Notes under the pieces: generated by a model
Seen by the model: the letters and a program-made list of their open reading frames with translations, nothing else
Databases searched by the model: none
What the model was told of the DNA's origin: nothing
Origin: Candidatus Saccharimonadota bacterium
Lineage (GTDB): Bacteria > Patescibacteriota > Gracilibacteria > UBA4473
Assembly: GCA_030429505.1 (NCBI GenBank)
Contig: JAUIFI010000001.1
Coordinates: 120,001 to 152,000 of the forward strand
Direction of reading: 5' to 3'
DNA: 32,000 nucleotides
Translations under genes and position numbers: made by a program
Shown here: piece by piece, positions 1 through 32,000 of the stretch
Position numbering within the stretch: position 1 is the first letter of the stretch
Layout: the number at the start of each line of letters is the position of its first letter

Positions 1-43
1 CAAACAAAGTCTCTAAAAAAGCATTAGTTTGTGAACAATTTTT

Positions 44-72
44 TTGACCAAAAAAAAGATTTTTTCTATGCT
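44..72 (+). promoter_or_regulatory. candidate sigma70-like promoter upstream of the LCP gene
   Basis: TTGACC (44-49), 17-nt spacer, TATGCT (67-72). The ATG at 81 lies 8 nt after the -10 hexamer and has no Shine-Dalgarno. Chance matches are likely in AT-rich DNA. Confidence 0.3.
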
Positions 73-80
73 ACTTACCG

Positions 81-1427
81 ATGAAATTCAAAGTTAAGAA
101 GATACAAACACGCTCCACAAGAGTAAAAAATAAATGGTGGCGAAAAATAGTTCGAAACCTTGGTCCTAAAAAATCACTAACTCTGGCTATTTTACTAGCG
201 TTTGTTCTCTTGTTATGGGGAGGAAGTGCTCTCGTGAAATCAGATTTGTTTTTAACCAAAGCAACAAGAAGCATTTTTTCATTTGGACCTCTAAAAAAAG
301 ATAAACACGGACATACCAATATACTATTTTTGGGAGTCGCAGGAGAAGGCTCTGAGGGCGGTAATTTGTCCGACTCTATTATGATTGCCTCCTTTAATCC
401 AGCTGAACCAACTGTATCATTCCTAAGTTTACCTCGCGATCTCTTTGTCTCCTCTAAAGTTGGAGATCGAAAAGTGAATGAAATCTATGCTGCTGCCAAG
501 TTTAAGTACAAAGATGACAAACGAGGTTTAAGCATCATGAAAGATGCCATATCTAATTTTACAGGGGTTGATATTCATTACGGAGCTGTTGTGAATTTTA
601 AAATATTTGAAGAACTCGTAGATGCTATGAATGGTATCGATATTTTTGTTCCTGAAGATATAGCAGATCCTTTTTATCCAGATGAAAATTATGGATATCA
701 AACCTTTGTTGTTCGAAAAGGGCTTCAAAAATTCGATGGATCTACCGCGCTTAAATACGCTCGAAGTCGAAAGACATCTTCTGATTATGATAGAGCACGA
801 AGACAACAAGACCTCCTTCTCGCTATCCGAAAACGCGCTGAAGAATTATCTTTGCTTACAGATTTTGACAAGCTCAGACAATTTTATGATATTTACAAAT
901 CAAATTTAACTACAGATCTAGGCATAACCGAATTAATTGCTCTCGCTAAAATGGCTATGACGATTGATTATAGTAATGCTTTAGTCGCAGTCCTCAATAA
1001 TGATCCAACTAAAAAAGGAGGATTCCTTTATACCCCAGCGAAGGAATTTTATGGTGGTCAATTTGTCCTCTTGCCTGAAAATCTAAAAGATACACAACTG
1101 TTTATGGACTTAGTTTTGATTCACCCAGAGGTCTTTCTGGAAAATGCCCAACTTTCAATACTCAATGGTTCGAAAATGGATGGAAAAGCTACACAAACCG
1201 CTCATCGACTTAGAAGACTCGGACTACATGTCATTGAAGTTGCAAACTATGATTCAGATACTCCAGTATTTCGAACGTTTCTCAAAAATTTTACCACCGA
1301 AGAAAAACCAAGAACGCTTAAGATTCTCCAACATATGTTTAATATCGAGACAATCGAAGATATTCCCGAAGAATACATTCCAGAAGGAAATCTCATTGAT
1401 TATCAGATGGTCATAGGAACCAACTAA
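81..1427 (+). CDS. LytR-CpsA-Psr (LCP) family cell-envelope glycopolymer ligase with C-terminal LytR_C-like domain
   Basis: 448-aa ORF with an N-terminal TM segment (LTLAILLAFVLLLWGG). LCP core motifs: HTNILFLGVAGEG, SDSIMIASFNP, SLPRDLFV, NEIY, ALKYARSRK, DYDRARRQQ. C-terminal LSILNGSKMDGKATQTAHRLRRLGLHV resembles LytR_C. Confidence 0.88.
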   Translation: MKFKVKKIQTRSTRVKNKWWRKIVRNLGPKKSLTLAILLAFVLLLWGGSALVKSDLFLTKATRSIFSFGPLKKDKHGHTNILFLGVAGEGSEGGNLSDSIMIASFNPAEPTVSFLSLPRDLFVSSKVGDRKVNEIYAAAKFKYKDDKRGLSIMKDAISNFTGVDIHYGAVVNFKIFEELVDAMNGIDIFVPEDIADPFYPDENYGYQTFVVRKGLQKFDGSTALKYARSRKTSSDYDRARRQQDLLLAIRKRAEELSLLTDFDKLRQFYDIYKSNLTTDLGITELIALAKMAMTIDYSNALVAVLNNDPTKKGGFLYTPAKEFYGGQFVLLPENLKDTQLFMDLVLIHPEVFLENAQLSILNGSKMDGKATQTAHRLRRLGLHVIEVANYDSDTPVFRTFLKNFTTEEKPRTLKILQHMFNIETIEDIPEEYIPEGNLIDYQMVIGTN

Positions 1428-1465
1428 AGCTTGATTTTTCGAAGAAAAAACAGAATCATAAAGAT

Positions 1466-1879
1466 ATGAAGAGATGGCACTATTGCTTATTAGTACTCAC
1501 AATGTTTGTCTTGCCCTTGGCACAAGCACAACCTCCGCCAAAAGTAACTCGATACGAAGCTCCACCAATTCTCAATGGTAATATTTTACCTGGATCATCA
1601 AACGAACAGTTTGTAAATGATCCTATTGTCGGAACTCGCTACATCACACAACGTCTAGCTCCAGGACTTGCGAACTGGTTAATAGTAGCATTACTAGCTT
1701 TATCTGTCGGAGTGTTGATTGTAGGAGGAGTAATGATGATGATAAGTTCTGGAGAATCTGATACGAAACAAAAAGCAAAGACTATGATTATATGGGCCCT
1801 TGTAGGAGTAGTGATTGGCATTATATCCTTTGCTATTGTGAATTTTGTGATTGGCATTGATTTTGAACTTATAGAATGA
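1466..1879 (+). CDS. small secreted/membrane protein, VirB2/TrbC-like ('T4SS pilin'-like) two-helix hairpin
   Basis: 137 aa. Signal peptide MKRWHYCLLVLTMFVLPLAQAQ, followed by PPPK. C-terminal hairpin: LIVALLALSVGVLIVGGVMMMISSGESDTKQKAKTMIIWALVGVVIGIISFAIVNFVIG. Size and topology match VirB2/TrbC-type pilins. Confidence 0.7.
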   Translation: MKRWHYCLLVLTMFVLPLAQAQPPPKVTRYEAPPILNGNILPGSSNEQFVNDPIVGTRYITQRLAPGLANWLIVALLALSVGVLIVGGVMMMISSGESDTKQKAKTMIIWALVGVVIGIISFAIVNFVIGIDFELIE

Positions 1880-2727
1880 AATACATAATTTGGATAACCG
1901 TCTTAATGATTTCTGTGATGAGCGGAAACCTCATCTATGCTCAGGTGCAGTTAGGAGATCTGGATAGTGCAGGAACCCCAGATGAAATAAAATTTAGTAC
2001 TGTGGAAAATGCACTTTTTCCAACTTGGCGAGGAGCCACAGCCTTGGAAAATATGCGAAAAAAAATAGAAGCAAATCTCAATGGACCAGATAGCCAAGAA
2101 TTGGAAGGATTAAAAAAGAGATTAGAAGCTGCTCAAAAAACACTAGAGCCGAAGCAGAAAGTTTTTGATAGTCTCAAAAAAGATGTAGATGAAAAAAATG
2201 AAAAACTTCAACAATATTATGAAGAAGTACGATTTACTAGAGTAGAGCTCGATGCTTGTCATGGTGGTAGCGGTCCTTGTGTAGATGAGACAGAAGATCA
2301 CAAGCAAGCATTAGCCAGAATGACAGACCAATTAAGAAAAGTAAATTTTGCCAAAGAAGATTTAGAAGATGCCAGGGTAGATATGCTTCCTGAACAAACA
2401 AATGTCGAGCGAATCAACCAAGAAATCGATGATTTCTTTCTTGAATGGCATGACTTTAATATACCAGTAGATGGAGTGATTGGGAGAAATGATGACGGAT
2501 TTTTTTTACTTCAATACATTCCGCGAATTATTGATATTTTAATTAAAATAATCGCGCCACTTTTTATGGGAATGATGATATATGCTGGAATTAGGTTCCT
2601 CTATGCTGGAGATGATGAAGAAGAGCTTTCCAAGGCCAAAGATTTTTTCCTTTACGCGTTTATTGGCATTATATTTGTCCTTTTTAGTTACTCTATACTT
2701 AAAGCAGTATATTTTCTTTTGGCATGA
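1876..2727 (+). CDS. secreted coiled-coil protein with C-terminal pilin-like hairpin anchor
   Basis: 283 aa. ATGA overlap with the upstream ORF (1876-1879). Signal-like N-terminus MKYIIWITVLMISVMSGNLIYAQ. Charged heptad-like middle (KKRLEAAQKTLEPKQKVFDSLKKDVDEKNEKLQQYYEE). C-terminal hairpin IIAPLFMGMMIYAGIRFLYAGDDEEELSKAKDFFLYAFIGIIFVLF. Confidence 0.7.
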   Translation: MKYIIWITVLMISVMSGNLIYAQVQLGDLDSAGTPDEIKFSTVENALFPTWRGATALENMRKKIEANLNGPDSQELEGLKKRLEAAQKTLEPKQKVFDSLKKDVDEKNEKLQQYYEEVRFTRVELDACHGGSGPCVDETEDHKQALARMTDQLRKVNFAKEDLEDARVDMLPEQTNVERINQEIDDFFLEWHDFNIPVDGVIGRNDDGFFLLQYIPRIIDILIKIIAPLFMGMMIYAGIRFLYAGDDEEELSKAKDFFLYAFIGIIFVLFSYSILKAVYFLLA

Positions 2728-3779
2728 AAAAGTTCTGTATAGGTTTTCTAAGTTTTATATTCCTCTTTGGAGGAATGGTTTTAGCAAAAGATGTGACACC
2801 TTACGATCTTGGAAAAGCTATGCGAGACGTACAACAAAAAAAATTCTATATCCAAGTTGAATTACCACAGCATCTACCAGGGATAGATGAGCAAAGTCTT
2901 CAAGGCAATGCCTCTGATGTAACTGTATTTCTTCAAAGATTTGCAAATGGTATTGCTGGTATTGCCGGATCCATTGCTGTTATATTTATCATTATAAATG
3001 CTTTTGGTATGGCTGGATCGGCGGGAAATACAGAAGCCATAGAAAAGGCCAAAAAAGGACTTATTTGGTCTATCGCAGGACTAGTTCTTATTATCATGGC
3101 TTATGTAATAGTAAAAACCGTGCTTTCTCTCTCTTACTCAGGACAAGAAATAGTAGCAACCAAATGTAATGATGGCATTGATAATGATGGTGACGGATTC
3201 ATTGATACAGACGATATGGATTGTTTTAGAGAGTTTGATGATAGAATGGCATATGATCCAACGATCAATAGTGAATCAGGAGCAAAGACCGAATGTATAG
3301 ACGGTATTGATAATGGTGGTGACGGATATATTGATAATAATGACTTCAACTGCTGGAGAGACTTTGATGACCGGAGCACCTACGATCCAACGATCCAAGT
3401 AGAAGATCCAGTGCCACCGAAGCCAGTATTGGAAAATTTCTTAACGGAAAGATGGTATCTTCCTGAAGGAGTTCGTATTCCAGAGAGCCTTGGATTCTTT
3501 GATCGTGAATCTATCAAGGTTTGGAGTACAGGAGCTATTCCCGATGAATCAATAGACTTAGAAGAATGGGAAAAAGTTGGAGTAGATATTGAAAACATTG
3601 ATCAATTTTCAGAAGATGATTTCCAATACCTTCGAGATACATTTGGCACTTGGAAAGATAAAGCTTTACGTGAATTGCAGGCTCTATCTGAGTTAGAAAG
3701 AAAACAATTAAGAACAGCTCCACTTCAAAAAAGAAGAGACATAATACAAGAATTTAGAAAACGGAGACCACTCTCTTGA
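2724..3779 (+). CDS. pilin-like hairpin protein with two Cys-bracketed DNDGDG (calcium-binding-like) modules
   Basis: 351 aa. ATGA overlap at 2724-2727. Signal-like N-terminus. Hairpin IAGIAGSIAVIFIIINAFGMAGSAGNTEAIEKAKKGLIWSIAGLVLIIMAYVIV. Then KCNDGIDNDGDGFIDTDDMDCFREFDDRMAYDPTI and ECIDGIDNGGDGYIDNNDFNCWRDFDDRSTYDPTI. Acidic/charged C-terminal region. Confidence 0.72.
   Translation: MKKFCIGFLSFIFLFGGMVLAKDVTPYDLGKAMRDVQQKKFYIQVELPQHLPGIDEQSLQGNASDVTVFLQRFANGIAGIAGSIAVIFIIINAFGMAGSAGNTEAIEKAKKGLIWSIAGLVLIIMAYVIVKTVLSLSYSGQEIVATKCNDGIDNDGDGFIDTDDMDCFREFDDRMAYDPTINSESGAKTECIDGIDNGGDGYIDNNDFNCWRDFDDRSTYDPTIQVEDPVPPKPVLENFLTERWYLPEGVRIPESLGFFDRESIKVWSTGAIPDESIDLEEWEKVGVDIENIDQFSEDDFQYLRDTFGTWKDKALRELQALSELERKQLRTAPLQKRRDIIQEFRKRRPLS
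3165..3401 (+). repeat. in-frame tandem duplication (2 x 43 codons) encoding the CxDGxDNxGDGxxDxxDxxC...FDDRxxYDPTI module
   Basis: The Cys codon of copy 1 is at 3165 and of copy 2 at 3294, giving a 129-nt period. The two peptide copies align residue for residue. Confidence 0.8.
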
Positions 3780-3820
3780 GAAATATTGAATCACCTGATT
3801 CATCAAATAGCTTCCTAGAA

Positions 3821-4447
3821 ATGGAATTTAAAAAATTAGTCGAGCATCGTCGTTCTATCCACCACTTTCTTCCTGGAAAAAAAATATCAGATATAGAGTT
3901 TCAAAGCATTATAGAACTCGTTCGACTCACACCATCTGGTTACAATGCTCAACCATGGGAATTTATACTGATTCGAGAAGATAAGACGCTAGAAAAAATA
4001 CAACACATTGCTTACGATCAATCTCATGTCACTCAAGCTGGAAATATAGTAGTTGCATTAGGGAATACTGCTTTCGGGGAAGAAGAATGGGAAAGAATTT
4101 GTGCAGAATGGAAAAAATTCCGATCATTAAACACAGAAAAATTAGATGGTCTCAAAAGCTCTCTTACCAAAATTCGCAGTCTTCAGAAAAACAGAGAAAT
4201 GGTAATCCGTAATGGAGCCTTGGCTTGCATGACATTCCTTTATGCTACTGAATCTTTAGGCTGGAATACTTGTCCAATGATGGGATTTCGACAGTTAGAA
4301 CTTAAAAAACTCCTTCATATTCCTTCCAAAAAAATTCCACTCATGATGATAGCTCTTGGCAAAGCTGATCCAAACAAAAAAGATCAAAGACTCCCAAGGA
4401 AGTCCGTAGAGGAGATAGCATACTATGAAAAATATGGTGACAAATAA
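3821..4447 (+). CDS. nitroreductase family protein
   Basis: RRSIHHFLPGKKISD and TPSGYNAQPWEF motifs, about 208 aa. ATG at 3821 is preferred over the TTG at 3776 used by the ORF track. Confidence 0.8.
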   Translation: MEFKKLVEHRRSIHHFLPGKKISDIEFQSIIELVRLTPSGYNAQPWEFILIREDKTLEKIQHIAYDQSHVTQAGNIVVALGNTAFGEEEWERICAEWKKFRSLNTEKLDGLKSSLTKIRSLQKNREMVIRNGALACMTFLYATESLGWNTCPMMGFRQLELKKLLHIPSKKIPLMMIALGKADPNKKDQRLPRKSVEEIAYYEKYGDK

Positions 4448-4480
4448 GTCTCTAGATATCCTAAGTTCAATATTTTCTTT

Positions 4481-4556
4481 GTCATCCTGAACTTGTTTCA
4501 GGATCTTGAGAGTGTCCTATAGCAGTACAAAGATTCTGAAATAAATTCAGAATGAC
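4481..4556. repeat. nested palindromic intergenic element (two related 8-bp hairpins whose outer arms are also inverted repeats)
   Basis: Hairpin 1: ATCCTGAA(4484-4491) cttgt TTCAGGAT(4497-4504). Hairpin 2: ATTCTGAA(4533-4540) ataaa TTCAGAAT(4546-4553). Outer GTCAT(4481-4485) pairs with ATGAC(4552-4556). Only one copy occurs in this window. Confidence 0.55.
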
Positions 4557-4841
4557 AGGAAGTTTTCTTGGGAATATTTTTTTTGAGGTTTTTGGTTTGC
4601 AATTTTTTAGAAATCAATATCACAGGAGCGCCCCCGTTTATTAAACGAAGTTTTGATGAGCGTAGAGGGTAGTGACGACTATCCTTCCATCTAGTAAATT
4701 AGATGGATAGAAGAAGGCTCCAAACCTTCCTCAGCAAAAAGGCTATGATGTATGTATACACATGGTCTTTTTGTGGTTTTAGTATTGAGTTAGGATAACA
4801 TCAAAACAAGAAAAAATACCCTAGCTACCCGTCTATTTTCT

Positions 4842-5348
4842 CTACCCGCCTCCCATTAATTTTCGCTTCAACTCTTCCGCTTCTTCAACACTTCCACTTT
4901 CTTCTTCAGTTTCTTCTTGCTTGATGACCGCGATATTTCGTTCTTTTTCTCGTTCTGCTTTCAGTTTTGCTACATCTTCTGAAAACTCTTGCTCTAGCTC
5001 TGAAAACTTTTTTCGTTCTTCACGAAAAATAGAAAAAAGCTCATTAATTTGATCAATACTCAACCGAGGAATAGCGTCAATAACCCTGTTTTTTTCCTCC
5101 ATTGTCAACGATATGGAGCCTTCTAACAAATCTAAAAAATCCGCTTCATCAAACTGTGTGTTGGGATGAGGGGGAATGACAAATAAATGTTTATCCCTCT
5201 TGGGAAGACGACCAGTATCTCCAGAAGATGAAGCTTTTCCTGCGATAGACGAATCCTGAGAACCTCTTAAATCATCAGAAGACGAAGCCCCATCATCTCC
5301 TCCCGAATGAGATGAAAACTGGTCTTTCTGGATATTATCGTCAGACAT
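4842..5348 (-). CDS. hypothetical protein: acidic, disordered N-terminus plus a conserved helical domain
   Basis: 168 aa with an ATG start, 13 nt downstream of the rplU stop and so probably co-transcribed. The C-terminal half, FLDLLEGSISLTMEEKNRVIDAIPRLSIDQINELFSIFREERKKFSEL, is paralogous to ORF 8932-9264. Confidence 0.65.
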   Translation of the reverse strand: MSDDNIQKDQFSSHSGGDDGASSSDDLRGSQDSSIAGKASSSGDTGRLPKRDKHLFVIPPHPNTQFDEADFLDLLEGSISLTMEEKNRVIDAIPRLSIDQINELFSIFREERKKFSELEQEFSEDVAKLKAEREKERNIAVIKQEETEEESGSVEEAEELKRKLMGGG

Positions 5349-5361
5349 GGAAAGAAAAAAA

Positions 5362-5823
5362 TTAAGACTTTTTGGAGGTCTTTTTCACGGAGGCTGGTTT
5401 TTTCGTAGCAGGTTTCTTTACGATCGCTTTTTTCGAAGAAGTATTAGCAGGTGCTTTTTTTTCAGAAGCTTTTGGTTCAGCTTTTTTCGTAGCAGGCTTC
5501 AATGCTTTCTCATTTCCAATCTGGACAATCTCAATTACACTATAGTCTTGCCGATGTCCCAAAGTACGTCGGTACCGTTTTCTAGGCTTCATTTTGAATA
5601 CTCGAATTTTTTTCCCTCGCCCATGTTCTAGTACTTTTGCCTCAATCTTCAGTCCTTCAATAAAAGGAGTTCCAATCTGAAACTGACTTCCATCTTCTTC
5701 TGATACGAGCAAGGTTTCAAATTGTACCTTTTTTCCAACTTCGACATCAAGCTTATCAACTTCAATAGTCTCACCAACACTTACAAGGGCCTGATGGCCG
5801 CCAATTTTTGCGATTGCAATCAT
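5362..5823 (-). CDS. rplU: 50S ribosomal protein L21 with Lys/Ala/Pro-rich C-terminal extension
   Basis: MIAIAKIGGHQALVSVGETIEVDKL...KIRVFKMKPRKRYRRTLGHRQDYSVIEI is a typical L21 core. ATG at 5823 is preferred because the track start at 5862 is a TTG. Tail: KPATKKAEPKASEKKAPANTSSKKAIVKKPATKKPASVKKTSKKS. Confidence 0.92.
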   Translation of the reverse strand: MIAIAKIGGHQALVSVGETIEVDKLDVEVGKKVQFETLLVSEEDGSQFQIGTPFIEGLKIEAKVLEHGRGKKIRVFKMKPRKRYRRTLGHRQDYSVIEIVQIGNEKALKPATKKAEPKASEKKAPANTSSKKAIVKKPATKKPASVKKTSKKS

Positions 5824-5917
5824 GATATTCTGATAATAATCATTCGTCGGAGGTAAATACAAATTTACGCTTTATCCCGAACAAATAGAAAATACTTTCC
5901 CAATGTATCTAATTTTA

Positions 5918-7624
5918 CTACTTTGTCAATTCATCCGCAGGAACCGTATCCGTTTCTGCTGTGTTTTGTTCTGAAGAAAGTTGAGTAGAAGTATTTCCTT
6001 GCATGTGTTTTCTGGCCACCGCCAAGAAGTCAGCTCTTTTATTAATAAAGTATTCTCCATTTTCTTTTTCTTTTCCGGATAATTTATTAACACGTTGTCT
6101 TTCATGACCTTGGCTTATTTCTTCATCATGAAATAACTTTTCAAGTTTGGCATTTATATCAGCATCATCCTTCGGAAAATCATCACGACTTACGAGATAA
6201 GTTATGAGTTCTAAAGCCGGATCTTTAAGACTGTGTGCAAAAAACTTATCTACAATAAGTTTCATCGTATCTGTTCGTAAATTTTTATGTGTGACGAGTA
6301 GTTTTGACTGATCTCGATGAGCATAATGTTTTCCATAGAGATACATCTTACCGGCCATATAATGTAAGAAATTACCATCTGCGTGGGGAGAGTTAAGAAG
6401 TTCTCCAGGGAGAAAATTTCTTTGGTCATCTGCAACCCGTGTAAACATATAAGGATGTTTTAAGAAGTCTTTTTCTTTATCAGCTCCAGTTCCTTGGAAG
6501 AAAGATTTGGCTATTCCGAGAAGAAATTTAGGCGTCATGTTTTTATGATTGAGAGCATTTGCAGCATCCACACCAGAAATGCCCAAGTCATAATTCCAGA
6601 GATAAGTCAAAGCTTCAAATGGGGTGCTTTCATTCTCACATAAAGCCATTCTTATCCACGTACCATGTGCATGCTTTGCCGTGTCTAACAGAAAAGGAAC
6701 AGGCGTGCTTGTATTCCGGCAAACTGCTTGGAGTATTTTTCCCTTGGTCGTATTCATAAATACATTTTCATACTCGTGAAAATTTTTAAGGTTGGATTCG
6801 CTATTTTCATAGGGATCAATAACTTTTTTGCCTCCCTTGAGGTGGTTTTTAACAACATAATCAAAGAATATATCCCCAATTTTTTGAAGGTCCTTAGGCT
6901 TTGTGTTGGGATTATCTGCAATAGAAAGAAGAAGTTTTGCTTGTTCTTCATCCAGTATTGAAACATGTAAAGTATCCAAATTAATCTGTGCAAGCAAGAT
7001 GTCAATCTTCTCCACAGAGATATCACTTCGTGTAGCTAAGAGTGTATTTACAGCGGAAATGTTTCTCGAAAATAAAGCATCATATTGAGAAGAGGAAAGA
7101 TCTGACTTCTTAGCTAGCTGAGAGAGCATGCCAAACTCATTTGTATTGTTCTCTATAAAAGTATCTATGAATGAATTTTTTACATTATCAGGAATATGCT
7201 TATTTTTTAACAAGTGACCATGGAGAGAATCTCCAGGGTTCCATTCGTCATGGTTTCTCTTAGATGCCATGCTCTCCCAATCCCAAGACCCATCATCCTC
7301 ATTTGGAAGATTCGCAATGAGCATCCATAGCTCAGGAAGAGTGCATTTTTTGGCAAGTTCTTTCTTTCTATGAGTAGGGATTTCTCGAAGAATAGTATGG
7401 TTTTTGACGGCAATAGCTCCTAATGCTTGAATATCGAACGTATTAATATATTGATTGAGTTTTCCTAAATCTTTGTGAAATTTACCTGATGTTAATATCC
7501 GAGTTCCATCGTTTTTAAGAACATAAGCTTGATCAGCGAAAAGTTGTGAATTGGAAACAAGTTCATTCAGAACAGTTTCGCTTTGTGGGGGAAGATGTTC
7601 ATTGTAAAGGACTAAATACCTCAC
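5918..7624 (-). CDS. alpha-solenoid (HEAT/LRV-like) repeat protein; N-terminus uncertain, reading frame open up to 7768
   Basis: 568-aa ORF from a GTG. Repeat-like units: DEDVRYLVLYNEHLP, ADNPNTKPKDLQKI, CRNTSTPVPFLLDTA, CENESTPFEALTYL, HKNMTPKFLLGIA. No signal peptide or TM segment. See the finding on the in-frame TAA at 7769-7771. Confidence 0.7.
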   Translation of the reverse strand: MRYLVLYNEHLPPQSETVLNELVSNSQLFADQAYVLKNDGTRILTSGKFHKDLGKLNQYINTFDIQALGAIAVKNHTILREIPTHRKKELAKKCTLPELWMLIANLPNEDDGSWDWESMASKRNHDEWNPGDSLHGHLLKNKHIPDNVKNSFIDTFIENNTNEFGMLSQLAKKSDLSSSQYDALFSRNISAVNTLLATRSDISVEKIDILLAQINLDTLHVSILDEEQAKLLLSIADNPNTKPKDLQKIGDIFFDYVVKNHLKGGKKVIDPYENSESNLKNFHEYENVFMNTTKGKILQAVCRNTSTPVPFLLDTAKHAHGTWIRMALCENESTPFEALTYLWNYDLGISGVDAANALNHKNMTPKFLLGIAKSFFQGTGADKEKDFLKHPYMFTRVADDQRNFLPGELLNSPHADGNFLHYMAGKMYLYGKHYAHRDQSKLLVTHKNLRTDTMKLIVDKFFAHSLKDPALELITYLVSRDDFPKDDADINAKLEKLFHDEEISQGHERQRVNKLSGKEKENGEYFINKRADFLAVARKHMQGNTSTQLSSEQNTAETDTVPADELTK

Positions 7625-7768
7625 ATCTTCATCAGGGTCATGTATTAAGGTCAGTAAAACCTCAGGGTCTGTAGAAGTTTGTGCTAGATTTTTTCTTTCA
7701 AAAACTGATTTTTGAGCATAGATATATTCGTCCTCAGAGGATTTTTGTTCAGAAGATTCTCCTGAAAC

Positions 7769-8929
7769 TTATTGATCTGTATTTTCCGTGTCATTTTCTT
7801 GAGTATCAACTGAAGTATCCTCACTATCTGTTTCATTGTGTCCCATTTCACTAGTTGATTCATCAACTTGATTCTCTGGAGATGAATCATCTTCAAGTTC
7901 AGAAGACTCATTTATTGGAAGTTCTTCTTCCAGTGTCGTATTCGAATCTGACTCTTCACCGTTATTAGCTACAGACTCGTCTTCTATTACTTGTTGATCA
8001 TTTTTCAGCGGTTCTCCTGAAATAGGAGTAATTGATTCAGAACGAGCTTGTTCGGGAGTATCAGCATCTACAGTTTTAGCTGGAGCAGAAGGATCATCTG
8101 TTTTGCTCGGAGCATCCACGTAAATAATCGTAAAATAATACCCCTCACGACCACTTCCATCCGGAGCTTTTCCTTTTGTAAAAGCAACTCCAACATGAGT
8201 CAGAGATTGTATCATAGCAGTAGTATGACCAGTATGACTTGTGAGAATTTGAAAAGCTTCATCAACAGTTTGCCCCCAAGAAGTACTTTCTATAGCATTA
8301 GTCCCGTCCAGAGCAGCCATAGCTTGAGTCCTTCTCTCAGAACGATCTTTTGTGTGCCATTTTCCTTCTGCAGCGAGAGAGTCACTTTGTTGCTGCGCTA
8401 AATCAGAAAGATCTTGATTGAGTTCTAATGGTCCTTGAGCCATTCCTGAACGATAATCATTTATGTTTTTGAGAAAAGCCTCTCGAGAAGGAACTTCTAA
8501 CTGTTCCTGACTTTCGTGCACATTATCTGATTCAGATGCAAAGGATTGGATTTTTATTTGATCTTCAACCTTAAGTTCTTCCGGAGCAATAGCATCGAGG
8601 GGAGTATCTGTATCAGAATTTAAAAGAGATTTAACATCTTCGGGTAACTCCTCTCGACCTAAAATGCCATTTAAGACGGAGTTAATGTTTTGAGCAAAAG
8701 GGGTATTGCATGTTTGTACGTTTCGTTCTGCACACTGCCTTGCAAGTGGACATGTGCTTTCTGATGAGGTTATAGTCATACGAAAGACTTGTTCTGCTTG
8801 CTGACTACAATTTGGAGTTTCAACTTCCGGAACAACATCAGGAACATCAGAAGCCGTTTCTGCGTTTTGAAACAAAACACAGCCACCTTGTGAGAAGAAA
8901 AGCCCGGACACATGCCAAAGATTCTTCAT
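7769..8929 (-). CDS. secreted CAP/SCP-like domain protein with long acidic C-terminal tail
   Basis: 386 aa with a weakly hydrophobic N-terminus. Bacterial CAP-like core: NDYRSGMAQGPLELNQDLSDLAQQQSDSLAAEGKWHT...SWGQTVDEAFQILTSHTGHTTAMIQSLTHVGVAF...YYFTIIYV. The tail is D/E/S/T-rich. Confidence 0.65.
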   Translation of the reverse strand: MKNLWHVSGLFFSQGGCVLFQNAETASDVPDVVPEVETPNCSQQAEQVFRMTITSSESTCPLARQCAERNVQTCNTPFAQNINSVLNGILGREELPEDVKSLLNSDTDTPLDAIAPEELKVEDQIKIQSFASESDNVHESQEQLEVPSREAFLKNINDYRSGMAQGPLELNQDLSDLAQQQSDSLAAEGKWHTKDRSERRTQAMAALDGTNAIESTSWGQTVDEAFQILTSHTGHTTAMIQSLTHVGVAFTKGKAPDGSGREGYYFTIIYVDAPSKTDDPSAPAKTVDADTPEQARSESITPISGEPLKNDQQVIEDESVANNGEESDSNTTLEEELPINESSELEDDSSPENQVDESTSEMGHNETDSEDTSVDTQENDTENTDQ

Positions 8930-8931
8930 AT

Positions 8932-9264
8932 TTATAGTAAGGCATTAATTGAGCTTTCTAGTTCCTGAAGCGTCGCTTCATCTTCTTTTTTGCTTTGAAC
9001 TTCTTGCTCTTCTGTCTGACCTTTGATTTGCGTTTGAAGAAAGTGAGTAAACTCACTCAAGAAATCAGGATGCTTTTCGATATAAGCGGTCAAAAGTTGA
9101 TGTTGTTTGTGATACGCCTTTTGCAAAAGACGTCCTATTATTTCCAGTTTTTCGTCAGAAAAAGTATCTATTCCATCCACAATTTTTTCCCGAACTTCAT
9201 CAGTAATGATAAAAAGTCCTCTGAGAATCTCTAAAATATCTTGTTTTGTTTTATCTTGCCCCAT
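8932..9264 (-). CDS. small helical hypothetical protein (paralog of the C-terminal half of ORF 4842-5348)
   Basis: 110 aa with an ATG start. Its stop lies 2 nt before the next start. ILEILRGLFIITDEVREKIVDGIDTFSDEKLEIIGRLLQKAYHKQHQL aligns with the domain in the 168-aa protein. Confidence 0.65.
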   Translation of the reverse strand: MGQDKTKQDILEILRGLFIITDEVREKIVDGIDTFSDEKLEIIGRLLQKAYHKQHQLLTAYIEKHPDFLSEFTHFLQTQIKGQTEEQEVQSKKEDEATLQELESSINALL

Positions 9265-9270
9265 CCTCTC

Positions 9271-9279
9271 ATTATACCA
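9271..9279 (-). promoter_or_regulatory. extended -10 promoter element (TGgTATAAT), predicted leaderless transcript for ORF 8932-9264
   Basis: The minus strand reads GTGGTATAATGAGAGG-ATG. A perfect TATAAT (9276-9271) is preceded by TGn. Only 6 nt separate the hexamer from the ATG at 9264. Confidence 0.45.
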
Positions 9280-9340
9280 CGAAAAATCAATCTATACAAG
9301 GGTTCCAAGTGATTATATTCGTCATAAAAAAGGCATGATT

Positions 9341-11296
9341 TTAATAAGGCTTTTGTTTGACCCCATTAATGGTTATATTCCCATGAGGATCATAATTACA
9401 GACCCAAACAATACCTTTTGCATTTCCACCTATCCTCTCATCATAATACTCGCCACACGTTTGTTTTCCGCAACCAACTTTTTTTGTATCTTTCCAAACC
9501 ACTTGAGTGTAATGTCCGACTGTATTCAATGGACCTCTTTCTCCTGGGGAAAGAGGTCTCCTTAAAATCCTTTCGTTAGCAGATTTACACGAGTTATTCC
9601 AGACATATCTATTGGAGGCATAGTCATAGCATTCTTTTTCAGATACCCATCCATCAGTAGCTCCATGAGCATCCACAATACTTGAAAATGACATTGATGG
9701 ACTGCCAATTCCCCAAGCCAAATTTTCTCCCCAATTTTTTTCTTTTCTTCCCAAGGTACTCCGATGATGATCACTATTATTAGCTCGATCAAATATCTCA
9801 CAGTTTTTGTTATCCTTAAGAAAATCAGCCCACTCTTGAGCATAAGTCGCAATATTCGCATCCCAAACTAAGCTCCCAACGCCTACATCTCTTCGAGCAT
9901 CATTATGAAACCTAACTATATCTTGAATTTCTTCATTTGATAATTTAGATCCTGAAGAGGGTGGGGAAGTGTCGTCATGTTCATCACCACATTCTGTCTT
10001 GGTACATTTCCCTTCGCCATCGCATTCGATCTCAATCTCTTCTCCGCCGCTACTTTCAGAACCATTATCACTATCATCTCCACCAAAAGGGTCTGGACCG
10101 GCAATACCATCTAAAGATTTATCGGGATCGGGGATGTCGTTATCGGAGTCGTCTCCTCCAAATGGATCAGGACCGGCAATGCCCCCATTTTCAAGGGGAT
10201 CTTCTCCTTCTTCAGTCGCACAGCTGCCATTCTTTTTACAGACTTCTTTAACACATTTTGTACCATCACATACGGTTTTTTCAGTTCGAGCACCTTCTTC
10301 AGGGTCTGGATCTGGAATTTCTTTTGGAAGTGCACATGATTGAGGTTCAGGTTCGGGGGGAGACATATCTTCTCCTTCACTATCAATAGTTTTGTCATAA
10401 TTTCCGCTATCATCTAGACAATCAGAGTCACCAGCATCGACTTCACCATCATTGTTATTATCTTTACCATCTTGGCATTGAGTCGTAGCCAAAGATTCGT
10501 ATACAGAATCATCAAGCTCAGGTTCACCATCATCTAGTACAGAAGCGTAGAGAGGAAACATAAACCGAAACGCAGTTTTTTCACTTCCACCACCTTTACA
10601 TCCTGGATCATCCATATCGATCAAACCATCCCCATCATTATCCATTCCATCGCTACATTCATGAGGCGTACCAAAGAAACCCGGGTTAATACTCTCCAAA
10701 AGTAAACCAATCAAAAAAAGTAAAATAATACTGGCAATGGCCTTAAAAATGTCATCTTTTGCCTCAGTCACAGATTCCGAACGAGCCCCCCCAGTCATGA
10801 TTTGAATCCCTCGAATAACAATAATCAGAACAGCAATAATTCCAATGATTGAAGCTGCATATCGATAAAAAACAGATACCAGGTTTCCGATCAACTCCAT
10901 TCCCGTTCTTCCCCGAATGGTTTTGTATTTCCCCCACGCTTCTTTGAGTTCGACACAATATCCTACATCTGTAAAACCGGCGGAAGCAGGGTCGATACAC
11001 TTGGTCGTACTTGCCCACAAGTCAAAATCAGCCGGTGGATGATCTCCATCAAACGTATAAAAATCATCAAAAGCTTTATCAAGATAAGCTACATATTCAT
11101 CATAAACTCTCTTTCTATCTCTTCCTTCAGCCGTACTGGTATCATGTGGTGGCTTAAATTCTTCCCATACAGTTTGATCTGTTTTACTAATTATAAACAT
11201 AGCCTTTGGCGGAGGTGGTGGGCGTTGAGCATCTCCCTCCGGTAATAACCAGAGAAAAGCCACTAAGAAGGAAAGAAGTATGAAAAATTTCTTCAT
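9341..11296 (-). CDS. multidomain surface protein: signal peptide, pilin-like hairpin, DNDGDG modules, acidic repeats, C-terminal CAP/SCP/PR-1 domain
   Basis: 651 aa from the ATG at 11296 (the track start at 11311 is a TTG). Signal peptide MKKFFILLSFLVAFLWLLPEGDAQ, followed by RPPPPPK. Hairpin IIGIIAVLIIVIRGIQIMTGGARSESVTEAKDDIFKAIASIILLFLIGLLL. Modules ECSDGMDNDGDGLIDMDDPGC and QCQDGKDNNNDGEVDAGDSDC. Two copies of GIAGPDPFGGDDSDN. CAP motifs FHNDARRDVGVGSLVWD, GHYTQVVWKDTKKVGCG, VWVCNYDPHGN. Confidence 0.82.
   Translation of the reverse strand: MKKFFILLSFLVAFLWLLPEGDAQRPPPPPKAMFIISKTDQTVWEEFKPPHDTSTAEGRDRKRVYDEYVAYLDKAFDDFYTFDGDHPPADFDLWASTTKCIDPASAGFTDVGYCVELKEAWGKYKTIRGRTGMELIGNLVSVFYRYAASIIGIIAVLIIVIRGIQIMTGGARSESVTEAKDDIFKAIASIILLFLIGLLLESINPGFFGTPHECSDGMDNDGDGLIDMDDPGCKGGGSEKTAFRFMFPLYASVLDDGEPELDDSVYESLATTQCQDGKDNNNDGEVDAGDSDCLDDSGNYDKTIDSEGEDMSPPEPEPQSCALPKEIPDPDPEEGARTEKTVCDGTKCVKEVCKKNGSCATEEGEDPLENGGIAGPDPFGGDDSDNDIPDPDKSLDGIAGPDPFGGDDSDNGSESSGGEEIEIECDGEGKCTKTECGDEHDDTSPPSSGSKLSNEEIQDIVRFHNDARRDVGVGSLVWDANIATYAQEWADFLKDNKNCEIFDRANNSDHHRSTLGRKEKNWGENLAWGIGSPSMSFSSIVDAHGATDGWVSEKECYDYASNRYVWNNSCKSANERILRRPLSPGERGPLNTVGHYTQVVWKDTKKVGCGKQTCGEYYDERIGGNAKGIVWVCNYDPHGNITINGVKQKPY
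10064..10183 (-). repeat. in-frame direct repeat (75-nt period) encoding GIAGPDPFGGDDSDN twice
   Basis: Copy at 10139-10183 and copy at 10064-10108, both on the minus strand inside ORF 9341-11296. Confidence 0.8.
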
Positions 11297-11300
11297 TGTT

Positions 11301-12335
11301 TTACGAAGCAATAAAGATTAAAGATAATACAAACTGGACAATAATAAGTCCCAGATAGGCAATTAAAATACCAAAGATCGTATAAATCACGATGTTCTTT
11401 CCCTTTGTCAGCTGACTGTCATCACCTCTCGACGTAATCATTATAACTGCCCCAATAATCAAAAGTAGCACTCCCAATGTTCCAAATATCTGAGTAAAAA
11501 GGCGAATCACCCGACCGAAAATACTTACCTGGTCCTTCCCGTCATCTAAAAGAGTTAACTTATGCTCGTTTCCTACACTCAACTTTACATTAACATCAAA
11601 GTTTGAGGTGGTCTGTCCCAAAAGCTTGAGACTGGCATCTTGCATCTCAACAAGGCTTTCATGAAGGCATTTTCCAAACGTCGAATCAACATAGTCCTTG
11701 TTGTTCGACAACAAGGCTGTGTAGGCTACAATGAGTTTGAGCTTTGCTTGATGTTCAAGCATTTCATCAGAAGCAGAGTTTGCTTGTCCCCATAAATCTG
11801 TTCCAGAGGATGTATCATCTCCAATAAGCCCTTCTAAATTAGTACGAACTGTTGGAGCGTGAATGGGACGGACGACGAGAGGATCTATTTCATTCGTCAC
11901 AAAATCCTCTCGCTTGCTAAGACCTTTCGTACGAGCAGCTGGATCTCCATAAGAGATCGTATGAGGGACGTCCGGATAAGCCCAGATATCAAGTCTGGTA
12001 AGCGTATCAGGATCTTTGTTTTTCCGTTTAGTATTTATAAAAGCGTCAACCTCTCTGGTAACTCGACCAAGGGCATCTTGTATTTCAGGAATCTCCCAGT
12101 TTTTTTTCTCTTTGCTAAACCTTAAAAGGGCCGCATCATACATGAGCTTTTTTTTACATTGTTCTTTAGAAAGGTCTTTCTTTAGGTTTTGGCATTGAGT
12201 CCATTCAGCATTATTTATATCCAAATCAACTCCTCCAGCCGCACAGGGTCTAGAAGTTGTTTGAGCAAAAACTGCCTCAGTAAAAAACATTACTGAAAAC
12301 AAAAAGAAAAAAACTAATGTAAAACGCTTCTGCAT
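11301..12335 (-). CDS. secreted protein with C-terminal pilin-like hairpin anchor
   Basis: 344 aa. Signal peptide MQKRFTLVFFFLFSVMFFTEAVFAQ. Ectodomain of unknown fold. C-terminal hairpin IFGTLGVLLLIIGAVIMITSRGDDSQLTKGKNIVIYTIFGILIAYLGLIIVQFVL. Its stop is 4 nt before the next gene's ATG. Confidence 0.75.
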   Translation of the reverse strand: MQKRFTLVFFFLFSVMFFTEAVFAQTTSRPCAAGGVDLDINNAEWTQCQNLKKDLSKEQCKKKLMYDAALLRFSKEKKNWEIPEIQDALGRVTREVDAFINTKRKNKDPDTLTRLDIWAYPDVPHTISYGDPAARTKGLSKREDFVTNEIDPLVVRPIHAPTVRTNLEGLIGDDTSSGTDLWGQANSASDEMLEHQAKLKLIVAYTALLSNNKDYVDSTFGKCLHESLVEMQDASLKLLGQTTSNFDVNVKLSVGNEHKLTLLDDGKDQVSIFGRVIRLFTQIFGTLGVLLLIIGAVIMITSRGDDSQLTKGKNIVIYTIFGILIAYLGLIIVQFVLSLIFIAS

Positions 12336-12354
12336 AAAATATTCAACTGAAATC

Positions 12355-12363
12355 AGTATAACA
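12355..12363 (-). promoter_or_regulatory. extended -10 element (TGtTATACT) upstream of the minus-strand pilin-like/CAP operon
   Basis: The minus strand reads TTTGTTATACTGATTTCAGTTGAATATTTT-ATG, with 19 nt between the hexamer and the ATG at 12335. No Shine-Dalgarno. Confidence 0.4.
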
Positions 12364-12385
12364 AAGCTCCAAAGAAGGGGAAATA

Positions 12386-13114
12386 TTAATTAAATCGTTC
12401 TCGAAATATTTGGTCTTTATGTATTCCCTGCGAAAGCAAAATCTGTTCTACTGATTGCACCATATTGCCATTTCCACAAATATAAAATTCTGTCTGGTCA
12501 TCATAATCTTCTGCCTTTAAAAATTCAGTAATTCGACAAGGCGATCCGTAAGGACCAAGCTTGTGAGAATCAAGTTCTCGAGAAAGACCAAGTTTGATGT
12601 TTAATTTTTTACTCCACGTTTCTAGCTCATCCAGATATGCCAAATGCTTGAGATCTTTTCCTCCATATAAAAGTGTCATCGACCGAGGAATATCTGCTTG
12701 AGCTTCATGCAAAATCATGGAACGAAATGGGGCAATGCCTGTGCTCGTGGCACAGAAAACTAACTTAACATCTTTCTTATCTGACAAACCAAAATGACCA
12801 AAAGGACCTTTAAAGGGAAAACAGTCTCCTATTTCCACTTCATTCCAAATATTGGAAGCTGTCCCTCCTGAAATTAAACGGACCACAAACTCAATCTCCT
12901 TTTCAATCGGACTTGAAGCGATTGAGTAGGATCTCCAAGCTTTATCCGTAAATTGAAGCGACAAAAATTGTCCGGGCTTAAAAGACAAGGGACCAGTAAG
13001 TTCCGTTTTCCCATCTAAAGACAGAGCTCCATCGATTGTAAAACGAAATTTTTTCGTATCACAAGCAACATCTTGTGCTAAAGTCAGTCGAAGATTTCCC
13101 TGAAAAATATTCAT
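12386..13114 (-). CDS. ferredoxin-NADP reductase-family flavoprotein (FAD/NAD(P)-binding oxidoreductase)
   Basis: 242 aa. FNR-family motifs: PGQFLSLQF, WRSYSIASSP (RxYS), GPFGHF, ATSTGIAPFRSM, FYICGNGNMV. ATGA overlap with the upstream ferredoxin gene. Confidence 0.85.
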   Translation of the reverse strand: MNIFQGNLRLTLAQDVACDTKKFRFTIDGALSLDGKTELTGPLSFKPGQFLSLQFTDKAWRSYSIASSPIEKEIEFVVRLISGGTASNIWNEVEIGDCFPFKGPFGHFGLSDKKDVKLVFCATSTGIAPFRSMILHEAQADIPRSMTLLYGGKDLKHLAYLDELETWSKKLNIKLGLSRELDSHKLGPYGSPCRITEFLKAEDYDDQTEFYICGNGNMVQSVEQILLSQGIHKDQIFRERFN

Positions 13115-13371
13115 GAGTCTTTGTGATGAGTGCGAAAAAATTTCCCCATCTCTACCGCAGTCATATGCGAATATTTTTTTTCCGTGTTCGCTTTAATATC
13201 TTCGATAACAACAGTTGGACCAAAGTCGCAATTATCCTGACACGGACACGTTTCTACTACAAAATCTTCTGGACTTGATTCGCTTTCGTTCTGTGCTCGC
13301 TCCAACGTGTATCGACTCATATTCCCAGAACAAGCCTTGCCCTGACACACTTTAATCTTATATTTTGTCAT
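13111..13371 (-). CDS. thioredoxin-like [2Fe-2S] ferredoxin
   Basis: 86 aa from the ATG at 13371 (the track start at 13380 is a TTG). Cys pattern VCQGKACSG ... ETCPCQDNCDFGPTVVI is typical of NuoE/thioredoxin-like 2Fe-2S proteins. TATATT lies 7 nt upstream of the ATG. Confidence 0.72.
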   Translation of the reverse strand: MTKYKIKVCQGKACSGNMSRYTLERAQNESESSPEDFVVETCPCQDNCDFGPTVVIEDIKANTEKKYSHMTAVEMGKFFRTHHKDS

Positions 13372-13397
13372 AATATCCAATATACTCGCTCAAAATA

Positions 13398-15383
13398 CTA
13401 GAGTGAAAACTCATAGATCTTGTCTTTCGTCAAAACATTTACCTTTTGACCTGAATCATTTACATAAAAATCCACTACCCCTGGGATATCATAAATAACT
13501 TGTTTTTTATAAGTCGCAAATCTTTCTCCTTTGGTAAAGACTAAAACACGACTATTGTCAGGATCTAGTAAATACAAGAAATCATGACCTTTCCAGGTCA
13601 ATATTTTCAAATTTTTTCCTTCAAAAGGTACGGAAGGTAAATCTCGAAAAGCATATTGTTCATTCTGACCTCGAAGTAGTTTTTGTAAAGTTCCATCATC
13701 AGACAAAACATAAATAAATCCATCAATAGTCATGCTTACTGCTCGAGATAAATCTGCTGATTGATTGTAGGGAGCGGCATTCGAATAACTTGATCGTTGA
13801 CGTTCATACTTCCAAATCTGATTTTCTACCGGATCTAAAACATAAGTAAACCGACCATAAGTCTGTACATCAATACCCTTCTTCCATGCGTCATCCTCTG
13901 TCGTCATTGGGCTGATCGTTCCATCTCGGTATTCAATCACTCGAGGAGTATCCGTGTAGTACAAAATAGTATTCTGATCTGGTCTCGTTGTAGACGTCAC
14001 AATAACTTCATTACTTCCCACGGGAATTCCTTTTTCTACAATGTTACGGATCGTTTTAAAACTTTGATTCCGATCATGGACATATAAATTACCCCGAATT
14101 TCATTCATTCCTACCGCCTCTACATTATCATTTTTCACTCCTAAATCTGCCAGAAGTTGCGGATCAACAGTACGAGCATTCTCTATCTGGAGCTTCTTGT
14201 CCTGAACATCAGCCATCACAAACCGAGCATCTGACCGAAATTCTTTCGAAGAAGAATTAAGTACAATTTTAATTGAATCTTCAGCTTTTTTTAAAGCTTC
14301 CGCTGCCGACTGCCTTTCTCCTTCAAACAAAAATCTATCTGCTTGCTTCAAGGCTTCGCGAGCAATAGACAATTTTTCTCGAATTTCTTTGGTATTTTCC
14401 GACTCGTATTGGAGCAAGAATTTTACACCAATACCCAATAAGAAAAGTATTAATACCGATCCAGCAACGACCGTTAAGTTTTTCTGAGAAGAATTCTTAT
14501 CAAAATTTTTGAAAATATTCGCAATATTAAGATTCTTTTTTAACCAAGCAATACAATCAGAAAATATATCTTTTCTCAAAAAGGGAGGAGTCTTTTGGAT
14601 TTTTCTGACGGGAGTTTTTTGCTCTTCTTCTGTAGGAGTGGGAGTTGTTTTATCTTCAGTTTTAGGAGAGTTTGAAGAGGATGCTACTTTCGCAGGCGAT
14701 TCTTTTTTCTTTGTAGATTTTGTGGCAACCACTCGAGACAAAAACCCAGCCGTCTTGCTTTTTTCCTTTTTACCAATCCCAATCGCCGTGACTAAAATAC
14801 TCTCATTACTATGCGCTGAAAGCTCATGTTTAAATAAAGATACACTTTCAGAAAAGTCGCTTCGTTCAAAAATATCTACCAGCTGGTGAGCAGTCACAAT
14901 ACGTAGCAAACGACTAGATGCAATAATGACTGTATCTTCCACAGCTACTTGCCCACTTAAAATATTGGTAAATAAAATATCTTTATGAGGAGAGTTTTCA
15001 GTAATCTGACTGACATTAGCACCTCTAACAAGATAAGCTTCAGATTCTCCGGACTGAGATAAATACAAATTATGAAAATCAAAAAACGTTACCACGATCT
15101 CGGGATTTCGAGGTACTTGAGCCTTTCTTTTCTGAATTTCTAGGTTTGCGACTTTAAGTGCATCTTCAAATAAGTCATAGCTATCAGCTATGCTAGAATT
15201 TTTAAACGCATCAACCATCGTTCCAAATACAGCCTCCGCAAAACTTCTTGAATCAACTGTGTCTTCATCGAATTTCGCTAAAAAATAAAGCTCCCGCCCC
15301 TCTCCCAAGGTTTCATGAAACGCAAAACTATAATTCCCTCCTGTGGGATTAGTCTCGAAAGTATGAACAGAAAAAGAAGACAT
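13398..15383 (-). CDS. membrane protein: degenerate PP2C-like N-terminal domain, one TM segment, beta-propeller-like C-terminal domain
   Basis: 661 aa from the ATG at 15383. The N-terminal pattern ESEAYLVRGANVSQITE ... DTVIIASSRLLRIV ... ILVTAIGI resembles the PPM fold but has no DGxGG metal motif. K/T/P-rich linker. TM segment LTVVAGSVLILFLLGIGVKFLL. C-terminal repeats of the type FTYVLDPVENQIWKY, FIYVLSDDGTLQKL, FLYLLDPDNSRVLVF. Confidence 0.7.
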   Translation of the reverse strand: MSSFSVHTFETNPTGGNYSFAFHETLGEGRELYFLAKFDEDTVDSRSFAEAVFGTMVDAFKNSSIADSYDLFEDALKVANLEIQKRKAQVPRNPEIVVTFFDFHNLYLSQSGESEAYLVRGANVSQITENSPHKDILFTNILSGQVAVEDTVIIASSRLLRIVTAHQLVDIFERSDFSESVSLFKHELSAHSNESILVTAIGIGKKEKSKTAGFLSRVVATKSTKKKESPAKVASSSNSPKTEDKTTPTPTEEEQKTPVRKIQKTPPFLRKDIFSDCIAWLKKNLNIANIFKNFDKNSSQKNLTVVAGSVLILFLLGIGVKFLLQYESENTKEIREKLSIAREALKQADRFLFEGERQSAAEALKKAEDSIKIVLNSSSKEFRSDARFVMADVQDKKLQIENARTVDPQLLADLGVKNDNVEAVGMNEIRGNLYVHDRNQSFKTIRNIVEKGIPVGSNEVIVTSTTRPDQNTILYYTDTPRVIEYRDGTISPMTTEDDAWKKGIDVQTYGRFTYVLDPVENQIWKYERQRSSYSNAAPYNQSADLSRAVSMTIDGFIYVLSDDGTLQKLLRGQNEQYAFRDLPSVPFEGKNLKILTWKGHDFLYLLDPDNSRVLVFTKGERFATYKKQVIYDIPGVVDFYVNDSGQKVNVLTKDKIYEFSL

Positions 15384-15464
15384 ACGCAAAAACTCAAATA
15401 GTTTCTCTCCCCATTTATATCACAAAATTCCCTCTGGGAAAAAAGAATTTGTCTCGAAAATTAT

Positions 15465-15493
15465 TTGATAAAATGATGTTAATATGTTATTAT
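15465..15493 (+). promoter_or_regulatory. candidate promoter with extended -10 for the permease-HEAT gene
   Basis: TTGATA (15465-15470), 17-nt spacer ending in TGt, TATTAT (15488-15493). ATG at 15510. No Shine-Dalgarno. Confidence 0.4.
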
Positions 15494-15509
15494 ATAAATT
15501 GACAAAAAG

Positions 15510-17957
15510 ATGAATTTATTCAAAAACATATATAAAAAATTAGGTGTGCCAGAGATAGAGCAAGGAGCTGTTTCTACATCATGGCTTGCTCGCTTCTTTT
15601 TCCAAATAGGGTTTGTAGTAGCTTGGACAATTATAACAGCCCTTTTTGTAGAACAATTTGGTATTGCAAACCTTCCTTGGCTTTTTTTGATTGAGGCAAT
15701 TCTTTACATATTAGGAAGTGTCGGTGCGAGTTTTTTTCTCGAAAAAATATCAATGAGATTTTTCCTCTTGATTACAAACCTTTCGACACTAGTACTTTTG
15801 CTTTCCGCCTTACTTTTAAATTTATCCCCAGTGGTATTTTTTGGTTTGATCCTTAGTGCTAAAAGCTTAGTTTTTTCGCAAGTTAATATTGCTTTATACC
15901 GGAGAACCGAAACATTATTCTCAACATCCCAGGCACAGAAAACCATGCCTATTATTGAATCAGCTATTACTATAGGAGCAGTTGTGGGAGCAGCACTAAC
16001 TCTGGTTATGTTAGATATTCTTCCAGGAAATGAAACCCAATTCGTTCTGACTATTTGGGGAATATCTTTGATTGGAATAGCCCTAGTAACATGGTTTTCA
16101 CCAAAGCTCCTTCATTTCATCCCGCATCCTCAAAAAAAGGCACAAGAAAAAATAGAAAAATCAGTCAAAAATCCCCTTGATGAAGCTTTTTTAGCACTTA
16201 AAAACACTCGGTTTATCAAACATATTTCTCTGCTTCTTGTTCTTCAAATGGCTGTTTTTACCATTATTGAAATAGAATTTACAAAAGAAGTGCAAAGTCA
16301 TATTACGCATACTCCCTATGATGCAGTCTCTGTATCAGGACATGACCTTCAGGCTAGTATTTTAGATGTAGCCAAAGAAAAAGCTTCCGATATTTCTCAT
16401 CATATTAAAGAGACAGGAGAAGCTGTTTCATCAAAACTCATTATGCATGAGAGTTTAGCTCATGATTTGGGAATGTTTCACCTGATTTTTGCCATCTTAG
16501 CATTATTTTTTCAACTCCTTCTTACTCCTTATATTCTCGCTAAGCTTGGTATTGTTCGTTCTATTATTTCCTACTTTGGTGTTTTATCTTTATCAGTATG
16601 TGGAGTCATTCTCGGGTACATTCCTGTGAGCTTACTACGAATTATTCAGCATAGTACTCATTCGGTTGGGGAATCTGCTTATCACATCAGTTACTATTCT
16701 ATTTTTGAACATAACAGAGAAGCCGTTCGACTTTTTCTGGAAGGTATTATGAAACCAATAGGAATCGGTTTATCTGTATTTATCATATTTTCAATTCCAC
16801 ATCACTGGCTGTTTTATACTATCCTAAGTATCCTTATTCTTATGCTTGTAATTGGTATCAGAATGAGGTTGAGTTTTACAAAGTTATCACAACAAAACTT
16901 ACGAGCTCATCAAAATATTGAAGCCAAAGTCAGTTCCGTAGAAGTGTTAGGACAAAGTGGTCATAAGGATCCAGCTTCTATTCTCACCACAGAGTTAAAA
17001 AGAAAAGAAGAACATCCCGTAATTCGAGAGAAAATTATACACACTTTGTCTGACATTAACGATCCGAAGATCGTTCATCAATACCTTCATATTCTTCGGG
17101 ATCCTCAAGAAGATCTAGACCTAAAAAACAAAATTTTGGAATCACTTTTCAGTCTTCATATCCCAGAAAGTTATTGGAAAAAACACGCCTTTACTCGATA
17201 CCATTTACTTAATACACTGAAACACAGTTTTGATATTCATGATCATCCTTACACGAGAAAAAGAATTATCATGAACATCTTCAAGCACCTTCCTCACCAC
17301 GAAATAGCTCCTTTCTTTTTAGAAAATATCCAGAAAGTCGATGACAAGCTTAAATCAATTTACCTGCGTTCATGTAAAATGTTCGAAGATCCGGAAATTG
17401 TTTTTTATGTCCGTGATTACATAAAACACACAAATCCCATGATTCAAAGTCATGCTATAATTGCACTTTGGAAATTTGAAGATCAGGAAAACCTTCGAAA
17501 TATTCTTTATTCCTTGGCAGAAAAATCTGACGAAGAGTCCAAAAAATCAGCTTTTTATGCCTTAGGAGAAATTAAGGACGAAAAAAGTAAAGAACTTCTC
17601 TTCGCGCATAAGGATCATAAATCAAAAGAGGTTCGTCTACATACGGCTATTGCGCTCGCCAAGCTTGGTGATGAGAGAGCATTTCCACTACTAATAAACC
17701 TCCTTTTTGGAAAAGATATGAATATCTCTAAATCATGTTTTCGTATGCTTCATAGAGTCTCCGAAGACATTCGTTCGCAAATACAAAGAGAAATTCAATT
17801 TCAAGTCTCGCAAACCGTATCAAAAATTCTTACTCAACACATAGAAGACATGAATCAAAACCAAAGCATACCCCAAAAAACAAGAGAAATTCTGTATCAT
17901 TTGTATTGGTTAGCCGGACGATACGATGATTTACTCGCTTTGGAAAAGATAAAATAA
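15510..17957 (+). CDS. polytopic permease (MFS/Npt-like fold) fused to a C-terminal HEAT (PBS-lyase type) repeat domain
   Basis: 815 aa. About 450 N-terminal residues contain many hydrophobic helices. The C-terminal half carries HEAT-like units: VIREKIIHTLSDINDPKIV, MIQSHAIIALWKFEDQENL, SKKSAFYALGEIKDEKSKELL, EVRLHTAIALAKLGDERAFPLLINLL. Confidence 0.7.
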   Translation: MNLFKNIYKKLGVPEIEQGAVSTSWLARFFFQIGFVVAWTIITALFVEQFGIANLPWLFLIEAILYILGSVGASFFLEKISMRFFLLITNLSTLVLLLSALLLNLSPVVFFGLILSAKSLVFSQVNIALYRRTETLFSTSQAQKTMPIIESAITIGAVVGAALTLVMLDILPGNETQFVLTIWGISLIGIALVTWFSPKLLHFIPHPQKKAQEKIEKSVKNPLDEAFLALKNTRFIKHISLLLVLQMAVFTIIEIEFTKEVQSHITHTPYDAVSVSGHDLQASILDVAKEKASDISHHIKETGEAVSSKLIMHESLAHDLGMFHLIFAILALFFQLLLTPYILAKLGIVRSIISYFGVLSLSVCGVILGYIPVSLLRIIQHSTHSVGESAYHISYYSIFEHNREAVRLFLEGIMKPIGIGLSVFIIFSIPHHWLFYTILSILILMLVIGIRMRLSFTKLSQQNLRAHQNIEAKVSSVEVLGQSGHKDPASILTTELKRKEEHPVIREKIIHTLSDINDPKIVHQYLHILRDPQEDLDLKNKILESLFSLHIPESYWKKHAFTRYHLLNTLKHSFDIHDHPYTRKRIIMNIFKHLPHHEIAPFFLENIQKVDDKLKSIYLRSCKMFEDPEIVFYVRDYIKHTNPMIQSHAIIALWKFEDQENLRNILYSLAEKSDEESKKSAFYALGEIKDEKSKELLFAHKDHKSKEVRLHTAIALAKLGDERAFPLLINLLFGKDMNISKSCFRMLHRVSEDIRSQIQREIQFQVSQTVSKILTQHIEDMNQNQSIPQKTREILYHLYWLAGRYDDLLALEKIK

Positions 17958-17982
17958 ATCACATAAAAGAATAAATCTTCTA

Positions 17983-17991
17983 TGCTATACT
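17983..17991 (+). promoter_or_regulatory. extended -10 element (TGcTATACT), predicted leaderless transcript for the GT4 gene
   Basis: TGcTATACT is followed by 7 nt (caacgag) and then the ATG at 17999. No Shine-Dalgarno. Confidence 0.42.
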
Positions 17992-17998
17992 CAACGAG

Positions 17999-19000
17999 AT
18001 GAGTCTCTTTACTCTCTTTGGAATTGGCATTGCTATATCGAGCATATTTAGTTTTATTGCACTCAAAGTATTCCCTCATCTCAACCTTCTAGATTATCCA
18101 GAACGATACGGACTCAAGCGTAAGAAAATTCCATATCCCGGTGGTCTCATCTTTTTTATCCTCAGTCTTGTTTTTGTCATATTATATACGCCCTTTCAAT
18201 GGTTGATATTCCCATTGACTATCCTTGGGATCATTAGCTTTATAGATGACCGACATCCCTTTTCTCCCTTATTGAGACTTCTGATACATATTCTTATAGC
18301 TTCATTTGTTTTTTTTCAGGGACTTATTATCGAATTTATCGGAAATCCGTTCCATCCTGGTGAAAGCTTCGATCTTACTTCACTACCACTTTTGTCTTTT
18401 GCTCTAACCGTACTTTGGATCATAGTCATTCAGAACGCCATGAATTGGTTTGATGGACTCAAAGGCTTAAGTGTGGGAGTATCAGGTGTAGGATTTTTGA
18501 CACTTGGAATATTTGGTTTAGTCCGTCAAGAGGTCCTGTGGGAAGTCAATCTTGAGTATTTTTTACTCGCAACTTTTTATTTGGCGGGAATTTGCATTGG
18601 AGCCTTTTTTCTATTTTGGCGTGGAAAAATCATTTTGGGAGACACTGGTTCACAAATATTAGGATTTCTCCTCGCCGTCTTATCTATCTTTGCTGGCACG
18701 AAAATTGCAACTACCTTGCTTGTTCTTGGACTTCCCATTCTTGACTCTATTTTTGTAGTCTTCAGACGTTTATTCATTGAAAAAAAATCTCCTTTCAAAG
18801 GAGATCTAAAACATCTTCATCATAATCTTGCACGAAAAACAGGGGAGAGCAAAGCTACACTTTTTCTGATTGTAATATCAAGCGTATTTGGCAGTATTGC
18901 CATTTTTTTAACTGGAATGGAAAAAGTATACGCTCTGATAGGAGTGATATTACTAGTAGCCACTATCTATGTGTTGACAACAAAATCAGGAAAAAGTTAA
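17999..19000 (+). CDS. glycosyltransferase family 4, WecA/TagO-like polyprenyl-phosphate N-acetylhexosamine-1-phosphate transferase
   Basis: 333 aa and polytopic. Motifs: IISFIDD, NAMNWFDGLKGLSVG, GDTGSQILGFLLA, GDLKHLHHNLAR. The last is closer to the WecA/TagO HxHH type than to the MraY HHHFE type. Confidence 0.82.
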   Translation: MSLFTLFGIGIAISSIFSFIALKVFPHLNLLDYPERYGLKRKKIPYPGGLIFFILSLVFVILYTPFQWLIFPLTILGIISFIDDRHPFSPLLRLLIHILIASFVFFQGLIIEFIGNPFHPGESFDLTSLPLLSFALTVLWIIVIQNAMNWFDGLKGLSVGVSGVGFLTLGIFGLVRQEVLWEVNLEYFLLATFYLAGICIGAFFLFWRGKIILGDTGSQILGFLLAVLSIFAGTKIATTLLVLGLPILDSIFVVFRRLFIEKKSPFKGDLKHLHHNLARKTGESKATLFLIVISSVFGSIAIFLTGMEKVYALIGVILLVATIYVLTTKSGKS

Positions 19001-19009
19001 ATCTATCAA

Positions 19010-20035
19010 TTAACTCTCATTTTCCATAGAAGAGTCATACTGTCCCAAACTTGCCAAAGAGCAAAGTTTTGCTCTATTCAGAAGCATTTTTTGAGCCGCC
19101 TGTGTGTTTTGTGCCGGATCTTGGGCCCAAATTTTTAACGCCGGTGAATGAAGTGCTCGAGAAAAAGAAAAAGTAACTTGCCAAGGAAGATCTTTGTAGA
19201 GAGTGTGCATAGCATTGAGATGGGCAGTAGCTCTTTCGGTCGATTGTCCACCGGATAAAAAAGCAATGCCCGGAACCTCAGTAGGAACTGATTCCTGAAA
19301 ACATCGAATCGTCATATCAGCAACCTTTTCTACCAAAGCTTGCTCACTACACATATTCCCTGAAGTAATCATGCTCGGTTTGAGAATCACGCCTGGTAGA
19401 TGAACTTTATGACGCTTAAGTTTCATAAATAAAGCTGTCAAAACTTCCTTATTTACCTCATACGCTCGCTCAATGGTATGATCGCCATCAATAAGTACCT
19501 CAGGCTCTACAATCGGAACAATATCAGCTTCTTGACAAAGAGCTGCATAGCGAGCTAATGCATGCGTATTTACATCAATACAACCTTCAGTAGGTTTTTT
19601 ATCACCAATAACAAGCGCTGCCCTCCATTTGGCAAACTTGGCACCTAACTCTTTATACTCAACCAACCTTTCTCGAAGACCATCAAGTCCTTCAGCTATA
19701 GTTTCTCCTTCGTGCAAAGCAAGTTGTTTAGTTCCCTTATCCACCTTAATACCTGGGATAATGCCCTTCTCTTTCAAAACATCGACAAAAGGAATTCCAG
19801 TATGAGTCTGTTGACGTATCGTCTCATCAACAAGAATAATACCAGCTAAATAATCTTCTACGCCGGGAGTAGTAATAAGAATTTCCCGATAAGCTCTTCT
19901 CGTTTCTTCTGTAGAATGAATGCCTTCTGATTCAAATCTTTGTGTTGCTGTGCCAGCAGACTCGTCAGCAGCCAATAAGCCTTTTCCAGATTGGACCATT
20001 TGTCGTGCTACCTGCTCAAGTATCGTCGTATTCAT
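19010..20035 (-). CDS. fba: fructose-bisphosphate aldolase, class I (eukaryote/muscle type)
   Basis: 341 aa. Motifs: GKGLLAADESAGTATQRF, LPGVILKPSMI (Schiff-base Lys context), IAFLSGGQS, FSFSRALH. Confidence 0.93.
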   Translation of the reverse strand: MNTTILEQVARQMVQSGKGLLAADESAGTATQRFESEGIHSTEETRRAYREILITTPGVEDYLAGIILVDETIRQQTHTGIPFVDVLKEKGIIPGIKVDKGTKQLALHEGETIAEGLDGLRERLVEYKELGAKFAKWRAALVIGDKKPTEGCIDVNTHALARYAALCQEADIVPIVEPEVLIDGDHTIERAYEVNKEVLTALFMKLKRHKVHLPGVILKPSMITSGNMCSEQALVEKVADMTIRCFQESVPTEVPGIAFLSGGQSTERATAHLNAMHTLYKDLPWQVTFSFSRALHSPALKIWAQDPAQNTQAAQKMLLNRAKLCSLASLGQYDSSMENES

Positions 20036-20123
20036 AATGAAATTTTTTTAATAATACATCCCTCTCATTGTCCTTGAAAAATCAAGTCAGAGCAACCAAA
20101 AAAATTTGTTTCCATGAAAAAAG

Positions 20124-20132
20124 TGCTACAAT
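20124..20132 (+). promoter_or_regulatory. extended -10 element (TGcTACAAT) upstream of the surface-protein gene
   Basis: TGcTACAAT ends 10 nt before the ATG at 20143. The ATG at 20131 lies inside the hexamer, which argues for 20143 as the start. Confidence 0.4.
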
Positions 20133-20142
20133 GCAAGGGAGT

Positions 20143-22215
20143 ATGAAAACAAAAAAAAACCTTGTTGCTATTTTGTTCTCCTTATTCTTGGGAGTAGGAA
20201 GCGTAGCTGCTCAAGAAACATTTATCACAGTTCCTGACTCTCTTGCCGGAGAAGATAATCAAGTCAGAGTATCGGGACTTTTTGCTGAAGAAATTATTGA
20301 ATCTGAACTTATCCGACCAGATGAGACTTCGATAAAATTTCCCTCAAAAGCGGGTAAATCTGGAAGATTAGTTCAAGACATTCACGGTCTTCATGTTCGT
20401 TCAAGTGGACAATACGAATTAAAAATTATTCGAGCTGGACATGCAGAAAGTACCTTTTTTCATGTCTATCCAGGAGCAGTATCAGCTTATCTCTCCACTA
20501 TAGAAATAGAAAATCCCTCTGTCGAAGCAGACGGAGAAGCTGAAGCACGCTTTCGAGTGATACTGAAAGATGCGTTTGGAAACCCTATTCCTGAAAAAAA
20601 AGTTATGGTTATTTCTTCGCGAAATGAAGATCAGATCACAACCCAAAACATATCAGACAACACAGGAACATTATCGGGAAAGATAAAATCACGTACTCCC
20701 GGCGTAGCAACACTTTCTGCTTTTGTAGAAGAAGATGGAGTGGTTCTTTTTGAGAAACCAAATCTAGTTTTCTACCTCTCAGATACAACACTTCAAAATG
20801 TAGGATCAGGTGATCAGAGTTATGGAGAATATCTTAAGGCACAACTTTTTGAAGAAGAATCAGGTGAAGGTTTGGCGTACTTCTCCCTTGAGAATATTAA
20901 TACAAATCCCACGGTCAATGAAACTTTAACCGTAAAAGTAGTAGCGAAAGACTTAAACGGAGAAATCGTGAAAAACTATTTGGGAACCGTTCGATTTTCA
21001 TCATCTGATGAGAGAGCAATCCTCCCTGATGATTATGCCTTTACCCCAGAAGATGGAGGAGAACATACTTTTTTTCTTGCTTTATCCTTTCAAACTCCAG
21101 GACAGCAAACTCTCGCGGTTCATGATTTGGATGACTTTCGACGGTCAGGCGAACTTCCCATTAATGTGAGTTTAGGAGCCGATGAGCTCTTGGAAGTTCC
21201 CAGTGATACTGGACTTACTCTCCTTACCCCTAAACCAGGTACACTTCGATCATCTCGCGTCACCATTACCGGAGAAGCACAAGACGGTATTACGCACGTC
21301 AGACTTCAAGATGGTGAAGCAATACTTATTGGAGAACTCGAAGTCGATTCACAAGGCAATTTTGTTTACCAGACAGCAGCATTAGAAGATGGCACTCATA
21401 AATTTAAAGCTTATGACGTAGATTCAGACATAGAGTCCAATGAAATCACTATTCAGATCGACAAAACTCCTCCCGCTGATCTCACTATAGATATTCCTAC
21501 TGATCAAACCCTCGAGCCAGGACAGGAATTTGAAATTAATGTTAAAGCCAATGAACCATTGTCTGGAGTCAGTGTGGTTTTCCAAGATGTCTTAACGCAA
21601 ATGATTCCCTCTGGGGATGGTTTCCAAGTTACCTTAACAGCTCCATTGGAAGGGGGAGAATATCCGGTGAGTATAGTAGCTACAGACCTCCTTGGAAATG
21701 AAGGAGAAGAACCGGAAGCTGGAATTATTACAGTAGCCACTGAAGTTGTCGGAGAAATTCCAGTAGAATCAGACCAAGTTGCTCCCACTGGAGTCACAAA
21801 TGTTTCCGCCCAAAGCGGAGATGGGAAAATCACCCTTTTCTGGTCACCGGCAAAAGATAATGCTGGCATTGCCAATTATCGAGTCGAGTTTACCAGTGTT
21901 GGGCTTGACGAAGAGACACCATCTGAACTCACCTTCAATCAATTCAATCTCACTCCAGACGATCGAACCCAATGGTATGTAGATGAACTTGGTGATGATC
22001 AACGGTACTACTTCAGAGTCATAGCTATTGATCAGGACGGCAATGAAAGTCCTGCGAGTGAAATGATAGAATCAGTTACTACTGGAGCCCAAGAGTTTAT
22101 GCTGAGTTCAGCTCCAGAATTAGAACGAAGCGGAGCCGGTATCTCTATTGCTGCCATTCTCATTGCCCTTATAGGAGGAATCGGAGTCATGATGTTTTCA
22201 AGAAAAATAAGCTAA
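20143..22215 (+). CDS. cell-surface protein with bacterial Ig-like (Big_1/invasin-type) domains, an FN3 domain and a C-terminal TM anchor
   Basis: 690 aa from the ATG at 20143. Signal peptide MKTKKNLVAILFSLFLGVGSVAAQE. Big-like AEARFRVILKDAFGNPIPEKKVMVISS and TLTVKVVAKDLNGEIVKNYLGTVRFSS. FN3-like APTGVTNVSAQSGDGKITLFWSPAKDNAGIANYRVEF...YYFRVIAIDQDGNES. Anchor ISIAAILIALIGGIGVMMFSRK. Confidence 0.8.
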   Translation: MKTKKNLVAILFSLFLGVGSVAAQETFITVPDSLAGEDNQVRVSGLFAEEIIESELIRPDETSIKFPSKAGKSGRLVQDIHGLHVRSSGQYELKIIRAGHAESTFFHVYPGAVSAYLSTIEIENPSVEADGEAEARFRVILKDAFGNPIPEKKVMVISSRNEDQITTQNISDNTGTLSGKIKSRTPGVATLSAFVEEDGVVLFEKPNLVFYLSDTTLQNVGSGDQSYGEYLKAQLFEEESGEGLAYFSLENINTNPTVNETLTVKVVAKDLNGEIVKNYLGTVRFSSSDERAILPDDYAFTPEDGGEHTFFLALSFQTPGQQTLAVHDLDDFRRSGELPINVSLGADELLEVPSDTGLTLLTPKPGTLRSSRVTITGEAQDGITHVRLQDGEAILIGELEVDSQGNFVYQTAALEDGTHKFKAYDVDSDIESNEITIQIDKTPPADLTIDIPTDQTLEPGQEFEINVKANEPLSGVSVVFQDVLTQMIPSGDGFQVTLTAPLEGGEYPVSIVATDLLGNEGEEPEAGIITVATEVVGEIPVESDQVAPTGVTNVSAQSGDGKITLFWSPAKDNAGIANYRVEFTSVGLDEETPSELTFNQFNLTPDDRTQWYVDELGDDQRYYFRVIAIDQDGNESPASEMIESVTTGAQEFMLSSAPELERSGAGISIAAILIALIGGIGVMMFSRKIS

Positions 22216-22285
22216 GTTCAATTGACAAATCACTTCAATTTCGCCACAAAAGAAGCACGTTTTTTAGATTTAACAAAGAAAATAA

Positions 22286-23701
22286 ATGGGAGCACATACC
22301 TCAGTTCAGACTACTGCAAAAGACTCTCAATCCCCCTTGTCCCGCAGTAGTTTAGAACGAGAACATAAAATTGTCCCACAAGCTCCCGAAGCAGAGCGTG
22401 CTGTTTTAGGATGTTTGCTTTTAGATAAAGATGCCGTGATAAAAATCATAGATTTTATTCAAGCCGACGACTTTTATCATGATCATCATCGTTTTATCTA
22501 TCAAGCTATTCTTGATCTCTTTCATCACTCTGAACCCGTAGACTTGGTTACCGTCTCTACAAAACTCCAAGCACAGGGAAAACTAGAAACCATCGGTGGA
22601 CCTGAGTATTTAGCCGAGATTCAAAACGAGGTTCCCATTGCTACTCACGTTTTTCAATACGCACAACTTGTCAAACACAGAGCTACCCTCAGAAAGCTTA
22701 TCAAGGCTGGCAATGACATCACCGGGCTTGGTTATGATTCAGAAAAAAGTATCGAAGAACTCCTTGAGTCCGCCGAAAAAAGAATTTTCTCTATCTCGCA
22801 AACTTTTCTCAAAGACCGATTTATCCCCATCAAAGAAATTTTGACTGCCAGCTATGAAAAATTTTGTGAAATTAACGAAAACCCAGAACTTGCCTACAAA
22901 GATAGAATTCCTACTTCCTTCAAAGACTTAGACAACAAACTCAACGGCGGTTTTAGCCCTTCTGATCTCATCATTATTGCCGCCAGACCATCAATGGGAA
23001 AGACAGCTTTTGCCCTTGCCATATCAATGAAAGTTTCTATCGAACAAAATAAAAAGGTCGGCATTATTTCGCTTGAAATGTCGAAAGAACAACTCGTTGA
23101 CCGTATGCTTTGTAGCCGACTTGAAATCGATTCTTGGAAGCTTCACAAAGGGAAGCTTGAAGATAAGGACTTTGAACGTATGGGACCAGTTATGGATGAA
23201 TTGTCCAAAGCCTCCATCTTTATCGACGATTCCATGGGAAGTTCTATCGTAGAATTGCGAGCTAAAGCTCGACGACTTCAAATGGAACACGGGATGGATA
23301 TGCTCGTCATTGACTATCTCCAGCTCATGAGTGGAGGAAGTAATTCACTCAATCGGGTTCAGGAAATATCAGAAATCTCTCGTAGTCTCAAGCAGCTTGC
23401 CCGAGAACTTCATATTCCAGTTATTGCTCTATCACAACTCTCTCGAAATGTGGAAAGTAGACCAGATCGTAGGCCAGCACTCGCTGATTTACGAGACTCT
23501 GGATCGATCGAGCAAGATGCTGATGCAGTCATGATGCTCTATCGAGATGATTACTACAATGAAGATTCAGAAGTAAAAAATGAACTTGAAATAAACCTTA
23601 TCAAACACAGAAATGGGGGAATTGGAAGAGTTTATTTACATTTTGATCGAAGTCGTATGAAATTCACCACTCTAGAAAAGAACCGACAAGCAGGATTTTA
23701 A
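22286..23701 (+). CDS. dnaB: replicative DNA helicase DnaB
   Basis: 471 aa. Motifs: PQAPEAERAVLGCLLLD, Walker A AARPSMGKTAFAL, LVIDYLQLM, IPVIALSQLSR, DLRDSGSIEQDAD. Confidence 0.95.
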   Translation: MGAHTSVQTTAKDSQSPLSRSSLEREHKIVPQAPEAERAVLGCLLLDKDAVIKIIDFIQADDFYHDHHRFIYQAILDLFHHSEPVDLVTVSTKLQAQGKLETIGGPEYLAEIQNEVPIATHVFQYAQLVKHRATLRKLIKAGNDITGLGYDSEKSIEELLESAEKRIFSISQTFLKDRFIPIKEILTASYEKFCEINENPELAYKDRIPTSFKDLDNKLNGGFSPSDLIIIAARPSMGKTAFALAISMKVSIEQNKKVGIISLEMSKEQLVDRMLCSRLEIDSWKLHKGKLEDKDFERMGPVMDELSKASIFIDDSMGSSIVELRAKARRLQMEHGMDMLVIDYLQLMSGGSNSLNRVQEISEISRSLKQLARELHIPVIALSQLSRNVESRPDRRPALADLRDSGSIEQDADAVMMLYRDDYYNEDSEVKNELEINLIKHRNGGIGRVYLHFDRSRMKFTTLEKNRQAGF

Positions 23702-23760
23702 CGTCAAAAAAAGAGCTTAAATAAAGCAAGAAAAAAGTTTTAATATTGATGTCTTAATAT

Positions 23761-23800
23761 CGGCTCGGTGTGATGAATTCCATGCCGGACCGCTTTCTTT
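23761..23800 (+). terminator. possible intrinsic terminator after dnaB
   Basis: Imperfect stem CGGCTCGGTGT (23761-23771) / ATGCCGGACCG (23782-23792), with one mismatch and three G-U pairs, followed by CTTTCTTTT. The 3' end of this span abuts the convergent murA stop codon (23800-23802). Confidence 0.3.
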
Positions 23801-25077
23801 TATGAAGAAGAAACTCGCCGAATTTTAGCTCCCACAGCTTCAAAGTTCTTTTCAAAGTTTTCATATCCACGATCAATATAATTGATATTGGTCACCTTTG
23901 TGATGCCTTCTGCGACCAGTCCGGCGAGTACCATAGCCGCTCCGGCTCGTAAATCCCAGCTCTGAACTTCTGTTCCTTTAAGTGGGGTGGGTCCTGTGAC
24001 ACGTGCCTGACGAGCATTAAAAATCTCTACTTGAGCACCCATTTTTTGCAATTCGTATAAGTAGGTCAGGCGGTTTTCAAAAAGAGTCTCAAAGATCATT
24101 GATTCACCTTCACATTGAGTAAGTAAAACTCCAAAAGGGGATTGTAGGTCTGTTGAAAATCCAGGAAAAATAGCCGTTTGTAACCTTGGTAAAGCTATTA
24201 ACTTTTTTGTAGGTTTGATGCGAAGCGCTCCCTCCTCCATAATAAAATTTGCTCCCATGCGTTTTAGGCTTCCGTAAAAAGAAAAAAGTTCCTTGTGATC
24301 AATATTTTTGATCAATATATCACCCTTCGTCAAAATACCGGCAATCGCATACGTACCGACTAAAATACCATCCGGAGGAATCACAAACTCGCCTCCGTTT
24401 AATTGTTTTTTTCCTTGAATTTTTAAATGATGGGTTCCAATACCATCAATATCAGCACCCATTTGCTGGAGCATTCGAAGCGTTGCCTGTACATGTGATT
24501 CTGCCGCCGCAAAATAAAGTTCGGCTTTTTCATCTTGTCCCGATAAAAAAATAGCTAAATTTTCCGTTCCCGTTACCGAAGCTTCGGATAAAAGTACTCG
24601 TTGTTCTGCCAGTCGATTTTTTTGAAATTTCAAATGAATCACCTCATCCTCACGGAGTACATCGGCTCCTAAAGTACGAAGACCATCTACATGGATGAAA
24701 TTCGGTCGTGCGCCGATGATACAACCTCCTGGCTGCATCATTTCACATTCACCACACCGTGCCAAAAGTGGTCCCATGATCAACAAAGAAGCTCGTAATT
24801 TCTTTACCTTCTCGCATTTCCGTAGCTTCTCTACATCAATATTATGTGCCTGAATTTCAACCGTATGAGATTCTAGATCTCGACTCACTTGAATGCCTAT
24901 TTCCTGAAAAATATCCAACAACACCTCTATATCCTCTATATTCGGCACATTATAAAAAACACACTTTTCTTTCGTTAAAAGCGCTGCACACAGCATAGGT
25001 AAAGCTGCATTTTTCGCACCAGGTATCGTAATTTCCCCCTCTAAAACATTACCACCTTCAATTTCAAAATGACTCAT
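23800..25077 (-). CDS. murA: UDP-N-acetylglucosamine 1-carboxyvinyltransferase
   Basis: 425 aa. Motifs: FEIEGGNVLEGEITIPGAKNAALPML and active-site Cys context QPGGCIIGARP. Full-length EPSP-synthase-fold pattern. Confidence 0.95.
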   Translation of the reverse strand: MSHFEIEGGNVLEGEITIPGAKNAALPMLCAALLTKEKCVFYNVPNIEDIEVLLDIFQEIGIQVSRDLESHTVEIQAHNIDVEKLRKCEKVKKLRASLLIMGPLLARCGECEMMQPGGCIIGARPNFIHVDGLRTLGADVLREDEVIHLKFQKNRLAEQRVLLSEASVTGTENLAIFLSGQDEKAELYFAAAESHVQATLRMLQQMGADIDGIGTHHLKIQGKKQLNGGEFVIPPDGILVGTYAIAGILTKGDILIKNIDHKELFSFYGSLKRMGANFIMEEGALRIKPTKKLIALPRLQTAIFPGFSTDLQSPFGVLLTQCEGESMIFETLFENRLTYLYELQKMGAQVEIFNARQARVTGPTPLKGTEVQSWDLRAGAAMVLAGLVAEGITKVTNINYIDRGYENFEKNFEAVGAKIRRVSSS

Positions 25078-25183
25078 CGTAACGCATTGTAATGATCAGG
25101 CATTAATTATCAATGAAGAACAAAAATATGAAAACATGTTCTAATTTTTAATAAAAATAATGAAAAAAAGTATAAAATAAACT

Positions 25184-26305
25184 TTAAGAAGTTATAATCT
25201 CTTCTTTGAATTTTTCAGCAAAGCGGTCTGTCATACCTGCTATGTAGTCACAAATTCTTCGTTCCAATGGCTCTTCAGACAAAAAATTATCAGGAAGATG
25301 GTACTGATATTGGTGTAAAAAATCAAAAATCTCTGAAATCATTTCTTGTCCTTTTTCTGTTACCTTTTGTACAGAAGGTGATAAATAATAACGGTGCATC
25401 AGGAACTGTTTAAGTTCATAAAACTGCTTCAACACATCAGCCGAAAAAGTTACGAGAAGCTCTGGTGTTTTTTGCACATCAGCTAATATACGAATATTAT
25501 ACTGCTCAATGTTTTGTAGTGTTTGCTCAGAGAGTTCATGCAAAAGATTTTTTATAATTCGACGAATAAGAGCTGGACGACTCTTTTTTTCATACTCGGG
25601 AAGTTCTTGAAATACTTTTTTCGGTAACGCTAAATTCTGGAGTTCAGAAAATTCAAAAAAACCACCTCTCAGCCCATCTTCTAAATCAGCTGCCAAATAA
25701 GCAATCTCATCAGAAATATCGACTAACTGAGCTTCTAAATGCGGTGAAAAAATAATTTCTCCTCCTGGACGTTCAAAAGAAGAACTATGCTTTTGCATGC
25801 CCTCTAAAACTTCAAACGTCAAATTAAGTCCCGGAAAATTAGAATACCGTGTCTCAAATACTTCAACTACTCTCAGACTTTGTTCATTGTGCTCAAATCG
25901 AAAACCAAAGCTTTTCATTTTTTCATCCAAAACTTTCTCTCCAGCATGTCCAAAAGGAGGATGACCTAGATCATGAGCTAGAGCAATAGTTTCCGCCAAA
26001 TCTTCATTCAGACGTAAAAATCGTGCCATATCTCGCGCAATCTGTGCTACCTCGATAGTATGTGTCAATCGATTTCGAAAATGATCTCCTGAAGTCGGAG
26101 GCACCACCTGCATTTTTCCTTTCAGTCGACGAAAAGAAGTTGTGTGAATAATCCGATCTCGATCTCTCTGAAAGGGCAAACGATCATAGGCTTCGGCTTC
26201 TTTATACTTTCTCCCTCGAGACATACTATGCTTTTGTGCATAAGAAGCTAGGTGTTTATCAAATACCAATGGATCAAGCGTCAATTTTGCTTTTTTTTTG
26301 CGCAT
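25184..26305 (-). CDS. dgt: dGTPase-like HD-domain deoxynucleoside triphosphate triphosphohydrolase
   Basis: 373 aa. Motifs: FQRDRDRIIHTTSFRRLKGKMQV, NRLTHTIEVAQIARDMAR, LAHDLGHPPFGHAGE, ICDYIAGMTDRFA. Confidence 0.88.
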   Translation of the reverse strand: MRKKKAKLTLDPLVFDKHLASYAQKHSMSRGRKYKEAEAYDRLPFQRDRDRIIHTTSFRRLKGKMQVVPPTSGDHFRNRLTHTIEVAQIARDMARFLRLNEDLAETIALAHDLGHPPFGHAGEKVLDEKMKSFGFRFEHNEQSLRVVEVFETRYSNFPGLNLTFEVLEGMQKHSSSFERPGGEIIFSPHLEAQLVDISDEIAYLAADLEDGLRGGFFEFSELQNLALPKKVFQELPEYEKKSRPALIRRIIKNLLHELSEQTLQNIEQYNIRILADVQKTPELLVTFSADVLKQFYELKQFLMHRYYLSPSVQKVTEKGQEMISEIFDFLHQYQYHLPDNFLSEEPLERRICDYIAGMTDRFAEKFKEEIITS

Positions 26306-26332
26306 AGGGAATACTACGCTACAATAAAATTG

Positions 26333-26488
26333 ATGCTAGCAAAAGTAAAATCATCTCAAAAAGATTCTCAATCAAAAGTTTCATCTGCTCAATCATCGGG
26401 GGAGAAGATTCAGGAAGAAACCAAAACTTTGTGGGGGAAAAACCGGTTTGAAACCAGCTTGCAATTTGTCATGAGTCATCATGAATAG
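26333..26488 (+). CDS. possible small hydrophilic protein (51 aa), low confidence
   Basis: TACAAT (26320-26325) lies 7 nt before the ATG at 26333. The ORF MLAKVKSSQKDSQSKVSSAQSSGEKIQEETKTLWGKNRFETSLQFVMSHHE fills the 175-nt dgt/lemA divergent gap and overlaps the lemA start by 8 nt. No recognisable family. Confidence 0.25.
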   Translation: MLAKVKSSQKDSQSKVSSAQSSGEKIQEETKTLWGKNRFETSLQFVMSHHE

Positions 26489-27146
26489 AATCTCTTCCGG
26501 TCCACGTCCTAGCGGCATTGAACCAAGTATATGGGAGCAATTTTTCGAAAAATTCTTAAGCCAATTTCCGATTTCATGGCAAGAAACTCTGTATTCTTGG
26601 GGAAATGTTATAAAGAATTTTTGGGATTCGTATGCTACCTGGATATTACTAATCATTGTAATATTGGCACTTCTCAAGGTCATGATATCAGTCGTTCGTC
26701 GACAAGAAAAAAGCATCCAAAAACTTTGGAATCTTTTACTCTTTTTCTTATCAAAAAGACAAATGATGATTCCTCTGATTTATACTGTTGCCAAACGAGA
26801 GAAGATGTTAAAAGATGAAGAGCTCCAAAAACTACTGGAGATAAAACAAAAATGTCATAGTATGCCTTTTAAAAAGGATCCTCAAAAGAGACTTGAAGTC
26901 GAAAAAGAAGCTTCTCGCGTCCTTTTCTCCTATTTCTCTCAAGTAGAACAAAAAAAACAAAAAAATCCTATTATGCAACAAGTCATTAAAGATTTTGAAT
27001 TTATGGACCAAAAACTCGTTGAACTTCAAAAAGTCTATAATCAAGCTGCTCAGAGCTGGAACAAAAAAAGAAATATATTTCCCATTAGTCTTCTAGCAGG
27101 AATCTTTCGCTTTAAAAGATTTCAACCTTTCGGTGACCGCTCATGA
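26481..27146 (+). CDS. LemA family membrane protein
   Basis: 221 aa with one TM segment (WILLIIVILALLKVMISVV). LemA-like segments: KRQMMIPLIYTVAKREKMLKDEE and the C-terminal VYNQAAQSWNKKRNIFPISLLAGIFRFKRFQPF. ATGA overlap with lgt. Confidence 0.68.
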   Translation: MNRISSGPRPSGIEPSIWEQFFEKFLSQFPISWQETLYSWGNVIKNFWDSYATWILLIIVILALLKVMISVVRRQEKSIQKLWNLLLFFLSKRQMMIPLIYTVAKREKMLKDEELQKLLEIKQKCHSMPFKKDPQKRLEVEKEASRVLFSYFSQVEQKKQKNPIMQQVIKDFEFMDQKLVELQKVYNQAAQSWNKKRNIFPISLLAGIFRFKRFQPFGDRS

Positions 27147-27937
27147 TCTGGGATATAGATCCAGTAGCATTTTCTATATTTGGCTTCCATGTTCGTTGGT
27201 ATGGATTAGTATATTTGTTGGGATTTTGGATTGCTTTAAAGTACGGATTTCATCTGCAAAAAAAAATCCTATCCCACCCTCTGTCCAAAGACAAATTTGA
27301 AAGCTTAACTTTTGGTACTTTTTTTACTGGAATCATTGGAGGAAGGCTTGGAGAATTTATATTTTATTATCCGGAAACGTTCTTATCTAATTTTCTTCAA
27401 ATATTCAAAGTCTGGGAAGGCGGGATGTCAATTCATGGGGGTATTATTGGATCATTTCTATACATCATGTGGTTTGCTCGTAAACACAACATTGCCATGC
27501 TCCGTATCACCGATATCTTTGCCTTACCCTTAGCTATAACACTCATTCTAGGACGATTTGCGAATTTTATTAATGGAGAATTGGTTGGGATTTCAACAGG
27601 AACTGACTGGGGAGTCGTTTTTCCTCACATTGACGACCAATTACGCCATCCTACTCAACTCTACGAATCAGCTAAAAATCTTATTCTTAGTGGAGTGATC
27701 TTTTTTTCATTCAGCAAGGGAGCTGGAAAAAAGGTAGGAATGCTTACCACACTTTTTCTCCTCGGTTATGGTGTCATGCGTTTTATCATCGAGTTTTGGA
27801 AAGAATCTACAGACGTTTTTCTTGGGCTCAATACCGGACAGATATTATGTATCTTCATGATAGCGGGAGCTCTATGGATAGTATTTCGAGAGCGGTGGTG
27901 GAGTAAAAAAGAAACAAGTAGACAAAAAATATTATAA
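27143..27937 (+). CDS. lgt: prolipoprotein diacylglyceryl transferase
   Basis: 264 aa. Motifs: VRWYGLVYLLGF, GGRLG, WEGGMSIHGG, GRFANFINGEL, HPTQLYES. Confidence 0.92.
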   Translation: MIWDIDPVAFSIFGFHVRWYGLVYLLGFWIALKYGFHLQKKILSHPLSKDKFESLTFGTFFTGIIGGRLGEFIFYYPETFLSNFLQIFKVWEGGMSIHGGIIGSFLYIMWFARKHNIAMLRITDIFALPLAITLILGRFANFINGELVGISTGTDWGVVFPHIDDQLRHPTQLYESAKNLILSGVIFFSFSKGAGKKVGMLTTLFLLGYGVMRFIIEFWKESTDVFLGLNTGQILCIFMIAGALWIVFRERWWSKKETSRQKIL

Positions 27938-28007
27938 AAGTACAGTAAAAATAGGAGGAAGGTCGTGTTTTCTCAATCATAAGGAAGCTACGCGAGAGAA
28001 GTAAGTT

Positions 28008-28313
28008 ATGTTTCTTCTCAACGTCTTTGATATGGAGGTACAAAATTTTCGTTCTATGGTTTTAGCAGAATTACAACACAACGGAGTATTTTACTTCCGA
28101 GCCAAAGTACATCCTTATTCTTCGAGTAATAAAATTGTTCAAATAATGGATGATGAAGAACATACAGTAAAAATAAATATCAAGGCAATACCCGAAAAAG
28201 GCGAAGCTAATAAAGCTATCTGCCAATTTCTTAATAAAGAGTTTCAGTGTCAATGCGATATCATTTCCGGACATCGAAATGGAGTGAAGTTGATAAAATT
28301 ATATTTACACTAA
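28008..28313 (+). CDS. DUF167 (YggU/UPF0235) family protein
   Basis: 101 aa. FRAKVHPYSSSNKIV...VKINIKAIPEKGEANKAICQFLNKEF...IISGHRNGVKLIKL matches the DUF167 pattern (PxxGxAN ... G..s..K). Confidence 0.75.
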   Translation: MFLLNVFDMEVQNFRSMVLAELQHNGVFYFRAKVHPYSSSNKIVQIMDDEEHTVKINIKAIPEKGEANKAICQFLNKEFQCQCDIISGHRNGVKLIKLYLH

Positions 28314-28340
28314 AAATCGTATATCAATCCAATAGAATCC

Positions 28341-28445
28341 CTTAGCAAGAGAATCGGGGAATAACTACATCCCTGCGCAAGCAGAGATATCTGTTTAAAT
28401 AAACATTTTCGGCTACTTGAGAGATTGTCCCCTTCGCTGGCTAAA
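28341..28445 (+). promoter_or_regulatory. candidate structured 5' leader (possible riboswitch-like element) upstream of the GNMT-like methyltransferase
   Basis: Closing helices: TTAGC (28342-28346)/GCTAA (28440-28444), and GAA..GGGGA (28351-28360)/TCCCCTTC (28428-28435). Internal hairpin ATCCCTGC-GCAA-GCAGAGAT (28369-28388) with a GNRA loop. AT hairpin TGTTT-AAAT-AAACA (28392-28405). No known riboswitch class recognised. Confidence 0.25.
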
Positions 28446-28495
28446 AAAACAATAATTCTTACAATAAAAAAAACAATAAGAATCTCCTAAAACAA

Positions 28496-29350
28496 ATGAC
28501 CTTCATAAATACCCTTCCCTACATAAGTAATCCTGTGGAAGAGTTTAAAAACTTTAAATATGTGAGTTGGGAAAAAGATATATACCCCAAGTTTAAAGGA
28601 GGAACAAAAGACTCAGAAATAGAGTTTTTTACTCATCTTATTAAAGAAAAAAATATTAAAAATATTTTGGATCTTGGTGTTGGCGGTGGAAGCGAGTTAA
28701 GCGCTATTTTTAAAAAGTTGAAAAATGATCATTATAAACTAGAAAGTGCTGAAGCGAATGAAATAGATGATGATTTTATAGATCAAGCTCAAAAGCTTTT
28801 TTACAAGAAAAAACAAGATATTACTATCCACAAAGGCAACTGGGTGGATCTTCCAGAAGCCATCCCTAAATATACACACGCCTTTGATTTTGCTTTCTTA
28901 ACTGGGAACTCATTGACATATATTGGAGGAGGGACGAGAGAATATACTAAAAAGGCTCAACAAAGCGTAGTTAGTAAATTTTCCCAGCTTATAAAACCGG
29001 GAGGATATCTTTTTTTAGACTCAAGAAACTATGACTATATCCGGTCACTTATGAATTTAACTCCTGATAAGATATTTGAAAATTTCAATTTTGATTACAG
29101 CGTTTATTATCATGGTTTTCAGGACAAAATCATTGCTTTTCCAGCCTATATAAGCGAAACCGTTGTGGTACTTCACTACTATGATATCGAAGCGAATATT
29201 TGGGGAAAGTTAGACGTCTATCCAATCTACCAAAGTGATATGATTGATATTTTAGGAAAGGACTTTGTGATTGAAAAAATATTTCATGATTTTGAAGAAA
29301 AAAACAAATCAAAAAGTTTATTTGTTCAGTACTTAGCAAGACGAAAATAA
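28496..29350 (+). CDS. SAM-dependent methyltransferase, glycine N-methyltransferase (GNMT/GSMT)-like
   Basis: 284 aa with SAM motif I ILDLGVGGGSE. Segments match GNMT as I recall it: GNWVDLPEAIP (GNMT ANWLTLDKDVP), FLTGNSLTYI (ICLGNSFAHL), KPGGYLFLDSRNYDYI (RPGGLLVIDHRNYDYI). Confidence 0.78.
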   Translation: MTFINTLPYISNPVEEFKNFKYVSWEKDIYPKFKGGTKDSEIEFFTHLIKEKNIKNILDLGVGGGSELSAIFKKLKNDHYKLESAEANEIDDDFIDQAQKLFYKKKQDITIHKGNWVDLPEAIPKYTHAFDFAFLTGNSLTYIGGGTREYTKKAQQSVVSKFSQLIKPGGYLFLDSRNYDYIRSLMNLTPDKIFENFNFDYSVYYHGFQDKIIAFPAYISETVVVLHYYDIEANIWGKLDVYPIYQSDMIDILGKDFVIEKIFHDFEEKNKSKSLFVQYLARRK

Positions 29351-29362
29351 ATTTTTTTTAAC

Positions 29363-29710
29363 TTATCCCGCAATATCACTCCCCACCGCTCGCTCTACAA
29401 TCTTTGATATCCGTTTTAAACCAAAATCTTTATCCTGACTCTCAGGAGAGGGGACAGGGACGACGGCTGGTAAAGGTTTTTTTGATAATTTTATCAAAAG
29501 ATCATCTGGCAATCCTTTATAATAAGTTTCTTCAACAAATATAATTGCATATTCAGCTGTTTTCTGTTCAACATTCTGTTGTCGAGATGATAAATCCTCT
29601 AAAACATTTCTCGCTTGAGAAGGTTCAGCAACAGAATGAGCTTCCACTCCCAATGCCTGATAAATCAGGATTGAAGTAGAATTGCCAATAACTGCGAGTT
29701 TACAATGCAT
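29363..29710 (-). CDS. ntpG: V/A-type ATPase subunit F
   Basis: 115 aa. KLAVIGNSTSILIYQALGVEAH, YAIIFVEE, KKPLPAVVPVPS, ERAVGSDI match the subunit F pattern. It follows subunit C after a 9-nt gap. Confidence 0.85.
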   Translation of the reverse strand: MHCKLAVIGNSTSILIYQALGVEAHSVAEPSQARNVLEDLSSRQQNVEQKTAEYAIIFVEETYYKGLPDDLLIKLSKKPLPAVVPVPSPESQDKDFGLKRISKIVERAVGSDIAG

Positions 29711-29719
29711 GAGAAGAAG

Positions 29720-30730
29720 TTAAAAAGCTCTGATCTTTTCATAAATAGTTTCTGTAGGAATCCCATGAAACTTTGAAAACATAATAAATTTAAGCATCTT
29801 TGCATTCTGAATACGACGGTGCATATATGACAAAGGTACTTGAATAGAGTTAATTTCTCCGGATTGTCCTTCATGGAGAAACTGATCATAGATTTTATCG
29901 AGTTGTCTCTCAATCGTGAGAACCAACTCTTCAGAACTATCCTGATCGGAGATATTAGCAAAAACTGAAGAAAACAGTCTAACTTTGAGTAATTGGTCTT
30001 TGCTCGAAACTTCAGCACATTCAGTCCAGGTTAAAGTACCAAGTGGAATAAAGCACTCTTTCTTCAAAGGTTCTTCCCGCATCAAAACAGATCTTGTCAA
30101 AGATTTGAAATTCGTAATATCGACTAAAAGTAAAAAAAGATCTTTCAAGAAACGATTTCCGGATTTTTGTACAATCGTATATAAAATTTCAAAATAAAGT
30201 TGGTCGAGAAAAAACTCTATCTTTGAAAAGTTTTGATCGTCCTGCCACTGAGACTCTATGTATTGTAATTGTTCTCCAAAATTATCACCCAAGTAGTTCA
30301 AAAATTCCTCAGGGATTACACTATTCCAGACGATGTTTTCAACATCAGATTGGTCTAAATTTCCCAGCAAAGAAAAACCATGAGTTTGGGAAAAATGTTC
30401 CAAAGATGATTTCTTATCAAGTAACTTTAGTTTAAAGGCTCGCTTCAAATTATTAATATCCGCTGGTAGCCATAAAAATTGTAATCCCGGATTATTTTCC
30501 GTCTCTCTCATGAGTAATTCCTTCGTTTCCAAAAGTCCTTGTTCAATTATACGATCAAAATCTTCAGCTTTCGCTTCTTCATCGATATAATCCGCATATT
30601 GTAGCTCTATAAGGATCCGAAAAGCTTCATGAGGAGTTTTTGCTCCGATCATTCGATCAAGACGATTAATTGTCAATAAACGAGTTTCCAAGGCTCGTAT
30701 CTGACCGGTAACAAAAAGAAGATCAGTCAT
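29720..30730 (-). CDS. ntpC: V/A-type ATPase subunit C (eukaryotic d homolog)
   Basis: 336 aa. The N-terminal VTGQIRALETRLLTINRLDRMIGAKTPHEAFRIL is typical of this subunit. ATGA overlap with subunit E. Confidence 0.85.
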   Translation of the reverse strand: MTDLLFVTGQIRALETRLLTINRLDRMIGAKTPHEAFRILIELQYADYIDEEAKAEDFDRIIEQGLLETKELLMRETENNPGLQFLWLPADINNLKRAFKLKLLDKKSSLEHFSQTHGFSLLGNLDQSDVENIVWNSVIPEEFLNYLGDNFGEQLQYIESQWQDDQNFSKIEFFLDQLYFEILYTIVQKSGNRFLKDLFLLLVDITNFKSLTRSVLMREEPLKKECFIPLGTLTWTECAEVSSKDQLLKVRLFSSVFANISDQDSSEELVLTIERQLDKIYDQFLHEGQSGEINSIQVPLSYMHRRIQNAKMLKFIMFSKFHGIPTETIYEKIRAF

Positions 30731-31287
30731 GAGACAAATTTCAGTTCTTCAGACAAATGTAACATCAATGGTTCTCGAAATTCAGAGAAAACCAATGATC
30801 GAAACGAATTATCAATTTCCGTACCACCAGAATGGACGAGAAACCCTCCGCTAATATTCTTATGTGCCACTACATCAAATCCGCCAGGAGCACATTTTGA
30901 TGTGATTTCTAATCTTTTTGGAGGTGCTAGAATTTTTCCAGAAGAAACAGACAATTGCTCAAAAAGCTTATCCAGAATTTGTTTATATGTTTTCTCATCT
31001 GCTTGTTCAAGCTTGTGTAAAAAAGCTTCAAAAAAACTTTCTAATACCTTATGTTTCGCTTCAAGAAGTGATTGGCTGTTCTGTCTTCGAGCCATAGAAC
31101 GAGTTTTCTCTTCCACAGATTTTAAAGCATCTTTGGTTTTTTTCTCGATTTGGGCAGACTCTTGCTTTTCTCTTTGAACAAATTCTTCTCGAATCTTTTC
31201 CAGATCAGATACGACATCGCTTTCTATCTGCGCTACATTTTCAGCAGCATCATCAAGAATTTTTCTTAAAATATCTTGCAGAGACAT
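30727..31287 (-). CDS. ntpE: V/A-type ATPase subunit E
   Basis: 186 aa. Long charged N-terminal helix (LQDILRKILDDAAENVAQIESD...) plus a globular C-terminal part (GGFLVHSGGTEIDNSF). Confidence 0.82.
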   Translation of the reverse strand: MSLQDILRKILDDAAENVAQIESDVVSDLEKIREEFVQREKQESAQIEKKTKDALKSVEEKTRSMARRQNSQSLLEAKHKVLESFFEAFLHKLEQADEKTYKQILDKLFEQLSVSSGKILAPPKRLEITSKCAPGGFDVVAHKNISGGFLVHSGGTEIDNSFRSLVFSEFREPLMLHLSEELKFVS

Positions 31288-31327
31288 TACGAATGAATAA
31301 TTAAAAACTAAGAATTAATACAGTATA

Positions 31328-31834
31328 TTAGACACCAATGTTGACTGAGTTCACAATCAAAAGAGAAATAAGCAAACCAAAGATAGCATAAGTCTCAATG
31401 ATAACTGAAAGTACAATAGCTTTCCCTGCCATAGACTCGTTACGGGCAATGGTGCCAATACTAGAAGCTGCTACTTTTCCTTGCATCCAGCCGGACGTAA
31501 GCCCAGCAATACCCATCAAAATTCCAGCCAAAAGAAGTTGCATTCCAGCTTCAACGGATACAGACGCACCACCTTCAAACATTTTAATTTTGGCCAGAGT
31601 CAAAATAGCAATCAAAAGACCATAGACTCCTTGTGAACCAGGAAGAGCGGTAATTACGAGGACTTTACCAAAGAGATTTGGTTTTTCCGCTAAAACGCCA
31701 GCTCCCTTTGAGCCTGGACCAGAAATACCAAGTGAAGAACCAAGACCAGCCAAAGCCGCCGCGGTGATACCACCAAGGATAGCTAGAACTGAGCCTGAGA
31801 GATGAAGAGCCGTTGTCGGATCTGATTCAATCAT
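31328..31834 (-). CDS. ntpK: V/A-type ATPase proteolipid subunit K (duplicated, four-helix c subunit)
   Basis: 168 aa with four hydrophobic helices. Closely resembles Enterococcus hirae NtpK as I recall it: LPGSQGVYGL (LPGTQGLYGF), SGWMQGKVAAS (SGIAQGKVAAA), IETYAIFGL (VETYAILGF). Confidence 0.9.
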   Translation of the reverse strand: MIESDPTTALHLSGSVLAILGGITAAALAGLGSSLGISGPGSKGAGVLAEKPNLFGKVLVITALPGSQGVYGLLIAILTLAKIKMFEGGASVSVEAGMQLLLAGILMGIAGLTSGWMQGKVAASSIGTIARNESMAGKAIVLSVIIETYAIFGLLISLLIVNSVNIGV

Positions 31835-31863
31835 AAGAAAAGAAATAAAAAATAAAAATAATA

Positions 31864-32000
31864 TTAACGAAAGAAAAGATATTTTTTTTGACGAACAAAT
31901 GGTTGAAACTTACGACCATTTCCATCAAAAAACTTACTAAAAAACTCAATAAATTGCAAACGTCCTGAGTGTACAAAAGCGCCCAAAAGAGACAAGAAAA
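31864..32000 (-). CDS. ntpI: V/A-type ATPase subunit I (a subunit), C-terminal fragment cut by the window edge
   Basis: I translated the minus strand from 31998 myself: FLSLLGAFVHSGRLQFIEFFSKFFDGNGRKFQPFVRQKKYLFFR*, with the TAA at 31866-31864. The HSxRLxxxEFxxKFxxGxGxxFxPF motif is the conserved C-terminus of subunit I. The ORF is too short to appear in the supplied track. Confidence 0.8.
   Translation of the reverse strand, partial: FLSLLGAFVHSGRLQFIEFFSKFFDGNGRKFQPFVRQKKYLFFR

Follow-up and report, generated by a model that had tools for sequence, protein, structure and literature searches.

Patescibacteria depend on host cells. Of 3035 assemblies from this group, 2417 contain VirB4, and the patescibacterial protein is nested within the MPF-FATA class, a class that also includes archaeal systems. 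The T4SS pilin domain is the commonest domain in freshwater-specific protein clusters. Among the 1948 assemblies with both a pilin gene and virB4, the two are close together in 1135, and in the class Gracilibacteria the T4SS genes are mostly scattered (4.7% of the VirB3 homologues are near virB4). The T4SS and its pilin array are essential in the one Patescibacteria species tested; in Southlakia epibionticum ML1 an essential six-gene pilin array lies inside the T4SS cluster, and in TM7x virB2 is expressed. In 383 Patescibacteria assemblies, 2-11 VirB2-like genes form arrays whose paralogues are divergent, sharing 25% identity on average (Quinonero-Coronel et al. 2025). Arrays of VirB2 paralogues in Bartonella and Anaplasma have been proposed to diversify host contact. 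Fusions of pilin hairpins to outer domains are not discussed in the published accounts of Patescibacteria pilin arrays consulted here.

The genome analyzed here is a contig of 1,023,206 bp, of which a stretch of 32 kb, referred to below as the window, was covered by the searches for T4SS genes. The hairpin genes of the window form two arrays, O1-O2-O3 on the plus strand and O5-O4 on the minus strand (Table 1). The definition of Quinonero-Coronel 2025 (2-11 pilin genes, in tandem or one gene apart, with low mutual identity) applies to them, as the first comprises three coupled genes, the second two genes separated by 4 nt, and the pairwise identity among the five modules is 16-30%. Arrays of such genes were already described in 2023-2025, and the window locus adds one more example. 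The three coupled ORFs and the two further paralogues on the other strand of the original prediction were found where it had placed them; the sequence itself shows the ATGA overlaps of start and stop codons at 1876 and 2724, and the peptide stretches that it quoted match the translations exactly. A TTG at 11311, upstream of the ATG, is an alternative start of O4.

Table 1. Hairpin genes, their modules and domains, and neighboring genes in the 32-kb window
Feature	Coordinates	Strand	Description
LCP (LytR-CpsA-Psr) gene	81..1427	+	38 nt upstream of O1; PF03816 LytR_cpsA_psr, 103.1 bits
O1	1466..1879	+	137-aa ORF; sole pilin-sized member
O1 hairpin module	1640..1873	+	aa 59-136; loop SSGESDTKQKAKT
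O2	1876..2727	+	283-aa ORF; start overlaps O1 stop (ATGA)
O2 hairpin module	2512..2724	+	aa ~213-283; loop AGDDEEELSKAKD
O3	2724..3779	+	351-aa ORF; start overlaps O2 stop (ATGA)
O3 hairpin module	2937..3131	+	aa ~72-136; loop SAGNTEAIEKAKKG
O3 acidic double-disulfide repeats, two tandem	3159..3395	+	directly after hairpin; NF033662
O5	11301..12335	-	344-aa ORF; first gene of minus-strand pair
O5 hairpin module	11304..11504	-	aa ~278-344; loop SRGDDSQLTKGKN
O4	9341..11296	-	651 aa from ATG at 11296
O4 hairpin module	10676..10870	-	aa ~143-207; loop GGARSESVTEAKDD
O4 acidic disulfide repeat	10607..10659	-	directly after hairpin; inverted repeat I1
O4 CAP (cysteine-rich secretory protein / SCP) domain	9392..9913	-	PF00188, 70.1 bits, E 3.7e-19
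Second CAP-domain protein	7769..8929	-	386 aa; two genes downstream of O4; PF00188, 41.9 bits

Hydropathy analysis revealed the same features in all five proteins, in line with the predicted signal-peptide-like starts and two-helix module: (i) the N-terminus combines a basic n-region with a hydrophobic h-region and an A-x-A-like site, with predicted cleavage at AQA↓Q, IYA↓Q, VLA↓K, GDA↓Q and VFA↓Q, (ii) the signal peptide is followed by exactly two strongly hydrophobic helices, and (iii) the loop between them ends in KAK (three proteins), EAK or KGK. The loop lysine is nearly invariant in 82 family sequences and is kept in all five window hairpins, and the invariant glycine of helix 2 is kept in four of them and is a serine in O4. 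In the AlphaFold2 model of O1, the helices comprise residues 59-93 and 98-136, with a pLDDT of ~90 or higher over most of the hairpin. The suggestion that the module makes up the whole mature product of the 137-aa ORF does not hold, since mature O1 has ~115 aa and the module is only its last ~80 aa. The net charge of the loop is negative in two of the five proteins; thus, the positive-inside rule leaves the topology of the hairpin unfixed.

All five proteins match PF18895 (T4SS_pilin), the family to which they had been assigned, with 26.6, 31.2, 40.7, 26.3 and 26.9 bits for O1 to O5, respectively; four reach the gathering score of 26.6 bits, and O4 misses it by 0.3. The membership of O4 is rescued by the 46-52% identity of its hairpin to hairpins in L001 and L006, two Peregrinibacteria arrays. 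When an HMM was trained on the five modules, they scored 84-100 bits with it (E 1e-25 to 1e-30), a result that is circular because the same five are its training sequences. The best non-member among the 311 other six-frame ORF fragments of the window has an E value of only 0.05; therefore, the window holds exactly five copies, the number originally claimed. Against family members in other contigs, the O1-O4 modules show 33-52% identity (E 1e-10 to 1e-20), and the best matches of the O5 module show 30-37% (E ~1e-10). The five-module profile retrieves 54,939 representative proteins at E<=1e-3; a broader family profile retrieves 223 proteins, and of the 120 matches listed nearly all already carry PF18895. 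The best-scoring family members among the matches listed are mostly 120-160 aa long. Pilin size (~100-160 aa), a typical feature of the family rather than a formal PF18895 criterion, is found in O1 (137 aa) but not in O2-O5 (283-651 aa). Re-scanning of the 148 top-scoring representatives revealed 2-13 hairpins per polypeptide, most commonly three, joined by linkers with a median of 12 aa. Judged by these profile and identity comparisons, the five window genes belong to the Patescibacteria VirB2-like pilin family.

The hairpin is combined with different outer parts in each protein. In O1, the signal peptide (1-21/22) is followed by a ~40-aa proline-rich linker and the hairpin. The other four carry 120-560 aa of extra outer-domain sequence (190-563 aa if the whole mature region outside the hairpin is counted). 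O2 and O5 have the hairpin at the C-terminus (PF18895 matches at aa 220-277 and 276-336, respectively). In O2 it is preceded by a signal peptide and a ~190-aa acidic coiled-coil outer domain with weak matches to coiled-coil families at aa 55-190; in O5 it is preceded by a signal peptide and a ~250-aa outer domain, for which single-sequence AlphaFold2 modeling was uninformative (pLDDT 44.7). O3 consists of a signal peptide, a ~50-aa juxtamembrane segment, the hairpin and a 215-aa acidic C-terminal outer domain. Its repeats have the motif CxDGxDNDGDGxxDxxDxxC with a DDRxxYDPTI tail, score 47.8 bits with NF033662 (cut-off 41), and are also visible as a direct DNA repeat (D1, 108 nt, 73% identity, spacing 129 nt). 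In O4, a signal peptide and a ~120-aa outer domain precede the hairpin, which is followed by acidic disulfide repeats (NF033662, 40.1 bits against the same cut-off), acidic low-complexity repeats and a terminal CAP domain; this C-terminal part has 18 cysteines and a net charge of -54. The O4 repeat shares 77% DNA identity with the O3 repeat at 3163-3215, and thus O3 and O4 share a duplicated unit of hairpin and repeat. The acidic disulfide repeats are probably calcium-binding. Cysteine counts are even throughout (O1 0, O2 2, O3 4, O4 2+18, O5 4), all fused outer domains are acidic, and those flanking the hairpin reach 444 aa. No phage family (PHROG) matches the five proteins, save for a coiled-coil match on O2.

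Relatives in other contigs show how these architectures vary. Contig L002 is distant from the window (ribosomal protein L21 is only 62% identical) and keeps the gene order O1-O2-O3, ending inside the O1 orthologue. Identity to the L002 orthologues is 44% for O1 and 32% over 246 aa for O2, and the core of O3 is 59-61% identical to its counterparts in L002 and P0002, while its flanking domains are unrelated. Overall, the L002 hairpins are 44-61% identical to those of the window, and N- or C-terminal domains have been gained, lost or replaced. Conservation of gene order over this distance argues that O1-O3 are real, selected genes. L015 fuses the hairpin to the peptidoglycan-binding domain PG_binding_1, and in P0159 two neighboring array genes are joined into one, a short linker replacing the signal peptide of the second. 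In three other contigs, ~100-136-aa pilins that are 33-45% identical to the O1, O2 and O3 hairpins lie beside T4SS genes: VirB4, PrgI and two VirB6 in L017, VirB6 in L018, and PrgI and TrbL_3 in L007.

Comparison with described systems revealed the closest resemblance to the Patescibacteria arrays of PF18895, with which the window proteins share the family, the Sec signal peptide with a two-helix hairpin, and a monoderm host with a small genome. Both sets are tandem, tightly spaced and divergent (16-30% identity in the window against the published mean). However, the window arrays are not beside virB4, virB6 or prgI, and four of their five members have large outer domains, whereas the described pilins have ~100-160 aa. 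Classical TrbC/VirB2 proteins (PF04956; Agrobacterium VirB2, RP4 TrbC) likewise pair a signal peptide with two hydrophobic helices linked by a short polar loop, O1 is similar to them in overall size, and some relatives of the window family match both Pfam models. The PF04956 threshold is 27.9 bits; O3 scores 19.6 bits (E 1e-3), the other four give no match, and hhalign against an MPF_T VirB2 alignment gives a probability of 4%. Every VirB2 locus compared has an adjacent virB1, virB3 or virB4, in contrast to the window arrays; the classical hosts are diderm whereas this one is monoderm, and the window locus shows no sign of cyclisation partners.

Among solved structures, Foldseek ranked the Aeropyrum pernix conjugation pilus 8dfu, one of the archaeal conjugation and DNA-import pilins, as the best match of the O1 model. 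The alignment covers 82 columns with 22% identity and a TM-score of 0.53 on the target, but with E=1 and a probability of 0.57 the match lacks significance. A search of the sequences of solved structures gave no pilin match. The 80-position two-helix model of the Mycoplasma ICE Mbov_0395 pilin-like family (NF045849), also a monoderm T4SS component, aligns along its entire length with O1, O3 and the L015 member, with scores below its cut-off of 40 bits (O1 32.2, O3 33.9, O2 18.2, L015 member 38.1); the mycoplasma proteins are located inside integrative conjugative elements, unlike the window genes. The Bartonella and Anaplasma arrays show the same tandem amplification and divergence of pilin genes, but they belong to diderm T4SS loci, are pilin-sized and lack fused domains. 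Minor pilins and tip adhesins of type IV pili provide a functional analogy only: they combine a conserved hydrophobic assembly module with variable outer domains, and several paralogues are encoded together, as in the window. Type IV pilins differ in fold and export route, since the window proteins have two helices, Sec-type leaders and no class III motif.

Pfam and NCBIfam searches of the large ORFs of the window found no VirB4, VirB6, VirD4, PrgI or secretion ATPase, which extends to the whole 32 kb the claim that no T4SS gene is adjacent. The combination of virB4, prgI/virB3, virB6 and trsD near pilins, which marks a Patescibacteria T4SS cluster, is likewise missing from the window. Its only ATPase-related genes, encoding DnaB (22286-23701) and V/A-type ATPase subunits (29363-31834), are far from the arrays. 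The LCP assignment of the gene upstream of O1 was confirmed, but its link to the array is unsupported beyond this one locus; we treat it as context only.

We propose that O1-O3 and O5-O4 are orphan pilin arrays of a ~1-Mb, probably Peregrinibacteria-like genome, whose products are exported by Sec, inserted as hairpins, displayed and assembled by a T4SS; we give this reading a probability of roughly 0.55. Sec would export each precursor and signal peptidase I would cut it, as suggested by the n/h/AxA structure of the signal peptides. The two helices would then enter the membrane as a hairpin whose ends both face outward and whose short loop, with its nearly invariant lysine, is cytoplasmic, an orientation suggested by topology logic and by natural fusion proteins. 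With both ends outside, the parts fused before or after the hairpin (the coiled coil, acidic disulfide repeats, CAP domain and further domains) would therefore be displayed on the cell surface. CAP domains are domains of secreted proteins. Together with the even cysteine counts, the acidity, the PG_binding_1 fusion and P0159, the CAP domain supports an outside location of the fused domains. The ATGA overlaps would provide coupled, roughly equimolar synthesis of O1-O3, after which the hairpins would associate side by side, as the polypeptides with 2-13 hairpins support. In the last and least certain step, a Patescibacteria-type T4SS (VirB4, VirB6, PrgI) encoded elsewhere would use this membrane pool to build a pilus-like or envelope-spanning structure, with O1 as the structural subunit and the domain-bearing paralogues as minor subunits for host contact, their outer parts being exchanged in the course of evolution. 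The frequencies of VirB4 and of pilin genes near virB4 among Patescibacteria make a T4SS elsewhere in the genome likely a priori. Such a T4SS would probably assemble the hairpins.

The original prediction viewed the hairpin as a generic anchor with variable ectodomains and not as part of a canonical conjugation machine. Variable outer domains are well supported by L002 and L015, but the lack of T4SS genes nearby does not warrant the second conclusion, because unlinked pilins are common, Gracilibacteria T4SS genes are scattered, VirB4 is widespread, and the identity to T4SS-linked pilins is 33-45%. In a T4SS-independent version, which we regard as a serious but less likely alternative, the hairpin would have been co-opted as a two-helix membrane anchor for a hetero-oligomer of fixed stoichiometry in the cytoplasmic membrane with variable outer domains, and no pilus would be formed. 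Consistent with this, both window arrays are far from T4SS genes, as are those of L015, L002, L001 and L006, which are also rich in outer domains; the ATGA coupling points to synthesis at about 1:1:1, the hairpin is flanked by outer domains as long as 444 aa, similarity to classical VirB2 is not significant, and hairpins are fused into single polypeptides in the 148 re-scanned representatives and, from adjacent genes, in P0159. These multi-hairpin proteins are compatible with both readings, as a filament strand could also contain fused hairpins as its consecutive subunits. Against the anchor reading, O1 lacks any cargo, genomes with VirB4 often carry unlinked pilin genes, and the window hairpins share their conserved positions with the small pilins of bona fide VirB4/PrgI/VirB6 clusters, to which they are 33-45% identical, so that no separate anchor subfamily is apparent. 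Several observations speak against a T4SS pilus: the 32 kb contain no T4SS gene, the resemblance to classical VirB2 is weak (PF04956 on O3 only, hhalign 4%, Foldseek E=1), equimolar coupling and multi-hairpin fusions suit a fixed-stoichiometry membrane complex at least as well, and all members but O1 are 2-5 times as large as known VirB2-type pilins. We know of no pilus built of such large subunits.

Partnership with type IV pili, in which the hairpin proteins would serve that machinery, and not a T4SS, as accessory or platform components, was considered because in L006 4 nt separate a PilT/PilU ATPase gene (TIGR01420, 461 bits; cut-off 319) from the start of the five-gene array that follows it, prepilin-type genes (GFTLxE motif) lie 1-3 kb from the L001 and L002 arrays, and the O4 hairpin is closest to L001 and L006 members. 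Three loci show this adjacency, which could arise by chance where genomes are so compact, the family is elsewhere embedded in T4SS clusters, the signal peptides are of Sec type and not class III, and the window contains neither an ORF with the class III prepilin motif (G↓F-T-L-x-E) nor a T2SSE ATPase, which makes such a partnership improbable. Still more remote is an artefact of hydrophobic composition, with five unrelated membrane, secreted, pore-forming or holin-like proteins sharing two transmembrane helices: three of the five Pfam scores are at the threshold (26.3-26.9 bits), other transmembrane families reach 24 bits on O1, and many unrelated structures match helical hairpins. It is disfavoured by the loop motif common to all five, the E values against family members in other genomes, the gene order conserved in L002, the lack of any other window ORF at E<0.05 against the module profile, and the PHROG result.

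Under the T4SS reading, in which the proteins enter a T4SS-built structure, the outer domains would be obvious candidates for host recognition and targets for tagging or antibodies; if the proteins stay outside such a structure, the label 'T4SS pilin' on tens of thousands of proteins overstates what is known. Loci of this kind show that pilin hairpins can also be found at a distance from the machine genes and joined to large, rapidly exchanged surface domains; in relatives, several hairpins are combined in single proteins. More speculatively, and on balance unlikely in our estimate, the VirB2-type hairpin may in this lineage be a portable display module forming a locked membrane platform or composite filament of fixed stoichiometry with swappable host-contact domains and little or no conjugation-type machine. 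The host-contact set would comprise CAP, acidic disulfide repeats, coiled coil and peptidoglycan-binding domains, and ATGA coupling and the fusions of 2-13 hairpins suggest the fixed stoichiometry. If so, this would be a third route of surface anchoring in monoderms besides sortase and lipoproteins, and VirB2-like subunits would for the first time be seen with large folded domains. The second CAP gene is possibly in the same operon as O4 and is considered as context only.

Open reading frames, start-stop overlaps, hydropathy and HMM matches bear out the original prediction of three coupled genes (O1, O2 and O3) and two minus-strand paralogs (O5 and O4) encoding a shared hairpin. The ATG of O2 lies over the TGA of O1, and the ATG of O3 over the TGA of O2, each as ATGA; in the minus-strand pair, O5 is the upstream member and O4 starts 4 nt after it. 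All five proteins have several features in common: (i) a basic n-region at the N-terminus is followed by a hydrophobic core and an A-x-A-type site, (ii) exactly two strongly hydrophobic helices are separated by a spacer of 13-14 polar residues, and (iii) the interhelix loop terminates in KAK, EAK or KGK. The modules are 16-30% identical pairwise. An HMM built from them recovers all five at E values of 1e-25 to 1e-30, a circular result for its own training sequences, and detects no sixth copy at E < 0.05 among the 316 six-frame ORF fragments of the window. Normal-length ORFs in the window end in TAA (20), TGA (5) or TAG (3), as expected for the standard code. The UGA = glycine code used in some relatives was ruled out, since TGA terminates 5 of these 28 ORFs, including both in the ATGA overlaps.

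Coordinates of the hairpin genes and of other features in the window and in related loci
Feature	Source	Positions	Strand	Length (aa)	PF18895 (bits)	Identity to L002 (%)
O1	window	1466-1879	+	137	26.6	44
O2	window	1876-2727	+	283	31.2	32
O3	window	2724-3779	+	351	40.7	50
O5	window	12335-11301	-	344	26.9	
O4	window	11296 (ATG)-9341	-	651	26.3	
NF033662 repeat in O3	window	3159-3395	+			
NF033662 repeat in O4	window	10607-10659	-			
CAP/SCP domain in O4	window	9392-9913	-			
CAP/SCP protein	window	7769-8929	-	386		
Acidic protein 3' of rplU	window	4842-5348	-			
Its L002 counterpart	L002	3460-3888	-			
Second small acidic protein	window	8932-9264				
Protein with no family match	window	5918-7624	-	568		
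Protein with sub-threshold PP2C match	window	13398-15389	-	663		
HEAT-repeat protein	window	15510-17957	+	815		
Surface protein	window	20068-22215	+	715		
V/A-type ATPase subunit genes	window	29363-31834	-			
Adjacent hairpin genes fused in P0159	L001	851-1336, 1336-1737				
PG_binding_1-hairpin fusion (Ga0080064_1002130)	L015	4923-5900		325	52.9	
PilT/PilU gene 4 nt upstream of five-gene array	L006 (GCA_043810515.1)	6610-10528				
Prepilin-motif genes	L001	4533-5813				
Prepilin-motif genes	L002	4433-5808				

The gathering score of the Pfam model PF18895 (T4SS_pilin) is 26.6 bits, and several of the five scores lie at the noise boundary; thus, independent evidence of family membership matters. 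A search of 1.84 billion proteins with the module profile matched 54,939 representatives at E <= 1e-3. A second profile, broadened with relatives, recovered 223 proteins, and nearly all of the 120 matches listed carry the PF18895 label. In BLAST comparisons with members in other contigs, O1-O4 are 33-52% identical (E values of 1e-10 to 1e-20) and O5 is 30-37% identical (E about 1e-10). The AlphaFold2 model of O1, built from 82 sequences, has helices at residues 59-93 and 98-136, most of the hairpin having a pLDDT of about 90 or more. For O5, AlphaFold2 without an alignment reached a pLDDT of just 44.7, too low to identify the outer domain. The PF18895 matches, the BLAST relatives and this helical hairpin show that the T4SS_pilin family call was correct. 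That the hairpin resemblance is an artefact appears highly improbable, and a phage-family scan gave no relevant match for a holin or phage-protein reading.

The ties of the five proteins to classical VirB2 are weak. The TrbC model PF04956 matched only O3 (19.6 bits), comparison with seven verified MPF_T VirB2 proteins gave a non-significant hhalign probability of 4%, and a sequence search of solved structures with the module profile found no pilin, its sole match being a spurious one to a TATA-binding protein. Thus, given the PF18895 support, the five proteins are filed under that family, and "VirB2-like" denotes an accepted but distant superfamily relationship. The top Foldseek match was the archaeal Aeropyrum pernix conjugation pilus (8dfu), yet its E value was 1. 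The NCBIfam model for the Mycoplasma ICE "Mbov_0395 pilin-like conjugal transfer protein" scored 32-34 bits with O1 and O3 and 38 bits with the hairpin of the L015 fusion protein, below its cut-off of 40. Both this model and the archaeal pilin belong to MPF-FATA, the class in which patescibacterial VirB4 nests. The near-cut-off score and the archaeal structural match hint that the hairpin pilin arrived with the MPF-FATA system instead of being acquired from diderm T4SSs; its origin was left open by Quinonero-Coronel et al. 2025.

The novelty of pilin-like arrays was overstated in the original prediction. In the work of Wang et al. 2023, a series of pilin genes within the T4SS cluster of S. epibionticum proved essential. 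In their survey of 3,035 Patescibacteria genomes with the PF18895 model, Quinonero-Coronel et al. 2025 counted 1,948 assemblies holding VirB2-like genes together with VirB4; a pilin gene was near virB4 in 1,135 of them. The survey also reported 441 arrays, spread over 383 assemblies and made up of 2-11 genes each, whose identity averaged 25%. PF18895 is, moreover, the commonest domain among freshwater-specific protein clusters. The arrays in the window are thus an instance of an already described kind, and what merits a systematic survey is their orphan location, the fusion of hairpins to outer domains and the existence of multi-hairpin relatives.

The gene order is retained in L002, a locus from a Logan assembly, where three genes in the O1-O2-O3 order precede, as in the window, a convergent small gene and rplU. 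Only the hairpins and juxtamembrane segments of O1 and O3 can be aligned with their L002 counterparts. The L002 orthologue of O1 has an N-terminal coiled-coil domain of >160 aa, that of O2 an additional C-terminal domain of ~215 aa, and that of O3 an N-terminal insert rich in cysteines, with a coiled coil in place of the acidic repeats. Conserved hairpins with exchanged flanks are what had been predicted as a hairpin with variable outer domains. Other loci are either T4SS clusters with small pilins, namely L017 (VirB4, a 306-aa protein, PrgI, two VirB6 genes and three pilins), L018 (VirB6 and five pilins) and L007 (PrgI, TrbL_3 and six pilins), or unlinked arrays, namely L001 and L006, which adjoin metG, and the six-gene array L015. 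Both sets include close relatives of the window hairpins. L015 includes members of 566 and 454 aa and a fusion of PG_binding_1 (aa 54-110) with a C-terminal hairpin, whose sequence makes it a putative pilin-like hairpin tethered to peptidoglycan; a Fic-domain gene comes after the array. A metagenome scan with the full-length alignment of O3 and its relative P0002 found nothing, and its repetition with the hairpin core gave matches.

The outer domains of O1-O5 reach up to 444 aa, contain even numbers of cysteines and are acidic throughout (net charge -2 to -54). Directly C-terminal to the hairpin, O3 and O4 carry an acidic double-disulfide repeat (NCBIfam NF033662), common outside the hairpin family, e.g., in the Myxococcota proteins P0003-P0005. 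The two copies are 77% identical at the DNA level, and O3 contains an internal 129-nt tandem duplication. Apart from this similarity between the O3 and O4 coding sequences, no cassette, shufflon or inversion repeats linking the two arrays were found. CAP/SCP domains occur twice in one minus-strand gene string, in O4 and in a protein encoded two genes downstream. In other organisms, CAP domains bind lipids or sterols; tying them to lipid scavenging by a host-dependent bacterium would be pure speculation.

Re-scanning of 148 top-scoring representatives (P0009-P0156) revealed 2-13 tandem hairpins per single chain, e.g., eight in P0009 (820 aa) and three in P0023 (287 aa). Most often there are three (76 of 148, in a set ranked by score and hence favouring multi-hairpin proteins); linkers have a median length of 12 aa, and non-hairpin regions of up to 578 aa occur in some of these proteins. 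No mention of such "polypilin" proteins was found in the published accounts of Patescibacteria T4SS pilins that were consulted. In a further relative, P0159 (269 aa), two neighbouring L001 genes of a Peregrinibacteria MAG are naturally fused, with a linker of ~25 aa in place of the second signal peptide. Judged from its sequence, this fusion would be Rosetta-stone type evidence that array neighbours associate, with both hairpin ends outward.

Signal peptides, hairpins, coupling, conserved gene order, exchangeable flanks and homology to T4SS-linked pilins, all established computationally, are the basis of the model that we favour, T4SS-linked display, with a probability of about 0.55. The five proteins would be exported by Sec and cleaved by signal peptidase, and both ends of each hairpin would be located outside the cell. 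An external location of the fused domains is suggested by the even cysteine counts and uniformly acidic charge, the CAP domain of O4, which is typical of secreted proteins, the peptidoglycan-binding fusion in L015 and the linker in P0159. Neighbouring hairpins may pack side by side in defined ratios, given the multi-hairpin single chains and the ATGA coupling. As originally predicted, no VirB4, VirB6 or VirD4 gene lies near the arrays, and profile searches (Pfam, NCBIfam) found none of these, nor PrgI or a T2SSE ATPase, in the 32 kb window. Our best guess is that a T4SS encoded elsewhere in the genome organizes the hairpin proteins, because of the homology and the presence of VirB4 in about 80% of Patescibacteria assemblies.

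A T4SS-independent anchor or membrane platform, in line with the original prediction, is possible but less probable; the fixed-stoichiometry fusions and the long outer domains fit a platform no less well than they fit a classical pilus. Linkage of the arrays to a type IV pilus seems unlikely: among the Peregrinibacteria-like relatives, a PilT/PilU ATPase gene directly precedes the array in L006, and L001 and L002 have prepilin-motif genes at 1-3 kb from their arrays, but neither kind of gene is present in the window. The remaining probability, beyond display, platform, pilus and artefact, belongs to readings outside those named. A very divergent VirB6-like role, which profile searches alone could miss, is conceivable for one of three large unassigned window proteins: the 568-aa protein without a family match, the 663-aa protein with just a weak sub-threshold PP2C-phosphatase match, or the 815-aa protein, in which HEAT repeats at the C-terminus follow an N-terminal half that is long and very hydrophobic.

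The source genome is a single contig of 1,023,206 bp, and its closest named relatives are Candidatus Peregrinibacteria MAGs. Each window protein that was looked up forms a singleton at 90% identity in a collection of 15 billion proteins. The lineage is not sampled otherwise. In the present reading, O2 is absent from this collection, probably because of a different start call. Housekeeping genes in the window include the LCP gene, a nitroreductase gene, rplU, a class I aldolase gene, dnaB, murA, lgt and V/A-type (not F-type) ATPase subunit genes F, C/AC39, E and proteolipid K, the operon of which passes the window end. The 715-aa surface protein combines Big_1/invasin D3, further Ig-like and fn3 domains with one C-terminal transmembrane helix; it is adhesin-like, with an anchor unlike that of the hairpin proteins. 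Promoter and terminator scans of positions 1-13500 gave counts not above those in shuffled sequence, and neither Rfam matches nor tRNAs were found. The two small acidic proteins of the window are not paralogues. The one just 3' of rplU has no family match and is 66% identical to its counterpart in the distant L002 genome, being better conserved than L21 (62%).

Follow-up and report, generated by a model that had tools for sequence, protein, structure and literature searches.

On the minus strand of the 32-kb window (the whole stretch of DNA analysed here), two adjacent open reading frames at 7769-8929 and 5918-7624 lie in a common frame with one TAA (7771-7769) between them, raising the question of whether this locus holds two genes or a single interrupted one. 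This arrangement had been reported in a reading made from the sequence alone, and was confirmed by translating 8929-5918 as one unit; all but one of that reading's factual statements stood up to checking. The resulting 1004 codons contain stops only at codon 387, which is the TAA, and at the end, and the 616 codons 3′ of the TAA are completely open. The pattern exceeds what chance would produce. Across the six frames of the window, this is the sole in-frame stop with at least 150 open codons on each side. As argued below, the two called genes are almost certainly one secreted-type (predicted) CAP-linker-LRV protein of ~1000 residues, cut by a single TAA in its linker. Coordinates are collected in Table 1.

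Table 1 Features of the interrupted frame, with positions counted from the first letter of the window.
Feature	Position	Strand	Basis
Upstream called ORF (386 aa, ending in TAA), with a hydrophobic N-terminal segment, a region containing Cys, the CAP domain and an acidic tail	7769..8929	-	Translation; singleton P0002
CAP (cysteine-rich secretory protein) domain, residues 154-270	8120..8470	-	Pfam PF00188
Ser/Glu/Asp/Thr/Asn/Gln-rich low-complexity linker, residues 271-386	7772..8119	-	Composition windows
Single in-frame TAA interrupting the frame	7769..7771	-	Translation
Codons 1-14 after the stop, VSGESSEQKSSEDE, acidic linker continued	7727..7768	-	Composition and codon score
Codons 15-48, YIYAQKSVFERKNLAQTSTDPEVLLTLIHDPDED, encoding the N-terminal cap plus the first half of LRV repeat 1	7625..7726	-	Pfam LRV, phmmer, 1LRV
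ATC, interval codon 16, a candidate site for reinitiation and the sole near-cognate start close to the boundary of the LRV domain	7721..7723	-	
GTG used as start by ORF callers; reads as Val of the conserved LRV 'D.D..VR' motif	7622..7624	-	
Downstream called ORF (568 aa, ending in TAG), a degenerate repeat protein of LRV/alpha-helical type	5918..7624	-	Singleton P0001
Further region of recognisable LRV-like repeat, at residues 343-391 in the extended (616-aa) protein	6596..6742	-	HMMER repeat-level matches

Between the TAA and the GTG at which the downstream ORF is called lie 48 sense codons (7768-7625, minus strand) with no ATG, GTG or TTG; retranslation matched the earlier translation exactly. 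The near-cognate codons present are ATC (7723-7721), the CTG at 7654-7652 that had already been pointed out, and ATA (7645-7643). Among the 29 genes compared, this is the longest open extension 5′ of a called start, followed by extensions of 26, 25 and 22 codons.

This 48-codon interval is coding sequence. It has a codon-frame score of 8.4, at the gene median (8.6 ± 3.9 for in-frame windows of real genes); no out-of-frame window (0/656) and 0.3% of intergenic windows score as high, and both halves score gene-like. An overlapping 75-aa ORF at 7684-7911 was considered as another reading across the junction and rejected, because codon scores for the interval in its two alternative forward frames are -32 and -58. 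It had also been proposed that the acidic composition of the upstream tail continues across the stop. Over the first 14 residues this is borne out, with S, E, D, Q, T or N at 11 positions, compared with 74% in the upstream tail (residues 300-386); residues 15-48 are instead an LRV cap and half-repeat. No intergenic 14-codon window reached 11 such residues (0/2452, of which ~1170 are stop-free). The first 25 interval codons, comprising the 14 linker-like codons and 11 more, have a gene-like codon score of 4.4, where genes average 3.8.

The LRV repeat domain, for its part, runs straight through the GTG. When the N-terminal 123 aa of the extended protein were scanned alone, Pfam LRV matched residues 25-46 at 21.6 bits, which is exactly the cutoff; the full 616-aa extended protein scores 17.6 bits, under the 21.6 cutoff. 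An exhaustive HMMER search of 1.84 billion representatives gave 33 proteins at E ≤ 1e-3, namely the window's own product and 32 others, all of which are LRV proteins and carry PF01816 and PF25591. The consensus of these 32 homologs is TP.E.L..LA.D.D..VR..VA.N. Local phmmer alignments to LRV proteins begin at residues 4-32 and extend beyond residue 55, and 42 of the 55 domains span the GTG codon (residue 49), bearing out the sequence-only reading that the repeat domain starts 5′ of any canonical start. Together with the codon statistics, this homology supports the earlier view of the interval as coding. PDB entry 1LRV, the sole PDB sequence match, aligns to residues 20-60. The N-terminus of P0020, a stand-alone LRV protein of 265 aa, reads MKLYIHAAQDVDKRGLAKTSDDPDVL and aligns from Y15 of the interval; P0020 begins three residues ahead of the Y15 equivalent and carries the N-cap motif YI[YH]A at its extreme N-terminus (MKLYIHAAQ...).

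Further along the protein, for 10 of the 33 matches the highest-scoring stretch lies within residues 336-407, centred on the second repeat region. A paralog check found no significant similarity between the repeat ORF and the 815-aa HEAT protein encoded at 15510-17957, and an AlphaFold2 single-sequence model of the 616-aa extended protein had a mean pLDDT of 46, too low for use. The GTG supplies the Val of the conserved 'D-x-D-x-x-V-R' motif, with the second half of LRV repeat 1 lying past it. Because the repeat runs through the GTG, the 'start' there is an artefact of ORF calling: GTG 7624 is not the native start, only the first canonical start codon that an ORF caller meets.

On the other side of the stop, the upstream ORF matches PF00188 at 41.9 bits (cutoff 21.1), covering profile positions 2-117 of 117. 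The neighbouring gene at 9341-11311 encodes a T4SS-pilin-CAP fusion in which the CAP domain is joined to the other module via an acidic region, so a modular style of this kind exists in the genome. The particular combination of CAP with LRV is without precedent among the 32 LRV relatives, a small set in which no CAP domain was found, and this counts against an originally fused gene.

Both halves are orphans in the collections searched, with no ortholog of either found among about 15 billion proteins, the metagenome contigs or the syntenic loci of relatives. A word-index protein search returned only the window's own proteins, the exhaustive HMMER search gave LRV repeat-level matches but no ortholog, and a metagenome contig scan gave no match to either half. 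Exact-product look-ups led to no further contig, and the clusters P0001 and P0002 are both singletons. For synteny, 30 related Gracilibacteria/Peribacteria loci were retrieved via L21. Related loci preserve the gene order p344 - pilin gene - L21 - p168 but have, between the pilin gene and L21, either no gene or two opposite-strand genes, and tblastn of the fused protein against the syntenic loci gave no match. It also weighs against a once-fused gene that no fused ortholog, nor any ortholog, was found in these collections to display the uninterrupted state.

These observations bear on the view that the two were always separate genes, with the LRV gene starting at ATC 7723 and with the shared frame and 15 open codons being coincidental. 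The beginning of stand-alone P0020 three residues before the Y15 equivalent would suit such a history, as would the lack of a CAP domain in any of the LRV relatives found. We nevertheless regard it as very improbable, as it calls for several independent coincidences: the same frame (1 in 3), a stop-free gap (about 0.48) and, in that frame, a linker-like S/E/D/Q composition that occurs in none of the ~1170 stop-free intergenic windows. It also needs a type of start codon found in about one bacterial gene in 1000, and the first 25 interval codons score as coding.

The probable explanation, in our view, is that a nonsense substitution has interrupted a single CAP-linker-LRV gene, with translation now ending at the TAA. 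The locus has what such a gene would leave behind: one frame with a single stop, a coding-like gap, and a domain cut by the annotated start. Until recently, 8929-5918 (minus strand) would have been one CDS of about 1003 codons, encoding in order a hydrophobic (signal-like) segment, the CAP domain, an acidic linker of ~130 residues and an alpha-helical repeat domain of the LRV type. Substitution of one base would then have turned a linker codon into TAA; the change keeps the frame, which points to a substitution and not to an indel-type assembly error. The original codon was most simply GAA, CAA, AAA or TCA, all one base change from TAA and together accounting for 36 of the 130 linker codons. 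Translation would stop at the TAA to give a CAP protein of 386 residues, acidic tail included, and the LRV part may be untranslated or made at a low level through reinitiation. The first explanation offered in the sequence-only reading was an ancestral CAP-linker-solenoid protein of ~1000 aa that a nonsense change or an error had split, and it is the one favoured by the frame, codon and repeat evidence.

The 616 open downstream codons imply either that the mutation is very recent or that the downstream part is still under selection. The linker comprises 13% of the codons, and we rejected the idea that it is a mutational hotspot, since pre-stop codons are not enriched there (0.41 nonsense paths per codon, versus 0.38-0.42 elsewhere). 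A stop positioned in the linker is also to be expected of a tolerated fission or a regulated event, and this counts against a simple nonsense interruption.

One such possibility is a maintained fission, with a genuine nonsense change and with the LRV part made separately by reinitiation or non-canonical initiation. The downstream frame, intact across 616 codons, and the inter-domain position of the stop are both consistent with this. The most plausible start site would be ATC 7723-7721, which keeps almost the whole LRV N-cap and lies at a plausible protein N-terminus, one residue into the motif found at the N-terminus of P0020. The sequence 5′ of the ATC is itself coding in character, as the 15 codons upstream belong to the coding-scoring first 25. 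Starts at CTG 7654, ATA 7645 or GTG 7624 would give a protein without the first half-repeat, as all three codons lie inside the repeat, and initiation at the CTG, suggested earlier, is disfavoured for this reason. ATC, CTG and ATA starts are, furthermore, very rare among bacteria. A GAGG sits 8 nt 5′ of the ATC and 5 nt 5′ of the CTG. Shine-Dalgarno cores of this kind precede 1 of 28 genes here, under the 9% background, so the genome does not rely on such sites; for that reason we dropped Shine-Dalgarno support for either start, and a poor site is likewise no obstacle to fission. A scan of 7400-9400 found promoter- and terminator-like signals in and around the interval at chance level only. 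On balance, we consider a maintained fission unlikely.

We judge it similarly unlikely that the TAA reflects a wrong base in the consensus, or a minor allele that the assembly has fixed, in which case the cell would make the full CAP-linker-LRV protein of ~1000 residues. This would explain the intact 616-codon downstream frame without extra assumption, and the genome is known from a single record of one strain, with no second strain to compare. However, consensus substitution errors are rare, and the sequence at the stop (CAA TAA GTT TCA GGA GAA TCT TCT GAA CAA) places it outside any homopolymer. The other window genes tested are full length, matching Pfam models essentially end to end, which indicates that the assembly is not error-ridden. 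The 386-aa and 568-aa products are listed exactly under two sources, NCBI and Logan, which were counted as one contig; if the Logan entry is an independent read assembly it reproduces the stop, a weak argument given that one contig was counted.

Lastly, the TAA might be a site of recoding, at which some ribosomes read through, or hop from CAA to CAA nine codons on, to yield a short CAP and a long CAP-LRV protein from one message. The continuous frame, the stop in the linker and the intact downstream frame would all fit, and matching CAA codons around a 24-nt gap that holds an AGGAG resemble the parts of T4 gene 60 bypassing. As CAA is common in the linker (7/130 codons), however, such a flanking match is expected by chance. 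A TAA followed by G, as here, is among the most efficient bacterial terminators, and most of the leaky stops known are UGA or UAG; in the window, TAA terminates 21 of 30 genes. No RNA structure is predicted around the TAA (z = -0.28, with 74 of 200 shuffles folding equally well), and the window contains neither a second case nor a tRNA gene. Because TAA is a normal stop here, with no predicted structure and no second case in the window, programmed readthrough as raised in the sequence-only reading is disfavoured, and we hold recoding of either form to be highly improbable. An alternative genetic code was also rejected, although some relatives are labelled Gracilibacteria: TGA and TAA end genes at expected positions, which for TGA include 4-nt overlaps between genes (ATGA). 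In short, this is an ordinary kind of gene interruption, with no sign of a new decoding mechanism.

For annotation, the GTG-started 568-aa protein should not count as a native gene product, and a better description of the locus is a single CAP-linker-LRV gene with an internal stop. It records an orphan, lineage-specific and putatively surface-type protein in a small-genome, Patescibacteria-type bacterium, within a variable slot adjoining type IV secretion-pilin-like genes. If the stop proved conserved or read through, the locus would be an example of recoding at UAA, although nothing here points that way; such a case would be a rare instance of bacterial programmed recoding at UAA, in a bacterium of the Gracilibacteria/Peribacteria group.

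Compared with known LRV proteins (PF01816/PF25591; 1LRV from Azotobacter vinelandii), the region around the GTG shares the unit T-P-x-E-x-L-x-x-L-x-x-D-x-D-x-x-V-R-x-x-V-x-x-N. In contrast to those proteins, only residues 15-68 and ~343-391 are recognisably LRV, the remainder being too diverged for any family, and no ortholog of the repeat protein of this locus was found in the collections searched. With the CAP/SCP superfamily (PF00188) the locus shares a complete CAP domain, which adjoins acidic low-complexity sequence as in the neighbour at 9341-11311; what differs is that the CAP domain here is N-terminal to the linker and the LRV domain would come next. Programmed stop-codon readthrough and translational bypassing are exemplified by the Q-beta A1 protein and T4 gene 60. 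As in those systems, an in-frame stop lies between coding segments, and identical CAA codons flank a 24-nt gap, but the TAA here is in a strong context and lacks a predicted stimulatory structure. The closest likeness is to genes carrying a single nonsense codon, such as young pseudogenes and split genes. These likewise appear as two adjacent same-strand ORFs in one frame with one stop; coding signal and a domain continue across the apparent gap, and the 'start' is the first canonical codon. Where this locus differs from them is in the position of its stop in an inter-domain linker, so that both pieces could in principle still fold.

The minus-strand stretch 8929-5918 comprises 3012 nt, or 1004 codons, and translating it gives just two stops, the TAA of codon 387 (7771-7769) and the terminal TAG (5920-5918). 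The interval between the first of these stops and the GTG called as the start of the LRV gene spans 48 codons (7768-7625), translates as VSGESSEQKSSEDEYIYAQKSVFERKNLAQTSTDPEVLLTLIHDPDED, and contains no ATG, GTG or TTG. A sequence-only reading had described two ORFs in one frame, with a single TAA between them and no canonical start in the interval, and our translation shows each of these facts to be correct. In a six-frame scan of the whole window, this TAA (391 open codons upstream, 616 downstream) was the only in-frame stop flanked on each side by 150 or more open codons. Among 29 genes, the LRV gene has the longest open extension 5' of its called start (48 codons vs 26, 25 and 22 for the next longest).

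Coordinates of the two ORFs (from the ORF list) and of near-cognate codons in the interval
Feature	Position	Strand	Description
Upstream ORF (CAP gene)	7769-8929	-	386 aa, ATG start
Downstream ORF (LRV gene)	5918-7624	-	568 aa, GTG start; same frame as upstream ORF
Near-cognate ATC	7723-7721	-	interval codon 16
Near-cognate CTG	7654-7652	-	interval codon 39
Near-cognate ATA	7645-7643	-	interval codon 42

The interval is coding sequence, as had been suspected from its appearance; gene-like codon scores, linker-like composition and LRV homology all uphold this. With the other 27 genes of the window as training set, a codon-frame log-likelihood score came to 8.4 for the interval, compared to 8.6 +/- 3.9 for real in-frame 144-nt gene windows (48th percentile). 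This value was reached by 0 of 656 out-of-frame windows and by 0.3% of 924 intergenic windows, and the remaining five frames of the interval scored from -15 to -58. Scored separately, codons 1-25 and 26-48 gave 4.4 and 3.8 (gene mean 3.8), values matched by about 1% of intergenic windows.

The upstream ORF holds a complete CAP domain (residues 154-270; PF00188, 41.9 bits), and the next 115 residues or so form an acidic linker. The 14 codons directly 3' of the TAA, before the LRV domain, encode VSGESSEQKSSEDE, of which 11 residues are S/E/D/Q/T/N, a class making up 74% of the last 87 residues of the upstream ORF. A count of 11/14 is reached in 0 of 2452 intergenic 14-codon windows, all frames considered, and in only 0.13% of all such windows in the 32 kb. 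As the composition is linker-like on both sides of the TAA, the linker runs through the stop, and the Ser/Glu/Asp-rich tail does continue past it as first described. In the neighbouring gene 9341-11311, a T4SS-pilin-like segment is connected with a C-terminal CAP domain via a Cys- and acid-rich region, so a modular build with acidic linkers is characteristic of proteins at this locus. T4SS_pilin (PF18895) segments occur in five genes (1466-1879, 1876-2727 and 2724-3779 on the plus strand; 9341-11311 and 11301-12335 on the minus strand), and 2724-3779 also carries an acidic double-disulfide repeat.

When the N-terminal 123 aa of the 616-aa extended protein were scanned, interval residues 25-46 matched Pfam LRV (PF01816) at 21.6 bits, exactly the gathering score; the full 616 aa gave 17.6 bits. 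Searched exhaustively with HMMER, 1.84 billion representatives yielded no ortholog; apart from the window's own product, 32 proteins showed repeat-level similarity (E 9e-11 to 6e-4), and all of them carry PF01816 and PF25591. The best-scoring stretch in 21 of the 32 starts at residues 4-31 and ends at residues 63-97, i.e. across the GTG (residue 49), and after local realignment 42 of 55 domains run from residue 40 or earlier to residue 55 or later. The window repeat TDPEVLLTLIHDPDEDVRYLVLYNEHLPP aligns with the consensus of the 32 proteins (N..TP.E.L..LA.D.D..VR..VA), so that the GTG encodes the Val of the conserved 'VR'. Judged from these alignments, a GTG-initiated protein would start mid-repeat, and the claim that the repeat domain begins 5' of any canonical start is borne out. 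The only PDB sequence match was 1LRV (query residues 20-60 vs chain residues 61-99, E = 0.043). P0020, a stand-alone LRV protein of 265 aa, has the N-terminus MKLYIHAAQDVDKRGLAKTSDDPDVLAKLAEDEDEYVRW, and its residue 4 aligns to interval residue 15 (YIYAQKSVFERKNLAQTSTDPEVLLTLIHDPDEDVRY). The LRV protein P0013 has a similar start, and in a third, P0006, this unit is internal and follows an acidic stretch (SEASESDFDSIEKIRAIKSTRQRAKLLERSTDPD). On this evidence, the LRV domain starts at about codon 15 (7726).

Non-canonical initiation 3' of the stop was also considered. The CTG put forward by the sequence-only reading lies inside an LRV repeat, as do the ATA and GTG, which disfavours that proposal; ATC is the sole candidate that would yield a near-complete domain. 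The 15 codons 5' of ATC lie in a stretch that scores as coding and are linker-like in composition, so ATC would come into play only for reinitiation once fission had occurred. For the LRV and CAP genes to have always been separate, a chain of coincidences and a very rare type of start codon would be needed.

The window is about 37% G+C, densely coding and uses the standard bacterial code. Stops in 30 genes are TAA (21), TGA (6) and TAG (3), with several TGA placed in ATGA or TTGA gene overlaps, which rules out TAA/TGA reassignment. Just 1 of 28 genes has a GGAG/GAGG/AGGA core between -18 and -5, vs a 9% background; translation in this organism works without Shine-Dalgarno sites, and such motifs near candidate starts are therefore uninformative. 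The Pfam matches of all other genes tested cover essentially the full model, and by this measure no further assembly disruption was found in the window.

Recoding at the TAA is very improbable. TAA-G is a strong terminator context and TAA is the standard stop in this genome, which argues against programmed readthrough, as do the 131 nt around the stop, whose folding is no stronger than that of shuffled sequences (z = -0.28), and the lack of a second case in the six-frame scan of the window. As for bypassing, CAA codons do flank a 24-nt gap; CAA occurs often in the linker, however, and a take-off structure was not predicted. Frame, codon, linker and LRV evidence together best support the first explanation originally offered, in which a lone stop codon within the linker interrupts one gene. 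The simplest account is a coding sequence of about 1003 codons (CAP, linker, LRV) that had one linker codon changed to TAA; GAA, CAA, AAA and TCA, each a single substitution from TAA, make up 36 of the 130 linker codons. Since the frame is preserved, the change would be a substitution and not an indel artefact, and with 616 codons still open downstream, either the event must be very recent or selection must have persisted. The linker, with 13% of the codons, is not enriched in pre-stop codons. A stop at this position leaves the CAP domain intact, which is mildly suggestive of survivorship and is not evidence of design.

The CAP and LRV products are both singleton clusters among about 15 billion proteins, and no relative was found on metagenome contigs. 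Related genomes conserve the order p344, pilin gene, L21, p168. The slot from the pilin-like gene to L21 (5863-9340) here holds the 110-aa protein p110 (8932-9264, -), the CAP gene and the LRV gene, an arrangement seen only in the window among the related loci compared. It is empty in L010, L013 and L024, and is occupied by two opposite-strand genes (about 303 aa and 420-480 aa) in L002, L006, L007, L012, L015 and L018; tblastn with the fused protein gave no match in the related loci. The CAP-LRV locus is lineage-specific. The acidic 168-aa p168 (4842-5348, -), just downstream of L21, keeps its position in 21 related genomes (loci L001-L023; 52-75% identity) and has no Pfam hit that clears the curated cutoff; a motif in common with p110 is visible by eye (…EEKNRVIDAIPRLSIDQINEL… vs …DEVREKIVDGIDTFSDEKLEII…). 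L21 (5362-5862, -) is not followed by L27 here, and has a Lys/Ala/Pro-rich C-terminal extension of about 50 residues (…KKAEPKASEKKAPANTSSKKAIVKKPATKKPASVKKTSKKS), parts of which are matched in some relatives.

L21 retrieves MAGs labelled Gracilibacteria, Peribacteria or Altimarinota (65-78% identity). The five T4SS-pilin-like genes and V-type ATPase genes, on a contig of 1,023,206 bp, fit a small-genome Patescibacteria-type bacterium. The V/A-type ATPase run (29363-31834, -) encodes subunits F, C/AC39, E and proteolipid c, an 815-residue-class gene set notable for a genome of about 1 Mb. Elsewhere, an 815-aa protein (15510-17957, +) with C-terminal HEAT_2/PBS-lyase HEAT repeats (PF13646, 1.4e-20) shows no significant similarity to the LRV protein. 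A 107-aa ORF (26393-26716, -) overlaps the start of a LemA-family gene (26481-27146, +) by about 235 nt, matches no family and is probably not a real gene.

In short, the result corrects the annotation and has little general interest: the interruption of a gene by one stop codon is a familiar type of event, and here the gene encodes an orphan CAP-LRV protein.

What the first reader, a model, noticed from the sequence alone, without database searches (positions are those of the whole stretch)
5918..12335. Minus-strand five-gene cluster combining pilin-like anchors, two CAP domains and a solenoid protein: candidate undescribed surface display or host-interaction system
Gene order on the minus strand:
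1. Signal peptide, unknown ectodomain and C-terminal pilin-like hairpin (11301-12335).
2. Signal peptide, hairpin, DNDGDG modules, acidic repeats and CAP/PR-1 domain (9341-11296), starting 4 nt after the previous stop.
3. Small helical protein (8932-9264).
4. Secreted CAP-like protein with an acidic tail (7769-8929), starting 2 nt after gene 3.
5. HEAT/LRV-like solenoid (5918-7624/7768), in frame with gene 4.

An extended -10 element precedes gene 1 and another precedes gene 3.

The plus-strand trio (1466-3779) is paralogous, sharing the hairpin and the DNDGDG module. The mature N-termini of the 137-aa and 651-aa proteins share AQ-(R)PPPP-K.

Nothing in the window supplies energy or a channel: there is no T4SS, T2SS or sortase component. 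Export would therefore have to use Sec, with anchoring or polymerisation through the VirB2-like hairpin.

CAP-superfamily domains elsewhere act in extracellular sterol/lipid or protein binding and in host interaction. For a reduced-genome organism that probably lives attached to other cells, a hairpin-anchored CAP display system is a plausible host-contact apparatus. I am not aware of this being characterised.
Basis: partly seen in the sequence, partly recalled or inferred. Interest (0 to 1): 0.8.

Follow-up and report, generated by a model that had tools for sequence, protein, structure and literature searches.

The report
Patescibacterial pilin-like array with CAP fusion
The window holds five genes for membrane-hairpin proteins of the pilin-like family already known from the secretion systems of ultra-small Patescibacteria, and one of them unusually carries an outward-facing PR-1/CAP domain, so this is a rare variant of a known gene family, not a new five-gene system.

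Summary
The description of the sequence holds. All ORFs are where stated. Five proteins (G1, G2 and the plus-strand trio) have a signal peptide plus a two-helix hairpin that hits Pfam PF18895 (T4SS_pilin). G2 and G4 hit CAP (PF00188). The DNDGDG modules hit NF033662.

The interpretation needs revision.

1. PF18895 hairpins are the VirB2-like pilins of Patescibacteria. Arrays of 2-11 divergent copies are already described, and one such array is essential in Southlakia.
2. Only the G1-G2 pair recurs elsewhere, on two metagenomic contigs. One of those partners also ends in CAP. G3, G4 and G5 have no relatives nearby, and G3 has its own extended -10 box.
3. G5 is an orphan with degenerate LRV repeats. 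Its called GTG start lies inside a repeat, and the acidic linker runs across G4's TAA, so G4 and G5 look like one ORF broken by a stop.
4. G3 and G5 have no export signal, and G4's is weak.
5. The lack of T4SS genes within 32 kb says little, because pilin genes often lie far from virB4.

What is new is the architecture. These pilin-like hairpins are 4-9 times larger than known pilins and carry passenger ectodomains, including an intact PR-1-type CAP. I found that fusion in only two proteins.

The parts
1466..1879 (+). T1: a 137-aa pilin-sized PF18895 protein. It has a signal peptide, a short AQPPPK N-terminus and a hairpin at aa 63-137.
   Evidence: PF18895 26.6 bits and NF045849 32.2 bits. 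Transmembrane profile.
1876..2727 (+). T2: a 283-aa protein with a signal peptide, a coiled-coil-like ectodomain and a C-terminal PF18895 hairpin. It overlaps T1 by 4 nt.
   Evidence: PF18895 31.2 bits at aa 220-277. Coordinates.
2724..3779 (+). T3: a 351-aa protein with a signal peptide, a hairpin (aa 66-132), two acidic disulfide repeats and an unassigned C-terminal domain. It overlaps T2 by 4 nt.
   Evidence: PF18895 40.7 bits and TrbC 19.6 bits. NF033662 47.8 bits.
12355..12363 (-). Extended -10-like box TGTTATACT, 19 nt upstream of the G1 ATG.
11301..12335 (-). G1: a 344-aa protein with a signal peptide, an ectodomain of about 240 aa with 4 Cys and no assigned family, and a C-terminal PF18895 hairpin (aa 265-343; nt 11307-11543).
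   Evidence: PF18895 26.9 bits. Orthologues lie next to the G2 orthologues in L001 (49% identity over 134 aa) and L003 (31% over 332 aa). The single-sequence model is poor apart from the hairpin.
9341..11296 (-). G2: a 651-aa protein. In order it has a signal peptide (1-23), an N-terminal ectodomain, a hairpin (aa 132-203; nt 10688-10903), two acidic disulfide repeats (aa 214-233 and 274-293), Cys-rich and acidic GIAGPDPFGGDDSDN repeats (aa 372-411; nt 10064-10183), and a PR-1-type CAP domain (aa 450-651; nt 9344-9949).
9271..9279 (-). Extended -10-like box TGGTATAAT, 6 nt upstream of the G3 ATG. It would give a separate, possibly leaderless, G3-G4(-G5) transcript.
8932..9264 (-). G3: a 110-aa acidic protein with no signal peptide or transmembrane segment and no family match. 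Its link to G1-G2 is not supported.
7769..8929 (-). G4: a 386-aa protein with a weak N-terminal hydrophobic segment, a 4-Cys region, a divergent CAP domain (aa 154-270; nt 8120-8470) and an acidic tail that ends at a TAA.
   Evidence: CAP 41.9 bits. GAPR-1 alignment. Hydrophobicity.
5918..7768 (-). G5: a degenerate LRV-like helical-repeat ORF. The called start is GTG at 7624, but the frame is open back to G4's stop, and the first repeat straddles that GTG. It is probably the 3' part of a former G4-G5 gene.

Best explanation
The window carries two arrays of Patescibacteria-type VirB2-like pilin paralogues (PF18895): T1-T2-T3 on the plus strand and G1-G2 on the minus strand. Most of these are 'pilins with passengers'.

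**How each protein is made and placed.** Each has a Sec signal peptide that is cleaved. The two hydrophobic helices then insert as an N-out/C-out hairpin, leaving a short Lys-bearing loop on the cytoplasmic side. Everything before and after the hairpin therefore lies outside the single membrane.

**G2.** G2 holds a PR-1-type CAP domain with an intact His/Glu tetrad. The CAP sits at the end of a stalk of about 240 residues that is acidic, disulfide-rich and probably Ca2+-binding.

**G1.** G1 is G2's conserved partner and displays a different ectodomain of about 240 aa.

**Most likely role.** Like the divergent pilin arrays of other Patescibacteria, these are variable host-contact subunits. They would be handled by a monoderm-type T4SS encoded elsewhere in the 1.02-Mb genome, as minor, tip or base subunits, or as membrane-resident partners, alongside the pilin-sized T1.

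**G3-G5.** This is a neighbouring, lineage-specific transcription unit and not part of the apparatus. G4 and G5 look like one CAP-linker-LRV gene interrupted by an in-frame TAA.

**Shown.** Domain content, predicted topology, paralogy, conservation of the G1-G2 pair, and non-conservation of G3-G5.

**Inferred.** Signal-peptide cleavage, surface exposure, T4SS dependence, and a host-contact function.
For: - PF18895 is the top hit for all five hairpins, and T3 also hits TrbC/VirB2 weakly. There are weak hits to the Mbov_0395 pilin-like conjugal protein family.
- The hairpin alignment shows 16-28% identity and one invariant loop Lys. This matches the published arrays, which average 25% identity, and the rule for solved VirB2/TraM/TraA pilins of two hydrophobic helices plus a positively charged loop.
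- The G2 model gives the hairpin at pLDDT 80-87 and the CAP domain above 90. Foldseek matches PR-1 at TM 0.87. H511, E524, E553 and H595 are conserved.
- G2's 20 Cys all lie outside the signal peptide and hairpin.
- G1-G2 orthologue pairs occur in L001/L002 and L003, and P0002 has the same hairpin-repeats-CAP order.
- G3, G4 and G5 are absent from all related loci. G5 is an orphan. There is a promoter-like box in front of G3.
- Literature: pilin arrays are widespread and often far from virB4. The array is essential in Southlakia.
Against: - No T4SS gene lies in the 32-kb window or on the short related contigs. The rest of the genome could not be read.
- Mature G1, G2, T2 and T3 are about 4-9 times larger than any solved VirB2-family pilin (64-74 aa). 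Dense packing into a VirB2-type filament is therefore doubtful.
- PF18895 scores sit at the gathering threshold for G1, G2 and T1.
- A profile of the hairpins finds no solved pilin by sequence.
- Related Gracilibacteria loci encode 2-3 hairpins fused in one chain, which fits a membrane-resident role better than a filament.
- The taxon of the window is inferred, not shown.
Confidence: 0.5

Rival explanations
1. Static anchors, no pilus and no T4SS. The PF18895 hairpin has been re-used purely as a Sec-inserted two-helix membrane anchor, in place of sortase or lipobox anchoring. G1-G2 and T2-T3 are then ordinary surface proteins: a CAP, Ca-binding stalks and coiled coils held on the cell membrane, possibly as hetero-oligomers formed through the hairpins.
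For: - The passenger domains are large compared with the 64-74-aa solved pilins.
- No T4SS genes lie near the pair in three genomic contexts.
- Related MAGs encode multi-hairpin single-chain proteins.
- Passengers are shuffled on a conserved hairpin: P0003 lacks CAP, and the N-terminal domains differ.
Against: - T1 is a classical pilin-sized member in the same window.
- Across Patescibacteria the family is tied to VirB4-bearing genomes, and it is essential within a T4SS cluster.
- The invariant loop Lys is conserved as in pilus-forming pilins.
Confidence: 0.28
2. G1-G5 form one dedicated five-gene, T4SS-independent apparatus for surface display and host interaction. It is built around two CAP domains, with a small helical protein and a solenoid as partners.
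For: - The spacing is tight: 4 nt, 76 nt and 2 nt, and G5 is in frame with G4.
- Two CAP domains lie within 3 kb.
- All five genes are on one strand.
Against: - Only G1-G2 recur together. In both related contexts the gene downstream is tilS.
- G3, G4 and G5 have no homologue in the fetched loci, and G5 has none in 1.84 billion representatives.
- The two CAP domains are not close paralogues (E=0.03) and belong to different subtypes.
- G3 and G5 lack export signals.
- There is a separate promoter-like box before G3.
- G4-G5 look like a broken gene.
Confidence: 0.08
3. The pilin assignment is spurious. The hairpins are generic paired transmembrane helices that reach PF18895's threshold through hydrophobic composition, and the proteins are unrelated membrane proteins.
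For: - Three of the five scores are within 0.3 bits of the gathering score.
- T1 also matches several unrelated transmembrane families weakly.
- There is no match to solved pilins.
Against: - The same family is the top hit five times in one window, while no other ORF matches.
- T3 scores 40.7 bits, 14 above threshold, and hits TrbC and NF045849 independently.
- All share one layout: a signal peptide, two helices and a short loop with an invariant Lys.
- Orthologues in L001 and L003 also hit PF18895.
Confidence: 0.05

Closest known systems
VirB2-like pilin arrays of Patescibacteria (PF18895). Examples are the essential six-pilin array in the Southlakia epibionticum T4SS locus and the array of small signal-peptide proteins described in Nanosynbacter TM7x.
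   Same: The Pfam family is the same. All have an N-terminal signal peptide plus a two-helix hairpin. The genes sit in tandem arrays of very divergent paralogues (16-28% identity here, 25% on average in the literature). The location is chromosomal, in a small genome.
   Different: Four of the five members here are 283-651 aa and carry large N- or C-terminal passenger domains. The described arrays consist of small proteins. No virB4, trsD, prgI or virB6 gene lies within 32 kb. The papers I read do not mention a CAP fusion.
Conjugative pilins VirB2, TraM, TraA and TrbC of diderm T4SSs.
   Same: All have two hydrophobic helices joined by a short loop with a positive residue, and all are inserted by Sec with a cleaved leader. 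T3 gives a sub-threshold TrbC hit.
   Different: There is no significant sequence match to solved pilins. The mature sizes are 4-9 times larger. The host is probably a monoderm. Pilus formation is unknown.
PR-1 / CAP superfamily (plant PR-1 and P14a, yeast Pry1, GAPR-1, and bacterial 'pathogenesis-related family 1' proteins).
   Same: The G2 C-terminal domain matches by sequence (P14a E=7e-14), by fold (TM 0.87 to PDB entry 9lyt) and by a conserved His/Glu tetrad.
   Different: The nearest relatives are free-standing secreted proteins of about 200 aa, and none of the best 120 listed carries PF18895. Here the domain is tethered to a pilin-like hairpin by a long acidic stalk. G4's CAP is a different, degenerate subtype in which both Glu appear to be replaced.
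CPR-enriched 'transmembrane + CAP' protein family 3.6k.fam08817 (Meheust et al., bioRxiv 10.1101/335083).
   Same: [quoted passage not shown]
   Different: I could not test whether G2 or G4 belongs to that family, because no sequences were available. The paper does not link the transmembrane part to VirB2-like pilins.
Minor or tip subunits with adhesin domains in other pili, such as sortase-pilus tip adhesins and type IV pilus minor pilins. This is an analogy of function only.
   Same: A polymerisation or anchor module is fused to a variable binding domain and encoded next to a plain major subunit.
   Different: The folds and assembly machinery are unrelated. This is a functional analogy drawn from general knowledge and was not tested here.

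Membership tests
PF18895 T4SS_pilin (Patescibacteria VirB2-like pilins) | Match to the Pfam HMM at or above the gathering score of 26.6 bits. | tested here: met
   T3 scores 40.7, T2 31.2, G1 26.9 and T1 26.6. G2 scores 26.3, which is 0.3 bits below threshold.
PF18895 T4SS_pilin (Patescibacteria VirB2-like pilins) | N-terminal Sec signal peptide followed by two hydrophobic helices joined by a short polar loop with a positive residue. | tested here: met
   The hairpin alignment has an invariant Lys. The G2 model has helices 132-167 and 173-203 at pLDDT 80-87. No dedicated signal-peptide predictor was available.
PF18895 T4SS_pilin (Patescibacteria VirB2-like pilins) | Small, pilin-sized mature protein. 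Solved VirB2, TraM and TraA are 64-74 aa. | tested here: not met
   Only T1 (137-aa precursor) is pilin-sized. T2 is 283 aa, G1 344, T3 351 and G2 651.
PF18895 T4SS_pilin (Patescibacteria VirB2-like pilins) | Tandem array of sequence-divergent paralogues. | tested here: met
   There are three adjacent genes and two adjacent genes, with 16-28% identity in the hairpin. The literature reports arrays of 2-11 genes averaging 25% identity.
PF18895 T4SS_pilin (Patescibacteria VirB2-like pilins) | The genome also encodes VirB4 and other monoderm-type T4SS parts. | not testable with these tools
   None is present in the 32-kb window. The 1,023,206-bp source contig could not be fetched.
PF18895 T4SS_pilin (Patescibacteria VirB2-like pilins) | Assembles into an extracellular filament. 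| not testable with these tools
   This needs multimer modelling or experiment. It is unproven even for the described Patescibacteria arrays.
CAP / PR-1 superfamily (PF00188) | HMM match above the gathering score of 21.1 bits. | tested here: met
   G2 scores 70.1 bits and G4 41.9 bits.
CAP / PR-1 superfamily (PF00188) | Alpha-beta-alpha sandwich fold. | tested here: met
   For G2 aa 450-651 the pLDDT is above 90. Foldseek gives probability 1.0 and TM 0.87 to PR-1 (PDB entry 9lyt). G4 was not modelled.
CAP / PR-1 superfamily (PF00188) | Conserved His-Glu-Glu-His tetrad. | tested here: met
   In G2, H511, E524, E553 and H595 fall in invariant or nearly invariant columns of a 46-sequence alignment. 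In G4 the phmmer alignment to GAPR-1 keeps both His but places R and T at the two Glu positions, so G4 does not meet this feature, subject to the confidence of that alignment.
CAP / PR-1 superfamily (PF00188) | Extracytoplasmic location. | tested here: inconclusive
   For G2 it is predicted from the signal peptide, the N-out/C-out hairpin and 20 ectodomain Cys. G4's N-terminal hydrophobic segment is weak (1.48), although 4 Cys follow it.
LRV repeat proteins (PF01816) | HMM match above the gathering score of 21.6 bits. | tested here: not met
   The G5 extended ORF scores 17.6 bits. An exhaustive phmmer search does give repeat-level hits (E from 9e-11 to 6e-4) to proteins that are strong LRV members. 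G5 is therefore LRV-like and degenerate, not a demonstrated member.
Acidic double-disulfide repeat (NF033662) | HMM match above the cut-off of 41 bits. | tested here: met
   T3 scores 47.8 bits. G2 scores 40.0, which is 1 bit below the cut-off but has the same C-x-DG-x-DNDGDG-x-ID-x-D-x-x-C pattern.

The most novel reading that the evidence does not exclude
In this lineage the VirB2-like hairpin has become a modular carrier. Passenger domains are fused to either end and presented on, or at the base of, a T4SS-derived filament in a monoderm. The PR-1-type CAP domain of G2 keeps its intact tetrad and has a YDYASNRY loop at the place of the sterol-binding motif of Pry1/PR-1. That placement rests on my own recollection and was not tested. 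On this reading the CAP domain captures host membrane lipids for an organism that cannot make its own, and hands them to a pilin that, like all solved VirB2 pilins, packs 1:1 with phospholipid. This would be a lipid-scavenging pilus, not a DNA or effector conduit.
Probability: 0.12. Interest if true: 0.8.

Novelty: new variant of a known kind. Interest (0 to 1): 0.38.

Why it matters
Patescibacteria depend on host cells, and their T4SS with its puzzling pilin array is essential in the one species tested, yet nobody knows what the pilins do. Members that carry recognisable passenger domains give a handle on that function. They argue that at least some 'pilins' are presentation devices for host-binding modules, and they name a concrete, expressible domain to test for ligand binding: G2 aa 450-651. 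The architecture is rare, with two proteins found, and it sits in an uncultured lineage. The immediate impact is therefore modest.

Tried and rejected
- **Source genome.** Exact look-ups of G2 and G1 found no indexed contig. The genome-contig scan returned only four distant hairpin loci. T4SS genes elsewhere in the genome therefore could not be checked, and the taxon stays inferred.
- **More G1-G2-like loci.** The first metagenome scan, using a G2 hairpin alignment, found nothing. The second, using the G1 alignment, found one ordinary 125-aa pilin.
- **Homologues of G5.** The word-based search and the exhaustive search gave only repeat-level LRV matches.
- **Sequence link to solved pilins.** A profile of nine hairpins against PDB sequences hit only unrelated transmembrane proteins at E above 0.1.
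- **G1 structure.** The single-sequence model was too poor (pLDDT 44.7) for a fold search.
- **AFDB fold search** for other hairpin+CAP architectures: the library was unavailable.
- **G3 compared with the acidic 168-aa protein at 4842-5348:** no similarity.
- **The two CAP domains as recent duplicates:** rejected (E=0.03).
- **Alternative genetic code (TGA as a sense codon):** rejected for this window, because TGA ends 6 of the 28 genes tabulated.
- **Rfam and tRNA scans:** nothing found.
- **Tandem Repeats Finder** on the cluster found nothing. The protein-level repeats were recovered with the repeat finder.
- **Pilin lengths.** The supplement of PMC12102498 holds no lengths, so the frequency of long PF18895 proteins could not be taken from it.

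Full report
**What is in the sequence**

On the minus strand:
- G1 is 11301-12335 (344 aa).
- G2 is 9341-11296 (651 aa).
- G3 is 8932-9264 (110 aa).
- G4 is 7769-8929 (386 aa).
- G5 is 5918-7624 (568 aa), with the frame open up to 7768.

On the plus strand, T1 (1466-1879), T2 (1876-2727) and T3 (2724-3779) overlap each other by 4 nt.

Pfam gives PF18895 (T4SS_pilin) as the top hit for G1, G2, T1, T2 and T3, at 26.3-40.7 bits against a gathering score of 26.6. T3 also hits TrbC/VirB2 weakly. CAP (PF00188) is found in G2 at 70.1 bits and in G4 at 41.9 bits.

NCBIfam recognises the DNDGDG modules as acidic double-disulfide repeats (NF033662). It also gives sub-threshold hits to the Mbov_0395 pilin-like conjugal-transfer family.

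A profile built from the hairpins finds only these five ORFs in the window. All five have a strongly hydrophobic N-terminal segment and two transmembrane helices. G3 and G5 have neither, and G4's N-terminus is only weakly hydrophobic.

The rest of the window is housekeeping: LCP, L21, FNR-like, MraY-like GT4, class I aldolase, DnaB, MurA-type, Lgt and V/A-ATPase subunits. It contains no T4SS, T2SS or sortase protein. TGA is used as a stop codon, so the code is standard.

**G2 in detail**

A model built with 46 sequences gives a confident hairpin (helices 132-167 and 173-203, pLDDT 80-87) and a confident C-terminal domain (aa 450-651, pLDDT above 90). The segments between them are of low confidence.

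Foldseek places the C-terminal domain in the PR-1/CAP fold, with probability 1.0 and TM 0.87 to a plant PR-1. Sequence search agrees (P14a, E=7e-14).

The CAP His/Glu tetrad (H511, E524, E553, H595) falls in invariant or nearly invariant alignment columns. The 20 Cys all lie outside the signal peptide and hairpin.

With a cleaved signal peptide and an N-out/C-out hairpin, both the N-terminal domain and the stalk-plus-CAP lie outside the membrane. Surface display of CAP is therefore a reasonable reading of G2. It rests on predicted topology.

**What the hairpins are**

The literature shows this is a known kind.
- PF18895/VirB2-like pilins were found in 1,948 VirB4-containing Patescibacteria assemblies.
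- 441 arrays of 2-11 tandem, highly divergent pilin genes (mean 25% identity) were catalogued (PMC12102498).
- The array was first seen in TM7x as a run of small signal-peptide proteins (bioRxiv 10.1101/258137).
- The array is essential in Southlakia epibionticum (PMC10633639 and PMC12857230).

The five hairpins here share 16-28% identity and one invariant loop Lys. Solved VirB2, TraM and TraA are likewise two hydrophobic helices with a positively charged, lumen-facing loop, but they are only 64-74 aa when mature. A hairpin profile finds no solved pilin by sequence, so the link to VirB2 rests on the Pfam and NCBIfam profiles.

**Is it a five-gene system?**

The evidence says no.
- G2 has only two real relatives among 5.8 billion clusters. 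P0002 (770 aa) has the same order of hairpin, acidic repeats and CAP. P0003 (739 aa) has the hairpin and repeats without CAP.
- On both contigs a G1 orthologue sits immediately upstream. The gene that follows is tilS, not G3-G5.
- tblastn of G3, G4 and G5 against every fetched locus finds nothing.
- G5 has no homologue by word search. The exhaustive search of 1.84 billion representatives gives only repeat-level matches to proteins that are strong LRV-repeat members.
- A TGGTATAAT box lies 6 nt before the G3 ATG and a TGTTATACT box 19 nt before the G1 ATG. This fits two transcription units: G1-G2 and G3-G4(-G5).
- The co-directional run on the minus strand extends from 4842 to 15389 and includes rplU and redox genes. 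Shared orientation is therefore not specific to the five genes.
- The two CAP domains are not close paralogues. G2's is the PR-1 type. G4's is divergent, and by alignment to GAPR-1 it has lost both Glu of the tetrad.

**The G4/G5 junction**

G4 ends in an acidic Ser/Asp/Glu-rich tail and a TAA. The same frame continues without a stop, in the same composition (VSGESSEQKSSEDEY...), and then runs into an LRV-like unit, NLAQTSTDPEVLLTLIHDPDEDVRYLVLYNEHLP. The called GTG start lies inside that unit. There is no ATG, GTG or TTG between 7768 and 7624.

In the exhaustive search, the best-matching stretch of the query for many hits is aa 18-68 of the extended ORF, which straddles the called start at aa 49. 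The simplest reading is one former gene of about 1003 aa, encoding CAP, linker and LRV repeats, split by a nonsense change or an assembly error. Read-through or a non-canonical start cannot be excluded.

**How rare is the CAP fusion?**

The nearest relatives of the G2 CAP domain are free-standing 'pathogenesis-related family 1' proteins of about 200 aa from Myxococcota, Leptospiraceae, cyanobacteria and plants. None of the best 120 listed carries PF18895.

The hairpin+CAP architecture was seen only in G2 and P0002. Two metagenome scans added nothing. The genome-contig scan returned only distant hairpin loci from MAGs labelled Peribacteria, Gracilibacteria or Patescibacteria.

A CPR-enriched family of CAP proteins with transmembrane segments was noted in 2018 without characterisation. 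Whether G2 or G4 belongs to it could not be tested. I found no paper in the library that describes a pilin-CAP fusion.

**Does the absence of T4SS genes matter?**

Not much. The window is 32 kb of a 1,023,206-bp contig. In Patescibacteria the pilin gene is near virB4 in only 1,135 of 1,948 assemblies. In Gracilibacteria the TrsD and VirB3 genes are mostly away from virB4, and VirB6 is undetectable by profiles. I could not fetch the rest of the genome.

**Best explanation and rivals**

The best explanation (confidence about 0.5) is two arrays of Patescibacteria-type VirB2-like pilin paralogues, most of which carry passenger ectodomains. G1-G2 is a conserved pair. G2 displays an intact PR-1-type CAP on an acidic, disulfide-rich stalk. 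A T4SS elsewhere in the genome probably handles them as variable host-contact subunits.

The main rival (about 0.28) is that the hairpin is only a static membrane anchor. The size of the passengers favours this. So do the 2-3-hairpin single-chain proteins seen in related code-25 MAGs.

The five-gene autonomous system gets about 0.08 and a spurious pilin assignment about 0.05.

**Verdict**

It is a new variant of a known kind: pilin-like hairpins fused to passenger domains, including CAP. It is of moderate interest.

Noticed in passing
window 7624-7771 (minus strand): G4's TAA stop is followed in frame by 48 codons with no ATG, GTG or TTG. They continue the acidic linker and begin an LRV-like repeat, and the annotated GTG start of G5 lies inside that repeat. 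G4 and G5 look like one gene of about 1003 aa (CAP, linker, LRV) split by a single stop codon. The cause could be a mutation, an assembly error or read-through.
   Followed up: partly
L004 7139-7894, L005 5380-6351, L006 3606-4691, L007 3-848: MAG loci labelled Gracilibacteria, Peribacteria or Patescibacteria encode single ORFs with two or three tandem PF18895-like hairpins if TGA is read as Gly. The in-frame TGAs sit where paralogous units have Gly (SG*GDEE against GGGDEE). Multi-hairpin 'pilins' in one chain are hard to reconcile with a classical filament subunit. The MAG labelled Peribacteria (L004) also shows a sense TGA.
   Followed up: partly
window-wide; for example 9271-9279, 12355-12363 and 17983-17991: Shine-Dalgarno-like sequences are nearly absent: 2 of the 30 gene upstream regions examined have one. 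TGnTATAMT extended -10 boxes lie 6-19 nt upstream of three start codons (G3, G1 and the GT4 gene at 17999). This suggests leaderless or very short-leader mRNAs in this organism. The window has 5 motif matches against 2.07 expected by chance.
   Followed up: partly
window 15510-17957 (+): An 815-aa polytopic membrane protein with many predicted transmembrane segments and C-terminal HEAT_2 repeats (73.8 bits). Its function is unknown.
   Followed up: no
window 20068-22215 (+): A 715-aa protein with Big_1/invasin-D3, Big_13 and fn3 domains. It is another probable surface or adhesin protein close to the pilin-like arrays.
   Followed up: no
window 13398-15389 (-): A 663-aa protein with one central transmembrane helix (aa 302-330) and no Pfam family at E below 0.01. 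It lies co-directionally upstream of the ferredoxin-like and FNR-like genes and G1.
   Followed up: no
window 29363-31834 (-): V/A-type ATPase subunit genes (F, C/AC39, E and the c-ring subunit) are present, and not an F-type ATPase. With class I aldolase, LCP and Lgt this fits a small monoderm (CPR-like) genome, but the taxon was not established directly.
   Followed up: no
window 9626-9649 (G2 aa 557-564): The sequence YDYASNRY (an aromatic-x-aromatic-xxxx-aromatic pattern) lies in the G2 CAP domain. From memory, the 'caveolin-binding' sterol-binding loop of Pry1/PR-1 lies at that place. It is followed by a low-confidence insertion (aa 571-582).
   Followed up: no
L001 6894-9113 and L003 2387-4699: The G2 orthologues P0003 and P0002 have different N-terminal ectodomains and weak thrombospondin type 3 (TSP_3) repeat hits. 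P0003 lacks CAP altogether. Passenger domains are therefore swapped on a conserved hairpin-plus-acidic-repeat core.
   Followed up: partly
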